Source: an uncultured virus (IMG/VR IMGVR_UViG_3300006175_000006) (taxonomy: Duplodnaviria; Heunggongvirae; Uroviricota; Caudoviricetes). Taken from it: a stretch of DNA of 64,000 bases. The position numbers and the translations under genes were made by a program. Under the pieces are notes generated by a model that worked only from the letters and a program-made list of their open reading frames with translations, was not told where the DNA came from and did no database searches. Each line of letters starts with the position of its first letter. Within the stretch, counting starts at the first letter, position 1. Below are positions 1 through 64,000 of this stretch, in pieces. Location: positions 2,420 through 66,419 of IMG/VR virus record IMGVR_UViG_3300006175_000006, one strand, 5' to 3'.

Positions 1-3000
1 CCGCTCGGCAACCTGCGGCCCGGCGCGCCTCCGCGGCCAACTCCAAGTGCGGCCCCTCCGCCGGAAGCAAATGCTCCTGGTACCGTCATTCCGGCGCGCC
101 CGGTTGCTGCGGCTGCGGACGATACCGCCATCACCTCGACGGGGAGGGAAGTGCCGGTCAAATATGCGGTGGTCGAAGCGAACAGCCTCACTCCGTCACA
201 AACTCTCGCCGGCGGGGTCAATCCGAACTTCCCGCGCGAACTGCAGCCGCGTGATCGTTCGCGTTTGGTGAGTGCAGCGCAAATCGCCAACATCGCGCAA
301 AACCTGAACCCGCGACTTCTCGATCGTTCCCCCACGGCCTCAGATGGGGCGCCCATTATCTCGCCGGACGGCATTGTTGAAAGCGGCAACGGCCGCACGC
401 TTGCCATTCAGCAGGCTTACGCGGAGGGACGGGACAGCGCGGGCGCCTATCGCAAGTATCTGGCCGATTCCGGATATCCGGTTGAGGGCATGAAGAACCC
501 TGTCCTCGTCCGGATTCGGCAAGGCACCATGGCGCCCGATGAGCGGCAAGCCTTTGTGCGGGAAGCCAATCAATCCGGGACCGCCGGCTATTCCGCAACC
601 GAACAGGCGCTCGCCGATGCGGCGGCTCTGCCCGATTCCTCGCTCGATCTTTACCGCGGTGGTGATATCGACGCGGTTGGAAACCAAGCCTTCGTGCGCG
701 ACTTCGCGGCCCGTGCGCTGACGCCCGCGGAATACGGCAAGCTGGTCGATACCGATGGGGCGCTGTCGCAAGATGGCATCCGGCGCGTCCAGAACGCGCT
801 TCTCGCCAAAGCCTACGGGGATCCGGGGATCATCGCCAAGGTGATCGAAAGCAAGGATTCTGAAATCAAGGCGATCGGCGGTGCGCTGCTGGACTCGTCC
901 GCCGAATGGGCACGGCTGCGTGCCGACGCAAAGGACGGCACCATTCCGCCGGAAATGGATCAAACGCCGCATATCATGGCGGCTGTGAGCATGGTGGACC
1001 GTGCGCGCCGCGAGGGGCGACCACTTTCGGAGTACACGAATCAGCGCGACTTGATGACGGGCCAAGCGGTCGATCCGGCGGTCGAGGGCTGGCTGTCGCT
1101 GATGTTCCGCGACACGGACAAATGGAAGGGGCCGGTCGGACGCGCCAAACTCAATGAAGCGATCAGCAATTATGTGACGAAAGCCCGCAAAGCGCCGGGG
1201 CTGACCATGCCGGGGCTTGCCGCGACGCAACCTGCTGATATTGTCAGTCTCGCGCGGCGGAAACTGGAAAAGTCGTATGGCAAGGCCGGACCTGGTGGCA
1301 CTGGCGAAGGCATTGGAGAAGCAGGCGTCCCAGGAGCCGGACAAGCTGCTGAGGGCGGCGAAGCTGCGCAAGGCGACCAAGCTGCGCGTTCTCGCGGCGG
1401 CGCCGGCCGCGGGGCAGTAAGGTTTCAGCGCGAAGAACGGGAAGTCCCGGAACCGCCGCTCAATCCCAAAACCGGAAAGAAGATCACGGCCGAACCGCTC
1501 GCCGGCCATCTGGCGATCTTGCGGCAAATGGCGCGCGAAGGTGACGTCCAGGGCCTTCGCGACGCGATTGATTTCCACACCGAACCCGGTATGCCCGCCC
1601 ACGTCAAAGGCGAACAGTCCGAAGTGGCGGCGCAATATGCGCGCGATCTGCTCGAGCATCTTGGGCAGCCCGCCGGGCCTCCGCCGATGAACCGTGAAAC
1701 CATCCGCGAAGCGAACGGCCTGCTCCCGGGCCCGAAACCCGATCCCCGCAAGCGGCTGATCGAACAGGTTGGTCCGGTCAGGGTCTATGAGGTCGATGGC
1801 AACACCGTCCGCAATCGCTGGTTTCTCGATTTCACGGAAGGTGGGAACGACCATGCGTACAAAGAGTGGTTCCCGAAAAATGAAGTCTGGATCGACGGGA
1901 GCAACAAGACCGAATTAGGCCCAATCATCCTGCATGAACTCCACGAACGTAATCTCATGCGCGATGAGAAGATGGGCTATGAAGATGCTCACGACCGCGC
2001 CAATGTGATTGAGCATTACGCCCGGAACAATCCGGACGAACTGCCAAAGCTCCTGCAGAAAGAGCGCGACCGCCTTACCGCCGGCGAACCGAAATTCGCG
2101 ACCGAACCGGGCGCTGTCGATGCCAAGGGCAACCCCCTTCCGCAAATGGTGATCCCGGGGGCGGAAGCGTCCACGCGCCAACTGGCAGCAGCCCGCGAGG
2201 CGGAAGGCCGCGGCAAGATCCAGCCCAGGCGCGCACAGGAAGCCCCGGGCGGCCTCTTCGGCGAACCCCCTCCGAAGCCCAAGCAGGGCACGTTATTCGA
2301 GCGCAAGCAGCTTCAAACGCCTGAATTCAAGCGGTGGTTTGGGGACAGCAAAGTTGTCGACGAAAAAGGCGAGCCGCTTCGCGTCTATCACGGTACGGCT
2401 ACGGCTCCGGAAGCGTTTGACGCCTCCCGTGCAGGAAGTTCCTCAACCCATCCAACTGCGGCGCTTGGGTTCTTTTTCACGGACAACCCTGACCTCGCCG
2501 GTCAGTTCGCGGATGAAATCGACACGACGGATTGGCCGCCGAAGCGCCTCCCCCAGGAGGGCGCCAATCTCGTTCCGGCATACTTGTCGATTAAGAACCC
2601 TATGAGAATGACTGCCGAGAAGTGGCGGGATGTAGTGTTTCGCGCCGGGGCGAATGGGGAGCCCGGGTTTATTGGTTACGGATTGGAACAGGTGCGACGC
2701 TGGCGCCAGAAGATTGAAGCCGCCGGTTTTGACGGCGTGCATGTGATAGGCGACCCGAAATACCGCGATTCTCTGTCGCCCGAGTACGGTTCGGATAATT
2801 GGGTCGCGTTTCGCCCGGAGCAAATCAAATCGGCGGTCGGCAATCGCGGTACATTCGACCCGAACGACCCGCGCATAAATTACGAACGCAAGCCCGGTGC
2901 AGCGACGCGCATGGAGGGCGGGGCGCTGCGGCGGGTGATCGGCGACGACACGGTTGCGCACCTTCCCACAAATCCGAGCCCGGCTGAGAAGGCGATAATC

Positions 3001-6000
3001 GAAGAAGTTTCCAGGATCGCGCAAAGAATCGTTCCAAAGGCTGAGGTCATTCCGGCCCGAAACATCACGGTTCATGGCGAGGCGGCAAAGCAGAATGTCG
3101 CGGCGCGCGTCATGGGCTCGACGGTGCTTGGACCCAGGCGGCTGATTGCATGGTCGCTCGAGTCCAAAGATCCGGTTGGCACGATGCGGCACGAAGCAAT
3201 CCATTGGCTGCGCGACGCGGGCTTTTTCCGTCCGGGCGAATGGCGCGCCATGGAGCACGCGGCCCGCGCCGGAGACTGGATTGGCAAACACGATATCGGA
3301 AAGCGCTATGGCGACTTCGATCAGGACACCCAGACCGAAGAGGCTATCGCCGAGCATTTCAATCAGTGGCGGCGCGCGCCGAAATCGGTCCCCGCTTTCA
3401 TCCGCCCGATATATGAAAAGCTCGCCCGGCTGCTTGGCCGTGTAGGCGATTTCCTTCGCCGGCTCTTTGGTGCCGACGTTTCTGCCGATGATGTTTTCAG
3501 CAGGATAGAGGCCGGCGAAATTGGCAGCCGCGGCCAATACGTTCCGCCGCGCCCGGGTGCCGTCGCCAAATCCGGCTTTGGCAAGCGGCCGTCCGCGCTG
3601 ATGCAGAGGGCACAAGAGCAAGCCGGATCGACCACGGAAACTGTTGGGGTTGGTGCTGACCTAAAGCGGCTGATCGACCTCTTCGGGCCCAAAATGTACG
3701 CCGGCAATATGCCGAACGTGACCGTGAAGGAACTGCTGCAGAATTCCTTTGATGCGGTCAAAGCCGCCCTCGCCCGTGGCGATATCAGGCCCGGGGAAGG
3801 CGTAATCCATATCGACCAAAACGACGCGAACCGGACCGTCCGCTTTACCGACAACGGCGCCGGGATGAGCCCGGAAACGGTGAAGGATGCTTTCCTTACG
3901 ATCGCGGGCACCAACAAGGGCGATTTGACTCCGGAAGAGTCATCGGGCGGCTTCGGCGTCGCAAAGCTCGCTTTCATCTTCGGCAACAAAAGCCTGCATG
4001 TCGACACGGTGCGCGATGGCGTTCGCACGGTGCTGTCGACCACGGGAAAGGAATTGCTCGACGGTAAGGCCAAACTCGTTTCGCATCCGACGACGCTTCC
4101 CAACGGCACCACGGTCCAGGTCGAATTCCCGGAGACCTACAAAAACCAACGGGGTGAAGAAGAACACCTTTGGATGCCGTACAACGTCGCGAACTATGAC
4201 GCGCTCGGAAAGCCGCTGCTCGGCGACGTCGAAGTGAGGGTTTCCAAGAATGGCCGCGAGCCAACCACGCTTCCGATTGGGCGCAATTCGGATATGAGCG
4301 AAACGCCGAAGGTCACCACAGCGCATTTCCCATGGGGCGATATCGACGTCTACATGAAGCGCGAAGAAAAGGACTATCCAAACCACAGCGTTCTTTCGAG
4401 CGGCATGTATCAATTCGATTCGCCGATTAACAAAAAGCTTCTGGACTTCAATCGCATCCCGTACCGGGTCATTTACGACGTGCGGCCCAAGGTCAAAGCC
4501 GCGGACCCGATGTACCCCTTCAACAATCAGCGCGAAGGCTGGTCCAATAAAATCAAGTCCGACGTCGTTCAACTCGACAGCGTAATGCGGCGGAAATTCT
4601 ATGCCGACGAAGCCCAGAACACGGGTGGGACCTTCTCCCACAATGTCGTTCAGATGCCGCTTGCGCGCGGTACTTATCAGCCCGGGCAACAGGTCGGGGC
4701 GACGGCTCTTAACCTGGCGCAACACCTTCCGAAGGCCGAAAACTTCGATATCCAGCCGCACCTTCACATTGATAGCGGCAAGATCCGGGTCGGTGGCGAA
4801 TCGCGCGATATTTCGAAAGAGGCCGAAGCCGTCGCCAATCCAAAGGATTTCAATTTCCAGCCCGAACAGGTCCCCTCGGATCAACCGCTGCTGCACAGCA
4901 ATCTGAACGTCGACGTGATTGCGGAAGCCGCGCGGCGGGCAGGGATTGAGCCGGCCGAGTCCATGCACTTCCTCGCCTCGATCGGCACGGTAGTCCAGGA
5001 TTTCCGTGATGCGCTGGCAAAGCTCGGTGAGCAATACACCTCATGGGGCGAACCCGGTCACCCGGTCGGCGTGTCCCTCGATCGGCAATATCATGGCGTT
5101 CATATTTCGGTGCCGTACAACGGGTTTTTCCTCAACCCATTGGCGGTCCGTACCGATACGATCGGCGGTCATGCGGCCTCGCTGATGCACACGCTCCTTC
5201 ACGAAGCGGCGCACACGGTCGCCAAAAACCACAGCGAAGATTTCACCATGGCGCTCGCCAAATTGGAGGGCGACTTTGAGGACACGCATCCGGGATTGCG
5301 CGTGGCATTGCAGAACCGGCTTCGCGGGATTATTGAGGCAAACGAAGGTGCCTTTGACGCTCTAAGGGAGGTCTACAATGACCCCGCTACAGAAAACATT
5401 GAAGCGCGTCCAGGTGGCATTAAAGGGGCGGTTGAGCAACCGGGACGAACTGACGGGCTTCTTGGACGCTCATTCAGCCTACGCGAAGAGCAACAACTTG
5501 GGTCCGAAATACGTCGCGGAAGCGGAAAGCGCGTTTCAGCGGGCGAAGCAGGGCGCGACACTGGACGACCTCTTGAAAGCGTAAAGTTCCAGCGGCCGAC
5601 ACCGCCGGGACAGCTTCCGCTCAATGTGCCGGGCGCCGGCGATGTGTTCGGGTGGATACGCGGTCAGGAAGATGAACTCTTCCGGATGCGCCAAGCGAAC
5701 GAAGCCGACAAAATCGAAGCGCTGAAAGTCCTTCAAAGCCTGCCGGCTGCGATGAAGGATCCGGCCCTGCGCGAACGGCTTTACGAGCGGGCGGAAAACG
5801 CCATCACGCTTCCGACCGCGGAAGAGGCGCTGTTTCAGCAATACGTCAAGCCGTGGATCGACCGTGGCACGGCGCTCTACAATTCCATCCGGCGCTCTGG
5901 CTATCCCGTCACCTCTGACGGCTATGTGCATCGCATCGTGAAGGGCAAGGGCTCGATGTACGATGAGCCTGCTGGCGCCAACGCGACCAATCCGATTTAT

Positions 6001-7821
6001 TCTGGGAGCCTCACCGCTCGCCGCACGCTCTCACGCAAGGCGCCATCTTTGGAAGCGCGCACGATGTTCGCGGCGGAAGGGGACCGTGGGACGGTCCGCA
6101 TTGTCACGGCGCCGGATTTTAAGGTGGGCGACACCTGGTACGAGAACGGCGAGCGCTTCCGGGTACGGCAAGCGACCACGCGCGAAATCGAAGAGAACAC
6201 CAATCTCCGCTATTTCAAAGACGGCCTGATCAACTCAATAGACAATGCGCTGCGGCTGCAAAGGGCCAAGCGCAATATCGACTATCTCGAGCGGCTGAAA
6301 GCGGACCCGGCCTTTTTCGATAACGCCGCGGGGCCGAACGCGCGCGATGTGCCGCGGAATTGGGTCACCACGAAACTTCCCCAACTGGCTGGCTGGCGCA
6401 TGGATCCCCGCATTGCGGCCATGGTCGACGACTTCTATCAGCCGGGCTTCGGGCTTCCCGAAATCCTGGGCCGCATCAATCACGCGCTGACCACCTCCAT
6501 CTTCATCAACCCCGTGTCCTCGTGGTTTGGTCACGGGTCGAACGTCGCGGCGCATTGGTTCGTCGGCCGTGGCTGGCAAAATTTCATGCCGCACACTTGG
6601 GGCCGCACGGCAACAAATCTCGTGCGCGCCGCTCGAGACGTGAACCGGCTCTCGCCGCAATATCTCCGGATGATGCGCGAAGGCTCGGCCCTGATGTATG
6701 CGCCAACGGTTGCCCGCGATTTCCACCAAACCATGATCAAAGCCATGGGCGGGGAAATGCAGAAGAACCCCGCAACCTGGGCCGAAATCGCCAAGCGTGC
6801 CGGCACCACTCCGCTCGCAATCCTCCGGGGACTGAACGATATCTCGAGCCGTGGCCTGTGGTATCTGAACGACGTTCTTATGCTCGGGCATGTTTACGAC
6901 CTCATGGACCGGGGCCGGACGGCTCGAGCGGCGATTGCAGAAGCGGAAGCCGATATCCCGAATTACCGCATCCCAACGGAAGCGTGGAATGGTCCGGGCG
7001 GCCGGGCGGTCTCACAAATCCTGCAGGATCCGAATTTCCTGATCTTCTCGCGCTACCGCTACGGGATGATGAAAGCCTATGCGAGCGTGCTTGGCAACAC
7101 GGTCAAGGGCACTGGCCCGGGGCGCGTCGAAGGGATCGGAAAGCTCGTGGCGCTGACGGCGCTCATTGCCATGATTTATCCGCTGGCGGACAAGGCGGTG
7201 CAGATGGCGACGGGCGATGATGATGCAAAGCTTCGTCGCGCTGGTCCGGCAAGTGTCGTCGACGCCATGGCGCAATACCGGGACGGCGAGGTGCCGTTGA
7301 CCGATGCCATCCACGGGCTCGTTTCGCCGGCGCCTGGCACCTCGGCAATCCTGCAGACGGCCGCGAACCAAAAGTCTTTCAACGGTAAGCACATTTACAA
7401 TCCCGAAGGGAGCCTGTGGAACGCGGCGAAGGATATCGGCGCTTTCTGGCTACAGCAGATGCCGCCGGTCCAGCAGGGGACCGAAATCGCCACTGGCGCG
7501 CGCACGCCGGGGCAGATCGGCGAACAGCAATTCGGGATCAAACCCGGCCCCGCCGGCGGACCTGCGCAAGCCTATTCGATACAGCTTCGCAAGGCGCACG
7601 CTGATCAACTTGAAGAACAGCTACCGCGGCTGCGCCGGCAATTCCAATCCGGCGATCGTGAGGGTGCTTTGCGCGAACTTGCGAAACTTGGAATTCCGCC
7701 GCACGAGCGGATGTTCTATGCACGCTCTTGGAGCAACCCAACGGGCGTGTTCAGAACACCGCGCTACGCGACACCTGAACAGGCTCAAAAGCTGCGGCAA
7801 TTACAAGGGGGCAGACAATGA
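1..7821 (+). CDS. Giant polyvalent/ejection protein, 5'-truncated by window edge (DdrB-like ParB domain, ADP-ribosyltransferase-like domain, three HExxH motifs, GHKL ATPase)
   Basis: Frame +1 is open from nt 1; motifs VESGNGRT (ParB-like), HELHE, FKRWFGDSKVVD..YHGT..GFFFT (ART-like), HEAIH, ELLQNSFDA..DNGAGM..GGFGVA (GHKL), HEAAH. Confidence 0.85.
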   Translation, partial: PLGNLRPGAPPRPTPSAAPPPEANAPGTVIPARPVAAAADDTAITSTGREVPVKYAVVEANSLTPSQTLAGGVNPNFPRELQPRDRSRLVSAAQIANIAQNLNPRLLDRSPTASDGAPIISPDGIVESGNGRTLAIQQAYAEGRDSAGAYRKYLADSGYPVEGMKNPVLVRIRQGTMAPDERQAFVREANQSGTAGYSATEQALADAAALPDSSLDLYRGGDIDAVGNQAFVRDFAARALTPAEYGKLVDTDGALSQDGIRRVQNALLAKAYGDPGIIAKVIESKDSEIKAIGGALLDSSAEWARLRADAKDGTIPPEMDQTPHIMAAVSMVDRARREGRPLSEYTNQRDLMTGQAVDPAVEGWLSLMFRDTDKWKGPVGRAKLNEAISNYVTKARKAPGLTMPGLAATQPADIVSLARRKLEKSYGKAGPGGTGEGIGEAGVPGAGQAAEGGEAAQGDQAARSRGGAGRGAVRFQREEREVPEPPLNPKTGKKITAEPLAGHLAILRQMAREGDVQGLRDAIDFHTEPGMPAHVKGEQSEVAAQYARDLLEHLGQPAGPPPMNRETIREANGLLPGPKPDPRKRLIEQVGPVRVYEVDGNTVRNRWFLDFTEGGNDHAYKEWFPKNEVWIDGSNKTELGPIILHELHERNLMRDEKMGYEDAHDRANVIEHYARNNPDELPKLLQKERDRLTAGEPKFATEPGAVDAKGNPLPQMVIPGAEASTRQLAAAREAEGRGKIQPRRAQEAPGGLFGEPPPKPKQGTLFERKQLQTPEFKRWFGDSKVVDEKGEPLRVYHGTATAPEAFDASRAGSSSTHPTAALGFFFTDNPDLAGQFADEIDTTDWPPKRLPQEGANLVPAYLSIKNPMRMTAEKWRDVVFRAGANGEPGFIGYGLEQVRRWRQKIEAAGFDGVHVIGDPKYRDSLSPEYGSDNWVAFRPEQIKSAVGNRGTFDPNDPRINYERKPGAATRMEGGALRRVIGDDTVAHLPTNPSPAEKAIIEEVSRIAQRIVPKAEVIPARNITVHGEAAKQNVAARVMGSTVLGPRRLIAWSLESKDPVGTMRHEAIHWLRDAGFFRPGEWRAMEHAARAGDWIGKHDIGKRYGDFDQDTQTEEAIAEHFNQWRRAPKSVPAFIRPIYEKLARLLGRVGDFLRRLFGADVSADDVFSRIEAGEIGSRGQYVPPRPGAVAKSGFGKRPSALMQRAQEQAGSTTETVGVGADLKRLIDLFGPKMYAGNMPNVTVKELLQNSFDAVKAALARGDIRPGEGVIHIDQNDANRTVRFTDNGAGMSPETVKDAFLTIAGTNKGDLTPEESSGGFGVAKLAFIFGNKSLHVDTVRDGVRTVLSTTGKELLDGKAKLVSHPTTLPNGTTVQVEFPETYKNQRGEEEHLWMPYNVANYDALGKPLLGDVEVRVSKNGREPTTLPIGRNSDMSETPKVTTAHFPWGDIDVYMKREEKDYPNHSVLSSGMYQFDSPINKKLLDFNRIPYRVIYDVRPKVKAADPMYPFNNQREGWSNKIKSDVVQLDSVMRRKFYADEAQNTGGTFSHNVVQMPLARGTYQPGQQVGATALNLAQHLPKAENFDIQPHLHIDSGKIRVGGESRDISKEAEAVANPKDFNFQPEQVPSDQPLLHSNLNVDVIAEAARRAGIEPAESMHFLASIGTVVQDFRDALAKLGEQYTSWGEPGHPVGVSLDRQYHGVHISVPYNGFFLNPLAVRTDTIGGHAASLMHTLLHEAAHTVAKNHSEDFTMALAKLEGDFEDTHPGLRVALQNRLRGIIEANEGAFDALREVYNDPATENIEARPGGIKGAVEQPGRTDGLLGRSFSLREEQQLGSEIRRGSGKRVSAGEAGRDTGRPLESVKFQRPTPPGQLPLNVPGAGDVFGWIRGQEDELFRMRQANEADKIEALKVLQSLPAAMKDPALRERLYERAENAITLPTAEEALFQQYVKPWIDRGTALYNSIRRSGYPVTSDGYVHRIVKGKGSMYDEPAGANATNPIYSGSLTARRTLSRKAPSLEARTMFAAEGDRGTVRIVTAPDFKVGDTWYENGERFRVRQATTREIEENTNLRYFKDGLINSIDNALRLQRAKRNIDYLERLKADPAFFDNAAGPNARDVPRNWVTTKLPQLAGWRMDPRIAAMVDDFYQPGFGLPEILGRINHALTTSIFINPVSSWFGHGSNVAAHWFVGRGWQNFMPHTWGRTATNLVRAARDVNRLSPQYLRMMREGSALMYAPTVARDFHQTMIKAMGGEMQKNPATWAEIAKRAGTTPLAILRGLNDISSRGLWYLNDVLMLGHVYDLMDRGRTARAAIAEAEADIPNYRIPTEAWNGPGGRAVSQILQDPNFLIFSRYRYGMMKAYASVLGNTVKGTGPGRVEGIGKLVALTALIAMIYPLADKAVQMATGDDDAKLRRAGPASVVDAMAQYRDGEVPLTDAIHGLVSPAPGTSAILQTAANQKSFNGKHIYNPEGSLWNAAKDIGAFWLQQMPPVQQGTEIATGARTPGQIGEQQFGIKPGPAGGPAQAYSIQLRKAHADQLEEQLPRLRRQFQSGDREGALRELAKLGIPPHERMFYARSWSNPTGVFRTPRYATPEQAQKLRQLQGGRQ

Positions 7822-8498
7822 CGGCGCCTACACCATGGTCACGCTTTGTCATGCCGCATCAATACGCGCCTGATGTTACGGGCGCGCCGCTCCCGGGGGC
7901 AAAGCTTTATTTCTTCGCTTCCGGCACGGCGACTCCGCTCAGCACCTTTTCAGAGGATACGCTGTCGATCCCCAATCCCAATCCGGTGGTAGCCGATGAT
8001 GCGGGGATATTCGGGGAGATTTTCCTTCAATCGCTTCTGTACAAGGTGCGGCTGACCGACGCGAACGACAACGAGATTTGGACGGCCGATCCGGTTGCGC
8101 CCTTCATTTCGTCTCTGCTCGGGGGTGCAAAGTTCTTCGTCGCGGAAGTGACAAAGGATGGCAATGGCGGGATACCCGTGCCGGGCGTTATTGCCGACTC
8201 ATACTGTCCGGTCGACTGCGATATCATCGCGGCGATTGTTCAATCCACATTGGCCGGAAGTGTCGCGCTCGACGTGTGGGTCAATGATTTTCAGGTCAAC
8301 ACGCCGCCGGTGCTGGCGAATTCCATTGTGGCCTCGGCGCCCCCGACACTGACCAATTCCCAAAGCTCGATCGACACGACGCTGACGGGCTGGCTCACTC
8401 ACATTCCGGCCAATTCTGCCATTCGCTATTCGATTACTTCAATCGACACGGTGATCACGCGGTTCACGCTGACGCTGGTTGCGAGGGTATCGACCTAG
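7818..8498 (+). CDS. Tail appendage protein with tailspike head-binding-like N-terminus
   Basis: PLPGAKLYFFASGT..NPNPVVADDAG..YKVRLTD pattern typical of podovirus tailspike attachment domains; ATGA coupling to upstream gene. Confidence 0.7.
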   Translation: MTAPTPWSRFVMPHQYAPDVTGAPLPGAKLYFFASGTATPLSTFSEDTLSIPNPNPVVADDAGIFGEIFLQSLLYKVRLTDANDNEIWTADPVAPFISSLLGGAKFFVAEVTKDGNGGIPVPGVIADSYCPVDCDIIAAIVQSTLAGSVALDVWVNDFQVNTPPVLANSIVASAPPTLTNSQSSIDTTLTGWLTHIPANSAIRYSITSIDTVITRFTLTLVARVST

Positions 8499-9923
8499 AT
8501 GGCTTACGGCACTTACAGCTTCAACATTTCCATGTCCAATTTCGGGGACATTTTTCTCACGAGTCCCGATCTTGGCAGCCATGTCCCGGCCTATGGCTTC
8601 ATGATTTTGACGGGATATGACGACAACGCCGGCGGTGCTGAAACGGCGGACGGGCGGCTGTCATTCGGCTTTGCGATCGACGCCGACCAAATCAGCACTC
8701 CATCAAACCAAGCCAATCGCGGAATGGCGTGGGTGGCATCACTGAACGCCGGCAGCGGTGGATCAAACACAGGGGCCTTTGCCTTTGGCGGCGTGCCTGC
8801 CTCTGGAAGTGGCAGCGAGTGGGGCCGCCTTTGCGGGGCTCATACCAGCGCGGTCACCTGGCACAACGGTCCGATCGTCGAACCGTACCAGGCGTCGACG
8901 TCGCCGTTCCTCAGTTCACCAAGCGATGAATGTGGCATCGGCAATGTCGATCCTTTGGTCACCATAAGTCAGGTGAGCGGCTTCATCGCGGCGGGCGGTT
9001 TTGGATCACTGGAAGGCGGTTGCACGCAAAAGGTGACCGGCGAACTTACCTTCAACACCACACTAACGCCGGTGAGCGTGACCGGACTTGGGTTCACGCC
9101 GGACTTCGTGATTCTCTTCTGCGGCGACTACATGCGGAATGGCGTTTCGTCGCTCGGCGCGAACGGCACCATCAGTATCGGGATTGCGGTGAACGACGGG
9201 TCGCAAACCCAGAGGGCGCTCAGTTGGGGCGAACAGAACAACGTCACCAACGGCAACCCGAAGCAGTATCTCAGTACGACCGAAGCCATTGTGATCCAGG
9301 ATCCTGCATCCTCGGCGAAGCTGTTTTCCGCAGAGCTAAATTCCTTTGACGTTGGCGGTTTCACAATGACGCCAACCTTCATCAGCGTTGGCGAGACGCA
9401 CACAAGATTTTGCGGCTGGCTGGCGGTGAAGCTGCACGGGGGAACCTGTGCGCTGGTCGACTACACGACGCCAACGGCAACGGGAAGCCACGCGACAACC
9501 GGGGTGGGCTTCACGCCGCAAATGTGCCTCGCGGTCATGGGCAGTCTGACGTCCACCGATTCGAGCGTTGGCCCGAGCAATGACACCGGCGGAATTTCCA
9601 TCAGCACCTTCACCGCGGGGTCTCAATGGGCTGGCGGAATGAGGGCCGAAGCGGGCGTGCCGCCGAATACTGCCAGCTTTCGTTCACAGAAGGCCATGCA
9701 GGTTCCGGTCGGCAATCTGATCAACTCTACCGTCGCGCAATTTACCTCGTTTGATGCTGACGGCTTCACGCTGAATTTCACGACCACAGACGGCACGGCG
9801 CGCAAGGGCTTTGTGCTTGCGCTCAGCGCGGAGACCCCGTGCAGTTCACCGCCGCCTCCACCAACTCCAATCGTTCCGGGCGCTGCGACAAGCTACGTCC
9901 GGGTTTGGGGCAATTATCCATGA
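8499..9923 (+). CDS. Putative virion structural / fibre protein
   Basis: 474 aa, G/S/T-rich, two internal repeats (TGLGFTP / TGVGFTP; SFDVGGFT / SFDADGFT). Confidence 0.55.
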   Translation: MAYGTYSFNISMSNFGDIFLTSPDLGSHVPAYGFMILTGYDDNAGGAETADGRLSFGFAIDADQISTPSNQANRGMAWVASLNAGSGGSNTGAFAFGGVPASGSGSEWGRLCGAHTSAVTWHNGPIVEPYQASTSPFLSSPSDECGIGNVDPLVTISQVSGFIAAGGFGSLEGGCTQKVTGELTFNTTLTPVSVTGLGFTPDFVILFCGDYMRNGVSSLGANGTISIGIAVNDGSQTQRALSWGEQNNVTNGNPKQYLSTTEAIVIQDPASSAKLFSAELNSFDVGGFTMTPTFISVGETHTRFCGWLAVKLHGGTCALVDYTTPTATGSHATTGVGFTPQMCLAVMGSLTSTDSSVGPSNDTGGISISTFTAGSQWAGGMRAEAGVPPNTASFRSQKAMQVPVGNLINSTVAQFTSFDADGFTLNFTTTDGTARKGFVLALSAETPCSSPPPPPTPIVPGAATSYVRVWGNYP

Positions 9924-10372
9924 CGACAAATCTCACAGGAGGGAAAACCTGTGTTTGTGGCGCTGATCTGGTCGCGCGCATCGTGTCGCTGGAATCCAGC
10001 TTCATCGCGTTTAAGGAACTTATGAATGAGCGCGATTCCCGATACGCACTCCGGGCGAAGACTCAGGATACGGCGGTTGCGGCTGCGCTGACTGCGGCGG
10101 ACAAAGCAGCAACGATAGCGGATGCGGAAAAAGAAAGACGGCTGGCGGGGCTGAATGAAATCAAGGGCATGGCCGAGAACCAAGCGCGGACATTTGCTCG
10201 AGCCGAAGAAGTCAAATTGGTGCAAGCAGGATTCGACACACGCCTTAACGATCAATCGCGGATCATCGCGCAGATTTCGGCGCGCGGTTCTGGAATGAAG
10301 GACTTGGGCGCCGTCCTGATCGGTGGCGGTGGTTTGCTGATCGCGGCGCTGACGTTGTTTTTTCACCGCTAA
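9920..10372 (+). CDS. Coiled-coil protein with C-terminal transmembrane helix
   Basis: ATGA-coupled start; C-terminal LGAVLIGGGGLLIAALTLFF. Confidence 0.6.
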   Translation: MTTNLTGGKTCVCGADLVARIVSLESSFIAFKELMNERDSRYALRAKTQDTAVAAALTAADKAATIADAEKERRLAGLNEIKGMAENQARTFARAEEVKLVQAGFDTRLNDQSRIIAQISARGSGMKDLGAVLIGGGGLLIAALTLFFHR

Positions 10373-10387
10373 CCAAGGAGACTGAGC

Positions 10388-10642
10388 ATGTGCTTCTCAC
10401 TCGACTTCTTCAAAGAGCTACTCATATGGCTCGTCATCCTTTGCGTCCTGATCGGCATTGTAAAGCTGTTGCTGCCGACCGTCTCGGGTTGGTTCGGCGC
10501 CCCTCCCGGTGGCGGCACGGTCATCGTGATTCTCGGCTATATCATTTGGGGCATCGTGGCGATCTTCGTCATCATCTTTGTGTTCGACCTGATTTCGTGC
10601 GTGATCGGGAGCGGCGGCGCGGGCTTTCCGCACCTCAAATGA
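10388..10642 (+). CDS. Small two-TM membrane protein
   Basis: AAGGAG SD; two long hydrophobic segments. Confidence 0.7.
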   Translation: MCFSLDFFKELLIWLVILCVLIGIVKLLLPTVSGWFGAPPGGGTVIVILGYIIWGIVAIFVIIFVFDLISCVIGSGGAGFPHLK

Positions 10643-10743
10643 TCCGCAAAGTCTGGATCATCGTCGCGGCGCTGCTCGCTGTCATCATCATCGTTGACGT
10701 GTTTCTCGGCAGCGGAATGCTGGGAATAGGGAAGAACCAGTGA
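10639..10743 (+). CDS. 34-aa single-TM peptide
   Basis: MIRKVWIIVAALLAVIIIVDVFLGSGMLGIGKNQ; 4-nt overlaps on both sides. Confidence 0.5.
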   Translation: MIRKVWIIVAALLAVIIIVDVFLGSGMLGIGKNQ

Positions 10744-11111
10744 AACGTCTGGTTGACCTCAGACCTCATTGGGTTACCTTTAATCACGTAGCTGAAAGTG
10801 TGCATTTCTATTACGGCTTGTCCTTTCTTTGTCCCCACTGCTCGCCCGGTCCATGTCCGACATGTGGTCATCAGGGCGGCAAGCGCCTCGCCGTAAGCTT
10901 TTGGCCGCCGATTGATCCTGATGATTGGTTATCACGCATTTCACCAGTTCCGCACGACCACTTTCATACGCGAGTACGCGGGGACACTTTCGAGACGCTG
11001 ACTTTATTTCCGAGCGTTGGCCTCGACCCGCACTGGCATGGAACTATTACGGACGGGCAACTCGTGCCATGATCGGCAGCGGAATGCTGGGCGTGGGGAG
11101 GAATCAGTGAA
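10706..11111 (+). repeat. Imperfect 39-bp direct repeat (10706-10744 and 11073-11111) flanking one gene
   Basis: tcggcagcggaatgctggg(aata/cgtg)ggga(a/g)gaa(c/t)cagtgaa; 5 mismatches. Confidence 0.85.
10740..11072 (+). CDS. CPxC...TLxPS...WHG protein, paralog 1 (DUF6527-like)
   Basis: FLCPHC, FETLTLFPSV, HWHGTITDG. Confidence 0.65.
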   Translation: MKRLVDLRPHWVTFNHVAESVHFYYGLSFLCPHCSPGPCPTCGHQGGKRLAVSFWPPIDPDDWLSRISPVPHDHFHTRVRGDTFETLTLFPSVGLDPHWHGTITDGQLVP

Positions 11112-11286
11112 CGAGTACGAACAGGCTATTCAGCTTGCCAATCGCGTTCTCGACAAACCTTACATTGATCCGGATGGCGACATTTGCTTACTTGCGCGTC
11201 AGTTCCTTCGTGCCGTCGAGCGGTTGCAGAACCACCCTGCCCTATTGAATCCCAACGACATGCTCGTTGTGGGGATGGCCCAATGA
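11107..11286 (+). CDS. Hypothetical protein
   Basis: GGAGG SD, GTG start, coupled to next gene. Confidence 0.55.
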   Translation: MNEYEQAIQLANRVLDKPYIDPDGDICLLARQFLRAVERLQNHPALLNPNDMLVVGMAQ

Positions 11287-11606
11287 AGTTAACCGGACTC
11301 GATCCGCGATGGCTTGAAGTTGACGGACGCCGTGTCGGGTTGACGTTTCTTTGTCCGCACTGTGGGCAAAAAGATGAGCGCCTAACGTGCTTTTTTGAGC
11401 CAACCACGTTCAAGCAGCAGGTTATCCTTATGCTGCCTATTACAGGCAGGGGGTATGGCGACCGGATTGATTGGGTTCCGTCGAAGCCAGATTTTGCGTG
11501 GTCAAAGAGCGGCGATGATTTTGAAACCCTGACGGTGGTGCCATCTATCGACGCCAGCGCCGCGAAGCATTGGCATGGCTTCATCACGAATGGCGAAATT
11601 AAATGA
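11283..11606 (+). CDS. CPxC...TxxPS...WHG protein, paralog 2 (DUF6527-like)
   Basis: FLCPHC, FETLTVVPSI, HWHGFITNG. Confidence 0.65.
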   Translation: MKLTGLDPRWLEVDGRRVGLTFLCPHCGQKDERLTCFFEPTTFKQQVILMLPITGRGYGDRIDWVPSKPDFAWSKSGDDFETLTVVPSIDASAAKHWHGFITNGEIK

Positions 11607-11716
11607 ACGGCACCCACGACTGGATGCGGCGGTTCTGGTGTTGGGTGTTGGGGCATCGCTGGCCGCGCACGGGAATGGCAATCTGTGAACGCTGCGGAAA
11701 GTCACGGTACAGATGA
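11603..11716 (+). CDS. 37-aa Cys/His peptide (DUF1660-like)
   Basis: FWCWVLGHRW...CERCGK; ATGA overlaps on both sides; below ORF-track cutoff. Confidence 0.5.
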   Translation: MNGTHDWMRRFWCWVLGHRWPRTGMAICERCGKSRYR

Positions 11717-11973
11717 TCAGCTTCAACGATTTCATCGGCTGGCAGTTAGCGCTTCTGCGCAATATCGAATACGGGGTTGTGGGCGGCCTGCTTTTTATCG
11801 CCGCGTTCGTGCTGCTATTCCGCTACATGAATTGGTCGCTTGGCCTCACGTTCAAGGAGCACGCCTGGGATGTTATCAAGTCAGATCCGAACGCTCTGGC
11901 TCTCTATTTTGGGCTGCGTATTCTGGGCGTCCTCATCGCTGGCGGCCTCTTTCTCGCCTCTTTTGTTAAATGA
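11713..11973 (+). CDS. Putative holin
   Basis: 86 aa, two hydrophobic helices, directly upstream of and overlapping the endolysin. Confidence 0.55.
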   Translation: MISFNDFIGWQLALLRNIEYGVVGGLLFIAAFVLLFRYMNWSLGLTFKEHAWDVIKSDPNALALYFGLRILGVLIAGGLFLASFVK

Positions 11974-12484
11974 CGACAAATACGACGACGCGATCCGGTC
12001 GGCCGTTAAACGCGACTGGCCGGATTTCGACGACTGGCGCTATTGGAAGGCCCAACTCTTTCAGGAAAGTCGCCTCAACCCGGATGCGGTTTCGCCCGTG
12101 GGCGCGGCCGGCATCGCCCAATTCATGCCCGGCACTTGGGCTGATGTGACCAAGCAACTCGGGTGGTCCGGCATTAGCTCCAATCAGGCAGACGCGGCAA
12201 TCGAGGCCGGCGCTTTCTACATGGGAAAGCTGCGCCGTTCATGGACTGCGCCTCGCCCGAAACTGGAACAGCATTTTTTGGGGCTCGCGTCTTACAACGC
12301 CGGGACGGGGAATATCGTAAAGGCACAGAAGCTTTGCGGCGGTGCCCTCTATTTCGCCACGCCAAGCCGCATCCCGGAAAAGACGATCGCGATGTGTCTG
12401 CCGCAGGTCACGGGGTCACTCGCACAGCAGACGATTGATTACGTCGCGAAGATCCAGGATTGGCGGAAGCAGTTGGAAAAGTAA
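11870..12484 (+). CDS. Endolysin, lytic transglycosylase (SLT family) with N-terminal signal/anchor
   Basis: QESRLNPDAVSPVGAAGIAQFMPGTW and LASYNAG motifs; AAGGAG SD before ATG 11870; hydrophobic N-terminus. Confidence 0.9.
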   Translation: MLSSQIRTLWLSILGCVFWASSSLAASFSPLLLNDDKYDDAIRSAVKRDWPDFDDWRYWKAQLFQESRLNPDAVSPVGAAGIAQFMPGTWADVTKQLGWSGISSNQADAAIEAGAFYMGKLRRSWTAPRPKLEQHFLGLASYNAGTGNIVKAQKLCGGALYFATPSRIPEKTIAMCLPQVTGSLAQQTIDYVAKIQDWRKQLEK

Positions 12485-12486
12485 CC

Positions 12487-12891
12487 ATGCGGATTGTCCG
12501 GGAGCGGCCGCCGAATTTCGACGCCATCGCCAAGGTGTTTCCTGGCGCGTATGGCTCGGGCGTGATCTTCTGCTACGGCGACACGCTATGCAATCCGTCC
12601 GGCGTTGCTCTCACCAAAGCGCTGGTCGCGCATGAAGAGGTCCATTCGGAACAGCAGAATGGCAACCCTCAAGCCTGGTGGGACAGATATTTATTGGACG
12701 TGGAATTCCGCCTCTCTCAAGAGTTACCGGCTCACGCGGCGGAGTATCAGATCGCAAGCCTTGGCCTCGCCCGGCCCGGTAGGCGTTTACACCTGAGAGA
12801 TATCAGCGAGAAGCTCGCGGCGCCCCTGTACGGCCGCATGATCAGCCCAGAAGAAGCAAAGAAGCAGATCCTCAAGCTTTCTCGCAAATAG
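12487..12891 (+). CDS. Small HExxH (zincin-like) protein
   Basis: AHEEVHSEQQ plus downstream Glu (QELPAH). Confidence 0.6.
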   Translation: MRIVRERPPNFDAIAKVFPGAYGSGVIFCYGDTLCNPSGVALTKALVAHEEVHSEQQNGNPQAWWDRYLLDVEFRLSQELPAHAAEYQIASLGLARPGRRLHLRDISEKLAAPLYGRMISPEEAKKQILKLSRK

Positions 12892-12902
12892 GGAATTGAA
12901 AA

Positions 12903-13274
12903 ATGACCGAAGCGGAACGGGCCTCGATCGCGCTGATTGTGCGTGAGGTCGTTGGCGAAACGCTCCGCAGCCTGTCCAGCATCGTTGACATTGAGGCCCG
13001 GCATGGCGTTTCGGCGGCGCTGCAGAAGATAGAATCGCACGAGCGCGTTTGTGGCGAGCGGGACAAAAATGCCGATGAACAGCGGCATCGTTTGGAAGAT
13101 AAAATTGACAGCATTTCCGAGCGAATGGACGGAAAAGCGCCGGTTCAGGATTTTGCAGCGCTGACCAAAAAGATAGATGGACTTTACCGGATTATCTGGT
13201 CGGCGACGCTTTCGATCATGGGCGTGATGCTCGTGCTGATCGGCTTTCTCGCCAAACGCGAGCTTTTCCCGTAA
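12903..13274 (+). CDS. Coiled-coil protein with C-terminal TM helix
   Basis: IIWSATLSIMGVMLVLIGFLA. Confidence 0.6.
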   Translation: MTEAERASIALIVREVVGETLRSLSSIVDIEARHGVSAALQKIESHERVCGERDKNADEQRHRLEDKIDSISERMDGKAPVQDFAALTKKIDGLYRIIWSATLSIMGVMLVLIGFLAKRELFP

Positions 13275-13315
13275 GCCGCAACCTGTTATCCATGCTTGGG
13301 TTGAGGGGACGATAC

Positions 13316-13438
13316 ATGCAAAACATGCTTCGGACTGCCGCGCCCGGGCTCTTGGCCGCCGGCGCCATCATCCTTTTCGTTGTGATCCTCGGATACGGCT
13401 CGCGGTTTCTTGCCCCTTTTCTTTATGACCGGCGCTGA
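13316..13438 (+). CDS. 40-aa single-TM peptide
   Basis: GAGGGG SD; LLAAGAIILFVVILGYG. Confidence 0.4.
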   Translation: MQNMLRTAAPGLLAAGAIILFVVILGYGSRFLAPFLYDRR

Positions 13439-13444
13439 TCGGCC

Positions 13445-13948
13445 ATGACCGCGCTCATCAAAATGATCGACCAAGCCTTCTTTCCCGGGGCGTGGGCGGT
13501 CTATCTCGTCGCCGCGGTGCTGGCGTGGGGCGCGGGCGTGGCGAGTGGGACCTACATCATGCACCTGATCGACGCGCCGAAACTTGCTGCGTCGAAGCAG
13601 GAAACGGCGGAAGCCAAAGCCGCGACCGCGGCCGAAGTGGCGCTTTATAACGATCTGCAATCCAGGATGAACGCGGCCGCCGCGGTAGCTGCGGAGAAGG
13701 CCGCGGCGCTTTCGGCCAAAGCGGCTGAGCAATCGCGCGCCGATGCTGGCATGATCGCGAAGCTCCAAGCCAAACTCACCGCCGAACAGACCGCCCACGC
13801 GAAAACCTCGGCCCAATTAACTGCGGAGTTGAACCATGCGTCCTCAAGCGAAGATCGCGAGCTTGGGCCTGCTTTCCTGCGCTTTCTTAATGGGGTGCGC
13901 GACCGCCAAGCCGCCGCCGGTACAGCAGCCGGCACAAGTGGTCCATGA
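13445..13948 (+). CDS. Inner-membrane spanin (Rz-like)
   Basis: N-terminal TM followed by Ala-rich coiled coil; overlaps a lipoprotein gene. Confidence 0.75.
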   Translation: MTALIKMIDQAFFPGAWAVYLVAAVLAWGAGVASGTYIMHLIDAPKLAASKQETAEAKAATAAEVALYNDLQSRMNAAAAVAAEKAAALSAKAAEQSRADAGMIAKLQAKLTAEQTAHAKTSAQLTAELNHASSSEDRELGPAFLRFLNGVRDRQAAAGTAAGTSGP

Positions 13949-14150
13949 CGTCGTAACCGTTCCCAAGAATATCTACCCGGACGTTCCGGCGGATGATCTG
14001 ATGTGTGCGGACGAACCGGCTGTCCCCCCCGCGGTCAAAACCGAAGTTCAGGCGGGGCTCTGGACCAATGAGCTTATCGACGCTGGCGACGACTGCCGGA
14101 AGAAGCTGCGGACGATCCGCGATATCGTAAGCAAGTGGCCGAAAAGCTGA
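13836..14150 (+). CDS. Outer-membrane spanin lipoprotein (Rz1-like)
   Basis: Lipobox FLMGC, Pro-rich mature part, two further Cys, GGAG SD; out-of-frame overlap with i-spanin. Confidence 0.8.
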   Translation: MRPQAKIASLGLLSCAFLMGCATAKPPPVQQPAQVVHDVVTVPKNIYPDVPADDLMCADEPAVPPAVKTEVQAGLWTNELIDAGDDCRKKLRTIRDIVSKWPKS

Positions 14151-14524
14151 TGGGTAACGCGGCCACAATCATCTTTTTTGGAAGCCTCGCGTCTGCGCTG
14201 CTCGCCATCGCCGCCTTCGCCGGCCCGGTCCTCAAGCCGATTGTTGGTGGGCCACTCCCCTTTGCGAGCGGCGTAGAGCTTGCCCAGGCGCAACAGACGA
14301 TCCAGCAGCAGCAGCAGACCAATCAACGGATCCTGCAGCAGCTACAGGCGGTTCAGCGGCAAACCGATTTCGCGACGCTCGGGCAGTTGGAATTTCAGTT
14401 GCAGCTTACGCTTCACGAAGCCGCCGGCCGGAAACTAACGCTTGGCGAGGAACAGTTTATCCAGTCGCTAAGAAATCAGATTGCCGCTGCCCGCGTGCGG
14501 CTCAATCTGCCGCCCGGCAATTAG
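14150..14524 (+). CDS. N-terminal TM, Gln-rich protein
   Basis: TGATG overlap; hydrophobic N-terminus. Confidence 0.55.
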   Translation: MGNAATIIFFGSLASALLAIAAFAGPVLKPIVGGPLPFASGVELAQAQQTIQQQQQTNQRILQQLQAVQRQTDFATLGQLEFQLQLTLHEAAGRKLTLGEEQFIQSLRNQIAAARVRLNLPPGN

Positions 14525-14548
14525 GCCGCGTTTCGCCTAGCGGAAAGA

Positions 14549-14577
14549 TTGCCAACGTAATGACGTGCATATAGCCT
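14549..14577 (+). promoter_or_regulatory. Sigma70-type promoter
   Basis: TTGCCA-N17-TAGCCT, preceded by hairpin taggc..gccta (14522-14539). Confidence 0.55.
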
Positions 14578-14602
14578 GAGCGTATCCAACAGGAGATTTC
14601 TC

Positions 14603-14839
14603 ATGGCGAAACACAATATCGACGACCCCAAGCATCCTCATTATCTCGTGCCAATCAAAAAGGGCATGAAACTCACCCCGACCGATCCATCAGCCATCAA
14701 GGGCGTCGGACTTCATCAGTCCGGGCACCTCGACTTCGAAGCCGCCAACGATCCGGTTCGCACGGAGAACCCTGACGGGACGGTCACAGATGTTCTTTCC
14801 ATCGCCCGCACCTACAATCCAAACCCGAAGTCCAAGTGA
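14603..14839 (+). CDS. Hypothetical protein (moron-like)
   Basis: AGGAGA SD; own promoter. Confidence 0.65.
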   Translation: MAKHNIDDPKHPHYLVPIKKGMKLTPTDPSAIKGVGLHQSGHLDFEAANDPVRTENPDGTVTDVLSIARTYNPNPKSK

Positions 14840-14861
14840 GGCGTATGCCTTCGCACGAAAG

Positions 14862-15131
14862 ATGATCGTGTCGCCCGGCGAGGAAGTGTTCATCGTCCGC
14901 GCCGGGCCGGAGGCTAAGTCTTATCTCGATCCATGGTGGTCTCAGTGCCCGGTACGCCGCCGTGGGCCGGTGGCCATGGCGTGTGCTTTCACGGGTGGCC
15001 CGGCGACCACATGGCTGCTGCGGGCGGCGTTTGGGGCGCTTCAATTAAAGGGTGTCAGGCGCGTCTGGTGGTACACGGTGCGTCACGGTAGGCTGCGCGT
15101 GATGCGGTATCCGCCAAGGAAACCCCGGTGA
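14862..15131 (+). CDS. Hypothetical basic protein
   Basis: ORF fills gap between neighbours; start uncertain. Confidence 0.35.
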   Translation: MIVSPGEEVFIVRAGPEAKSYLDPWWSQCPVRRRGPVAMACAFTGGPATTWLLRAAFGALQLKGVRRVWWYTVRHGRLRVMRYPPRKPR

Positions 15132-15238
15132 GGTTGGAGCGGACCCGATTCTGGATAGACGTATTGACTTGGACGTGGGTCGTCTTAGCCATGGGATTGG
15201 TCATATCCGGCTTCGTGCTTGATCCGCCTTGGCATTGA

Positions 15239-15778
15239 ATGACCGGGAAGCTCTACAGTCTCGTCACGCTCGCCCTCCCGCTTCTGTTGTCCCTGCTGTT
15301 CCTGTGGCTGGCCATGCCATTCGCGTGGCTCGATCTCGCCCTGATCGTCCCCTATTTTCTCGCGTTCAACCTGATTGAATATCTGCTTCACCGCTGGCCG
15401 ATGCACAGGCCGGGCACGGCGCTATACGAGCATGTGACGGTTCACCATCACGCCTTCCCGCCGTCGCATCTCTACATCACGGAAGACCGGGATAACTTCT
15501 CGGTGGTGGTCCCCGCCTACGTGTGCATCGGCCTACTGGCGGCAATGGCCCCCATAGGCTTCACGATCGGCATACACGCCGGGTTCTTCCTGCTCGGGAT
15601 CGGCATGGCGTATTATTTTGTCTACGAACTGCTGCACTACGCCGCCCATGCCGGTGTTCGCTCGCGGTTTGCTCGGCATCACCTGGCGCATCACCAGATT
15701 GCCGGGTGCAACTACAATATCAATTTTCCGATTTTGGATTGGGTGGTTGGGACGTTAGCCGATACCCGCTCGTGCTAA
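15239..15778 (+). CDS. Fatty-acid hydroxylase / sterol desaturase family protein
   Basis: His boxes EYLLHRWPMH, HVTVHHH, YELLHYAAH, HHLAHH and NYNI..LDWVVGT; TM segments. Confidence 0.85.
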   Translation: MTGKLYSLVTLALPLLLSLLFLWLAMPFAWLDLALIVPYFLAFNLIEYLLHRWPMHRPGTALYEHVTVHHHAFPPSHLYITEDRDNFSVVVPAYVCIGLLAAMAPIGFTIGIHAGFFLLGIGMAYYFVYELLHYAAHAGVRSRFARHHLAHHQIAGCNYNINFPILDWVVGTLADTRSC

Positions 15779-15793
15779 GGTGCTGCCCGGGTC

Positions 15794-15822
15794 GGGCGAC
15801 CGGTGGACAAGACCGGCCGCCC
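15794..15822. terminator. Hairpin between convergent genes
   Basis: gggcgaccggt / accggccgccc, 11-bp stem with one mismatch. Confidence 0.55.
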
Positions 15823-15824
15823 AT

Positions 15825-16442
15825 TCACAAATCCGGACAGACTTCCTTTCGTGGTTTGTCGCCATCAAGCCCTGGCGACGTTGGGCCTTCCCGCTGCTGC
15901 AGGAATTCGTCGACGTTCTTCTGATGCACGGTAAAGGTGAGCGCGACCACGGCGGGGTTATCGTTCCATGACCGGATGCCGTGAATTTTCCACCACAGGG
16001 CGGCGAAGGCTTGGATTGGATCTGTGCCATCGCAGCCTCCGCCGGCGGACCAATCCCGGTCGCTGCCATAAACGCCCTCGCCCTTCGCGTCGGCCTCAGT
16101 GATATCTTGGAGGCGCTGCAGCCGCACGGCGGTTACCTCGAGCGTGAAGCGCGAAGCCCAACGCGGCATGTGAATGGACGGGCGCCATCTTCCCTGCGGC
16201 GCGTAGGCGTTGTCGGCGGCAAAGAAAATCTTTGACCGCGGCATGTGGCACGGAAGGACATTTTGATAGAGCGAGTGGGGTTTCCAGTTCTCCCGGACGT
16301 AAAGCAAATCCCCGGGCTCGGCATTGACCCACGCCGCATTGCGGCCGCTCGGGGTTTGCGCCAAGCGGCGGGTTTGATGTTTCCTGCCCTCTATGAGAGC
16401 CCGCACCATCGGCGCGCTGAATATTATTGGCCGGATGGTCAT
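15825..16442 (-). CDS. ASCH/PUA-like conserved phage protein
   Basis: PIIFSAPMVRALIEGRKHQTRR, GDLLYVRE, WRPSIHMPRWASR, RLQDITEADAKGEG, SWNDNP. Confidence 0.8.
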   Translation of the reverse strand: MTIRPIIFSAPMVRALIEGRKHQTRRLAQTPSGRNAAWVNAEPGDLLYVRENWKPHSLYQNVLPCHMPRSKIFFAADNAYAPQGRWRPSIHMPRWASRFTLEVTAVRLQRLQDITEADAKGEGVYGSDRDWSAGGGCDGTDPIQAFAALWWKIHGIRSWNDNPAVVALTFTVHQKNVDEFLQQREGPTSPGLDGDKPRKEVCPDL

Positions 16443-16626
16443 GCTGGTACCGTTTCGAAAAGTTGCCCAATCCATTGGCAAATCCGGTCCGGCCCCGACT
16501 TTTGTCCGGACCGCCCGCCGATCTCCGAAGAACTCGACAGGTATTCGAGCCGTCCGTTCTGGGTCTTCACTCATCGTTCGGGTGACCTCTCTCCGTTGGG
16601 TGCTCATGGCTTGGGAATGATTATAA

Positions 16627-16992
16627 TTAGAGCCGCGCATTGAAAGCCGCCGCGTTGTGATTGCCTGGATACTTGCAATCTGGATTGGCGCCTGACATGG
16701 GCTTGCCGCACTCACAACACTTCATGCCGGGTGCTGAAGTTGGCAGCAACGCCGGGTTCCCGATAAGAGCGCGTGTATCTTGACCAAGCGTAGGATCGAC
16801 AAGCGACTCGGACCAAATGTCGTGATACCGGCGCAGCAACCCAATCGCCTCATCTCTTTCGCGTGTGAGGCTGGCTATGGTGTCGGCGGCTCTGCCGAGT
16901 GCGCGTGCGTCGATGTTGTCGAGTACACCCTTGTCGCCCTTCGCCGCGAGCGATCGGAGCCAAGTTTCAATCTCCATGTTCATCATTCGCAT
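16627..16992 (-). CDS. Hypothetical protein with C-terminal CxxC
   Basis: ORF in the leftward gene run. Confidence 0.5.
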   Translation of the reverse strand: MRMMNMEIETWLRSLAAKGDKGVLDNIDARALGRAADTIASLTRERDEAIGLLRRYHDIWSESLVDPTLGQDTRALIGNPALLPTSAPGMKCCECGKPMSGANPDCKYPGNHNAAAFNARL

Positions 16993-17413
16993 CCCGTTTT
17001 AGAGCAGCTACGGCTATTATCTCAGCATCCATTCCACGCGTGCTTATCTCTCCATGACATTTGTCACATACGACAAATCCGTCGAACAGGTTTTGTGAAA
17101 TCTCGCGCAATGCCGCGGTGAGCCGATACTGCGTGTGCGTAAATTCGACCATCGCAGCGTGCATGGAGTTGAGCAACGAAAGCGCCCCCTCGATACCTTC
17201 CTCGAACTCGTCTGTCCGGACGTGTTTGCCAGTGAATTTGTCGTGGATTACGCTGTGGTCAATGAAGAACCGTGGCGCTTCCGGGTGCATTATTCCGGCC
17301 TCGCAGCTTAAATTGTCCGGGTCTTCGGCTATCTTTTTCATCAGCCATTCTTTTGTGAAAAGTGGCTTCGCCTCACTCATGTTCATCACCCCCTGCTGCG
17401 GTGGTGTAATCAT
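16967..17413 (-). CDS. Hypothetical protein
   Basis: ORF in the leftward gene run; CDKC motif; start uncertain. Confidence 0.55.
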   Translation of the reverse strand: MITPPQQGVMNMSEAKPLFTKEWLMKKIAEDPDNLSCEAGIMHPEAPRFFIDHSVIHDKFTGKHVRTDEFEEGIEGALSLLNSMHAAMVEFTHTQYRLTAALREISQNLFDGFVVCDKCHGEISTRGMDAEIIAVAALKRDANDEHGD

Positions 17414-17609
17414 GATCCACCCGCCCTAACATCATGCAGGTATGCAGTTTTGCGGCTAACTGTCCGGGCAGGGGGTTAGTTGCGAGCACGGCAATCATGT
17501 TTTTTAAGCTGATGGCCGTCCCGCGCGGCGGCAGTTCAGGCAACATTCTCACCGCAATCCTCGCCGCTTCCTCCCCCGCCATCGGTTGAGGTGCGGATTG
17601 CGAGAGTGT

Positions 17610-17882
17610 TCAGCGGACTTCTCCGTTTGTGATATGCCCATGCCAGCCGTTGCAGTGTCGGCACATTCCAACGTCATCGATGCTTGGCGTTATGCTCATA
17701 TCGCCCCACGCTGGCGGAAGCGCAGTGGTCGCATGACTGCCGTTTTTTGGATCGAATGGCCCGAGCTTGAGATCGACTATCACGGCACCTAGCCTGCAAG
17801 ACGGGCAGCGGAATGTTATTCGAGTATCCGCGCGGATGTTGTTCGTTGGGATTTCGCGCGGCTCAAGTTCTGTCAGGCGCAT
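17610..17882 (-). CDS. CPxC...SITPSI...WHG protein, paralog 3 (DUF6527-like)
   Basis: MRLTELEPR, FRCPSC, MSITPSI, WHGHITNGEV. Confidence 0.65.
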   Translation of the reverse strand: MRLTELEPREIPTNNIRADTRITFRCPSCRLGAVIVDLKLGPFDPKNGSHATTALPPAWGDMSITPSIDDVGMCRHCNGWHGHITNGEVR

Positions 17883-18162
17883 GTCCGTCCTCTCTTATGA
17901 GATTGTACCGTTCGCGGTGCATCGCTAATGCCGCCGTCATATCCTTTGATTCCGTGATCTTGCTCTGCCGATACCTACCCTCTGACAGATTGGTGCAGAG
18001 ACGGATTTTGTGGTTAGGCCACCACCAGCATTCTCCGGTCTTGTCTTGAAACACGCCGAAGAAAAACTCATCGGGCGAGGCGTGCCAGACCATATGACAA
18101 ATCCCTTCGCCAAGCGGCGTCGTGAGGTACAGCGGAGGGTTAAGTTGGGTCAGGCGTGTCAC
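17863..18162 (-). CDS. Conserved-type small phage protein
   Basis: QLNPPLYLTTPLGEG...TGECWWWPNHKIR. Confidence 0.6.
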   Translation of the reverse strand: MTRLTQLNPPLYLTTPLGEGICHMVWHASPDEFFFGVFQDKTGECWWWPNHKIRLCTNLSEGRYRQSKITESKDMTAALAMHRERYNLIREDGHAPDRT

Positions 18163-18253
18163 TGGCGTTCCTTTCCGGCGGGACTAGACCAGCAAGTATA
18201 TCGGCGACCGAGAGCCCGCACCATCGGCGCGCTGAATATTATTGGCCGGATGG

Positions 18254-18718
18254 TCATGCTGGTACCGTTTCGAAAAGTTGCCCAATCCATTGGCAAATCC
18301 GGTCCGGCCCCGACTTTGTCGCCTGATCCCACTCGCCGGCGTAATCCGGCCCGTCCCCGCGCGGCCCGTGAAAGGATATCTGCCCGGTCGGGATTTCGAC
18401 GTACAGCACGAAGCGGTGCGGGCTGTCCTCGCTCATGGTCGGGTCGACTTTCCAGCCCCATACGATCCCGGTGCTTTCGGCGTGCGCGGACAATTCCTTG
18501 CACAGATTGTTCATGGACCGGTGCTTTCGGTCGTAAGCGTCGGCCTTGTATCGTCTGCCGCGGTAGACCTTGGCGCGCTCCGAGCATTTGCAGGCGCGAA
18601 AGAGGTTCAGCGCAATGAGACCGCGGGGGCCAAGGGTCATAAGTTTGTCGTACAGCGCTTTGGTGCGCTCGCCGTCGCTGGCGGCGTAAACGTCGATCGC
18701 TTCCCAGAAGGTTGTCAT
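18254..18718 (-). CDS. Hypothetical phage protein
   Basis: VLYVEIPTGQISFH..YAGEWD motif; ATGA coupling. Confidence 0.65.
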   Translation of the reverse strand: MTTFWEAIDVYAASDGERTKALYDKLMTLGPRGLIALNLFRACKCSERAKVYRGRRYKADAYDRKHRSMNNLCKELSAHAESTGIVWGWKVDPTMSEDSPHRFVLYVEIPTGQISFHGPRGDGPDYAGEWDQATKSGPDRICQWIGQLFETVPA

Positions 18719-19014
18719 CTTAGGGCCTCTTCGACCATGGCCTGCCAAGATGCTTCACCGTCCTGACCCGGATATTCGTTAAAGGCCCTTACCATTGCCT
18801 CTGTTGGCTCGCGCATGATCGCGACCCCGGCGCGGGCCATGCGTAGGTACCATTCCCGTTTGACTGCTAGACCGTGCTCGATGCGGACGGCACTCCATTC
18901 CTCTTCGGGAGTTTCGGCGAGCCGGGCCAAAAGCTGCGGGTTCATTTCGGCGGCGACCGTCAGATAGCGAACGGCCTCCATAGCGGTACCAACCCGCTCA
19001 ACCATTTCACTCAT
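18715..19014 (-). CDS. Hypothetical phage protein
   Basis: MREPTEAMV...WQAMV motif; ATGA coupling. Confidence 0.6.
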   Translation of the reverse strand: MSEMVERVGTAMEAVRYLTVAAEMNPQLLARLAETPEEEWSAVRIEHGLAVKREWYLRMARAGVAIMREPTEAMVRAFNEYPGQDGEASWQAMVEEALR

Positions 19015-19319
19015 GGCCGCGTAAATCTCCCCCTGTCGACCTTTTTGATGTTCCCCTGCCGGTTGAGGTAGTGAAGCGCATTGTCGACCTGCTTGCGCGT
19101 GCCCAAGTGCTTCAAAGCCGGGTGCAGCGCGCCAATGCCAGCCGGTCCGGCGTTCGCGAAAATCACCCTCTCGATTTCGCGCGTGAGGTGTGAGGCTTTG
19201 CGCAAATCGCCCGGCTTCGGCCGCTTGGTCGGATCGGTCGGGTACGAAGCTACGTCCATGAAATATCCGCACACGGGACAGATCATCGGCTTTATCGGCG
19301 TAACGGGAATTTCGGTCAC
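19011..19319 (-). CDS. Hypothetical protein (CPxCG N-terminus, possible winged-helix C-terminus)
   Basis: GTGA coupling; ICPVCG; QVDNALHYLNRQGNIKKVDRGRF. Confidence 0.45.
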   Translation of the reverse strand: MTEIPVTPIKPMICPVCGYFMDVASYPTDPTKRPKPGDLRKASHLTREIERVIFANAGPAGIGALHPALKHLGTRKQVDNALHYLNRQGNIKKVDRGRFTRP

Positions 19320-19543
19320 GGTTGCTCGGGCTCCGGCTCGATCCCGTTGCACTTGTTACAAATGCGTCGCCCGTCGTCGTCAGTCTCTCCCCACTCGTGC
19401 TCGCAAGCGTCGTATTCAGCTTTCCATTCGAGATAGCACCCGAGGCAACAATAGACCTCGCCCATGCCGACAAGATCATCTTCGGATTTGAACGGCTGGC
19501 CGCAGCTTTCGCAGCAACCGAATTCCTCGTCGATCGCGTTCAT
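19316..19543 (-). CDS. Small acidic Cys-rich (zinc-finger-like) protein
   Basis: CESC, CCLGC, CEH, CNKC. Confidence 0.55.
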   Translation of the reverse strand: MNAIDEEFGCCESCGQPFKSEDDLVGMGEVYCCLGCYLEWKAEYDACEHEWGETDDDGRRICNKCNGIEPEPEQP

Positions 19544-19935
19544 GGCTTTAACCTCTTCTGGAACGGGCGCGACCGGATCTTCTGTTTGCGGTTGCGCCAA
19601 CGGCGCGGCTTGCTCGTTAGACCGCCCGGGCTTTTCCACTCGGCCGCCTTTTTGATTATTCGCTTCGTCTTGGCGATGCGGTGCTTTGAGGATCCTGCGG
19701 ACGTCGCCGGCGTGCCGTTCGTGATTACACGGTGACAGTCGTAATGGCTGAACCTGCAATTAGCCGGGATATCCGGGCCGCCCAAGGCAAGCTCGTGGAT
19801 GTGCTCTCTCTGCACCTGGTTGGGACCGGTTGGCATCTGCAGCGGCGCCTTGCAGCGGAAGCAGGGGATTTTAATGCCCTGGTGCAACAGCACGGCGACC
19901 ACTTGCCATTCGGCAAAGCGTCGGCGCTTAGACAT
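19540..19935 (-). CDS. HNH endonuclease
   Basis: CFRC...EHIHELALGG...N...HYDCH. Confidence 0.75.
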   Translation of the reverse strand: MSKRRRFAEWQVVAVLLHQGIKIPCFRCKAPLQMPTGPNQVQREHIHELALGGPDIPANCRFSHYDCHRVITNGTPATSAGSSKHRIAKTKRIIKKAAEWKSPGGLTSKPRRWRNRKQKIRSRPFQKRLKP

Positions 19936-20509
19936 GGGACAGCGCCTTCTCGACGGGCCAGCCGCGTCTGAGGCGATAGAGAACCGTGGTGTATTTCAGC
20001 CCGCGCGCCGATGCGGCTTCAGCAACAGTTGTTGTTACCCCGTCAATGCAGACGAATTTCGTGGTGGTGAATTTCCCACTCTTAAATGGGCTCGTAAAAT
20101 GTGTCGTGCTTACGGCATCATCATCCGATTTTCCTGCATCCAAGCGGCCACAAATAGTTGGATGAGGAACGCCGGTCATTTTGCTGGCTTGCGCGACCGT
20201 AACGCGCTCGCCATTGACCATCAGCGTGCGATTAAACGCCGGGCGATTATTGTTCTGGTCTATCGCCGTCGCCCAAACGCAGTTGTTTGGTTCATAATTC
20301 CCGGCTGTGTTTGAACGCTCTAAGCTGTGTTGAAGCGACGGACGCGGCCCCATGTCGGCCAGAAATCCGGCAAAGCTGTTGATCCATCTTTCGCAAATTC
20401 TGATCCCGCGCCCGCCATAGCGGTGGTATTTGGGCGCCTTGGGATTGAGGCAACGCTGCTTCATCGACTGCCACGATCTGTATGTCAGCCCGTCGCTGCG
20501 TTCGCTCAT
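19928..20509 (-). CDS. HNH-type homing endonuclease
   Basis: YRSWQSMKQRC..YGGRGIRICERW..FLADMG..GNYEPNNCVWAT. Confidence 0.8.
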   Translation of the reverse strand: MSERSDGLTYRSWQSMKQRCLNPKAPKYHRYGGRGIRICERWINSFAGFLADMGPRPSLQHSLERSNTAGNYEPNNCVWATAIDQNNNRPAFNRTLMVNGERVTVAQASKMTGVPHPTICGRLDAGKSDDDAVSTTHFTSPFKSGKFTTTKFVCIDGVTTTVAEAASARGLKYTTVLYRLRRGWPVEKALSHV

Positions 20510-20943
20510 TCGGGGACTTCCTTCTTCGGCCGGCGGTCCAGGCTCGCGGGAAGCTCTGGTTCCGTAAGGCGGACCGGCGGAACGTCGCGCGCCAATACCG
20601 GAAGATCGGCCCTGATGCGCTCTATTCCGCGCTCGATAATGTCTGCGCTCGTGAGGTTGCCGGGCGGCAAATCTTTCGAACTAAGCGGTGGGATCCCCGG
20701 CGGACCAAAGCAACGGATGCCATCTTCGTCCAGCGTTTCGACCAAAAACTTGTGCGGGTTCTCGATCACCCGGGCGAAGATCCGCGATATCAGCACAACC
20801 GAGTCCGGCATTTGCGCCTTCAAAGCCTTAGCGCGCTTCTCTGCCAATTCGTAAGTCTGAAACGGTCCGTCCGTGATCGGATTATTGGCGGTCAGGCGCG
20901 TAACAAATAGAAAGCCCGGCGCGGGCGCCGCTATGTCGGTCAT
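20506..20943 (-). CDS. Hypothetical protein
   Basis: GAGGGG SD; coupled to downstream gene. Confidence 0.55.
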   Translation of the reverse strand: MTDIAAPAPGFLFVTRLTANNPITDGPFQTYELAEKRAKALKAQMPDSVVLISRIFARVIENPHKFLVETLDEDGIRCFGPPGIPPLSSKDLPPGNLTSADIIERGIERIRADLPVLARDVPPVRLTEPELPASLDRRPKKEVPE

Positions 20944-20962
20944 GGGTTCCCCCTCTAGGCGG

Positions 20963-21193
20963 CTATTCAGGCCGCGGTGCGTCGATGATTTCGATTTCGA
21001 GCGGTTCGCGGGTGCGTTCCGGGACGGCCTCGCGCTCTTTGACCGTAATGCGGGCGCCGTAACTGTCGTAGCGGTTGCCCATTTCAACCTCGTCGATGGT
21101 CAGTCCTACACCGGGTGGCAGGCAGTTTTCCGTCACCCACTGGCTGATGATGCGCTGGACCTCTTCCGTTTTAAGCTCGATTTTCATTCTCAT
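20963..21193 (-). CDS. Hypothetical protein
   Basis: ATGA coupling to RecT stop. Confidence 0.55.
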   Translation of the reverse strand: MRMKIELKTEEVQRIISQWVTENCLPPGVGLTIDEVEMGNRYDSYGARITVKEREAVPERTREPLEIEIIDAPRPE

Positions 21194-22146
21194 GTTCCCC
21201 CTCCGGGCAAACTGGCAATGCGGTTGGCCTCTTTGCTCACGGCCTCAAGAAAGCCGGGAAGCAGGTCCTCGCGGTTCCTTTCGCGCAACAGGTCTGTGAC
21301 CCCTTCCGTGATCGCCTGCACCTCGTCGGGATCGGTGCATTGGGAAAGAGCGGCGCGCTTCTGATCAATCTCAGCGTCGATTTCCGAGCGCTCCACGGGC
21401 AACGGCTCAGGCTTCGGACCTGTCTCCGGCAAGGTCTCGCCGGGCTTGTGGTCGATCGCCTTCATGTTGTCGGGGTGAAAACCCTTCGTGCTTTTCTTTT
21501 TGATCCTGGATGCAAGGTCGGTGTTTTGGTTGGCCGGCGTGACGTCGGTGGCGTTTTCCCCCGGCGCCTCGCGGTCCAACTCATCTTCCGAATAGATCCC
21601 GAGCAACACGTCTGGACAAAATCTCCGGGCCCAGGCGCGCACGCTGTAATACCAAAGCTGCTGTCGCGGGTCGGATTTCCAAAGCGGCGAATTCTTGACC
21701 GTGATCTTGCCGAACGCCGGAGAGGTATATTCGAGCGGGTCCACTTCGCCTTTGAAATGCCCCGTGACGGTACAGGTGAGTGTGTCGCCTTCTCCGTCAT
21801 ACGTCGCGCGAAGCCGCTGTTTGAGCGGTGCGCGGGCCTCGACAACAGCGTGGATAAGCTGCGACTCGTAGGCGATGCGGTCGTTGACCTCGTAGGACTT
21901 GTTCGCGACCGCCACGGGCGACATGCGCCATTCCAGCGCTTGAATTGTCACGGCAAGGCAGGCGCCGGGGTTGCCGCGCAGATGCTTCGGGATCGCCGTG
22001 CCCGCAACACTTAAAAGCTTGGCGAACTCGAGTAGCTCTCCCATGCTCGTAAAGGAAATCCCGCCGACGTTATCGCTGATTTCGATGGCGCCGGCCGCTA
22101 CGCGGTCGATCTTCTTTTCGATGAGTTCTAAATCTTGAACGGCCAT
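21190..22146 (-). CDS. recT: RecT-family single-strand annealing protein
   Basis: IPKHLRGNPGAC..MSPVAVANKSY..LWKSDPRQQL..RAWARRFCPDVLLGIYSEDEL; next to RecE-like gene. Confidence 0.85.
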   Translation of the reverse strand: MAVQDLELIEKKIDRVAAGAIEISDNVGGISFTSMGELLEFAKLLSVAGTAIPKHLRGNPGACLAVTIQALEWRMSPVAVANKSYEVNDRIAYESQLIHAVVEARAPLKQRLRATYDGEGDTLTCTVTGHFKGEVDPLEYTSPAFGKITVKNSPLWKSDPRQQLWYYSVRAWARRFCPDVLLGIYSEDELDREAPGENATDVTPANQNTDLASRIKKKSTKGFHPDNMKAIDHKPGETLPETGPKPEPLPVERSEIDAEIDQKRAALSQCTDPDEVQAITEGVTDLLRERNREDLLPGFLEAVSKEANRIASLPGGGT

Positions 22147-22152
22147 GGCTGG

Positions 22153-22680
22153 TTAGGCTCCCTGAGAAAGTGTCTGTTGCTTGAACGGTCGGCGATTTCT
22201 GTTTTGCTCTGTATACGTCGCCCACCGACAATTCGATGGCTCATAATCTCCGTCGCGGTCGGGATAGCGGTCGATCGTGTACCGCGGCCCGGGTTTTGCT
22301 CCCATGTCGGCAAGAAAAGCCTCAAAGGATTCGCGCCAGCGTCGGCAGACCACAATTCCCCGGCCGCCATAATATTCAAAGCGATTGTCCTTGCTGTTGT
22401 GACAGCGGTGGATCATGCGAGCCCATGAGCGATATTCCGCCGTGCGGCTGAGTCGGTGCGTTCCATTTTTGCTTCCGATGCGTGCCATTGTCTCGCGCCG
22501 CAGACAGCCACAAGACCGCTTCGCGGCCCTGTCTCGGGTCAGTATATCCGTCCGTGCGCTGCACTCGGTTCCGCAGTCACAGCGGCAAAGCCATAAGCGG
22601 CGCTCATTGAGTGATCCGCCACCGGCAATGACTAGCAGGCGACCAAACCTCTGACCGACAAGATTGCGCGGGGCGCTCAT
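22153..22680 (-). CDS. HNH-type homing endonuclease between recE and recT
   Basis: GQRFGRL..WLCRCDCG..SCGC..YGGRGIVVCRRW..DYEPSNCRWAT. Confidence 0.8.
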   Translation of the reverse strand: MSAPRNLVGQRFGRLLVIAGGGSLNERRLWLCRCDCGTECSARTDILTRDRAAKRSCGCLRRETMARIGSKNGTHRLSRTAEYRSWARMIHRCHNSKDNRFEYYGGRGIVVCRRWRESFEAFLADMGAKPGPRYTIDRYPDRDGDYEPSNCRWATYTEQNRNRRPFKQQTLSQGA

Positions 22681-23636
22681 CCGGCTCCCATGTAATCCGC
22701 GGCTTTCGCCTTTTCGGTTTTGGACTGATAAACCTTCTCTTCGAACTCAATATCCCGGTCGATCCGGGCCTGCTGCCATGCCGGAATTTCGATGAATTCC
22801 GCTTCCTGATCACCGCCCGGGCCGGGCCAATCATTTGCCGCCAAGCAGTCCGCGAATTTGCGCAGCGCTATCCGGTTCTGGGCCTGGCCGCGTGCGATAT
22901 CGCACTCTTTGAGTGTGACAATCCGCACAGAACACGGCGGGTCCTTCTCGATGAAGCAGAAGGAAAATGACGTCATTGGCCGCCCGGTCACCTCTTTGTA
23001 GGCTTCGCCCACAAGCGCGGCCTGCTGGTGATATCCGTACTTGCCAATGGAATATGAAAGCTCGTCGTAATTGACGTCGCTCGTCGTCTTGACGTCGCAA
23101 AAATCGCCCGAGTCGTTCGGGATCACATCCGGCCGGGTCTTTTTCCAGACCCCGGTTTCCTTGTCCTTCGAAATTATAGATTGCTCGACGTCGCCGTTCA
23201 GAATTCCGGCGTTCACCAACGGATGCTTCGCCAGCGAGCGGGCCATGTACCGGATTAGATCCAGGTGCTTGGGCTCCAAAACGGTGCGGCCCTCGTCGAT
23301 CTGCTCCTGTCGCCATTGCTTTGCCGCGTCGGTCCGCCACGAGTCCCACTTTTCCGGCCGGACCACAAACGCGGTCGTAAACGCATCTTCGCCCAAAATC
23401 AGGTGGTGAGCGGCGCGGCCGAAAAGGAAATGCTCGGGCTCTTTGCCGTCGTCCAGCCGGTCTGGGTTCAAAGGCGACTGGCACCAATAATGTGCCGGCG
23501 AACGCTGCGTGATCATGCGCAAGCCCGAACTCGATATGGACGGGCCAATGCAACAATCGTCGTGATAGGTCTCGATCGGCAACCCGGTGTAAATCCCGGG
23601 GCGGCGGATCTTGCCGCGGTCCCATGGGATGATCAT
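22677..23636 (-). CDS. RecE/exonuclease VIII-like PD-(D/E)xK nuclease
   Basis: ISSSGL..SPAHY..FGRAAH..KTRPD..DVKTT..YHQQAA. Confidence 0.85.
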   Translation of the reverse strand: MIIPWDRGKIRRPGIYTGLPIETYHDDCCIGPSISSSGLRMITQRSPAHYWCQSPLNPDRLDDGKEPEHFLFGRAAHHLILGEDAFTTAFVVRPEKWDSWRTDAAKQWRQEQIDEGRTVLEPKHLDLIRYMARSLAKHPLVNAGILNGDVEQSIISKDKETGVWKKTRPDVIPNDSGDFCDVKTTSDVNYDELSYSIGKYGYHQQAALVGEAYKEVTGRPMTSFSFCFIEKDPPCSVRIVTLKECDIARGQAQNRIALRKFADCLAANDWPGPGGDQEAEFIEIPAWQQARIDRDIEFEEKVYQSKTEKAKAADYMGAG

Positions 23637-23902
23637 GGCGAATTCCTCGCGATGAAAATTCGATCCTGTCCGGCGCCGCTATAGGGATTGTTAATCTCGA
23701 TCAATTCGCCAAGCTCAACCAAGCGGTCGATGCAGGCGAGCATGTCCCAGACTTCGCCGGTGACGACGCAGATAAGCTTGCCGCTCGAGACCGCGCCGGC
23801 GAGACCGGTCAGTTCCTTGGCTTTGTCCCTGATTTTCAGAAACATCACCTGCCCGTCCTCGGTGAACACCTTGGGGCGCTGTGTTTGGTAGCTGTAGCCC
23901 AC
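23633..23902 (-). CDS. Hypothetical phage protein
   Basis: ORF coupled to RecE start. Confidence 0.6.
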   Translation of the reverse strand: MGYSYQTQRPKVFTEDGQVMFLKIRDKAKELTGLAGAVSSGKLICVVTGEVWDMLACIDRLVELGELIEINNPYSGAGQDRIFIARNSP

Positions 23903-23905
23903 GGC

Positions 23906-24088
23906 CTAATCGTTCCTCGCGTGGGGAAACTCGCCCCCAATTCCGCCGGGCTTCCCCTGGCGGCACGTCTTCTTTCCGTCGTCGCAATAGGAACAGTTGT
24001 GGTTGACGAAAATTCCGGTTCGGCCGTAGTCGGGCCCCATGGCCTTTTCCATGTGCTCCCGCAAGATGGCGCGCGCTTTCTCGTTCAT
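23906..24088 (-). CDS. Small Cys/His protein
   Basis: HNCSYCDDG..C..PHARND. Confidence 0.5.
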   Translation of the reverse strand: MNEKARAILREHMEKAMGPDYGRTGIFVNHNCSYCDDGKKTCRQGKPGGIGGEFPHARND

Positions 24089-25035
24089 GGCGCGAACCCA
24101 CCATCGGACGTATAAACCCGGCTATGCGCTGTCGCCTTGGCGGTGAACCCGGCGGCGTTGCGGTGCCCGCCCCCGCCAAAGGTCAAAGCAACCTTTGACA
24201 CGTCGAATTCGCCGCGGGATCGAAGGCTGTACTGCCAAAGCCCGGGACGGACTTCGAAGTATGAAGCGCCGAAATCCACGTCGTCGCCGCATAATTCGCC
24301 GGCAACCTCGGAAGCGGCGAAGTAGGGCGCGTTGGCGATGCGACAGGTGACCCAGACATTATCACCAATCTCCATGACTGCCGGATAGGCGCTTCGCTTC
24401 AATTCCTCGATGCGGGCGCGGTAGTAGCGCTGAATATGCGTGCCTTCCGAAATCAACCGGTCAACCCCACTGTCCCAACAGAGTTGATTCCAGACGGTAA
24501 AGTCCTGCGGATAGCTCCTGAGCGCGATGGTGAACTCGTCGCCCCGGGGGAGCCGTTTGCGCCACAGATCGCGGTCCTCAAGATAGTTGATGAATTCCGG
24601 GCGGTTCTCGTGGCCCATAAAATAGTCCCATGTCATTCCGGCGCCGGACCGGTTCATATCGAATTCGGCCCAGATGATAGGGCGGATGGGCGGCGGGTTG
24701 CGGGCGAACAAAAACCGCTCGCAATAATCATCAAAATCCGGAACTTGGCCCATGGGAACATCGGACGAAATCCCGGACAGGTCCTCCTGAGCGCTCTTGT
24801 GGTGGTCCAGAATTAAGACCGAATGGGCCTTCGCTGCCATTTCCAGCAGGACCGGGCGCTTGTAGGAAAAGTCCACAATGGCAACGTGCCGGTCCGTGAC
24901 GTCCGGGGGCGGCTGCTGATAAACGCCGGGGTAGAACTCAACATTCTCGTCGCCAAGGGCCTGGCGGACCGCCCACGCGGCGCCAAAACCATCGTCACAT
25001 CCCCCATGGAATATGCAGAGAAGTCTTTTGGTCAT
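24085..25035 (-). CDS. DHH/DHHA1 phosphoesterase (NrnB-like)
   Basis: CDDG, VDFS, LDHH, SGA, DRDLW, SLRS, GGGGHRNAAGF. Confidence 0.9.
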   Translation of the reverse strand: MTKRLLCIFHGGCDDGFGAAWAVRQALGDENVEFYPGVYQQPPPDVTDRHVAIVDFSYKRPVLLEMAAKAHSVLILDHHKSAQEDLSGISSDVPMGQVPDFDDYCERFLFARNPPPIRPIIWAEFDMNRSGAGMTWDYFMGHENRPEFINYLEDRDLWRKRLPRGDEFTIALRSYPQDFTVWNQLCWDSGVDRLISEGTHIQRYYRARIEELKRSAYPAVMEIGDNVWVTCRIANAPYFAASEVAGELCGDDVDFGASYFEVRPGLWQYSLRSRGEFDVSKVALTFGGGGHRNAAGFTAKATAHSRVYTSDGGFAP

Positions 25036-25403
25036 GCGAAATCCTCATCGTGAACGATTGCGACGTCACCCACGATTTGATGGGTTGTGCCGGGATTGCA
25101 GATTGCGTGGTAAAGCTCGGTCGCCCGTTGATTCACAGGCTTAAGGGCCCGGACTGGCTGCAATTTATATCGCCCGTCCCCCACTTCGACCATTGTGGAT
25201 TCATACCCTCGGTCGTCTATCGCCATCACAAGGTCGCTGCCATCGGCCTTCCCTATGCGGATGAATTCCAAGGTTTTGGCGCCAATCAGGGTCTCGATAT
25301 TCCTGATCGTCGGCGGTGTGCGGAATACGACGTCCTCGCCTTCCGTCGAAATCACCAAGATTGTGCGTGGTGCCACATTCGGGAGCGTCATTTCCTGCCC
25401 CAT
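25032..25403 (-). CDS. DUF3846-like protein
   Basis: DDRG...PVNQRATEL...IVGDVAIV. Confidence 0.55.
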   Translation of the reverse strand: MGQEMTLPNVAPRTILVISTEGEDVVFRTPPTIRNIETLIGAKTLEFIRIGKADGSDLVMAIDDRGYESTMVEVGDGRYKLQPVRALKPVNQRATELYHAICNPGTTHQIVGDVAIVHDEDFA

Positions 25404-25741
25404 TCGAATAACCGGTCCGTTTCCGCCGGTACTTTTTCCTCACCCAGGATCACGCGGACGTCGACAACCTCGCCGTCCTTTAGGTCGTCGAAGTGCTCTT
25501 GGATGTATTGATGCGCGGCGCACATGGTACGGCTGCCAACCCAATCGTATGGATCGGAATGTGCCCTCTGATCGTCCATGTGCATCAGGACAATCCCGCT
25601 CCCGTCGCGCGGATATCCGGCTTTGGAGTGGAACAGCCATTCTTGCGCGACGTCCCCGGGCTCGGCCAACATGCGGATGGCAAGCCCCGGGATACAGGTC
25701 GCCCGGTCGCGGATTTCCAGGGCCTTGGCCTCAAGCTTCAT
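25388..25741 (-). CDS. Hypothetical phage protein
   Basis: LEIRDRATCIP..DPYDW..RTM..AHQYI..DGEVVDV. Confidence 0.65.
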   Translation of the reverse strand: MKLEAKALEIRDRATCIPGLAIRMLAEPGDVAQEWLFHSKAGYPRDGSGIVLMHMDDQRAHSDPYDWVGSRTMCAAHQYIQEHFDDLKDGEVVDVRVILGEEKVPAETDRLFEWGRK

Positions 25742-26079
25742 GGCAGATCGTCCCTATACATTTCGCGGCGTTCATCGCGCATTTCGCGCTCGTAATCCGG
25801 ATCGCGGCCGCTCTCGTAATCTTCGCGGATGGCCTCATAAACCGCGTCGCTCTGCAGAAGGTCGTCGGTCAGGATTTCCCGAAGCCAGTCCGGGATTTCG
25901 AGCGCCTTGTTTTCGCCGGCGAGGGTGAGCCCGTCGATCGTAACTTCGAATTCCATGGCCTCGGGCGGTTCGCCGGGCTGGTTTAGGTCGGCCTGGCGGC
26001 CGGGGTACGCGGCCGCCGTCACGTTGTAACTGTATTCGACGGTTACCAACTGGCCGGCAATCTCGACGTCGTGGTTCAT
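25738..26079 (-). CDS. Acidic hypothetical protein
   Basis: AAGGAG SD; ATGA coupling. Confidence 0.6.
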   Translation of the reverse strand: MNHDVEIAGQLVTVEYSYNVTAAAYPGRQADLNQPGEPPEAMEFEVTIDGLTLAGENKALEIPDWLREILTDDLLQSDAVYEAIREDYESGRDPDYEREMRDERREMYRDDLP

Positions 26080-26318
26080 AGGCCGTGCTCCTTGCTGAGA
26101 AATTCGTAATGCGCCTTCTCGTAAGTTTCGGCGGCTTTGTTGCAAATCTCGGAGAGGCGGACGAATTCAGCGCGCCAATGGTCCAGGATCGCCCCTTCGA
26201 CGCGTGGCGGACGGACGTTGATGTGGTTGATCAGCGCGGTCTCGGCGTTGATGTATTCCTGCCAAACCGACAGAAAAGCCAAGTATTTAGCGGTTGTCCA
26301 ATCGCCCGGCGCGGTCAT
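26076..26318 (-). CDS. First gene of leftward early operon, hypothetical
   Basis: Directly downstream of leftward promoter. Confidence 0.55.
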   Translation of the reverse strand: MTAPGDWTTAKYLAFLSVWQEYINAETALINHINVRPPRVEGAILDHWRAEFVRLSEICNKAAETYEKAHYEFLSKEHGL

Positions 26319-26343
26319 CTTCTCTGCTCTCTATGCTGAACGG

Positions 26344-26416
26344 AACATAAGCCTTGCCGCTCCCACGGTCAACACACTAAACAACGCTTGCGGAATAAAC
26401 TTGGTGCCGCTATGTT
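26344..26416. promoter_or_regulatory. Back-to-back divergent sigma70-type promoters
   Basis: Minus: TTGACC(26372-26367)-N17-TATGTT; plus: TTGCGG(26388-26393)-N17-TATGTT(26411-26416). Confidence 0.75.
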
Positions 26417-26421
26417 AAATC

Positions 26422-26640
26422 ATGCTGGAAATTGAGGACGGAATTCCGTTCGTCGAAGCCGAAGTCCAGATCGCGCCCACGATCCGCGCGCTCGGGCCCA
26501 ATCAAAGCGTTTTCATTCCGGCACCACCACAATCCGTCCACACCATTCTGACTCGTATCCGACGCGAATTCCCGGACCGGGACTATCGCGCGAAGCAGGA
26601 AAAGGGTCGTATCGGGATCCGCGTTTGGCGGCTCAAATAG
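26422..26640 (+). CDS. Small putative DNA-binding protein, probably leaderless
   Basis: 72 aa ending GIRVWRLK; ATG 5 nt after the -10 hexamer; no SD. Confidence 0.6.
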   Translation: MLEIEDGIPFVEAEVQIAPTIRALGPNQSVFIPAPPQSVHTILTRIRREFPDRDYRAKQEKGRIGIRVWRLK

Positions 26641-26655
26641 GGGAGCAACAGCACA

Positions 26656-27285
26656 GTGGCGAAAGCAAAGAAAACCGGCGGCAAGAGACGTTCAAAGGCC
26701 GAGTCCATGACGGGCGCGAAGGAAAACGAGACCGAAGTTCGCAAAGGCGAATTGGCGCTCGGTGAACCGGTGCAGATTGAGTCGAAGGATTTTCATTTCC
26801 ACATGCGCGCCATCAAGGCCGCTCTCGAGCGGAAGGACTCGGCGGTTGCCGTGGTGCGTAGCTCGTACAAAGCGGCCAACGCGGTCAATCCGCACCTGGG
26901 CGGCACGATTAAAGACGTGATCGCAATGGAAAGGGCCGACGATCCGGCTTCATTGAAGCAGAAGCTTGAAGTCCTCGGGATCGCGCTCAAGGAAACTGGC
27001 TCGCCCGTCCAACTTTCCGTGCATGATATTCTGATGGGCGACCCGAAAGACGTCGCCTATAAGCGCGGCAAGGATGCCGGCGCGAACGGTCAAACGCTCG
27101 CCAATCCCTATCCGGTCGGTTCGGACCTGGCGGAACAATATCAAACCGGTTGGCGTAACGGCATGGGCGGGAACGCGGGCCTCACACCCGAACAGACCCA
27201 GGCCGCCATCAACAAGCAAGATGAGGCGACCTTGGCCGGCGAACCGTTGCCGCCCACAGATCCCCCGCGGCCGGCTGCGGCGTGA
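26656..27285 (+). CDS. GapR-like helical protein with C-terminal Rmf-like motif
   Basis: Helical N-half; AYKRGKDAG..NPY..YQTGWRNG. Confidence 0.5.
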   Translation: MAKAKKTGGKRRSKAESMTGAKENETEVRKGELALGEPVQIESKDFHFHMRAIKAALERKDSAVAVVRSSYKAANAVNPHLGGTIKDVIAMERADDPASLKQKLEVLGIALKETGSPVQLSVHDILMGDPKDVAYKRGKDAGANGQTLANPYPVGSDLAEQYQTGWRNGMGGNAGLTPEQTQAAINKQDEATLAGEPLPPTDPPRPAAA

Positions 27286-27818
27286 ACCGGGACGGGGTTA
27301 TCGCTCTCGACCTGAACACCAAAAGCTGCGGCGTCGCCTATGGCAAATTCGATTGGGCGGCGCCGAAGCTTACCACCTGGTCGCTGCCCGGCGCGGGCGA
27401 TGAAGGCGCGCTGACGCTGGCCTACGGCCGTCTGTATGCGTCGATCATCGGGATTGCCGATGTTGTATGCCCGGCGTGGGTGGCAATCGAAGCGCCGTTT
27501 TTCTCGTTCGGCGGCAAGACCAACGCTCACACTCTTTCTGTGCTCAACGGTTTGGCGGCCGTGGCCCGGGCTGCTGGCGTTAATTGCGGGGCGCGACTGG
27601 ATATCGTCGCGGTCTCAACCTGGCGGAAGCATTTTCTGGCGCATGGCCGGCCGGCGGACCCGAAAGGCGCGACTCTGCATATGTGCAAGATCCTGGGCTG
27701 GTCGCCGAAAAACGATGATGAGGGCGACGCTGCAGGGCTCTGGGCCTATGAAATGGCCCTGCGCTATCCGAAATGGGGCCCGGGCACGGCGCCGCTGTTG
27801 GCGAGGGTTTCGACATGA
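27282..27818 (+). CDS. RuvC-like Holliday junction resolvase
   Basis: IALDL, VAIEAP, TWRKHF, DDEGDA. Confidence 0.75.
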   Translation: MNRDGVIALDLNTKSCGVAYGKFDWAAPKLTTWSLPGAGDEGALTLAYGRLYASIIGIADVVCPAWVAIEAPFFSFGGKTNAHTLSVLNGLAAVARAAGVNCGARLDIVAVSTWRKHFLAHGRPADPKGATLHMCKILGWSPKNDDEGDAAGLWAYEMALRYPKWGPGTAPLLARVST

Positions 27819-28069
27819 CGCACAATCTCAGACAACGCCATCCGTCGAACGCGGTCGGCGACAATCCCATGGTCGTGTCCCTGCGGTACCGGTGCGAGTG
27901 CGCGACAAACGAAGTGCTCAACATTCAGGTCGTAATGGACATGAACGCTTCGGAAGATCAATTCGTCTGGACGATGCGCAATCTCTGGCGCGACGTGAAA
28001 TTTGAAGTTCAGCAGCATCTTAATCGCCCGGAACCGGCGCCGCTTGAGTGCGAATCGGTTGGGGTGTAG
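27815..28069 (+). CDS. Hypothetical protein
   Basis: ATGA coupling. Confidence 0.45.
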   Translation: MTHNLRQRHPSNAVGDNPMVVSLRYRCECATNEVLNIQVVMDMNASEDQFVWTMRNLWRDVKFEVQQHLNRPEPAPLECESVGV

Positions 28070-28101
28070 GTCTCGCCTGCAACCCTCGGAGTTAAAACCC
28101 G

Positions 28102-28281
28102 ATGCGCCTGAAAGATGAGACCAAAGCCTTAGAGCATATTGCGAAGCTGATTGAGAAAGCCGGGACGTGCGACGACTCGGCCGATGCGATGCGGTTTTCG
28201 CAAGCGGCGTGCAATGCCGCGAACACAAACGCCAGTCTTTTCCACACTGACAATTCCGCGCCGGTAACTGCGGCCGCTTAA
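28102..28281 (+). CDS. 59-aa helical protein (LIEKA..DAMRFSQAACNAAN)
   Basis: GGAG SD within hairpin; below ORF-track cutoff; hairpin gccgc..gcggc at stop. Confidence 0.55.
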   Translation: MRLKDETKALEHIAKLIEKAGTCDDSADAMRFSQAACNAANTNASLFHTDNSAPVTAAA

Positions 28282-28352
28282 GTGCGGCTCGGGGCGCAAA
28301 CGCCGTTGTCTGGGTGGTGCCCAGGCAACGGCGTTATTTGCGGATCGGTTCC

Positions 28353-28649
28353 TTATGTGCGCGGCGCGGGTTCAAGCAGCCGGAAATAGGCGGCCTTGGT
28401 GTGCTTGGTGTGATCGGCAAGGCGCCGGAGTTCCGGCGTGCTGGTGGCCTCGGCCGGGGTGTAATCCGGGCCGAAGGCTTTACGGGCGGCCGCATCCCAT
28501 GCGGTAGAAGCGCGGAACCATCGGTTCCGGGCCGCGGTGATCCGGTTGCGGTTGGGGTGGTTGATTATGGCACGTCCTCCACAGCCCAAAACATGGTTAA
28601 TCGCTGCCCCATGTTTCGCCCCCGTCGTGGCTGTGTAGGCCGGACGCAA
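28353..28649 (-). CDS. Hypothetical protein, possibly N-terminally truncated
   Basis: TTG start without SD adjacent to the AAA breakpoint. Confidence 0.35.
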   Translation of the reverse strand: MRPAYTATTGAKHGAAINHVLGCGGRAIINHPNRNRITAARNRWFRASTAWDAAARKAFGPDYTPAEATSTPELRRLADHTKHTKAAYFRLLEPAPRT

Positions 28650-29754
28650 TAACCCGGCGGTTCACCTTCACGCCTCCGTCTGCTCCGCCCTGGGTGGCAC
28701 CTGCCAAACCCTTTTCTATTTCGTCGATCAGAACAACGCATTTTCCAATAGCGTCGATCACTCGGAACGCGCGCCGGATGTTGGCTTCGCTGTCCCCAAC
28801 ATATTTCGACCTGAGCGCGCCAAAGTCGAATTTGATCAACGCGCTTTGCAAAAGGTAGGCGGTCGCCTTGGCAATCAGGGTTTTACCGCAACCGGGAATC
28901 CCCATTAACAGAACGCCCTTGGGGGCCGGCAATCCATAGCGGCGGGCCTCCGGGGTGTAAGCAACCCGGCGCGCCGTTAACCATGATTTCAGGTTCTCAA
29001 GCCCTCCGACTCCATCAAGCCCTGCCGGTAGGGGTTCCATCCATTCTAGGACCTTCTCCCGGGCAATAAGTCGCTTCTTCTCGCCTGCGACGGCTGCCGG
29101 GTCGATGCGCTTGAATTGGACAACGCTGCGGGCATAGCAGGCTTGCGCTTCTTCGCCCGTCAAACCCATGGCCGCGTCTATCGAAGCTTCGCGCCGGCCC
29201 TCTTCTTTGGCCGCGTCGCGCAAGCCGTCCGGCATATTTGCAATAGTGGCGTCCAGGATGGCCGCAATCTCTCCGCGGTCGGGTAGGGGGAACTCCACAA
29301 GGGTCGCGTGGCTGGCAAGTTCCGCCGGGATGGTAGAACTCGGGCTGATGACAACAATGGCTTGGGCGCGCTCGCGTGGCGTTCCTGGTAGCGTCCGGCA
29401 AAGGTTCCTAAGTCGGCGCTGTGTTGGCGCTGCGTTCGGGCCGCTGATCCATGCGGGCAAGTCTCGCATGATCCATACATCACGGTCCTTTGCTCCTGCG
29501 GTCGTCGCCCTGGCCGCGATGGTGTCCAACATATCGTCCGGAACTTGCTTATCCCTGACCGGCTCTGTGCCGTTCAGGTCGCGGGCACCTGCCGCAACGT
29601 CCCATGTGTGGGCCTGATATCCTGCGGCCGCTGCGGCCTCGAAAATCAATTGTTCCGCGCGGGCCTCTTCTGGCGTCGCAACCCAAATAAGGGCGGCGCG
29701 CGCTCTGAGCATGGCCGATATGTCGGCCGCTGCCTGTAGTCCTCTACTCTTCAT
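28597..29754 (-). pseudogene. Ycf46-type AAA+ ATPase, C-terminally truncated
   Basis: Walker A GIPGCGKT, SKYVGDSE, Walker B VLIDEIEK; family-like sequence stops at DGGV and ORF ends shortly after. Confidence 0.7.
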
Positions 29755-29851
29755 TGGTCGTCTACTCCGCCCCTGATATCCCCGAGGCGCGGGCCGTGCC
29801 TGATCGCACGCCTGAACCCTTCGGAACCGTCCGAAGGGCTCAAGGGCGCGT

Positions 29852-30229
29852 TCAGTTAGTCGCCCCGCAAGTGGTACATTTTCCTCCAATCATGTGGTGG
29901 TCGCCGCACTCAAAACAGGCGCCCTCGTCGCCGTCGTCCTCTTCGCCGTCCTCTTCCTGGCCGTCGTCGTTGCTGTATTCGGCGGTAATGCCCTCGTCCG
30001 GGCCGCACAGCGTCATTGCCGGGGAAAAGCTGATATCGGGCAGGTTTGGGCCGTCCAGGGTGGTTCCGGTGATCGCAATAGGCTCGTCGCCGTTGCTTAT
30101 GTCCTCGCAATCCGGGAGTTCTAGGGCGGTTTGGCTGAGGCTGCGGGCAATCTCGGTTGCCTCTTTCTCGCTGTCGGCGCGAATGTAGGCCGTCGCGTAA
30201 ATCTTAACGTCGATGCTATAGATTGGCAT
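29852..30229 (-). CDS. Very acidic protein with C-terminal CxxC..CxxC
   Basis: EEDGEEDDGDEG tract; CFEC, CTTC. Confidence 0.65.
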   Translation of the reverse strand: MPIYSIDVKIYATAYIRADSEKEATEIARSLSQTALELPDCEDISNGDEPIAITGTTLDGPNLPDISFSPAMTLCGPDEGITAEYSNDDGQEEDGEEDDGDEGACFECGDHHMIGGKCTTCGATN

Positions 30230-30326
30230 TGTCTCGGAACTCCGCCCCTATTCGCTGAGGCGCGCGCTAGTGCGATTGCACTAAACGGCGCGGTGGCAAG
30301 GCGCGCCGGATACTGCAATCAACCCG

Positions 30327-30548
30327 TTACGGCTGGTCACCTATCGGTTCCGCTACAACCCGTTCGGCCGCAATGGTGATCTGGTGCGCGGCTGCTTCGT
30401 AGCCTAATTCGCGCCACGCTTTGGCGATTGCCTGTGTTGCGGAAAACAAGGCGCGCTCCTTTGTCTTTCCAGTCCCTAAAATCGCGCCGTTGCTGGCGTG
30501 GATTGCGAGAACGACTTCGGTTTCATATTGCGAGAATTCAACGTTCAT
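30327..30548 (-). CDS. Hypothetical protein
   Basis: GGAGG SD. Confidence 0.5.
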   Translation of the reverse strand: MNVEFSQYETEVVLAIHASNGAILGTGKTKERALFSATQAIAKAWRELGYEAAAHQITIAAERVVAEPIGDQP

Positions 30549-31032
30549 TGGTTTGTCCCTCCGCTGCTTTGATCTGGGCGATTGCGTAGTCTACGTCTGC
30601 AAGCCAGTCGGCCAGTATGCCATGACTGAAATCCAGCGCGTCGGCCATGGTGAGCTTGTCCCGAAGGCTTTCCAGCCGCTCGCGCGCGAACCGTAGCTGA
30701 TGCACGCGGGCGCCATCGCGGGCAATCTGCTCAATCGCTCCGGCAAGGTCCGGGCCGCCAAAAATGGGTTTGCGGGTTACGGTCGTGAAAACCTGGGGTC
30801 TGCTCTCGCGTGCGGTCTCTGCGTCGATTGTGCCCCCCGCAAGCCGCTTATCGCGCTGCTCGTCGTTCTCCACTTGCAGCACGCCGTCAACGTCAAAGTA
30901 TTGCTTCCCAACGTCGGACGCCTGAATGTGCCCCATTGCCTGAAGCAAACGGCCAAGCGTGCCGGGCAACGCCATATAGCGGAATTTGCCCACGTCCTCG
31001 GCCCGGATCGTTCCAAGGTAGCGCCGGGTCAT
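30538..31032 (-). CDS. Hypothetical protein
   Basis: Internal repeat IRAEDVGK / IQASDVGK; ATGA coupling. Confidence 0.6.
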   Translation of the reverse strand: MTRRYLGTIRAEDVGKFRYMALPGTLGRLLQAMGHIQASDVGKQYFDVDGVLQVENDEQRDKRLAGGTIDAETARESRPQVFTTVTRKPIFGGPDLAGAIEQIARDGARVHQLRFARERLESLRDKLTMADALDFSHGILADWLADVDYAIAQIKAAEGQTNER

Positions 31033-31307
31033 TGCCGCACCAAATAGCGCGGGGTCCAGAAGTTCCGAAACGCGCGCGTCGTCGGGTCGTAATTGTCGAT
31101 GATCCCGAAAACATCATGCACAAGGTCGAACTCCGGACCCTTCGCCATCGCGGTCAATCGCAACGGCCGGTGTGCGTGAACGTGCTGCAAGGTGAAGGCA
31201 ACAAGCTTTGGCCGGAACTCCTGGCCGGCTCTGGCCGCAACCCTGGCCGCTCGCTTGACTATGATCCCGATAGCTGAACCGGGTGTGACCTTTGGTTCTC
31301 TCTGCAT
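31029..31307 (-). CDS. DUF6874-like protein
   Basis: H..PLRL..FDLVHDVFGI..D..T..FWTPRY. Confidence 0.6.
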   Translation of the reverse strand: MQREPKVTPGSAIGIIVKRAARVAARAGQEFRPKLVAFTLQHVHAHRPLRLTAMAKGPEFDLVHDVFGIIDNYDPTTRAFRNFWTPRYLVRQ

Positions 31308-31349
31308 TGCTCTCTCCCGCCCCTACTTAATGGCTGAGGCGCACCAGCC

Positions 31350-31900
31350 CCTATCTGGTACTGTGTAGCGTGTTTAGTCAAGCCCCACGCTGACATATAT
31401 TTAGCGTGTTGTGTGGGTCACCCGATCTGCTGCACGCCAAACCCAAAGGACCAAATCGCGCAACATTCGGAAAGTCCCCCAAACCGGCACAAGCGCGCGG
31501 CAACCCATGTAATGCACGGCACGACGCAAGCGAATACTCAAACCCCATTAAGACAAGCTGAGCCCCTTTGTCGCCCTCCGCAATAGTCCAGCCGTCACAA
31601 GCGCAAGTCTCACAAGCAATGAAACCCCAATATTCGGACCCGATCCGCCGTTGCTCAGGTCTGATGGTCGCGCGGGAAAAGCTCTGTCACTCCGCAACAA
31701 TGACTAAACAGTGAGGGGAAGCCTTGATTTATATGTGTTTTTTGCACTTCTCCGGCGCGAACATTTCACGCGTCACTCGTAAAGCCTTGTTCTGGCGCTG
31801 CTTTTGCGCGTTTTCGTCTGTGCTTCTATGCACGTCGGTTTCGGTGGTGCTCGCGGGTCCAGGTGATCGCTGACCTGTCCCGGGCTCTTGTGGTTCTTAT
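31350..31900. other. Largest non-coding region; candidate leftward promoter and operator repeats
   Basis: No ORF >=60 aa; TTGACT at 31381-31376 (-); AACACGCTA repeated; TGACTAAACA inverted at 31371-31380 / 31701-31710. Confidence 0.6.
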
Positions 31901-31905
31901 GGTGG

Positions 31906-32160
31906 TTAGGTCTTTGGGATTGCAGGTGGTTTCTTGGTCTGCCGGTGGCGGTGTACGCGCTCGCGGTTGTTTGCTTTGTGTACCGCTAAAGTGGCCTCAA
32001 GCTCGGTAATGCGGGCTCTGAGTGCCGCTATTTGCTCGTCCTTGGTAAGCGGTTGCTGCGGCGCGGTTTGTGGCTGTGCTGGCTTCTGGCTTGGTCTCGG
32101 GCAACGGTCCATCGGGTTATGGTACTGCCCGCAAGCTCTGCATTGAACGATAAAGGTCAT
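31906..32160 (-). CDS. Small protein, CxxC..H..C plus coiled coil
   Basis: CRACGQYHNPMDRC. Confidence 0.55.
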   Translation of the reverse strand: MTFIVQCRACGQYHNPMDRCPRPSQKPAQPQTAPQQPLTKDEQIAALRARITELEATLAVHKANNRERVHRHRQTKKPPAIPKT

Positions 32161-32309
32161 AGCGTAACGTTACAGTGCCGGGTGTAATGTTACAAGCTGG
32201 CGGTGCGTCATGGCTTCATGATCCACAGGAACGTGCCGATACTGGCGAGAACCCAAACGATAGCGAAGTTAGCAAGGCTGGTCATTGGTGGCTCCTGGTG
32301 GCTGGTGGT

Positions 32310-33710
32310 TTAGCTCGGCCTGCTCCTGATCGCGTCCAGCCTGCGCTTTGCGGCCGGTACGCTGGCAATCTCCGCCGGGGTGACCTGCGTTCGCTCGTCG
32401 TCGGGCGGGGCGCCTACGCCTATCGCGTCGCGCCATACGCCATTCGCGGACAGATTGCGCGGCCATCGTCCGTCCATGGCCCAGAGTACAAGCCACTCCA
32501 GCCGCTCCTTGTGCTGGCGGTCCGGGTCTGCTGCTGGTGGCTGCCGGAAGGCTTGGGCCATCGTCGGTTGCGTCCTGGCGCGGTTCTGCTCGCGTGCAAG
32601 CCATCCGTTGACGAATTTGAGCATCCCGCCCCGGGTCTTGCGGTTCGCCTGATTGGCAAGGCTCCAAACGCGCATCGCCCGTAGCTCGGCCTCCACGTTG
32701 ACCGCGGGATATGCCGCGCGGAACTCGTGAACCATGTTCGGGGGGATGGTCACTTCGCCGCCATCGTTGGACGGGATGGCGAACGCGCCCGCCCCGGGCG
32801 GAGCATCAGGCACCAGCGAGCGCGCGACGGACACGGGCGACGAGACGGGTGGGGGGGTCTGTGGACCTACATGCGCGGTCGGCGGGTCCTCCCCTCCGCA
32901 TTTGGAATTCAGCAAATCGGAATTTTTTTGTTCCCCTCCCCCCTCTGGTCCGCTCGCATAATTTTCGGCATAATTTGGGTCGGTTTTGGTGTTTTCCGGC
33001 AATTCGCCATTTGGTGCTGGCGTTTGTGTTCGCACCTTCGCCCTTGGGTTTCGTTCGGGCGCTGGCGGGGCGGAAGGATCTGGGCTGAGGATTTTTGGTG
33101 GTTTTGGTTCTCTTGGCTGTCTGGGCTTCTCTGTCTTCTTCGTAGTTCCGCTTTGGTTGAGGTTCTTGCTTTGGAACGCCTCCGCTTCGTCGTTTAGTGT
33201 GTTTACTGTTTCAAAGCTTTTTTCCGCCACCTCGGCCCTAGTGGTGGTTTTTTCATTCCCTTTCCTTTCCCCTTCCCCTTCCCCTTCCCCTTGGTAATTA
33301 CCGTGTCGCGTGGAATTCGCGTCGTTGACGTGTGATTGACGTGTCGATGACGCGACGGTTCCGTTTGGTGCTGGCGGTGGTGGAAGCTCGCTCGCCTTCT
33401 CCCGGTTATTGATGAATTGATGCAGGTCCCAAGAAGGGATGAAGCCGTATTCCTTACCGTCGGGGCCAAAATATCCGCGGATAAAGTCTCGCTTTTCCAG
33501 TTCCTTCATGACGCGCGCGAAGTCGCAATCGTCGTAGGGCAGGACGTCTGGTTTCAGGGCGCGTGGCCGCCAAACAAAGCGGCCGGCGCGATCGGCAACG
33601 GTCCAGAGACCGGCAAAGGCAAGGCGAAGCGGAAGGCCAGTCTCGCGCTCAGCGTCGAAGAGACCTTCATGGCGGAAGAACTCAGGCTTTATGGTTCGGA
33701 TCCTTGCCAT
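32310..33710 (-). CDS. Phage replication initiator protein
   Basis: MARIRTIKPEFF..LWTVADRAGR..WDLHQ N-terminus, GEGEGE linker, DnaD-like C-terminal part; downstream of DnaB. Confidence 0.8.
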   Translation of the reverse strand: MARIRTIKPEFFRHEGLFDAERETGLPLRLAFAGLWTVADRAGRFVWRPRALKPDVLPYDDCDFARVMKELEKRDFIRGYFGPDGKEYGFIPSWDLHQFINNREKASELPPPPAPNGTVASSTRQSHVNDANSTRHGNYQGEGEGEGERKGNEKTTTRAEVAEKSFETVNTLNDEAEAFQSKNLNQSGTTKKTEKPRQPREPKPPKILSPDPSAPPAPERNPRAKVRTQTPAPNGELPENTKTDPNYAENYASGPEGGGEQKNSDLLNSKCGGEDPPTAHVGPQTPPPVSSPVSVARSLVPDAPPGAGAFAIPSNDGGEVTIPPNMVHEFRAAYPAVNVEAELRAMRVWSLANQANRKTRGGMLKFVNGWLAREQNRARTQPTMAQAFRQPPAADPDRQHKERLEWLVLWAMDGRWPRNLSANGVWRDAIGVGAPPDDERTQVTPAEIASVPAAKRRLDAIRSRPS

Positions 33711-33723
33711 ACCTGCGGCCCCC

Positions 33724-33780
33724 TCAGCCGCGCGAATTGCGTCTGAAATATTTCTTCAATCGAAACGGTAACTCTTTCAT
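33724..33780 (-). CDS. Candidate 18-aa leader peptide MKELPFRLKKYFRRNSRG
   Basis: GGGTG SD-like; stop codon overlaps initiator SD (TGAGGGG). Confidence 0.35.
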   Translation of the reverse strand: MKELPFRLKKYFRRNSRG

Positions 33781-33794
33781 TTGTCACCCAAGGC

Positions 33795-33856
33795 GGACCG
33801 GCCGGGCGAATTTCGGGGAGAGAGCACCCGCTTGGGATTCCACCCGGCCTCAGTCC
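33795..33856 (-). ncRNA. Candidate structured leader RNA upstream of initiator
   Basis: GGACU/GGUCC and GGCCGGGUG/CGCCCGGCC stems enclosing CGGG/CCCG hairpin. Confidence 0.4.
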
Positions 33857-33894
33857 TATTCCGGGTCGCCTGCAGAGCGATGATCCGGCTTGCC

Positions 33895-34149
33895 CTATTC
33901 ATGCGCAGCATCCGGAACAATCGACAAGGGCGTTTGTGAATTCCTCACAGCTTCGGCGGCTGCATCGCGGCGGTTCTCCAGGGCCAGCACAAGGTCGGTC
34001 TCGTGCCAGCGGAGTTTGTCGATTGCCGCCTCCCGCTCTTTGTGCGCAAGCGTGGTGACCTGGACCTTCTCGACGAAGGCTATGGACCCCCGCACCTCCA
34101 AAAGGCGCCGCTCCAAATCCGGGATGGTCAGTTCTCCAAGCGCGGTCAT
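33895..34149 (-). CDS. Hypothetical protein
   Basis: ATGA-coupled run. Confidence 0.5.
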   Translation of the reverse strand: MTALGELTIPDLERRLLEVRGSIAFVEKVQVTTLAHKEREAAIDKLRWHETDLVLALENRRDAAAEAVRNSQTPLSIVPDAAHE

Positions 34150-34364
34150 GCCCGCTTCCTTTCGTGGCTGGTGCAAATCCCAAAACCGTCGTTCTGGCCG
34201 TCCCGGAAAGCCTGGTTGAGCCGCCGGCACGCATCCTCAAGCCAGTTCTCATCCCGGCCCTGCCAAAAATGCTCGTGGCGAACCGTATCGACCAACTCCT
34301 GACCCATTTGCTCGCCATTGCGGCCCAACGGGCGGTCCCTCAATTCAAAGCGCTTCCGCGTCAT
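34146..34364 (-). CDS. Hypothetical protein
   Basis: GGAGG SD; ATGA-coupled run. Confidence 0.5.
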   Translation of the reverse strand: MTRKRFELRDRPLGRNGEQMGQELVDTVRHEHFWQGRDENWLEDACRRLNQAFRDGQNDGFGICTSHERKRA

Positions 34365-34573
34365 CTGCCACCCTCCATTTCCATTTGAAGCTGCCGCCAG
34401 CCCTCGGCAAACCACCTAAGCATTTCAAGCTCTTTGGGCCCCATATCCGAGTCCCTTTTGCCAAGCGCCATCCGAAGCCGCTGCTCGTAACTGGCCGCGT
34501 TCATCCGTGCGCGCTCGACCGTCACCGGATCTTTGCGGTAGGCGAATTCGTCGAAGTGCTTGCTCTGCGACAT
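34361..34573 (-). CDS. Hypothetical protein
   Basis: Starts immediately after DnaB stop. Confidence 0.5.
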   Translation of the reverse strand: MSQSKHFDEFAYRKDPVTVERARMNAASYEQRLRMALGKRDSDMGPKELEMLRWFAEGWRQLQMEMEGGR

Positions 34574-36016
34574 CTAGTTCCCCGTCACCTTCTCGGCCGA
34601 AATCCAGTTACAGGCGATGTTGCAGCGCGCGGTCACCTCCTGCGGCTTCCCGTGACGGGCCTTCGCCACGTCCAGAAAGATCTTGTTCTGTGCCCTCAGC
34701 ATGTCGGTCTCCCATTTGACGTACTCTTCGTCGCCTTTCGCCTTGGCCTCGTGCTCCTGGCGCGACAGGTAATATTCCGGCCGGTTCAACAGGATCGCGG
34801 TATCAGCCTCTTCCTCGATCGAACCGGAATTGCGCAGATCCGAAAGGTATGGCCGATTGTCCGCGCGGTCCTCGGATTTGCGGTTCAACTGGCACAGACA
34901 GACGATGGGCAACCCAAGCTGTCCGGCGAGGTCCTTCATGCCCCGCGCCGTGTCGGTCGCCTCGGCATGGAGATTGCCGCGGTAGTTCTGATCGGCGCGC
35001 ACCCGCTGCAGATGATCGACGATGATAAGCCCCAACCGCACGCCTCCCCGGGCAAGCTTCGCCTGCAGCCGCCGGGCACGGGAGGAAAGTTGGGTGAGGG
35101 TCTGTCCGCGCCGGTCGTCGATGTAGAGCGGCATCCGGGCCGCCTCAACCGCCTCGTTCGCGAGCTTGTCCGCCCAATTATCCGCAACCTGCCCGTGGCG
35201 AAGGGCGGAATAGGGTAGCTCCAAACCGGTGGCGAACATTCGGGCCGATAACCACCGTTCGGAAACCTGGTCGCGCGTCATTTCCAGCGAGTCGAAGTAA
35301 ACCCCAAAGCCCTGATCTGCCGCCCGGTCGGCCATCGCAATGGCAACCGCGGTCTTGCCCATGCCGGTGCGCCCGGCAAGCACGATGAGGTCGCCCGCGC
35401 CCATGCCGCCATATAGGTCGTCCAGCCCGGCGACGCCAAAAGGAACCATGGCCTTTGACCGGTCGGAGCGGTTGAGGCGGTTCACGGTCTCGCTCGCCGA
35501 AACCGTAATCGGCTGCGGGTCGTCGTCCCTGGGCGTGCCCTCGAGAATTCCCGTGAGGTTCTTTTGGGCCGTTTCGATTATTTCGGTTGTAGGCGCCTCT
35601 TCGCTCCCGCGCCGTGCGGCCGCTTCAATTTCGGCGCCGTACCGGGCGAGCGCCCGCCTTTGGTCCAGGTCCGCAACAATCTCAATCAATCGCCCGATCA
35701 CCCCGGCGGAATTGGGGGCGGACAGCGCAATGGATTTGAGATAGGCCCCAACTTCCAATTCGGCATTGGCCGGGTCGCTTTTCATGGCAACCGCGATCGT
35801 GAGCGGAGAAGCGATTTCGCCCCGCGCCTTGGCCGACAGCATCGCGGAGAAGATCCGCTCGTGCAGGGGATCGTTGAATTGGTCGGGGCGGAGTGTTTCG
35901 CCCGCGACGTCAAGCAGAGTGGGATTTGTCAAGCAGGCGCCCAAAACCGCCTGTTCAACATCAACCCAGGAATCTGACTCGGAGAGAGTCGGATTTTGCG
36001 CCGCGACCCGCTTCAC
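34574..36016 (-). CDS. dnaB: Replicative DNA helicase
   Basis: EQAVLGA, LAGRTGMGKT, SLEM, IIVDHLQ, QLNR, DLRNSGSIEEEAD, KARHG; likely GTG start at 36016. Confidence 0.93.
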   Translation of the reverse strand: MKRVAAQNPTLSESDSWVDVEQAVLGACLTNPTLLDVAGETLRPDQFNDPLHERIFSAMLSAKARGEIASPLTIAVAMKSDPANAELEVGAYLKSIALSAPNSAGVIGRLIEIVADLDQRRALARYGAEIEAAARRGSEEAPTTEIIETAQKNLTGILEGTPRDDDPQPITVSASETVNRLNRSDRSKAMVPFGVAGLDDLYGGMGAGDLIVLAGRTGMGKTAVAIAMADRAADQGFGVYFDSLEMTRDQVSERWLSARMFATGLELPYSALRHGQVADNWADKLANEAVEAARMPLYIDDRRGQTLTQLSSRARRLQAKLARGGVRLGLIIVDHLQRVRADQNYRGNLHAEATDTARGMKDLAGQLGLPIVCLCQLNRKSEDRADNRPYLSDLRNSGSIEEEADTAILLNRPEYYLSRQEHEAKAKGDEEYVKWETDMLRAQNKIFLDVAKARHGKPQEVTARCNIACNWISAEKVTGN

Positions 36017-37038
36017 GCTGCTTCGTTGCCCCAATGGTCCCATCCCGCATATTTCTCGCCGCGTGCAAAAAGCTCGATGGAGGGCAACGTCGGGAACATT
36101 TCCTCAATCATTTCGCGGAAGGCGAAAGGCTTTGCGCTGTGCTCTCCGACCTTCCCCTGATACACCGATGAATATTGCTCGCCCGGCGCCGGCGCGGGGA
36201 CATTGCCTTTGGTGCCGATCAACAGCAGTTCGTGTTGGCCCCGGACCCAATAACCGGTGCCGATCCTGTCCTTCACCCAGACAAAGTGAGATTTGTAAGA
36301 AAATCCCCACGCCTGCATCACTTCAAAAGCCTGCGGCAGCATGGGAATTGTCGCCCAAAGGAACAGCACGCAATCATCGGCGGCCGGAACCTCGATGGCT
36401 TTAATGCCTTCCAGATCCATCGTCGGGTAGTGATTTTCCGGCGCCCGGTCCATGCCGCTCACACGCGAATAAGGCTCAAAGCGCCAAGGCGGGTCAGCGT
36501 AAATGACGCCAAACTTCTTGCCTGGCATTGCCAACAGTTTTTCGCCTAATTCGCGCTCGCGACTGTCGCGCTTTTCTTTCTTGTCGCCCTGTGTCAGCAG
36601 CGTCGCAACCGCGCGCGGTGTGGCGTCCTTGCCGTCAGACCGCAATTTTTCCGCGGCCTCCTTGACCGCTTCAACCCCCTTGTCGGCGAGCTTTTTCAGC
36701 CGCGAGCGCGACGTGTGTTCAATCCCCGTTGCTTCGCGCCCACCATTCGATTTGCGCCGCTTGGCGCTTTTCGATTTCTGGTCACCGCCGGTCGCCTTCG
36801 GGATCTTCTCGAGTTCTTGACCAATGCGGATGCTGGCGACGAGGATTGTGTCCTCGCACTTGGCCTTCACCTCATGGACGTGATTGAGCAAAACTTTGAG
36901 CGCGGAAGCCTCTTTGATGATCCGGCGAATTTGGGCGTAGGTCTCCGCCGCCGCCAATTCACGCTCCATCAAATCGAGCGCCTTCAATGCCTGTGGTACG
37001 CTCGGGACCTGTTTGCGGACTTCTAAGTCGAGTGTCAT
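36013..37038 (-). CDS. MT-A70 family adenine methyltransferase with N-terminal extension
   Basis: IYADPPW, HYPTM, LFLWAT, HSAKP, IELFAR, WGNE. Confidence 0.9.
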   Translation of the reverse strand: MTLDLEVRKQVPSVPQALKALDLMERELAAAETYAQIRRIIKEASALKVLLNHVHEVKAKCEDTILVASIRIGQELEKIPKATGGDQKSKSAKRRKSNGGREATGIEHTSRSRLKKLADKGVEAVKEAAEKLRSDGKDATPRAVATLLTQGDKKEKRDSRERELGEKLLAMPGKKFGVIYADPPWRFEPYSRVSGMDRAPENHYPTMDLEGIKAIEVPAADDCVLFLWATIPMLPQAFEVMQAWGFSYKSHFVWVKDRIGTGYWVRGQHELLLIGTKGNVPAPAPGEQYSSVYQGKVGEHSAKPFAFREMIEEMFPTLPSIELFARGEKYAGWDHWGNEAA

Positions 37039-37439
37039 GCGAAAATGCCTTTCAGAATTTCCCGGAGTGGAAGCACAATGTTGTCGAACTCGCCGCCGTC
37101 GCCGCCGCCGCGTTTGGCGTGCTTGCGGTAGGCAAGGCGGCATAATTCCTTGAGTCGCTCGGTCGGAAACATCAGGTAGACAAGCGTCTGATCGTCGCGC
37201 CGTAGCTCGTGAACCCAGACGTCAGCTTCGGTTATGGCGATACCGGACGGCTTCCCGCGTTGGCGAAACTCAATGCAGATATTTCCCGTGCGCTCCCAAA
37301 GCCATGTTTCGGTTTTAAGCTCGAGTTTTTCGATGCGCAGATTGGCGAAAATCTCGGCGAGTCGGCGCTCATGGATAACCGATTGACTTAGCTGCAGATC
37401 AAATTTTGGGCCGCGATTGAAGGCGACGCCGTTGGTCAT
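37035..37439 (-). CDS. PD-(D/E)xK-like phage nuclease-fold protein
   Basis: ELKTE..TGNICIE..KPSGIAITEADVW. Confidence 0.6.
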   Translation of the reverse strand: MTNGVAFNRGPKFDLQLSQSVIHERRLAEIFANLRIEKLELKTETWLWERTGNICIEFRQRGKPSGIAITEADVWVHELRRDDQTLVYLMFPTERLKELCRLAYRKHAKRGGGDGGEFDNIVLPLREILKGIFA

Positions 37440-37620
37440 GCGGTCTCTCCGTGTCTCTCTCCGGAAGGGCGCAAAGTTGGACCTGCAAATTTGCCGGCGC
37501 AATTCCGTGGACGGAATATTCCTGTGAACGTGCTTGTGGGCTGAAAACTTCGACCCGCTAGATTTTGCGCCTGACGCGTGCTAGTCCTTGGCGGTCTGGA
37601 AGGGGCTTCCCGATTCCGCC

Positions 37621-37821
37621 ATGCCAAGCGTTTCGAGAAAGGAACACAACCTTATGGCAGCGGTCGGCCACAACGCGGCTTTCGCGCGTGAGGTCGGCAT
37701 ACCCCAAAAGGTTGGAATGGATTTCTACAACGCGGACGTAAAGGCGGGAAAGTTCAAGCCCAAAACCCAACGGTCCGTTCCGAACCACCATTTCGCGCAC
37801 GGCCGCCCACGAACCGACTAG
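37621..37821 (+). CDS. Small basic late protein ending PNHHFAHGRPRTD
   Basis: MPSVSRKEHNLMAAVGHN..VGIPQKVG type of small protein seen before terminase genes. Confidence 0.75.
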   Translation: MPSVSRKEHNLMAAVGHNAAFAREVGIPQKVGMDFYNADVKAGKFKPKTQRSVPNHHFAHGRPRTD

Positions 37822-37831
37822 GAGCAAATCA

Positions 37832-38125
37832 ATGGCGAAGGCTGGATATCCCGAAGGCGGCGTGAGCCCGCGCAAGGCAATGGCGATGGGCAAGGCCGGC
37901 GAAGGCGGCAATTTCGGCGTCAAATCATTCGAAAGCATGAACGGTCACATGGGCTCGCACCCCGATCACACCGCCCATACCGGAATGAAGGGCGCGGTTG
38001 GTGACGGCGAGCGCGCAATGGGCCCGGGGATCCATCACACCCGCGGTCATCATCCGGCCCAAGCGGCGCCCAATCACGGCCCGCACCACGTCAATGGCTA
38101 CGGCGACCATCACGGCAAAAGGTAA
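37832..38125 (+). CDS. His/Gly-rich low-complexity late protein
   Basis: AGGAG SD; His-rich C-half with HPDH and PNH motifs. Confidence 0.7.
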   Translation: MAKAGYPEGGVSPRKAMAMGKAGEGGNFGVKSFESMNGHMGSHPDHTAHTGMKGAVGDGERAMGPGIHHTRGHHPAQAAPNHGPHHVNGYGDHHGKR

Positions 38126-38391
38126 TGGTTGCGCGTACACCTAGCGGGTCGGTGAAAGCATCGGCCCGCCGCGCGGCAAAGGCGAAGGGTCATACCCTGC
38201 CTGGTACCGACAAATTCCCAATCAACAATCTCGGGGACCTGTCGAACGCCAAGCATCGGATTGGCACCACCTCTGAGCCGCACGCCAAGGTTGTCGCGTA
38301 TATCAACCGGCGCGCGAAAGCGCTTGGGGGCAAACCGGTTGGTGGTCACCCGGACCATCATTTTGCCCACGGGCGGCCGCGCACAGATTAG
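38125..38391 (+). CDS. Small basic late protein ending PDHHFAHGRPRTD
   Basis: TAATG overlap; KFPI..DLSNA..YINRRAKALG. Confidence 0.75.
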   Translation: MVARTPSGSVKASARRAAKAKGHTLPGTDKFPINNLGDLSNAKHRIGTTSEPHAKVVAYINRRAKALGGKPVGGHPDHHFAHGRPRTD

Positions 38392-38523
38392 CGAAGCCAA
38401 GGGGACGCCATCAGCGGCCGCGCGCCCGGCCGAGCAAACCAAGCTGCTGTCGAGGGGTTCCCTTGGACATGATGCACTTGAACCTGTAACGGCGGTGGGC
38501 GATTTCAACTTTGAGGGGGTTCA

Positions 38524-39081
38524 ATGGCGCGCCGCAATGTTCCTTCCACGGCCCGCAACAAGAAGAAAGCAATCGCGCGGAAGAAGATCGACCCGCGCAC
38601 GCTGATCGAGCGCGTCACATGGCTGGTGAGCCACGGGATGAGTGATCCCGAAGTGGCGTGGATGCTCCGAATTGGCATCCACACCATGTACGAATACAAG
38701 CGGATCTGCCCCGATTTCGCCCGCGCCTTCAAAATCGGCGAAAAGACCAAAGCCAAAAACGTCGAAGGCAAGCTGTATCAGCGCGCGATGGGCTATTCGC
38801 ACCCGGCGGTGAAAATCATGAAGGCCGGGGGCAGGATCGTCCAGGTGCCCTATGAAGAATTCCTGCCGCCGGACGTCGAAGCACAGAAAGCCTTTCTCAA
38901 AGGCAACATGCCGCATAAGTATCGGGAGAAGGTCGAACACGGGGGCGACCCATCAAATCCGGTGAGGTTCATCATTGAAGGCGTGACCCCGGTTATAGAA
39001 AGCGAGAACAGAAGTGAGCCCAGAAGAATCGAGCAAAGAGAAGTCACGGATGCCGAGCTTATCGAACCCGACGTGCGGTAA
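38524..39081 (+). CDS. Terminase small subunit
   Basis: HTH-like N-part, VEGKLYQRAMGYSH..PPDVEA..LK; upstream of TerL. Confidence 0.8.
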   Translation: MARRNVPSTARNKKKAIARKKIDPRTLIERVTWLVSHGMSDPEVAWMLRIGIHTMYEYKRICPDFARAFKIGEKTKAKNVEGKLYQRAMGYSHPAVKIMKAGGRIVQVPYEEFLPPDVEAQKAFLKGNMPHKYREKVEHGGDPSNPVRFIIEGVTPVIESENRSEPRRIEQREVTDAELIEPDVR

Positions 39082-39334
39082 CTGCAAGTTCGCGCAGCCG
39101 TCGCCCGACGCTCAGAAGATCGTTTGCTTTGGTGTACCGCCCACGCCTATCGCGGTTGGTGGCGGAAAAGATTTCGCCGGCCGGCAAACGATCAGTTTCG
39201 AGCGCATCCGGCCCATGCTGCTGCGGGATTCCCCGCCCTGTTCGCTGCATCAACGCCGGCCCAACATCGCGGACCTGGATGTGAGCAAGGTCCCGCTCGA
39301 TCGCTTCGCCAATAGCGGCGATAGCCAGAATTGA
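39050..39334 (+). CDS. Small Cys protein
   Basis: CGNCKF..C..PP..C..H. Confidence 0.55.
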   Translation: MPSLSNPTCGNCKFAQPSPDAQKIVCFGVPPTPIAVGGGKDFAGRQTISFERIRPMLLRDSPPCSLHQRRPNIADLDVSKVPLDRFANSGDSQN

Positions 39335-39546
39335 TCATGGGCTTTCTCGATTCGTGGCTGTTTCGCCGGTGGGTCCGGATTTCGGACGAAACATCGTCGC
39401 GGATTGTCAACGCGCTCGCTGATAACGGCATTGTCGCTCACTGGATGCGGGAACGCTCAATCCACTACCTTTACGTTCAAACGAACGAAGGGACAGAAGC
39501 GGTGCTAGAAACCGGCCCCAATGGCTGTTGGGCGCGGGTCCGCTGA
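39331..39546 (+). CDS. Hypothetical protein
   Basis: ORF in coupled run. Confidence 0.4.
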   Translation: MIMGFLDSWLFRRWVRISDETSSRIVNALADNGIVAHWMRERSIHYLYVQTNEGTEAVLETGPNGCWARVR

Positions 39547-39770
39547 TGGTCTGCCGCTTCAAAGTTCGCGATTATGTTCCCTGCGTCGTCGACGATGGCG
39601 ACTACTGTTATTCGGCGAGTCACACTTTCGAACCGATGTGCCGCGGCTGCGGCGGTACGCCAGAGGAAACCGGGGTGCCGAAACCCCGCGGTTTCGATGC
39701 GATGGTCAAACTCTTCCGATACGAAAAGCAATCCGATGAGGAAGCGGAGCCCTCGGGTAGGCTGAACTGA

Positions 39771-41255
39771 GTGGAAATCCGCTTTTCCTATAACTGCGTC
39801 CCGACGCTTCGCCAGTTTGCCGAGTCCAATGCGTTCTTGCGCGCCATTGTGGGCCCCATCGGTGGCGGCAAATCCTCTGCATCGGTAATCGAATTCCCGC
39901 GCCGGGCGATGGCGCAAAAGCCGGGGAAGGACGGGATCCGGCGAACCCGGTGGGTTGTGATCCGCAACACCTTCCCTGAATTGCGCGACACCACCATCCG
40001 GACGTTTCATCAATGGTTGCCGCCCGAGCACTTCGGCCGCTGGTACGCGCAAGACCATCGCTATGTGGTCAAAGCCTTCAAGGGCTGCGAATTCGAAGTC
40101 CTCTTCCGCGCGCTGGACAAGCCCGACGATATCAAAAAGTTGCTGTCGCTGGATATCACCGGCGGCTGGATCAATGAGGTGCGGGAAATTCCCTGGGCGA
40201 TTGTCGACGCGCTCCAAGGCCGCTGCGGTCGTTACCCCGCGCAAAGCGATGGCGGCCCGACATGGTTCGGGCTCTGGATGGATACCAACCCGCCGGACAC
40301 CGATTCGACCTTTTACAAATTCTTTGAGGACGGCGTTTGGCAAAGGAGCTTTGAGGAATTGCGGCAGTCCGGGATGTTTGAAGCCGGCGCCCAAGCGTCC
40401 GATTTCGCGGCAATCTTTCATCAACCATCCGGCCTGTCGGCGGACGCTGAAAACGTGCCGAACCTGCCGCCGGGATATTATCCGCGCCTCTGTGTCGGCA
40501 AGTCGAAAGAGTGGATCAAAGTCTATGTCGGCGGTGAGTACGGTTTCGTTTCCGACGATCGCCGGGTCTACACCGAATATTCCGACGAAGCGCATTTGCG
40601 GGACAATATCGAGCCGATCAAAGGGCTCCCGATTTACCGCGGGTGGGATTTCGGACTAACCCCGGCGTGCTCGTTCTCGCAAGTCCTTCCGGATGGCCGC
40701 TGGCTGATTTTCGACGAAATGATTTCTGAGGAAATGGGGATCGACCGCTTCTCCGATGAGGTGCTTACGCATTGCTCCCGGTCGTTCAAAGGCGAGGCCG
40801 AATTCGAAGATTACGGGGATCCGGCGGGAAGCGAGCGGGCCGAAACCGACGAAAAGACCTGCTTCGATATCTGTCAGGCGAAGGGGATCGCCATGCAGCC
40901 CGGGCTTCAATCGGTCGCCATCCGGCTCGAATCGGTGCGTAAGCCGTTGCGCACGCTGATCAATGGCAAGCCCCAAATGGTGCTGCACAAGCGCTGCAAA
41001 ACGCTCCGCAAGGCGATGCTCGGGGGGTACCACTTCAAACGGCTCATGACCAAAGCCGAGCGCTACACCACAAAACCCGACAAAAACCATCCGTATTCGG
41101 ACATTATGAACTGCGTGGAATACACGGGCACTATTCTTTTCGGCGGCGGCTTGACGCAATCGGATCAACGTGATGATTTCGAGTCGATCGCTGGTCGCGC
41201 TGCAGAACGGGACTTCGACTCAGGGGTGGGAAGATCCAAAGTCACGGGGTACTGA
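39771..41255 (+). CDS. Terminase large subunit
   Basis: Walker A VGPIGGGKS, WINE, DTNPPD, RGWDFGLTPAC, GDPAG. Confidence 0.93.
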   Translation: MEIRFSYNCVPTLRQFAESNAFLRAIVGPIGGGKSSASVIEFPRRAMAQKPGKDGIRRTRWVVIRNTFPELRDTTIRTFHQWLPPEHFGRWYAQDHRYVVKAFKGCEFEVLFRALDKPDDIKKLLSLDITGGWINEVREIPWAIVDALQGRCGRYPAQSDGGPTWFGLWMDTNPPDTDSTFYKFFEDGVWQRSFEELRQSGMFEAGAQASDFAAIFHQPSGLSADAENVPNLPPGYYPRLCVGKSKEWIKVYVGGEYGFVSDDRRVYTEYSDEAHLRDNIEPIKGLPIYRGWDFGLTPACSFSQVLPDGRWLIFDEMISEEMGIDRFSDEVLTHCSRSFKGEAEFEDYGDPAGSERAETDEKTCFDICQAKGIAMQPGLQSVAIRLESVRKPLRTLINGKPQMVLHKRCKTLRKAMLGGYHFKRLMTKAERYTTKPDKNHPYSDIMNCVEYTGTILFGGGLTQSDQRDDFESIAGRAAERDFDSGVGRSKVTGY

Positions 41256-41527
41256 TGCAGGTCGTTCCTTCCGGATTTAGGCAGGACCCTGGTGCCCTCG
41301 AAAGCCTTAAAGCGCTCGTGGCCGAAGTCGAAGCCGGCGAAATCTCCGTCGAAACCTTTTACCTCGCTGTTTACGGGTCGCGCCGGCTGGACCGCGACGG
41401 CAATGTGACCGAACCGCTTACGCGCGCTTATGACAGCGGGCTTACGATCGAACAGGCGGTGACGCTTTTGGAGCGAGAAAAATTCCGCATACTCTGTGCA
41501 GCCGATGGGGTAAAACCGCTCACATGA
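41255..41527 (+). CDS. Hypothetical protein
   Basis: TGATG overlap. Confidence 0.55.
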   Translation: MQVVPSGFRQDPGALESLKALVAEVEAGEISVETFYLAVYGSRRLDRDGNVTEPLTRAYDSGLTIEQAVTLLEREKFRILCAADGVKPLT

Positions 41528-41739
41528 CCATGATACCGGAAAAGCAGTCGACGGCGATTAAGGGTCATTCCTACGATCCCGGGACGCGCAAGCTGCGGGT
41601 CACCTTCACCAACAATCAGACCTATGAATACGACGACGTGCCGCCGGAAAGGTATGTCTCGTTTACGGGGGCGAATTCCATGGGCGAATTCCACAACAAG
41701 CGAATTCGGCCGAACCATATCAGCCGCAAGGTGAAATGA
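41524..41739 (+). CDS. KTSC domain protein
   Basis: STAIKGHSYD..LRVTF..YEYDDVP..SMGEFHNKRIR. Confidence 0.85.
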   Translation: MTMIPEKQSTAIKGHSYDPGTRKLRVTFTNNQTYEYDDVPPERYVSFTGANSMGEFHNKRIRPNHISRKVK

Positions 41740-41991
41740 ATGGCAGAAGCCAGCAACATCCGGGAAGTCGATTTTTCCAAAAACCGAAACGAAGATCTGA
41801 TCGAAGAATTGCGCAAGCTTGTGGCCCAGGCCGAATCGGGAGAGATTTGCGGGGTGGTTGCCGTCAAACTGCGGCCCGATGGCAGATTTGCGATTTTGCG
41901 AACCGGGGACTGTTCGGATCTGGAACTATGCGGCGCGCTGGCCTTTGCGTCATATGACACAATCCAGGCCAACGCGGCGGTGCCAGAATGA
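41740..41991 (+). CDS. Hypothetical protein
   Basis: LVAQAESGEICGVVAV. Confidence 0.6.
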   Translation: MAEASNIREVDFSKNRNEDLIEELRKLVAQAESGEICGVVAVKLRPDGRFAILRTGDCSDLELCGALAFASYDTIQANAAVPE

Positions 41992-42443
41992 TCAAAGGTT
42001 GGAGCCGGGGGATGAAGAGGTCGGATCTTTCGGGATTGGATAAAAAGCTCGACCTGATTTTGGGCAAACTCAAAGAATTGGAGATTCGAATGTCCCAGAC
42101 CGACGACGCCATTGCCAAACTGCAGGGCGATGTTTCAGCCGAAAACAATGTGGTCAATTCGGCAATTACCCTTCTGAACGGCCTCAGCGCACAGTTGGCG
42201 GCCGCTCTCGCCGCGGCGGCTAATGCCGGCGCGACCCCCGCACAGTTGCAAGCGCTTTCCGACCTTGCGACCTCGATCGAAGGATCGAGCGCAAGCCTCG
42301 CACAGGCGGTTGCGAACAACACCGCGCCTCCGGGTCAACCCACTCCGACCGCGACCGCGACGGACACCACGTCCACGGCTGTCTCGACCGCAACTGCTAC
42401 AGACACGTCGACGAATACGAATACCAATTCGCCGTCGCCTTGA
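41988..42443 (+). CDS. Ala-rich coiled-coil protein with Thr-rich tail
   Basis: SAITLLNGL..LAQAVANNT then PTPTATATDTTST; start may be 42090. Confidence 0.6.
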   Translation: MIKGWSRGMKRSDLSGLDKKLDLILGKLKELEIRMSQTDDAIAKLQGDVSAENNVVNSAITLLNGLSAQLAAALAAAANAGATPAQLQALSDLATSIEGSSASLAQAVANNTAPPGQPTPTATATDTTSTAVSTATATDTSTNTNTNSPSP

Positions 42444-42545
42444 TGCCGGAATGTCCGTCGTCCGTCCTAGGGCCACGGAACAGAAACGCCGGTCATTTCC
42501 TCGCGGTCTTGGCTGGCGTTTCGCCTTTTGAGAGAGAGAAGGCCA

Positions 42546-42758
42546 ATGGCTGCAGAAGTTGTCCATCTTCCATCCCCCACCGAACCGAGCGACGTACTCA
42601 ATGCCGCGCTCGCCAAAAACCTAAAGATTGCCGCCGTCGTCGGCGTCACCCAGGACGGGCGGTTCGTGATCATGTCGTCCCGGCAAAACGTCGCGCAAAC
42701 CGTTCTGATGCTGGAAGCCGCAAAGCAGTCCCTTGTCACGATGGCCTTTGCCGGGTGA
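42546..42758 (+). CDS. Hypothetical protein
   Basis: GAAGG SD. Confidence 0.55.
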   Translation: MAAEVVHLPSPTEPSDVLNAALAKNLKIAAVVGVTQDGRFVIMSSRQNVAQTVLMLEAAKQSLVTMAFAG

Positions 42759-42770
42759 CAGCGGGGACGT

Positions 42771-45137
42771 TTGCGCGTAAATCTCGCCGGCGCTGCTCGG
42801 GGGGATTGCCGCTTGGCTCTCGTAGAATCGTCTCTTCCGGTGCTCTCACGCCCCGGCGACACTGACACGCTGATCGAACCCGACGAAGATGGGGACGGGC
42901 TGGAAGAACAGCGCCCGTTCAAAGCTGAGCCGCCGGCGGACGTCAAAAAGCAGCTTGTCGACTGGATCGACAATCATAACATCGCCCGCGACGTCGACCC
43001 CCGGCTTCTGGGCGAACTCGGGATGCTGGTCGTCCGGGAATTCGATATCGACGACAACACCCGTGGCGAGTGGAAACAGGAAGCCGAAGAGGCGCTGAAA
43101 TTCGCGACCCAAGTGGCGACGGAAAAGCAATATCCGTGGCCGAAAGCCTCCAACATCATCTATCCGCTGATTACCCGCGCCGCGATTGAATTCGCGGCCA
43201 TGACGTACCCCGCCATCGTCCGGGGGCGGAACATCGTCCGTGGCATGGTTTGGGGCGGCGATGATGGCACGCCGGCAACACAGGATGGCGACCCGAACTC
43301 GGCGCCGATCTTGGGTCCGGACAATCAACCGGTTTGGCTTGTTGCGCCGGGCGCCAAGCAAATCCGCGCCGATAAGGTCGGCGAGCATATGTCCTGGCAG
43401 TTGCTCGACGAAATGGAATATTGGGAGTGGCAGACCGATACGCTCCTGCATCAACTTCCGATCGTCGGCGGCGCGGTGCGCAAAACCTACCGCAATTTCG
43501 TCAAAGACCGGAACGAATCGGTACTCGTTTCGCTGATGAACATTGTCTGGAATAAAAACGCGAAGTCCTTTGCAGAGGCGCCGCGCCACTCCGAACTCTT
43601 CACCCTGCAGCCCTATGAAATCGAGGAGCGCGAACGCGACGATGAAAATTTCCTGACCATTCAGTACGGGGTTGGCGGCACGGTTGATGATCCCGGCGAG
43701 CCCGGGGACAGCAGCAATCCACAGGAATATATCGAACAGCATCGGCGCTATGATCTGGACGGCGACGGCTATCCCGAGCCCCTGATTGTCACCGTTCACC
43801 GCCAAAGTTCGAAGGTCGTCCGCATCGTCGCCCGCTATGAGGCAATCGGGATTATCGACCGGGACGGGGAAATTCTCCGCATTGAGCCTGTCGACCACTA
43901 CACGCTTTACCCGTTTTTTCCCGATCCCCGCGGCGGTTCCTATCCCATCGGCTTCGGCCATCTGCTCAAGCCGCTGAATGAAGCCATCAACACATCGATG
44001 AACCAAATGTTTGATGCGGGCCATCTGCAGATCGCCGGCGGCGGCTTTGTCGGCACCTCGCTTTCGCTGCACGCGGGACCGGTCAATTTCCGGCTCGGGG
44101 AGTACAAACCGGTCAACACCAAAGGCGGCAATATCCGGGACTCGGTTATGCCGCTCCCCTTCCCGGGCCCCAATCAGGTGCTATTCGAACTGCTCGGCTT
44201 CTTGACCAAAGCGGCCGAACAGATCGCGGCAACCCAGAACATCATTTCAGCCGACGCGGCCGGGCTCGCAAACATTCAGCCCACGACGCTTGTGCTTCTT
44301 ATCAGCCAAGGGATGCGGACCTACACCGCCATCCATCAACGCATTTATCGCTCGCTGAAATCGGAATTCGCCAAGCTGTTCCGCTTGAACAGGCTGTTCC
44401 TGCAGCGGGACCAACGCTACCGGATTGGCGACACCTGGCGCGTGGTGAAGCCAGAGGATTACCGCTTGGGCGGCGGCGTGGAACCGGTTTCGGACCCGCG
44501 CGAAGTGACCGACATGCAACGCTTGGGGCGGGCCATCGCGATTAAGGAATTCGCGAACGACCCGCTTTGCAATCCCATGGAGGTGCGCCGGCGCTATTTC
44601 GAAGCCCTGCAAATCGAGCGGATCGACAAGCTCTTGGTCCAGCAGCCGCCGGGACCCTCACCAGATCAACAGGCCGAAACTGCCCTCACCATGGCGAATA
44701 TCGGCCGTGCCCGGGCGGCGGAATTGAAGGATCAAAGTCAGGCGGTCCTCAACATGGCGCTGGCGCGCGCCAAAGCTTCCGGCCCGGAAATGGACTGGAT
44801 CGACAAGCAGCTTGAAGTTATGCGGATGCACATTGAGGCGCTGAATACGACGGTGAAGGCGGCCGACGTCGATGCCAAGGTTCACGGCCACAACATGCAC
44901 TTAAAGGCAACCCAGGAAAGAGCAAGACAGGTCTCGAATGAACGACCAAGCCCAGAACCCCCAAGCCCAGGACCCGCCCCCATCGCACCCCAACCCGCTG
45001 GTAGCGGTCCTCTCGCAAGTAGCCTACCAACAGTGGCGCCACCATCCGGTAACGCAAATGGTTCTGCGCTACCTGTTCCACCGGGCGGAGGACTACCGGG
45101 CGGCGGCCCTGGCCCTGTGGGAATCGGGGGAACTTGA
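42771..45137 (+). CDS. Portal protein
   Basis: PWPKASNIIYPLI, HMSWQL, DLDGDGYPEPLIVT, NQMFDAG; between TerL and scaffold; start uncertain. Confidence 0.9.
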   Translation: MRVNLAGAARGDCRLALVESSLPVLSRPGDTDTLIEPDEDGDGLEEQRPFKAEPPADVKKQLVDWIDNHNIARDVDPRLLGELGMLVVREFDIDDNTRGEWKQEAEEALKFATQVATEKQYPWPKASNIIYPLITRAAIEFAAMTYPAIVRGRNIVRGMVWGGDDGTPATQDGDPNSAPILGPDNQPVWLVAPGAKQIRADKVGEHMSWQLLDEMEYWEWQTDTLLHQLPIVGGAVRKTYRNFVKDRNESVLVSLMNIVWNKNAKSFAEAPRHSELFTLQPYEIEERERDDENFLTIQYGVGGTVDDPGEPGDSSNPQEYIEQHRRYDLDGDGYPEPLIVTVHRQSSKVVRIVARYEAIGIIDRDGEILRIEPVDHYTLYPFFPDPRGGSYPIGFGHLLKPLNEAINTSMNQMFDAGHLQIAGGGFVGTSLSLHAGPVNFRLGEYKPVNTKGGNIRDSVMPLPFPGPNQVLFELLGFLTKAAEQIAATQNIISADAAGLANIQPTTLVLLISQGMRTYTAIHQRIYRSLKSEFAKLFRLNRLFLQRDQRYRIGDTWRVVKPEDYRLGGGVEPVSDPREVTDMQRLGRAIAIKEFANDPLCNPMEVRRRYFEALQIERIDKLLVQQPPGPSPDQQAETALTMANIGRARAAELKDQSQAVLNMALARAKASGPEMDWIDKQLEVMRMHIEALNTTVKAADVDAKVHGHNMHLKATQERARQVSNERPSPEPPSPGPAPIAPQPAGSGPLASSLPTVAPPSGNANGSALPVPPGGGLPGGGPGPVGIGGT

Positions 45138-45309
45138 TGAGCAAAAGCATCGCTCGGAAGAGTTACGCGCCCGCGTCTTGTGCCTCCAAGAATTGCAGAC
45201 ACTAGATTTGGACAGTATAAAAAACTTCTACGAGTTACTTAGCTTAGCTCAGCAAAGGGAAAATGGCGGAAGCACAGAGGGCGCCGACCGCGCCAAAACC
45301 GGTCAGTAG
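44938..45309 (+). CDS. Small post-portal protein overlapping portal 3' end
   Basis: QQWRHHPVTQ motif, helical composition. Confidence 0.6.
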   Translation: MNDQAQNPQAQDPPPSHPNPLVAVLSQVAYQQWRHHPVTQMVLRYLFHRAEDYRAAALALWESGELDEQKHRSEELRARVLCLQELQTLDLDSIKNFYELLSLAQQRENGGSTEGADRAKTGQ

Positions 45310-45718
45310 GCTTAACGCTGAATATATCCCGGCCCAATGGCACGGGAAGGACACCTCGGGAATTCGCTGCGTCGGGGTCTATGTTCTGGTGCTGATGGAT
45401 ACCGTCTCGGAACAGACCGCCGGCGGCGCGTATCTCACCCTCGATCATCAAGAACGCCTGCAAATGGGCGCCGAAAGCGGCGTTCTCGTCGCGGTTGGCG
45501 GAAGCGCCTTCCGCCTGAACGATGATGGTAGCCAGTGGTCGGGCGTCAAGCCTGTGCCGGGCGACCATATTCAGGTCGAACGCTATGCGGGCTCACAGGT
45601 CCGCGGCCGGGACGGGCTGGTTTACCGGCTCATGACCTACGGCAACGTGGGCGCGGTTTACGAGCCCATTCCGAGCGATGAACAACCGGAACAGCAAGCG
45701 GGGAACAGCAATGGCTAG
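45263..45718 (+). CDS. GroES-like co-chaperonin
   Basis: VLV..EQTAGGAYL..GVLVAVG..PGDHIQVERYAG..YRLM. Confidence 0.8.
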   Translation: MAEAQRAPTAPKPVSRLNAEYIPAQWHGKDTSGIRCVGVYVLVLMDTVSEQTAGGAYLTLDHQERLQMGAESGVLVAVGGSAFRLNDDGSQWSGVKPVPGDHIQVERYAGSQVRGRDGLVYRLMTYGNVGAVYEPIPSDEQPEQQAGNSNG

Positions 45719-46757
45719 GGGTGCAGTTGTTGAATCGAGCCTCCCGGGAAGCGACCCAGAGGACGATCCGGAAATTGATCCACAGGAAATTGAGCGGCAA
45801 ACTCGCGAGGTTGAGGAACCGCCCGAAGAGGACGATTCTGCGGCACTGGAAGCGGAAGCTCGCCGGCAGGGCTGGCGTCCAATTTCAGAGTACCGCGGAG
45901 ACCCGAAGGACTTTGTGGGTGCGCGCGAATTCCTCGAGCGCGGGCGCGACTTCGTGCCCTTCATCCGCAAAGACCTCAAAGAGTGGAAAGACAAGGCGGC
46001 CAATCTTGAGTCGCAAGTCGTCCAGTTGCGCAATGAAATGTCGGAAATGACACAGCTTGCCCGTGACCTGCGCGACGCGAATGTAAAGGCCGAACAGCGC
46101 GGTTACGACCGCGCCATGGCCGAACTAAAAGACCGCCAGCGGCAGGCAGTCGTTGATGGCAATGTTGAACAATACGACGCGGCCGAAGCTGAAATGGCGC
46201 GCCTGGAACGGCCCAATGGGCAAGCCCCGGCGCGTCGTCCGGCCGTATCGGATGCGCCTCCGCCCAACGACCCGCCTCCGCCGCCTCCGCCGAACAATCA
46301 GCAGGTCGATCCGGTTGCGGCGCAATGGGTGAAGGAAAACCCGTGGTTCCAGACAGATCCGGTTTTGGCGGCACAAATGAACGCCGAGCATGTATCGCTC
46401 AAGGCGACTGCCCCGGGTCTCTCGCTCGCCGAAAATCTCCGTCTCGCAAAGGAAGCCGTGGTGGCGCGCTATCCGGAAAAATTCGGCGTACAGCCGCGCA
46501 ATCGCCAGCGTCCGCGCATGGGGGTTGAGGAACCATCCGGCGGCGGCGGCGGCGGTTCGCGTGAGCGCGCCAATGGGATCAACACGATCACCGACCCTGC
46601 CGAACGGGCCGAAGCGCGGCGCGAATTCGAGCGGCAAAAACTATCCATGCCGGGCTACACCGAGGCCCAATTCATGAAGCTTTATAACAATCCGCGTGCG
46701 GACGTTCTGGCCGACATGCAGCAGAAGCGGCGTAGGGAGCGCAACAATGTCCAATAA
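45711..46757 (+). CDS. Capsid scaffolding protein
   Basis: EARRQGWRP..FVGAREFL, coiled coil, WVKENPWF; position before capsid. Confidence 0.75.
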   Translation: MARGAVVESSLPGSDPEDDPEIDPQEIERQTREVEEPPEEDDSAALEAEARRQGWRPISEYRGDPKDFVGAREFLERGRDFVPFIRKDLKEWKDKAANLESQVVQLRNEMSEMTQLARDLRDANVKAEQRGYDRAMAELKDRQRQAVVDGNVEQYDAAEAEMARLERPNGQAPARRPAVSDAPPPNDPPPPPPPNNQQVDPVAAQWVKENPWFQTDPVLAAQMNAEHVSLKATAPGLSLAENLRLAKEAVVARYPEKFGVQPRNRQRPRMGVEEPSGGGGGGSRERANGINTITDPAERAEARREFERQKLSMPGYTEAQFMKLYNNPRADVLADMQQKRRRERNNVQ

Positions 46758-47349
46758 CGGCAAAAAAGGTCCCGCGACGGAACAGATCCCGGAATCGGAA
46801 CTCATGGCTGCTGCGGCGGCGGGCGAACTCCCAATCCAAAATCCTCCCCCTCCGGCTCTGACCGCCGATGCAACGCTGCTCGTTGAACCTGGCGAAGATT
46901 TCGACATGGAAGCGTATCAGCGCGAAGTCGAACGCATCCGCAAACAGCGCAAACCCTTCGGCGCGTTTTCACAGAAGCTTGCGCTGGAACAACGTCGCGG
47001 ATATAAGCGGCATTGGTTCAATGACACGCCGGGGCGAATCGAAGAAAAGCTGCGTGAGGGTTGGACCCACGTTAAGGACAGAGAAGGCAAGCCAGTAAAG
47101 CGCGTAGTCGGCGGCGGGCGTAACAACGCAGAACTGATCGGCTTCGCAATGGAAATCCCGGTAGTGATCTGGGAAGAAGAACAGGCGGCCTACCACCGCG
47201 AGGCCCAGGCGAGAATGGATGATATCCGGAGAAATCCGGTCCGTGCCCCAAGCGGCACCACCCATAAATCAGACGCCAACAAATTCTACTCACCACGGGA
47301 AGAAATGGTCCGGATCATTGAAGATCCTGTCCCCCGTAGCGTGATTTAG
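46747..47349 (+). CDS. Conserved head-module protein
   Basis: GYKRHWFND.PGRI..GW..AMEIP. Confidence 0.65.
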   Translation: MSNNGKKGPATEQIPESELMAAAAAGELPIQNPPPPALTADATLLVEPGEDFDMEAYQREVERIRKQRKPFGAFSQKLALEQRRGYKRHWFNDTPGRIEEKLREGWTHVKDREGKPVKRVVGGGRNNAELIGFAMEIPVVIWEEEQAAYHREAQARMDDIRRNPVRAPSGTTHKSDANKFYSPREEMVRIIEDPVPRSVI

Positions 47350-47444
47350 CCAGCCCAAGCCCAACCAAGAATAGCCGAGCAAAGACCTCGTAACTGCGGA
47401 CTTACCGTCCGCGCGGTTGACGCAACGCTTTTTTGGAGACGGCA

Positions 47445-48053
47445 ATGGCAAATGCAAACTCCCCCTTTGGTCTGCGCCCCATCAGCAACAATGGGACGAT
47501 GTGGAGCGGCCAAGGCCGTCTGTATTGCTTCCCGGCCGCGGACGCTTCGAACATCTTTTTGGGCGACCCGATTGTTGCCCTTGGCACCTCTGACGCGAAC
47601 GGCGTTCCAAACGCCACGATCGCGAGTGCCGGTTCCTCAAATTACATCAACGGTGTTTTCGTTGGCCTGACCAACGGCCCGGGCAACAATGCCGGCGGCG
47701 CGGCTTTCACGGTCACCCGCGACCTGCCCGTTTACGTCCAGTCCGGCATCCTCGCCTACGGCCTCGTCTGCGACGATCCCAACGTCTTGTACGTCACCCA
47801 GGAAGACTCGGTTGGCGGTGCCATCGCGATTACCTCATCCACCTTTGAGGACGCGAACATGGTCGCCGGCTCGGGATCCACGACAACCGGCTTCTCAGGC
47901 TGGATGCTGGACTCCTCCACTGTCGGCAACGGCGCAAATCTGCAGGTCAAAATCCTCGGCCTGGCGCGTGGTCCGGACAATGTAATCGGCAACTACGCGA
48001 AGTGGGTCGTCCGCTTCAACCTCGCCGGTCTGTGGAAATCCACGGGCATCTAA
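47445..48053 (+). CDS. Head decoration / minor capsid protein
   Basis: MANANSPFGLRP..IFLGD..GVFVG..DDPN; just before MCP. Confidence 0.7.
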   Translation: MANANSPFGLRPISNNGTMWSGQGRLYCFPAADASNIFLGDPIVALGTSDANGVPNATIASAGSSNYINGVFVGLTNGPGNNAGGAAFTVTRDLPVYVQSGILAYGLVCDDPNVLYVTQEDSVGGAIAITSSTFEDANMVAGSGSTTTGFSGWMLDSSTVGNGANLQVKILGLARGPDNVIGNYAKWVVRFNLAGLWKSTGI

Positions 48054-48089
48054 TCGGTCACGTCGGCGGAAATGTAAGGAGCAAAAGAC

Positions 48090-49010
48090 ATGGCAACGGT
48101 TGGCGGCGTTATCACTACTGGCGCACACCCCAAAGCACTCTGGCCTGGAATCAAGACCTGGTGGGGCCGGCAATATGCCGAGCACGAACAGGAATATCCC
48201 GAACTCTTCGACATGGAGACCTCCGACAAGGCTTACGAAGAGGACGTGGAAATCTCCGGCTTCGGGCTGTTGCGTGAGAAGGATCAGGGGCAGGCGGTCA
48301 CTTACGACACGGAAGTTCAGGGCGCCGTCACCCGTTACACCCATGTCCCGTATGCCGGCGGCTATATTGTCACCTATGAAGAGTTGCGCGACGACCTTTA
48401 CGAAGTGGTCTCAAAGCGCCGCTCCACGATGCTTGCCTTTGCTGGCCGCCAAACCGAAGAAGTGATCGCCGCCAATATCTTCAATCAGGCGTTCAACACC
48501 GCCTATCCGATTGGCGACGGCGCGGCCTTCATTTCGGCCTCGCATCCGACGCTCACCGGTAATCAGTCCAATCTTCTCTCGACCTCCGCGGACCTGTCGG
48601 AACTGGCGATTGAAGATCTGGGCGTTCAGATCATGCAGGCGACCGACTATCGCGGAAACAAGGTCAGCCTCATTCCGCAATGCCTCGTGATTTCGCCGAC
48701 TCAGTGGTACGACGCCAACCGCATCGTCCATTCGATCCTGCAGAACGATACGGCGAACAACGCCATCAACGTCATCAAGGCGTCGGGCATGTTCTCCAAG
48801 GGGATCGAAGTAAACCACTATTTCCTGTCGGCGACGGCATGGTTCATCCGCACCAACACGCCCTATGGCGCGCGCTTCCTGTGGCGCGACAAGCCGACCT
48901 TCGACACCGACAATGAATTCGACACGAAGAACGCAAAGGCCGTTCAGTACATGCGGTTTTCGTGCGGCGTTACCGACTGGCGCGGCTATTTCGGCACGCC
49001 GGGCGCGTAA
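48090..49010 (+). CDS. Major capsid protein
   Basis: KALWPG, SDKAYEE, DDLY, TEEVIAAN, GDG..SASHP, AWFIRT, RFS.G.TDWRGYFGTPGA; AAGGAG SD. Confidence 0.9.
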   Translation: MATVGGVITTGAHPKALWPGIKTWWGRQYAEHEQEYPELFDMETSDKAYEEDVEISGFGLLREKDQGQAVTYDTEVQGAVTRYTHVPYAGGYIVTYEELRDDLYEVVSKRRSTMLAFAGRQTEEVIAANIFNQAFNTAYPIGDGAAFISASHPTLTGNQSNLLSTSADLSELAIEDLGVQIMQATDYRGNKVSLIPQCLVISPTQWYDANRIVHSILQNDTANNAINVIKASGMFSKGIEVNHYFLSATAWFIRTNTPYGARFLWRDKPTFDTDNEFDTKNAKAVQYMRFSCGVTDWRGYFGTPGA

Positions 49011-49133
49011 GGCCCGGTCGAAGGGCTAGACGCGCAGAATTGTTCGGATTCGTGATCGGCGGGCGTCGCCTCTCCTGACCAACCCGCGCGGCGAGACGAG
49101 CAAGGCGGTTTAACAGTCTAAGGAGAATTTTCT

Positions 49134-50051
49134 ATGAAAACTGCCTTTTCCGGTCCGCTCGTCGTTTATGGCTCGCGCAACCCTCCGAGCTATGGCGGCT
49201 CGAATAATCCGCAACAGGGCCCGGGCGCCGTCTACGGCGGTAACGGTCTGCTCGATAGCCGCGTTGGGTACAACGTCAGCCGCAAGGGCTGGATCGGCAT
49301 GGGCGTTGCGGATTACCGCGTGCTTGATGCGGTTCCGGCAACCCTCGGGCTTGGCACGGTCGCCGCGGCCGCCCATGTCGTTAGCGGCACGGCAATGGCG
49401 CTGGCCTCTGCCTCGACCGGCATTACGGTCGTTCCCACCGGCGGCGTAGTACCCCTTGGCAACCCAGGCGTAACGATCCCTGCCGGATCGCTGATCCTCG
49501 ATGGCGCGCCGGCGCTGATCAATTACGGCCTTGCCGGGCCTGACGGGCTTTACGCGAACAACTCCTACGACATGAGCACGATGCTCAGTCGGTGCATTTC
49601 GATCACCGGCGTCTCGGCCGGCGCGGGCGGCAATTTCCTCGTCACCTGTGCGGATGCTTACGGCTATCAATGGACGCAGCTTGTGACCGTGGCTGCTGGC
49701 GTCAATACCGTCGCGACGTTGAAGGCGGCTAAATATGTCATTTCGATTGTGCCGCAATTTACCAATGCGCAGAATTATTCGGTCAACACGACCGACACGT
49801 TCGGGCTTCCCATCCGCGCGGCGCGGTTCAGCGAAACCCTGATTTATTGGGCCGATGCGCTGATCACGGCGAACACCGGATTTACCGGCGCGGTCACCAC
49901 GTCACCGTCGACCAATCTGCTCGGCGATGTGCGCGGGACATATGCGGTGCAGTCGGCCTCTGACGGGTCGAAGCGGCTCACCATCCGGGTTAGTCCGGGA
50001 CAGGCCAATCTCGGCACCAATGTCGGCATGTTTGGCGTTGCTCAGGTTTAA
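49134..50051 (+). CDS. Virion structural protein
   Basis: TAFSGP N-terminus, GDVRGT..SASDGSKRL; AAGGAG SD. Confidence 0.65.
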   Translation: MKTAFSGPLVVYGSRNPPSYGGSNNPQQGPGAVYGGNGLLDSRVGYNVSRKGWIGMGVADYRVLDAVPATLGLGTVAAAAHVVSGTAMALASASTGITVVPTGGVVPLGNPGVTIPAGSLILDGAPALINYGLAGPDGLYANNSYDMSTMLSRCISITGVSAGAGGNFLVTCADAYGYQWTQLVTVAAGVNTVATLKAAKYVISIVPQFTNAQNYSVNTTDTFGLPIRAARFSETLIYWADALITANTGFTGAVTTSPSTNLLGDVRGTYAVQSASDGSKRLTIRVSPGQANLGTNVGMFGVAQV

Positions 50052-50064
50052 GAGGTAAGCCCGC

Positions 50065-50526
50065 GTGGCCGCGCTCACTATCACCAAGTCGGTACTCGAG
50101 AACGGGTTTCGCAATTACAAAGCGGTCTACAACTTTGTGGGCGACGGCTCGAATGTGATTTCCGGCTATGTCGCTGCGGACCCCACTTCGTCCGGCGACA
50201 TGGGCGTGACGATCGCCGGCAATACGCTCTACCCAGGGCCGCACATCACCATTATCGGGATGCGCTACAATCTGGCGGCGGGGTTCTCGGTAGGCGTCAT
50301 CTGGGACGCGACAAGCGCGACACCGGCTTGGGAACTGTTCGGCTTCGGCAAACAGCTTCTCTTCAAAGAGGGTGGTTTGCAGCCCTATACGATCACCTCC
50401 GGCGTGCGGACGCTTCTCACCGGCGCTACCGGCAAGATCCTCTTCACCCAGAAGCCTGATGCGGCTTTGGCTGCTGGCGTTGCGGGCACTGTCGAACTGC
50501 TGCTGCGGAAGGGTATTCAGCAATGA
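50065..50526 (+). CDS. Virion structural protein
   Basis: Beta-rich; TGKILFT. Confidence 0.6.
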   Translation: MAALTITKSVLENGFRNYKAVYNFVGDGSNVISGYVAADPTSSGDMGVTIAGNTLYPGPHITIIGMRYNLAAGFSVGVIWDATSATPAWELFGFGKQLLFKEGGLQPYTITSGVRTLLTGATGKILFTQKPDAALAAGVAGTVELLLRKGIQQ

Positions 50527-50915
50527 TCCCCGTACAGGGCGATGCAGTAGCCGGGCAGGTCCGCGTATTGGTTACCAATGGCGGCAACCACACACCCGAA
50601 TCATGGGCTGATCTGACCTGCGACCAGCTATTCGAGTGTGACGCTGAGATTTCCGACAAGCGCCGCATGTTTGCCTCTGCCCTTCGCCAGCAGACCCGTG
50701 GCGTCCTGCGCGAACTCTTTGCGGCCGTCCGCGCCGATGCTTCCGAAGCGGTGCTTTGGCGTGATGCTAACGCGGCCCAGGGCGCGATCTGCCGGTATGC
50801 CGAAGGCACGCCATGGCAGCATAATTTCGGCCACGAGCGGATTGCCGCGATCATGCGGGACCTGATCTATCAGAATTTGCGGACCGCGGCGGACCTCGCC
50901 GTGCGATGGGAGTAG
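50523..50915 (+). CDS. Hypothetical protein
   Basis: TNGGNHTPESWA; ATGA coupling. Confidence 0.55.
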   Translation: MIPVQGDAVAGQVRVLVTNGGNHTPESWADLTCDQLFECDAEISDKRRMFASALRQQTRGVLRELFAAVRADASEAVLWRDANAAQGAICRYAEGTPWQHNFGHERIAAIMRDLIYQNLRTAADLAVRWE

Positions 50916-50921
50916 TAGCCG

Positions 50922-51383
50922 ATGGGCTCGATCACGACTGCCTTTCCTTCGTCTGCAAAGGCTGAACTCGCCCAGGGGTTTCACAACTACACCACGACCA
51001 CGGGCAGCGTGTTCAAGGCCGCGCTGATCAAAGCGACACCAACCGGCGTCTACGGCGCGGGGTCGGTCAACTATTCCGACATTACCGGCAATTCCGATGA
51101 AGTGACTGGCACGGGCTATTCCGCTGGCGGGTTCGCTTGGACAGCAGCGCAGAACACGACGCCGGCGCTTACCGGCACTACGGCCTATTGGTCATGGAGC
51201 GTGAACCCATCCTGGACCACGGCCACATTCTCTTCGGACGGGACGATGTTTTACAATTCGTCCTCGTCAAATAAGGCCGTCTATGTCGGCAGTTTTGGCG
51301 GCACCCAATCGGTCAGCGCCGGCACATTCACCATTATTCTGCCGACCAACAACAGCACGACCGCCGTTCTCCGGCTGCTGTAG
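50922..51383 (+). CDS. Virion structural protein
   Basis: FKAAL..EVTGTGYSAGG..W..ATF..YN..FGG..AGTFTI. Confidence 0.65.
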   Translation: MGSITTAFPSSAKAELAQGFHNYTTTTGSVFKAALIKATPTGVYGAGSVNYSDITGNSDEVTGTGYSAGGFAWTAAQNTTPALTGTTAYWSWSVNPSWTTATFSSDGTMFYNSSSSNKAVYVGSFGGTQSVSAGTFTIILPTNNSTTAVLRLL

Positions 51384-51395
51384 GCATGGGGCGGG

Positions 51396-52685
51396 ATGAC
51401 CGCGCCAAATTTCAACGCCCATATTACCGGCGGCGGCATCTTTTCCGGTGCCGGGCCCGGATCGAGCAACCTCGCCAACCCGTCGTTTGATCCTAACGAT
51501 TATGCGATTTGTGTCGTCGGGTTTGAGGGAAGCTCCCCACGCTCGGTTGTTTCGGTCGCCTCTGCACATCTGACGTTCAGCCCAATTCACTCATTTACAA
51601 GCGGCGGCGCCAATAACGTCACCGGCGAAATTTGGGTGGCCCAAAATGGCGGAAGCACGCTTAGCGGAGAGGCGGTCACGGTCACTTTGTCCGGAGCCGT
51701 AGACGACTGCACGTTCATCGTTTTCGGGGTGAACGGTGCATGGACCGCCGCTCCGGTTGATCCCAATGCGACCAATTTGTCCGACGTCGTGGTGACGGGC
51801 ACGAACCTTTACTCGGGCACGATTTCGACCGATCGACCCAACGATCTTATCCTGGCGATTTCGACGACGTGGAAGCCAAATGTCAACGCCGGGGTTCCGG
51901 CCGCGGGCTGGACGAACTTCAACGAAACGACGAACTCAGGCGGCGCCAATTTTTGCTCAATCCAGATTGATTACAAGCGCGTTAGCTCGGTGCAGACCAG
52001 CCTTGCTTACGCATTAACATCCTCATCCTGGCCGGACTCTTCAAATCAGGGCATTACAACGATGTTCGCCATTACGGCGGACTCGTCCGATACCAATGTT
52101 TCTATCACAGGCGCCAGTGCTACCGGCTCAGCAGGCACCGTCACGGTCAGCACCGGTGGCACGATATCGCTTGCTGGTGTTGCGGCAACCGGCTCCGCCA
52201 ATCCGGTAACCACAAGTGCAAGCCATGATGGAAGCGGCACCGTCGACGGAGTATCAGCCACGGGCGCGGCCAACCCGGTTACCGTGGGCTCTGGCGGAAG
52301 TACCGCGATCAGTGGCGCTTCTGCGACCGGTGCGGCGGGCGACGTGACGCCAAGTGTCTCCGGGGCACCTCTGGGAGTTTCGGCGCTTGGCGTGGCCGGA
52401 AGCGTCGTGGCGCACGCACCTCCCATTCCAGAAGCCTTCCCGGTCTTTTCGATCATGCGCAACACGCCTGTTCCGGCGGTGGGTGCGATGAACAACACGC
52501 CGATCGTCTGCATCGGCAAATTGAAGCCGTCAGGTCCGGAACCCTATTCCGTGGCGGCTTCGATAAGCGGCGTTTCGGCGCGCGCGCTTTCGGGATCTGT
52601 GAACCCGTCGCGTATGGTGCAATCCGCATTGAGCGGAGTTTCGACGACCGCGGCGGCCGGCGATGTAACGGTGACAATTACATGA
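51396..52685 (+). CDS. Fibre-like structural protein with GxSATGxAxxVT repeats
   Basis: About seven degenerate repeats in C-half. Confidence 0.6.
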   Translation: MTAPNFNAHITGGGIFSGAGPGSSNLANPSFDPNDYAICVVGFEGSSPRSVVSVASAHLTFSPIHSFTSGGANNVTGEIWVAQNGGSTLSGEAVTVTLSGAVDDCTFIVFGVNGAWTAAPVDPNATNLSDVVVTGTNLYSGTISTDRPNDLILAISTTWKPNVNAGVPAAGWTNFNETTNSGGANFCSIQIDYKRVSSVQTSLAYALTSSSWPDSSNQGITTMFAITADSSDTNVSITGASATGSAGTVTVSTGGTISLAGVAATGSANPVTTSASHDGSGTVDGVSATGAANPVTVGSGGSTAISGASATGAAGDVTPSVSGAPLGVSALGVAGSVVAHAPPIPEAFPVFSIMRNTPVPAVGAMNNTPIVCIGKLKPSGPEPYSVAASISGVSARALSGSVNPSRMVQSALSGVSTTAAAGDVTVTIT

Positions 52686-52716
52686 TAAAGAAATTCGATG
52701 GTTGGGGGCTGCGGCC

Positions 52717-53037
52717 ATGAACGTCAATGAATGGGGCGTGCTCTTTCGTTTCTCGACGGGGTTTGACCTGAGCGGGTTTAGCGCGCTTTCAATCACCTTC
52801 ACCAAGCCGGACGGCACCACCTTCACGCGCACCAATCCGGATGTGACCGCGCCCAATGCTGATGTGATCACCACGGACGGGCTTTTCCCGGCCAATACCT
52901 ATGCCCAATACACGTTCCAGTCCGGCGAGGTCGATCAGGCGGGAAAATGGTGCGCATACGTCACTTACGACGATGCGACCCCGCAACACCTGATTTCTGA
53001 CGTCGCCCATTTCACCATCAACGCGAATTCCTGCTGA
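52717..53037 (+). CDS. Small structural protein (BppU-N-like)
   Basis: ITFTKPDGT..YTFQSGEVDQAGKW. Confidence 0.55.
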   Translation: MNVNEWGVLFRFSTGFDLSGFSALSITFTKPDGTTFTRTNPDVTAPNADVITTDGLFPANTYAQYTFQSGEVDQAGKWCAYVTYDDATPQHLISDVAHFTINANSC

Positions 53038-53044
53038 GGCGAAA

Positions 53045-53848
53045 ATGAGCAAGGCTCCATCCGACCTGACGGGACTGCGGTTTGGGATGCTCGTCGCACT
53101 GTCCGATGCTGGACCTGGCAATGGAGGATGCCGGAACTGGCTCTGCCAATGCGATTGCGGAAATCGTAAACCTGTAAATCGTCATTCCCTGATTCGTGGC
53201 AACACGAGGTCCTGCGGCTGCATGAAAAAAGGGCCGCCCCGCACACTTCCACGAGCAAAATCGGAGTCGTTGCCGTTCCCTGAACACTTATGCTGCATCA
53301 AGGGCTGCGATGAAGAGGCCAGCGGCCACAATTTCTGCCGCCGCCATTATCAGGCTTGGCGAAACCATGGGCATCCGCTTGCTAGGATGAGAAGGCGTGG
53401 TCGCAATGGGCCACAGACAGCAAAATCGTCCACGAAGGAATATCGAGCATGGTGCGGCATGAAGGAGCGCTGTTCGCGCCCGGAATCTCGCGCCTATCCG
53501 ATTTACGGTGGGCGCGGCATTACCGTTTGCGAACGGTGGACGGATAGTTTTGAGGCGTTTCTTTCTGACCTCGGCCGCGCGCCATCCCGGCTTCACACGC
53601 TTGAGCGCGTTGACGTAAACGGCAACTACGAGCCATCCAATGTGCGATGGGCGACAGTGACGGAGCAAAATCGGAATACCCGCAGCGTGCGCTTAAATAT
53701 TGAGTTGGTCAGCGCCGCCAAAAGAAAGTTCGAAAGCGGCGTTGCGGTCGCGCAAATCGCGAGGGAAATGCGAATCAATAAATCTACAATCTGGCAGGCC
53801 ATCCACGGCAAAACGTGGAAGGAGATTCAACCCGTGAGTGTGTCCTAG
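53045..53848 (+). CDS. HNH-type homing endonuclease in the structural operon
   Basis: GLRFGML..WLCQCDCG..SCGC..YGGRGITVCERW..GNYEPSNVRWAT. Confidence 0.8.
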   Translation: MSKAPSDLTGLRFGMLVALSDAGPGNGGCRNWLCQCDCGNRKPVNRHSLIRGNTRSCGCMKKGPPRTLPRAKSESLPFPEHLCCIKGCDEEASGHNFCRRHYQAWRNHGHPLARMRRRGRNGPQTAKSSTKEYRAWCGMKERCSRPESRAYPIYGGRGITVCERWTDSFEAFLSDLGRAPSRLHTLERVDVNGNYEPSNVRWATVTEQNRNTRSVRLNIELVSAAKRKFESGVAVAQIAREMRINKSTIWQAIHGKTWKEIQPVSVS

Positions 53849-54312
53849 TGGGAAGAAAGCCTGGAAGGCAGTATCGCGCCGGAAGCTGGTGGCGTCAGGA
53901 TGATCAATCCGGCTTCACGGTGCGCGCCGAAAGGACGCGCCCAGAATGGCAGGGGCTCATTGTCGATGAGCGCTTCTGGGAGCCACGGCAACCGCAAGAC
54001 CTGGTGACCGGCGTTCCGGACAATCAGGCGGTCGCCAATGCCCGGCCGCTTCCGCCGGCGTCATTTGTCGGTCCGGTTTCGACCATGTTGACCGCCGCGG
54101 CCGCGATCGGCGACACGGTGCTTGCCGTCGACTCGGTTCAAAGCTTTGGGCCCGGAAGCCTTGTCGGGGTCATGCTGGACAGCGGGACCTACTTCAACAC
54201 CACGATTTCGAACGTCGCGGCGCCGGCCGGATCAATCCGGATTACGGACGCGCTCCCGGGCACGGCTGCAAACGGCAACACGGTCACCAATTACAGAAGT
54301 GCAGGGCCATGA
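53848..54312 (+). CDS. Conserved head-completion region protein
   Basis: DDQSGF..EWQGLIV..WEPRQPQD..ARP. Confidence 0.6.
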   Translation: MGRKPGRQYRAGSWWRQDDQSGFTVRAERTRPEWQGLIVDERFWEPRQPQDLVTGVPDNQAVANARPLPPASFVGPVSTMLTAAAAIGDTVLAVDSVQSFGPGSLVGVMLDSGTYFNTTISNVAAPAGSIRITDALPGTAANGNTVTNYRSAGP

Positions 54313-55295
54313 GCGGACCAGCAAGCCAAATCACCTCTGGCGTCACGCGGTACAGTCAGGTTGCGACTGAGATTATCACCGCGGCCTTTCAGATCATGGG
54401 CACCATCAATGAGGACGAAACCCCGTCTGCCGGCATGTTCAAAACCGGGATGCGCTCGCTCAATTCGATGGTGAAGGAGTGGGAAACATCGGGCATCCAT
54501 ATCTGGACCGAACGCGAGGCCATCCTGTTTTTGCAGCAGGGCCAAGTGCGGTACCTGCTCGGCAACGATTCGACGGACCATTGCGCGGACGCCTATTCCT
54601 ATAAACTCACGACGCTGCAGTTTGCCGTTGCTGCGGCGGCCGTATCGGTAACCGTCGTAGATCCCACGGGCATGGTTGTTGGCGACAAGTTCGGTTTTGT
54701 TCTCGATACCGGCGCGGCCTTCTGGACGACGGTTAAAACCATTGCCGGGCAGGTAATCGGGCTGAACGCTCCGGCGCCCTCGAGCGCGACCGATGGCAAT
54801 TTCGTTTTCGATTACACCACCGACATTGTGCGGCCCCTGCGCGTGCCATCATCGCGCCGGCTGCAATACCAGGGCCTCATTGAGACCCCCATGGGTTACG
54901 CGCCTGGGCAAATGCTTTCGCGCCAAGAGTACATGGACCTCACCAACAAAAACTCGCCCGGGACGGTCACTTCAGCCTATTACAATCCGGCGCGAATTCA
55001 GGGGGAGTTCTTCGTTTGGCCGCAGCCGACAAATGCGACCAATGGTGTGCGCTTCACCTATTACCGGCCGATCGAAAGCTTTGTCTCGGTCGATGATGAG
55101 CCGGATCTTCCGGACGAATGGACCAACTGCCTCGACTGGAATTTGGCGAAAGAGCTTATGCCGATGTACTCGGTCCCGGCCGAGCGTTTCGATCGCATCA
55201 AGGTCACCGCAGCCGAAAAGCTTGAAATGGTCCAAGGGTGGGACCGCGAACCGCAGAGTATTTATTTTGGTCGCGCCTATGGCGCGGGACGCTGA
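54309..55295 (+). CDS. Head-to-tail adaptor (P22 gp4-like)
   Basis: EIITAAF..LNSMVKEW..SRQEY..NK..VWPQP..DLPDEW..LA. Confidence 0.7.
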   Translation: MSGPASQITSGVTRYSQVATEIITAAFQIMGTINEDETPSAGMFKTGMRSLNSMVKEWETSGIHIWTEREAILFLQQGQVRYLLGNDSTDHCADAYSYKLTTLQFAVAAAAVSVTVVDPTGMVVGDKFGFVLDTGAAFWTTVKTIAGQVIGLNAPAPSSATDGNFVFDYTTDIVRPLRVPSSRRLQYQGLIETPMGYAPGQMLSRQEYMDLTNKNSPGTVTSAYYNPARIQGEFFVWPQPTNATNGVRFTYYRPIESFVSVDDEPDLPDEWTNCLDWNLAKELMPMYSVPAERFDRIKVTAAEKLEMVQGWDREPQSIYFGRAYGAGR

Positions 55296-55313
55296 TAGGA
55301 CAGGAGAAATTTT

Positions 55314-57137
55314 ATGGGCAGGACAAATTTACCCGGTGCGCTGCTTGCCGAAATGGGCGTCAAGTCCGTCTCTGCGGCGTCTTACACATTTGTCGCGGAC
55401 GATAACCAAACTCACATCAGTTTCACGTCCGCGAGCGCTGTAACCGCGACCATTCCGCGTGATTCCTCGCTGCTGCCCACCTTCCAAAAAGGGACGGTTA
55501 TCCAATTCGAGCAAGCGGGCGCCGGCGCGGTTACAATCGCGGCAGGGTCCGGGGTCACTCTTAACGCCGCTTCCGGTACCGTGGCGACGACCGGCCAATA
55601 CCAGGTTGGAACGCTCGTCAAAACTGCGGCAAACACTTGGACCCTTAATTTTGGCGGCGGTTCCGGTGGCGGAGCGACCGGCCCAACCGGTCCGACTGGC
55701 CCAAGCGGAGGGCCAACAGGTCCTACGGGTGCGGGAGGACCAACGGGTACTGCTGGCGCCGGCGGATCCACCGGTCCCACCGGACCAACCGGCTCTGGCC
55801 CAACGGGGCCGACCGGCCCGACAGGTTCGGTTGGCCCCACTGGCGCCGGCAATGGCCCCACCGGTCCGACAGGCGCGAATGGCGCGGCAGGGCCTACCGG
55901 TCCGACCGGTAGTACCGGCGCTGGTGGTGCTCCTGGTGCTGCGGGTCCAACAGGTCCAACTGGTGCTGGCCCAACGGGGCCGACCGGCCCGACTGGATCG
56001 GGGAGCGGCGTAAGCGTTACGGCCGCCACGCCGGACGTAGTTATCACGCCATCGCCGGGGACGGGCACGTTCACCGTTGGCACGACAGCGCCGCTCAACC
56101 AGCAGACGGGTACGACCTACACCGTCCTGACGGGCGATCAGGCGAAGGTCGTTACGTTATCCAACACCTCTGGCGTTGCGGTCACTCTTCCCCAGGCCGG
56201 GTCCGCGGGGTTCGCGTCCGGATGGGGCGCGACGTTCGTAAACCTGAACACCGGCGATGTGACAATCACCACGACGACCTCGACCATCAACGGTGAGGGC
56301 TCGCTTATCGTTTTGGAGCCGGGCGGAAGCGCAAGCCTCGTCAGCGACGGAACGAATTGGGAGGGGATGGTTTCGGCAGCCTACCCGGTCGGAACCAAGA
56401 ACGCCTTGACCGCCGCCGGCGCTCTGCTGCGCGGGCGGAGCCGCGTAAACCTCATAACGCTCACATCGGCCGGGGCGACATTCTCGCTCGCCAACGGCCG
56501 GTTCTATGGTGAGCGGTGCAACATCGTCATCGCCAACACCAGCACCAAACTCGCGACGATCACGCCAACGTCGAATATCGACGGCGTGGCCTCGCGGATT
56601 ATGTGGGCTGGTGAGTCAGCGGAGTTGTTTTGGAACGGTCCCGATTCATCGTCTGGCGAATGGACGAAAGTCGCGGGCAGGACGGTTGCGATGACCGCCA
56701 CGATTGGTCTCGGCACGTCTACGGCAAACTCGGTCAATGGTGCTCCGACCTTGGTTCCGCTTGATACAAGCGTCGTTGATAATACCGGTTTAATGGTGAA
56801 TACGGGGACCAGCGCAGTCGTCCTCAAACGACCTGGAACTTACAACATCACGGGACGGATATACTGGCAATCAGGCACAGCCGCGGCAACAGCCGTGGCG
56901 TCCTATCTGTTTCAAAACGCTAGTAATATCAATTACACCACGGTGTTCTGGACAACTGGCGGACCGCTCAACGTCGTGCCGGGAATAGACTGGGTTTTGA
57001 CCGGCGCAGCAGCCGGAGACAGCATGACCATGGAATATTTCCAGAATTCCGGGCAGACCACCCCGACCATAAGAGGCACCAATGACCTCGGAGTGGCTGG
57101 AACCTTCCTCAGCGTTACAGAAGTTCCGAGCTGGTAA
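55314..57137 (+). CDS. Tail fibre with collagen-like segment
   Basis: [16 protein letters not shown] domain, G-P-T triplet tract, C-terminal beta domain; AGGAG SD. Confidence 0.8.
55671..56000 (+). repeat. Collagen-like Gly-X-Y (mostly GPT) coding repeat
   Basis: GPTGPTGPT runs with single-residue interruptions. Confidence 0.9.
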
Positions 57138-58046
57138 ATGCTGCTTTTGCATTGTGGAGCCACCCCGAGACTGTGGGGCATGTTTCAGATGCCGACTGTC
57201 AACGGCTCCGGCGCAAGCAATGGCAGCATGGACGGCATGTGGGAGACGTTCAACTTCAACGCCGATTTCAAAGCGCCGATTGACGCGATCAAAGCCGCTG
57301 GCGGGAATTTCATGGCCGGGTTTCTAGCGGCGGACTTTCTGCGCAGCGGCAACATTTCAACGCCGACATTCCTTTCGCGGCTCACGCAGGTTATGGACTA
57401 CATGGCTTCGCAGGGGATTAATTATCTCCCCTACGCATACACCACACAAAGCGAATGGCTTTCGGGTCTGACACTGACTGCGGTTGGAAATCTGATCGCG
57501 GCGGAATGTGCGCTCTTGGGGAGCTATTCCAACCTCGCCGGATTTGTCACGCAGGATGAGCCAATCCAAGGTTCATCAATCACAGGGACGGAACTTACAT
57601 CGGTTTCAACGCTCTATCCCTATGCGCGAAATAACCTACCGGCGGCCGTGCCGGTTTGCGCTTGCCCAAATCCGCAAGGGAATGGGAACACAGTCGGTTC
57701 ATATGGCGGTCAGTCTCAGACCAACACCGACGCCGTGCAGGGATATTGTGAAGTTTTTATCTATCATCCGTTTCTTCAAATCACAGCGGCGAATTTTACA
57801 GCGGTTCGGGCGGCGTATCCGGGGCGGAAGATATGGTTTCCGTCTGCCGTAGACTCCGCCTACAACGGCGGAACCACGGCGGGCATTGTTAATTCGATCA
57901 TGGGCCTGACCCGCAAGGATGGGTTTAACAACTTCGGCTGGTTTGCGACGGTGGATTCGACCGTGGGAGACAATACCGGCTTTTTCGACGCCAGCTATAC
58001 GCCGCACGCGGCGGATCTGTCGCTGTTCCAGGCCAACATCGGATGA
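57138..58046 (+). CDS. Possible glycoside-hydrolase-fold protein
   Basis: Alternating alpha/beta pattern, FVTQDEP acid/base-like motif, YHP; weak. Confidence 0.4.
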   Translation: MLLLHCGATPRLWGMFQMPTVNGSGASNGSMDGMWETFNFNADFKAPIDAIKAAGGNFMAGFLAADFLRSGNISTPTFLSRLTQVMDYMASQGINYLPYAYTTQSEWLSGLTLTAVGNLIAAECALLGSYSNLAGFVTQDEPIQGSSITGTELTSVSTLYPYARNNLPAAVPVCACPNPQGNGNTVGSYGGQSQTNTDAVQGYCEVFIYHPFLQITAANFTAVRAAYPGRKIWFPSAVDSAYNGGTTAGIVNSIMGLTRKDGFNNFGWFATVDSTVGDNTGFFDASYTPHAADLSLFQANIG

Positions 58047-59128
58047 AAATTGCGGTCTACGCCATCGCGCGAAATGAGGCTCAGTTTGTTGAGCGTTTTT
58101 GCGAATCAGCGAAAGGCGCCGACCTTGTACTAATTGCCGATACCGGATCGGACGATGGGACGCCGGATCTGGCGCGGCAACACGGGGCAATCGTCCACGA
58201 TATTTTCATTTCTCCGTGGCGCTTTGACGTGGCGCGAAATGCCGCCCTCGCGCTGGTCCCCGCCGAAATCGACATTTGCGTGTCCCTCGACCTCGATGAG
58301 GAACTGCAGCCGGGATGGCGTGAGGAAATCGAGAGTGTATGGAAAGAGGGCGAGACGACGCGCCTTCGCTACGGCTTCGATTGGGGCCGTGGGATCGTTT
58401 TCCAGTACGAGAAGATCCACGCTCGCCGCGGCTATCGCTGGCATCATCCGTGTCACGAATACCCTGTCCCGGACCGGATTGAAGAAGTCTGGGCGGAGAC
58501 CTTCAAGCTGCTGGTAATCCACAAACCGGATAACACCAAAAGCCGCGGGCAGTATCTCGACCTGCTGGAATTGTCGATCGCGGAAGAACCCGACGATCCG
58601 CGCAACGGGTTTTATTACGCCCGCGAGCTTTCATTTCACCGGCGATGGGAAGAGGCGATTGCGGCGTGCAAACGCTATCTCGCGCTTCCAAGGGCTATCT
58701 GGGCAAACGAGCGGTGCTATGCGATGCGCGTTATGTCGCGCTGCTATGCCGAGCTTGATAACTACGGTGAGGCGATGGCGTGGGCACGGCGCGCAACCGC
58801 TGAGGCACCATCAACGCGCGAGCCGTGGTGCGAGGTGGCTACCCTGGCGTTTCGCATGGCGATGTGGCCGGAGTGCTTTGGGGCGGCCATGTCAGCGCTC
58901 GCGATCACGCATCGGGAGAGACTGTACACCTGTGATCCGGCGGTTTGGGGCGCGCTGCCGCATGATCTTGCCGCCATCGCGGCGTGGCACCTGGGCATGG
59001 CGTCCATTGCCATTGAACAGGGCAGGCTCGCCGTGGAAAAGGAACCTGGCAATCCGCGGTTGGTCGAAAACATGGCATGGTATGAAGGGCGCAAGACAAT
59101 CGCGACCGAAGGGGCGGCGAGTGGCTGA
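58043..59128 (+). CDS. Family 2 glycosyltransferase with TPR domain
   Basis: IARNE, DTGSDDGT, FDVARN, LDLDE, CHE, FYYAREL TPR helices. Confidence 0.9.
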   Translation: MKIAVYAIARNEAQFVERFCESAKGADLVLIADTGSDDGTPDLARQHGAIVHDIFISPWRFDVARNAALALVPAEIDICVSLDLDEELQPGWREEIESVWKEGETTRLRYGFDWGRGIVFQYEKIHARRGYRWHHPCHEYPVPDRIEEVWAETFKLLVIHKPDNTKSRGQYLDLLELSIAEEPDDPRNGFYYARELSFHRRWEEAIAACKRYLALPRAIWANERCYAMRVMSRCYAELDNYGEAMAWARRATAEAPSTREPWCEVATLAFRMAMWPECFGAAMSALAITHRERLYTCDPAVWGALPHDLAAIAAWHLGMASIAIEQGRLAVEKEPGNPRLVENMAWYEGRKTIATEGAASG

Positions 59129-59135
59129 GGTCGTC

Positions 59136-59336
59136 TTACGCTGCGGAAATAGGATAGCGACGATGCGGCCCACGGCGAGCGTCCGGCGCTCGCTTCAAAT
59201 CCATGCTGCGCTTGATGCGGTCCGCCCAATGCACGGAACGGTCGAACAGCGTCGCAACCTCATGGGCCGAAACACCGGCTGCAAGGATCTTTTTCGCCTC
59301 GGCTATCTCGCCTGGCGTAGCCTCGTCGTAAGTCAT
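59136..59336 (-). CDS. Small putative HTH protein antisense to late operon
   Basis: GAGGGG SD; GVSAHEVATLFDRSVHWADRIK. Confidence 0.5.
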   Translation of the reverse strand: MTYDEATPGEIAEAKKILAAGVSAHEVATLFDRSVHWADRIKRSMDLKRAPDARRGPHRRYPISAA

Positions 59337-59407
59337 AGGGCCCCTCTCAGTGCGCCCGGTTCTCTCTCTCCGGACACGGACGAAAGTTATGCACAGGGGA
59401 ATTTCGA

Positions 59408-60823
59408 ATGGAAGTAGTTTTCGGAACCCAGAGCTATGAATCGCGCGCTTTGCAGCTTTCGGCGCAACGGCTGGTAAATTGCTTTGTTGAGTCGCAACCG
59501 GAAGGAACGAAAAGTCAGGTGCCGTTGTTCGGCGCACCAGGGCTCACAGCCTTTGCGACACTTCCGACTTTTCCGATTCGCGGCATGTGGAATTACCGCG
59601 GCAATCTATGGGCGGTGGGTGGCGACTCGCTCTATCGCCTGAACGCAAACGCTGGCCTCAAGAAAATCGGGTCCGGGATTTCCGGATCGAAGCCCGTCGT
59701 CATGGCGGACAATGGCGTTCAGGTCATGGTTATCAACGGGCAGTCCGGCTACGTCGCCACGACCGCCACAGACGCTTTCCAACAGGTGAACAGCGCCAAT
59801 TTTTTCAGCGCCAACACCATGACGTTTTTCGATGATTACTTCGTGTTCAACCGCAACGGCACGAATCAGTTTTTTCTTTCCGCCTTGCTCGATGGCCTCA
59901 CCTACAACGGCCTCGATTTCGCCTCTGCAGAAGCCGATACGGGCCTTCTCGTCGGGGTCGGAAAGAACCTTCAACTGCTCTACCTGTTCGGCGCGACCCA
60001 CATTGAAATGTGGTATGACGCGGGATCACAGACCTTCCCGTTTGCGCGCTACGCCGGTGCGGTCATTCCACGCGGATGTGCGGCAGCAGGCACAATCATC
60101 GCTCAGGACCAGGCGCTTTTCTTCCTTGGCGACGATCGGATTTTCTACCGGCTGCAGGGCAATGAGCCGATTCGCATGTCGACGCACGGCGTCGAAAAGG
60201 CGATTGAGAGTTACGGCAGCAGCATTTCGGACGCCTTCTGCTTCACCTACACAATCCAGGGCCACAAGATGATCCACCTCACCTTCCCATCCGTGCCTCA
60301 CTCCTGGGTTTTCGACATCTCGACCCGCAAATGGCACGAACGCGAATCATGGGACGCGAACAACAACACCCTCAAGCGGTGGCGCGGGAATTGCGCCGCT
60401 GAGTGCTACAACAAGGTCCTGATTGGCGATTTTCAGACCGGGACAATCTGGAAGCTCGACTGGAACGCCTATGATGAGGGCGGCAACACGATGCAGATGC
60501 TCGCGCACTCGTCGCCAATCCACGCTGAAAAAACGCGCCTTTTCATGAACACGCTGGAATTGGACATGCAATCCGGCATCGGCTTGGCGAACGGACAAGG
60601 CTCCGCGCCGGTGGTTATGATGCGGTGGTCAAGGGACGGGGGCGAAACATGGTCGGCGCAACAGCCGCCGCGCTCGATCGGAAAGATTGGCGAATATAAA
60701 ACGCGGCAGCGCTGGAAAAATCTCGGGCAGGGCTACCAATGGGTTTTCGAAATCACGATTTCTGATCCTGTCCAACGCGCATTGATCGCAACCTATGTGG
60801 ATGCGCAGCAAGGCATGGCCTAA
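59408..60823 (+). CDS. Tail hub / DNA stabilisation protein (P22 gp10-like)
   Basis: MADNG, LDFASAE, STHGVE, WHER, RWSRDGG.TW, IGEY..R..W. Confidence 0.85.
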   Translation: MEVVFGTQSYESRALQLSAQRLVNCFVESQPEGTKSQVPLFGAPGLTAFATLPTFPIRGMWNYRGNLWAVGGDSLYRLNANAGLKKIGSGISGSKPVVMADNGVQVMVINGQSGYVATTATDAFQQVNSANFFSANTMTFFDDYFVFNRNGTNQFFLSALLDGLTYNGLDFASAEADTGLLVGVGKNLQLLYLFGATHIEMWYDAGSQTFPFARYAGAVIPRGCAAAGTIIAQDQALFFLGDDRIFYRLQGNEPIRMSTHGVEKAIESYGSSISDAFCFTYTIQGHKMIHLTFPSVPHSWVFDISTRKWHERESWDANNNTLKRWRGNCAAECYNKVLIGDFQTGTIWKLDWNAYDEGGNTMQMLAHSSPIHAEKTRLFMNTLELDMQSGIGLANGQGSAPVVMMRWSRDGGETWSAQQPPRSIGKIGEYKTRQRWKNLGQGYQWVFEITISDPVQRALIATYVDAQQGMA

Positions 60824-61536
60824 TGGCCGAGACCCCCAACGCACAATTCCCGGTTTCCCCGCCACTCGCGCAACTCCAACTCGTTGATCCGCGGACCGGC
60901 AAGCCAGCCCTTCCCCAAGGGCTGGCCTTTCTGCAGCAGATTTGGGCGGCCCTGCAGGGCAATGGCGGCGTGATCGACCAAACCACGGTCATCTTCAACA
61001 TGACCGGGGACGTAACGATCACCGCCAATGGCGTCAGTTCAATAACGCCCGGCGCGGTCACCACCGCCAAAATCGCCGATGGCGCGGTAACGACGCCAAA
61101 GATTGCCGATAGTGCGGTCACGACCGCGAAAATTGCAGCGCAAGCGGTCACCACGGCCAAAATTGCTTTGTCTGCGATCACCAATGCTCTGCTGGCGGCG
61201 CTTTCGGTTGCGACAGGAAATATTCAGGGCGGAGCCGTTACCTATCCGAAGATCCAGGCGGTTACGGATGGGCGTTTGCTCGGGCGTTCGGCAGGCTCGG
61301 CCGGCACCATGCAGGAACTCACCGTTGGCGCCGGCCTCAATCTCTCGTCCGGGGCTCTTTCCGGATATGTGTTCGTCGGGGTTGCCGGCAGTCTGCCATC
61401 GGCTTCATCGGCGGGCGTCGGCGGGCGCGCCTTCGTCACCGATGCGAACGCGACGACATTCGCTTCGATCGTCGCGGGCGGTGGTTCTAGCTCGGTGCCG
61501 GTTTATTCAGACGGGACGAATTGGCTGATCGGGTAG
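60823..61536 (+). CDS. Tail needle/fibre-like protein with GAVTTAKIAD repeats
   Basis: Four 10-aa repeats at 61051-61170; C-terminal VPVYSDGTNW. Confidence 0.65.
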   Translation: MAETPNAQFPVSPPLAQLQLVDPRTGKPALPQGLAFLQQIWAALQGNGGVIDQTTVIFNMTGDVTITANGVSSITPGAVTTAKIADGAVTTPKIADSAVTTAKIAAQAVTTAKIALSAITNALLAALSVATGNIQGGAVTYPKIQAVTDGRLLGRSAGSAGTMQELTVGAGLNLSSGALSGYVFVGVAGSLPSASSAGVGGRAFVTDANATTFASIVAGGGSSSVPVYSDGTNWLIG

Positions 61537-61629
61537 CGTCTGCCAAACGGCTGTGCTAAACGGAAATCAGGTTCAGCACAGCCAAGCCAAGCCAGCATAG
61601 ATCAATGCGACTGTCGGGGGCTGGCGGCT

Positions 61630-62187
61630 TTGGCGAATTCACCACCGTTTTTTATTCTGACGCTTCCGCGTTCGCGCTCAAAATGGCTCAGCGTTTTTCT
61701 GTCTTATCCGGGGCACGCTCCTTGCGGACATGACCTTGCGGTTGAGTGCGATAGCGTTGCCGACTTCCTCACTGCCGTGTCGTTGCGCAGCGGGACGGTC
61801 GAAACCGGCGCCGTGCTCGGCTGGCATCGTTTGGTTGAGCGTTTTCCAAAATCGGCCTTTCTCGCGGTGCATCGGCCGGTCAATGAAATTCACGCCTCTC
61901 TGAAAAAGCAGGGCGTCGATGTTCCTTATGCCGAGCTAACGCGCCGGGCTCAAATGCTTGAGGATTTTTCGACCTTTCCAGGCGTAATGAGTTGTTCCTT
62001 CTCCGAACTGGACAGCCCGAAGATCTGCGGCAGCATATTCGAGCGCTGCTTGAAGAGGACCTTCGATCCAATTTGGCACGCACGCCTGGCCGGCGAGAAT
62101 ATTCAGATTGATCTTAAGGCTCGCGTGGCGCGGCTTCGCAATCGTGCTCAGGCATTGGAACGACTCAAGGCAGAGGTGACCGCGTGA
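61630..62187 (+). CDS. Sulfotransferase-like (P-loop) protein
   Basis: FFILTLPRSRSKWLS resembles PAPS-binding PRSGT motif; VHRP..S. Confidence 0.55.
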   Translation: MANSPPFFILTLPRSRSKWLSVFLSYPGHAPCGHDLAVECDSVADFLTAVSLRSGTVETGAVLGWHRLVERFPKSAFLAVHRPVNEIHASLKKQGVDVPYAELTRRAQMLEDFSTFPGVMSCSFSELDSPKICGSIFERCLKRTFDPIWHARLAGENIQIDLKARVARLRNRAQALERLKAEVTA

Positions 62188-62642
62188 GCGCGTCCTTTGC
62201 CGTCGAACCATTGGATAGATTTTGGCCCGAAGCGGACGGGCTGATGGCGGCTCACACTCGCGAAGTCGATGCGTGTGATCCGGCCGATTACCGCTTTGAC
62301 GTCGCGCAAGCCAAAGCAATCGAAAACGCCGGGATGCTTGTGATCTGCACGGCCCGGGACGGGGGCAGGATCATCGGCTACTGCATCTGGTTTCTCTCAA
62401 CCTCGCTCGTCTGTGCCGGGCGGAAAATCGCCACGCAAACCGGGTGGTATGTGACACCCGATTCGCGCGAAGGCGGCCTCGGGCTGCGGCTGTTCCAATT
62501 CGCGATCAATGAATTGCGGCTCCGCGGCGTGGTCGAAGCCTTCCCGCATTTCTGGGCGAAGTCGTCGCCGCGCCTGCACCAATTCTTCGACCGCCTCGGG
62601 GCGGAGCCAGTGGAAAGCGTCTATCGGATGAGGCTCGCATAA
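62184..62642 (+). other. GNAT-family acetyltransferase
   Basis: TARDGGRIIGY, WYVTPDSREGGLGLRL, FDRLG. Confidence 0.75.
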
Positions 62643-62643
62643 G

Positions 62644-63390
62644 ATGGCTTGCATCAGCCTTCCGGCCGCAATGCTTATTGGTGGTGGAATTTCCGCGGCG
62701 GGCTCGCTCGGCAGCGCTGCTATCCAGTCCAATGCCGCGAGCGATGCGGCCGCCGCGCAAATGTCGATGTACAATCGCACACGGAGCGACCTTTCGCCGT
62801 TTATTACCGGCGGCGGTAATGTTTTCTCCGGCCTCACCGGGATTGCGCCGTCCATGACGGCAAATCTGGGCGCCGGTACCAATCAGCTTGCAACGCTTCT
62901 GGGCCTTGCGCCGGGCGGAATGGCCTCGGCCTTGACCGCGCTCCAAAACATGCCGGGCTATCAGTGGCAGCAACAGCAGGGGCAACAGGCTGTCGATCGT
63001 TCGGATGCAGCCAAGGGGCTTCTGCTTTCCGGCGGCCAACTCAAAGACACCATGGCCTACAATCAGGGCCTCGCGTCACAATCCTATGGCGGCCTCGTAA
63101 GCAACCTGCAGAACTTCAATAATTCGCTCACTTCGCCGCTTTACAATCTGTCCGCGCTTGGCGCGAACGCCGCGGCCGGGGTGGGAAGCGCCGGGATGCA
63201 GGCGGCCACGAACATGGGCAATGCCAATATGGCGGGTGCCCAGGCGATTGCCGGCGGGATTAACAACACCGGGTCTGCGCTCAACAATGCGCTGAGCAAT
63301 TACCTCATGACCCAGGGCGGCTCTGGCAGCAGCTACGGCACGCCGCCGGGAGTGGGAAATCCAAACTACGGCTACAACCCGAACGCATAG
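62644..63390 (+). CDS. DNA ejection / pilot protein (P22 gp7-like)
   Basis: G/A/Q-rich; PGYQW..GQQAVDRS.AAKG.LLSG..LK..YNQGLASQ.Y. Confidence 0.8.
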   Translation: MACISLPAAMLIGGGISAAGSLGSAAIQSNAASDAAAAQMSMYNRTRSDLSPFITGGGNVFSGLTGIAPSMTANLGAGTNQLATLLGLAPGGMASALTALQNMPGYQWQQQQGQQAVDRSDAAKGLLLSGGQLKDTMAYNQGLASQSYGGLVSNLQNFNNSLTSPLYNLSALGANAAAGVGSAGMQAATNMGNANMAGAQAIAGGINNTGSALNNALSNYLMTQGGSGSSYGTPPGVGNPNYGYNPNA

Positions 63391-63402
63391 AGGACCGCAG
63401 TT

Positions 63403-63675
63403 ATGAAGCACATGAAAATCTCCAAGATCAAAATGCCCAAAAGCCCGCGGCTTGAAGGTTCGCGGCCGCGGATGCATCGTCAGAAAATCTCGACCACGGG
63501 CAAGAGCGCCTTTCCTGCGGGCGGCCTCGGCTTTCCGGGTGCTGGCGGTACTGCTGGCGGCGCGGCCTTTGGTCCGGGTAGCGCAGACATGGGCGGCGCG
63601 CCTCCGGGTGGATCGCCGGCGCCACAAGATCAGGGCGGCCCTCCCAACATGGCACCATCGCTCCCGGGACAGTAA
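63403..63675 (+). CDS. Low-complexity protein (basic N-half, G/P-rich C-half)
   Basis: GAGG SD. Confidence 0.55.
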   Translation: MKHMKISKIKMPKSPRLEGSRPRMHRQKISTTGKSAFPAGGLGFPGAGGTAGGAAFGPGSADMGGAPPGGSPAPQDQGGPPNMAPSLPGQ

Positions 63676-63678
63676 TCC

Positions 63679-64000
63679 GTGGCTGAATACTATCCGTCCC
63701 TGCCCGCCATCACGCCGGTCATAAACCCGCTGCAATTAACGCTGGCGCGCAATCAGATGGCATTGTCGAACGCCACGACGCCTTTGGACATTGCGGCGGC
63801 GCAGGAAAGTTTCCAGCAAAAGAGCGCGCTTGATCCGCTGATTTTGCAGCAGCAGCGCACGCGCAACAGCCTTGAAGCCGCGCAAGCCCAGACGGCCCAA
63901 ACAACGGCGGACACGCAAAGCGGGCTGGCGCCCCTGACGGTTCAGGGCGCGACGGAAAGCGCTCAGGCCAACACGACGACTTTCCAGAACCAACAGATTG
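63679..64000 (+). CDS. Second ejection protein (gp20-like), 3'-truncated by window edge
   Basis: Open from GTG 63679 to end; A/Q/T-rich. Confidence 0.55.
   Translation, partial: MAEYYPSLPAITPVINPLQLTLARNQMALSNATTPLDIAAAQESFQQKSALDPLILQQQRTRNSLEAAQAQTAQTTADTQSGLAPLTVQGATESAQANTTTFQNQQI

What the first reader, a model, noticed from the sequence alone, without database searches (positions are those of the whole stretch)
37621..38391. Two unrelated small late proteins end in the identical peptide HHFAHGRPRTD, encoded by different codons
Seen: 37621-37821 ends P-N-HHFAHGRPRTD* and 38125-38391 ends P-D-HHFAHGRPRTD*; 9 of the 11 shared codons differ, all synonymously (cac/cat, ttc/ttt, gcg/gcc, ggc/ggg, cgc/cgg, cca/ccg, cga/cgc, acc/aca, gac/gat), while the rest of the proteins are dissimilar. 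The His-rich gene between them has degenerate echoes (SHPDHTAHTG, APNHG). So selection acts on the peptide, not the DNA. Established analogies: T4 capsid-targeting sequences and encapsulin cargo-loading peptides. Inference: a C-terminal address tag that loads cargo proteins into the procapsid (or marks them for a protease/ligase or metal site), i.e. a phage-specific protein-sorting system expressed first in the late operon.
Basis: partly seen in the sequence, partly recalled or inferred. Interest (0 to 1): 0.85.

Follow-up and report, generated by a model that had tools for sequence, protein, structure and literature searches.

The report
Shared C-terminal docking peptide, phage proteins
Two unrelated small proteins of an uncultured 66-kb phage end in the same 11-residue peptide, which unrelated small head-region proteins of related phages also carry, so it looks like a conserved docking or address tag whose partner is still unknown.

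Summary
Genes A (37621-37821) and C (38125-38391) both end in HHFAHGRPRTD. These are the only two copies in six frames of the 66,419-bp phage genome. Nine of 11 codons differ, all synonymously, and the rest of the two proteins shows no similarity.

The tail is not private to this genome. Its core (H-H-F-A-H-x-[RK]-P) always ends 2-3 residues before the C-terminus. It sits after a variable Gly-rich linker on at least six unrelated small proteins in related soil phages, and third codon positions are randomised in every copy.

More distant relatives use other tails, and A and C of one genome again share them (four tail types). About 60-kb aquatic relatives place one conserved module (..ADG.A.KGKTKG..) on up to four neighbouring unrelated proteins.

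The cassette lies in head or packaging gene clusters. The A domain starts a virion protein that mass spectrometry detected in jumbo phage CBB. The conserved His-rich protein B accompanies the His-type tail in 9 of 9 testable loci, and in some relatives B is fused to the A domain where this window's A carries the tail.

Best reading: a tethered docking peptide for a common phage partner, probably for virion loading. This is unproven. The fold-based B-C test gave no verdict.

The parts
37621..37821 (+). Gene A: 66-aa protein with an N-terminal helical 'MPS.S..Q..LM..V.H...FA..VG.PQ.VG.DF..AD' domain (phrog_16759), a short basic linker, and the HHFAHGRPRTD tail
   Evidence: The A domain also starts 'virion structural protein' families phrog_22033 and phrog_25121 and CBB_322 / GAP32_317.
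37786..37818 (+). Tail copy 1: the 11 codons encoding HHFAHGRPRTD at the C-terminus of A
37832..38125 (+). Gene B: 97-aa conserved His-rich protein (MSPRKAMA..GNFG..HPDH.AHTG..D.ER..P.IHHT+GHHPAQAAP.HGPHH) with AGGAG 9 nt upstream. It is the candidate partner or co-cargo of the tails.
   Evidence: It is not confidently folded on its own (pLDDT 57.9, pTM 0.18).
38125..38391 (+). Gene C: 88-aa protein whose start ATG overlaps the TAA stop of B. It has a three-helix domain (residues about 1-67), a Gly-rich linker, and the HHFAHGRPRTD tail.
   Evidence: pLDDT 80.6; helices 12-20, 36-48, 53-67; residues 68-88 have no secondary structure and pLDDT about 62
38356..38388 (+). Tail copy 2: the 11 codons encoding HHFAHGRPRTD at the C-terminus of C

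Best explanation
HHFAHGRPRTD is a short linear docking motif. It sits at the free C-terminal end of a flexible linker and is attached to otherwise unrelated small proteins of the phage's head and packaging gene cassette. It lets these proteins bind one common, phage-lineage-specific partner. The most likely purpose is to bring them into the procapsid or virion, working like an encapsulin cargo-loading peptide or a mirror image of the N-terminal T4 capsid-targeting sequence. The leading candidate for the partner, or for an obligate co-cargo, is the adjacent conserved His-rich protein B. Shown here: the tag is portable, strictly C-terminal, strongly selected, co-varies between families within genomes, and lies in a structural-gene setting. 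Inferred: that it binds a partner, which partner that is, and that the outcome is packaging.
For: (1) Selection on the peptide. The two copies differ at 9 of 11 codons, all synonymously. Across 11 carriers from 8 loci, the 8 core codons share only 14-21 of 24 nt in every pairing, orthologous or paralogous, so third positions are randomised and there is no recent gene conversion.
(2) Portability. The core [HDQ]x-F-[AG]-[HF]-x-[RKHQ]-P occurs 14 distinct times among 2,505 six-frame ORFs of L001-L049 plus the window. It is never internal and always ends 2-3 residues before the stop. Carriers are the A, C, C2 (L005 3310-3543), D (L009/L033 1933-2217), L032 2029-2283 and L138 4570-4773 proteins.
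(3) Short-linear-motif anatomy. In 39 C homologues the linker varies in length and sequence, while 13 keep HHFAH.[RK]P strictly and 21 loosely. The tail is modelled without secondary structure.
(4) Co-variation. Seven genomes carry both A and C. Summed within-genome tail scores are 314 against a permutation mean of 185, and 2 of 5,040 permutations reach the observed value. With one genome per tail type, 1 of 24 permutations reaches it, and that one is the observed arrangement itself. Four of 7 pairs beat all 2,000 shuffles. Tail types are HHFAH.., EKKK.M.D[IL]YK (L044), KSRAS[RK]LY (L045) and K.KADRRYGKR (L037). In L002 a His-rich protein and C share GEKRGG.V.G..T..R.DRRAR.
(5) Generality. In 80 aquatic A-domain loci, 61 have at least one carrier of a ..ADG.A.KGKTKG.. 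C-terminal module and 34 have at least two. Of 111 carriers, 66 lack the A-domain start motif, and one is a DUF6321 protein.
(6) Virion context. The cassette abuts TerS here and in L029, L006 and L033. In L001 it follows the major capsid gene, which is 71% identical to this phage's. The A domain is the N-terminus of CBB_322, which the CBB paper's virion mass-spectrometry table lists with 30 peptides and 43.57% coverage (PMC5259590, passage). The C domain is fused to an XkdF-type prohead protease in L025.
(7) Link to B. B is present in 9 of 9 distinct loci that have the His-type tail and at least 1.2 kb upstream, and in L024, whose C tail is ..AAHHHGAHAHHP. It is absent from the other roughly 22 distinct loci. 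Conversely, 8 of 12 distinct B loci have the tail within 3 kb. In L005, P0100 and P0103 the A domain is fused to B, in the place where A carries the tail in this window.
Against: No binding partner was demonstrated, and no proteomic or expression data exist for this phage. The tag is dispensable for some carriers: A has a degenerate tail in L001 (..KAHGREKHGRR) and L006 (..FAHAG..QPRT), and 18 of 39 C homologues lack the motif, though some of these come from short contigs. The scaffold C-terminus is not tail-like, and its one 4-residue resemblance (PRAD) is not conserved in G002 or G004, which keep the tail. In the aquatic clade the shared module shows no genome-specific matching: same locus scores 61.7 against 60.6 for other loci, and 5,033 of 20,000 permutations reach the observed value. 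'Genome-specific' therefore holds only across clades. The co-occurrence of B with the tail is confounded by relatedness of the loci. The tail-bearing domains could themselves be the docking parts, with the tail being the working part.
Confidence: 0.5

Rival explanations
1. The tail is a metal-binding module and not an address. The H-H-x-x-H cluster, together with the His-rich protein B, would bind Zn, Ni or Cu. The carriers would share it because they all need the metal, or because they are bridged by it.
For: The conserved core has three His residues spaced i, i+1 and i+4. L001 has H-E-F-A-H instead. B is His-rich with invariant His positions and always accompanies this tail type. The C tail in L024 is ..AAHHHGAHAHHP and B is present there. 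Other cassettes hold extreme His-rich proteins: L002 2606-2989 and L060 2955-3200. B is conserved yet not foldable alone, as expected of a protein that orders on a ligand.
Against: The equivalent tails in sister phages (KADRRYGKR, KSRAS+LY, EKKK.M.D[IL]YK) have no His or Cys, yet show the same position and the same sharing between A and C. F, A, P and R are conserved as strictly as the His residues, which suggests a protein interface. Distant B homologues are not His-rich.
Confidence: 0.2
2. The tail is a nucleic-acid-binding tail resembling an AT-hook (G-R-P core flanked by basic residues). It would let small basic proteins ride on or condense the packaged DNA.
For: All tail types are basic and contain one aromatic residue. 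The carriers are small basic proteins in the head gene cluster. T4 internal proteins lie embedded in the packaged DNA (PMC3012670, passages).
Against: Only 8 of the 21 motif-bearing C tails have G-R-P; the others have KRP, RRP, GKP, QRP, GQP or KKP. The AT-hook consensus itself is recalled, not taken from a call. Generic charge binding would not require an invariant F-A-H or strict placement 2-3 residues from the end, nor matched tails within genomes. One carrier (D) is acidic.
Confidence: 0.12
3. The tail is a recognition signal for a host factor, such as a C-terminal degron for an AAA+ or tail-specific protease, or a chaperone-binding motif. It would time the turnover or folding of these proteins.
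For: Strict C-terminal placement. Different tails in different phage lineages could track different hosts.
Against: The last 2-3 residues are variable (TD, T, A, TS, SG, TE, VV), unlike carboxylate-anchored degrons; that property of degrons is recalled, not from a call. The tight co-occurrence and fusion with phage protein B points to a phage partner. The host is unknown, so nothing could be tested.
Confidence: 0.1
4. The tail is a maturation signal. It would be recognised or removed by a prohead protease, as T4-type propeptides are.
For: The C domain is fused to an XkdF-type protease in L025. The setting is head genes.
Against: No prohead protease was recognised in this phage among 26 late ORFs scanned against PHROGs. 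No cleavage motif is evident.
Confidence: 0.05

Closest known systems
Encapsulin cargo-loading (targeting) peptides
   Same: A short peptide at the C-terminal end of a flexible linker, shared by unrelated cargo proteins encoded next to an HK97-fold shell gene. Encapsulation via 'targeting peptides' is stated in the abstract of PMC10960027 (search listing).
   Different: This is a tailed phage, not an encapsulin. The sequence is basic and His/Arg/Pro-rich, so it does not resemble the hydrophobic encapsulin consensus (recalled from memory). Binding to the capsid interior is not shown. The tail type changes between related phages, and a dedicated small protein (B) travels with it.
Phage T4 capsid targeting sequence (CTS) of internal proteins IPI-III and Alt
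   Same: [quoted passage not shown]
   Different: The T4 CTS is N-terminal and is removed by the prohead protease (recalled). This tag is C-terminal, no protease was recognised, and loading is untested.
C-terminal capsid-binding tails of the HK97 maturation protease and of P22-type scaffolding proteins
   Different: Those tails belong to one essential assembly protein each. Here one tail is shared by several small accessory proteins, and this phage's scaffold-like protein (45678-46757) has no such tail.
Shared N-terminal tags on phage and archaeal-virus cargo proteins noted earlier in this scan
   Same: A shared terminal peptide on unrelated proteins beside head genes (AI notes, unchecked).
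   Different: All eight notes listed concern N-terminal tags in other virus groups. None concerns a C-terminal tag or these protein families.

Membership tests
T4-type capsid targeting sequence | Tag shared by otherwise unrelated small proteins encoded near head genes | tested here: met
T4-type capsid targeting sequence | N-terminal position | tested here: not met
   14 of 14 distinct occurrences end 2-3 residues before the C-terminus
T4-type capsid targeting sequence | Directs the protein into the prohead core and is cut off by the prohead protease | not testable with these tools
   Needs virion or prohead proteomics. No protease was recognised among 26 late ORFs.
Encapsulin cargo-loading peptide | C-terminal peptide after a flexible linker on unrelated cargo proteins | tested here: met
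Encapsulin cargo-loading peptide | Binds the luminal face of the HK97-fold shell protein | not tested
The capsid protein was not tried.
AT-hook | Invariant G-R-P core flanked by basic residues (consensus recalled) | tested here: not met
   G-R-P is present in 8 of the 21 motif-bearing C tails
Zincin HExxH metalloprotease motif | H-E-x-x-H inside a protease fold | tested here: not met
   Only the L001 / P0017 tail reads HEFAH. The motif lies in an unstructured 11-mer.
Pfam DUF6582 (PF20223), for protein C | Match to the Pfam model at its gathering score | tested here: not met
   0 of 39 members match. The language-model atlas places C next to DUF6582 clusters at 0.94, which is a lead only. The separate carrier C2 of L005 scores 19.7 bits against a cut-off of 27.3.
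Pfam DUF3008 (PF11450), for protein A | Match to the Pfam model at its gathering score | tested here: not met
   0 of 15 members match. The atlas gives a weak lead at rank 9, score 0.89.
PHROG phrog_16759, for protein A | Profile match over the domain | tested here: met
   E 1.5e-18, residues 1-52 against profile positions 1-52 of 58

The most novel reading that the evidence does not exclude
Tailed phages of this group use a modular C-terminal 'postcode'. Each lineage has its own 8-20-residue tail: HHFAH.RP.., K.KADRRYGKR, KSRAS+LY, EKKK.M.D[IL]YK, and ..ADG.A.KGKTKG.. in aquatic relatives. The tail recruits an interchangeable set of small proteins (the A domain, C domain, DUF6321 and others) to a lineage-specific receptor. 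In the His-tail lineage that receptor would be the conserved, disordered, probably metal-ordered hub protein B, which would carry the proteins into the capsid. That would be a phage counterpart of encapsulin cargo loading, with a dedicated adaptor.
Probability: 0.3. Interest if true: 0.85.

Novelty: new variant of a known kind. Interest (0 to 1): 0.68.

Why it matters
Tags that load proteins into capsids are known for T4 (N-terminal) and for encapsulins (C-terminal). A C-terminal tag that is shared by several accessory proteins, and that changes in step between unrelated proteins from one phage lineage to the next, has not to my knowledge been described for tailed phages. My literature searches were limited: 'DUF6582' and 'DUF3008' each returned 0 papers, and of the 19 papers that hold all three terms 'capsid targeting sequence', bacteriophage and C-terminal, the 15 listed (titles and abstract starts seen) are mostly on T4 or jumbo phages and none describes such a C-terminal tag.

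If the reading is right, it would assign a role to several widespread families of unknown function: the A domain (more than 590 hits in viral contigs), the C domain, B, and DUF6321. It would also identify the accessory proteins these phages carry into the cell, and offer short natural peptides for loading foreign proteins into phage heads. If the tail instead binds metal or DNA, it is still an unusually clean example of a short linear motif held constant while every synonymous site has turned over.

Tried and rejected
(1) Complex prediction of B with C (job accepted, result): score 0.00 in both runs, verdict 'no answer'. This is evidence neither for nor against binding.

(2) Scaffold mimicry. 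The scaffold-like protein (45678-46757) has ..NPRAD.. near its end, which resembles ..RPRTD. The homologues in G002 and G004 read PHAD and PAID while their phages keep the tail, so this idea was rejected.

(3) Recent gene conversion as the cause of the identity. Rejected: third positions are randomised in all pairings.

(4) Selection for extra nucleotide divergence to avoid recombination between the repeats. Not supported: P(k<=2)=0.08.

(5) Fold of the C domain. Foldseek against the PDB gave no match at E<=0.001. VIA-align over 48,161 chains gave a best Z of 3.8. The viral predicted-structure library shows the domain inside larger phage proteins, including one named prohead protease, with no function attached.

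(6) Pfam gave nothing for A, B or C. PHROGs gave nothing for B or C. tblastn of B and of C against 50,697 phage records gave no match.

(7) The promoter and terminator scan of 37000-39000 found nothing above the shuffled background.

(8) Genome-specific matching of the aquatic module showed no signal.

(9) The polyvalent-protein paper PMC5512222 (term search only) has no mention of lysine-rich or histidine-rich regions or of C-terminal tails.

(10) Notes from this scan: none for this genome or for the C sequence.

Full report
WHAT IS THERE. The window is most of a single 66,419-bp virus contig with 59.6% G+C. A divergent intergenic region at about 37503-37620 separates leftward replication genes from a rightward block. 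The leftward genes are a DnaB-like helicase (34574-36043) and an MT-A70 methylase (36013-37143). The rightward block begins with three short genes:
- A, 37621-37821, 66 aa.
- B, 37832-38125, 97 aa, with AGGAG 9 nt upstream.
- C, 38125-38391, 88 aa, whose ATG overlaps B's TAA stop.

These are followed by the small terminase (38524-39081), large terminase (39771-41255), portal (42771-45137), a coiled-coil scaffold-like protein (45678-46757) and the major capsid protein (48090-49010).

A and C both end in HHFAHGRPRTD. The 11-mer occurs exactly twice in six frames of the whole genome, each time directly before a stop. Nine of 11 codons differ and every difference is synonymous. With this phage's codon usage, 4.72 identical codons are expected at full saturation and 2 are seen (P(k<=2)=0.08). 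Synonymous sites are therefore saturated, and there is no significant sign of selection for extra DNA divergence. Without their tails the two proteins give no BLASTP alignment at E<=100. Their family profiles align only over the 8 tail columns.

THE THREE PROTEINS ARE REAL, CONSERVED FAMILIES.
- A matches phrog_16759 (E 1.5e-18) and the first roughly 50 residues of two 'virion structural protein' PHROGs. Its domain is very common, with at least 590 confirmed hits in viral contigs and 128 annotated phage records.
- C has 39 homologues at E<=0.01. It folds as a small three-helix domain (pLDDT 80.6) followed by an unstructured residue 68-88 tail. No solved structure resembles it. In predicted viral structures the domain sits inside larger phage proteins, including one named prohead protease.
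- B has 41 close homologues and 134 cluster representatives at E<=0.001 among 1.84 billion. Its invariant motifs are SPRK.MA, GNFG, D.ER and PAQA.P.HGPH. It is not confidently folded on its own (pLDDT 57.9).
- Pfam recognises none of the three. The atlas gives DUF6582 and DUF3008 only as leads.

THE TAIL IS A PORTABLE, STRICTLY C-TERMINAL MOTIF. In the C family the stretch between the domain and the motif varies from about 4 to 20 residues and is Gly-rich. Thirteen of 39 members keep HHFAH.[RK]P strictly and 21 of 39 loosely. Two of 13 A homologues keep it: P0040, and P0041 at 63% identity. Among 2,505 six-frame ORFs of loci L001-L049 plus the window region, the core pattern occurs 14 distinct times. 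It is never internal and always ends 2-3 residues from the end.

The carriers are unrelated. Besides A and C they are:
- C2, a 77-aa phrog_16160 protein in L005 that carries the identical 11-mer.
- D, an acidic 94-aa protein in L009/L033, with relatives in L147 and L148.
- An 84-aa protein in L032.
- A 67-aa protein in L138.

Across 11 carriers the 8 core codons share only 14-21 of 24 nt in every pairing, whether orthologous or paralogous. The peptide has thus been held constant while third positions turned over, and recent gene conversion is excluded.

TAILS CHANGE TOGETHER IN UNRELATED PROTEINS. In more distant phages the A and C families carry other tails, and the two proteins of one genome match each other:

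| Locus | A tail | C tail |
|---|---|---|
| L044 | ..EKKKRMTDIYKK | ..EKKKTMKDLYK |
| L045 (=L027) | ..KSRASRLYKAKGIARG | ..KSRASKLYRPKTVGRD |
| L037 | ..KEKADRRYGKR.. | ..KSKADRRYGKRN |
| L029 | RVPDHHFAH.RPRT | RVPDHHFAH.RPRT |

In L029 the match extends four residues further than in the window. In L002 a His-rich protein and C share GEKRGG.V.G..T..R.DRRAR.

Over the seven genomes with both A and C, the summed within-genome score is 314 against a permutation mean of 185, and 2 of 5,040 permutations reach it. Using one genome per tail type (WIN, L044, L045, L022), only the observed arrangement among 24 reaches it. Four of 7 pairs exceed all 2,000 shuffles. L022 (99 of 2,000), L006 (106 of 2,000) and L001 (388 of 2,000) do not. 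In these genomes too the shared residues use different codons. The loci are related and few, so this is strong but not independent evidence.

A WIDER PATTERN, AND ITS LIMIT. I kept 80 aquatic A-domain loci from at least 600 hits. In these, a different and highly conserved C-terminal module (..KKGG..S[AS]RADG[CI]A.KGKTKG.M[VI]) ends the A protein and also neighbouring non-A small proteins. Sixty-one of 80 loci have at least one carrier and 34 of 80 have at least two (22 with two, 8 with three, 4 with four). Of 111 carriers, 66 lack the A start motif, and one is a DUF6321 protein. The module is the same in all loci and shows no genome-specific matching: 61.7 against 60.6, with 5,033 of 20,000 permutations reaching the observed value. 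What is general, then, is one C-terminal module on several unrelated small proteins of the cassette. Lineage-specific tail types are seen only between clades.

CONTEXT POINTS TO THE VIRION.
- The cassette lies next to the small terminase here and in L029, L006 and L033.
- In L001 it follows the major capsid gene, which is 71% identical to this phage's, and it precedes a tail-fibre-like gene in L001 and L028. In the aquatic phages it lies between capsid-like and downstream structural genes.
- In Stenotrophomonas phage BUCT555 a 52-aa A gene lies between a 687-aa protein that follows the large terminase and the capsid gene.
- The A domain is the N-terminus of GAP32_317 and CBB_322. CBB_322 is listed in the virion mass-spectrometry table of the CBB paper with 30 peptides and 43.57% coverage (PMC5259590, passage only).
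- The C domain is fused to an XkdF-type phage protease in L025. It also sits inside 750-1,053-aa proteins of larger phages.

PROTEIN B TRAVELS WITH THE HIS-TYPE TAIL. B is present in 9 of 9 distinct loci that have this tail and at least 1.2 kb of upstream sequence. It is also present in L024, whose C tail is ..AAHHHGAHAHHP. It is absent from the roughly 22 other distinct C or A loci. Searching from B, 8 of 12 distinct loci have the tail within 3 kb; the 4 without it include the two most divergent B copies. In L005, P0100 and P0103 the A domain is fused directly to B, in the position where A carries the tail in this window. About half of the B homologues carry another small N-terminal domain (phrog_2423) fused in the same way. 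This is the pattern expected if the tail is a non-covalent substitute for fusion to B. Common descent can produce the same co-occurrence.

MECHANISM. The best-supported reading is a tethered C-terminal docking peptide that lets several small accessory proteins bind one phage-lineage-specific partner, most probably to be built into the head. It would work like an encapsulin cargo-loading peptide or a mirror-image T4 CTS (PMC10960027 abstract; PMC3012670 passages). B is the leading candidate for the partner or an obligate companion. Binding, the partner's identity and packaging are all inferred. The single complex prediction (B with C) gave no verdict and counts for nothing either way.

RIVALS.
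- A metal-binding module shared with B fits the His cluster, but not the His-free tails of sister phages.
- A DNA-binding basic tail is weak because G-R-P is present in only 8 of the 21 motif-bearing tails, and because specific residues and position are conserved.
- A host-factor signal is hard to square with the variable last residues and the link to B.
- A protease signal has no recognised protease to go with it.

NOVELTY AND VERDICT. 'First in the late operon' is not general. I found no description of these families or of such a C-terminal tag in the searches I ran. I rate it a new variant of a known kind (capsid or cargo targeting peptides), with interest 0.68.

Noticed in passing
window 151-7821 (+): A giant 2,556-aa ORF. 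Its first roughly 300 residues match phrog_5143 (E 3e-70), and it also matches other PHROGs of unknown function that hold very large phage proteins.
   Followed up: no
window 53045-53848 (+): An HNH endonuclease (phrog_374, E 5e-58) lies inside the tail and structural gene block.
   Followed up: no
window 34574-36043 and 36013-37143 (-): The DnaB-like helicase gene and the MT-A70 methylase gene overlap by 31 nt. The methylase has a roughly 200-aa N-terminal extension with no Pfam match.
   Followed up: no
L052-L131, e.g. L091 1696-3259, L054 1384-2791, L123 1584-2802: In aquatic phage contigs of about 60 kb, up to four adjacent unrelated small proteins end in the same module ..S[AS]RADG[CI]A.KGKTKG.M[VI]. 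The module is often preceded by K-K-G-G repeats and often followed by a C-terminal Cys. Neither Pfam nor PHROGs has a family for the module.
   Followed up: partly
L060 2955-3200; L002 2606-2989: The same cassette position holds extremely His-rich small proteins. The L060 protein is 81 aa and reads almost entirely H, E and K. These proteins are unrelated to protein B of the window.
   Followed up: no
L025 2423-3514 (also L026): The C domain is fused N-terminally to a Peptidase_S78_2 (XkdF-type) phage protease (Pfam E 3e-10).
   Followed up: partly
L012 950-4087, L015 800-3613, L016 557-3718, L041 2252-4504: The C domain is embedded in 750-1,053-aa proteins of 38-157-kb contigs. These proteins have Pro/Met/Gly-rich spacers and C-x-x-C...H-C-H-N-C-G motifs and no family match.
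   Followed up: no
L017 2135-2716, L021 1616-3223, P0030, P0035: There are repeated [KR]-A-[KR]-G-G motifs upstream of or around the C domain. They could be cleavage or binding sites; I have no explanation for them.
   Followed up: no
L006 381-572: The A tail here reads ..KFAHAGSAGRRRTAFEQPRT. It looks like the His-type tail interrupted by about 13 residues, which could be a decayed or frameshifted copy.
   Followed up: no
window 47433-48053 (+): A 206-aa protein just upstream of the capsid gene (phrog_37556, E 2.5e-6) is conserved beside the capsid gene in G002 and G004. It is possibly a second shell or decoration protein.
   Followed up: no
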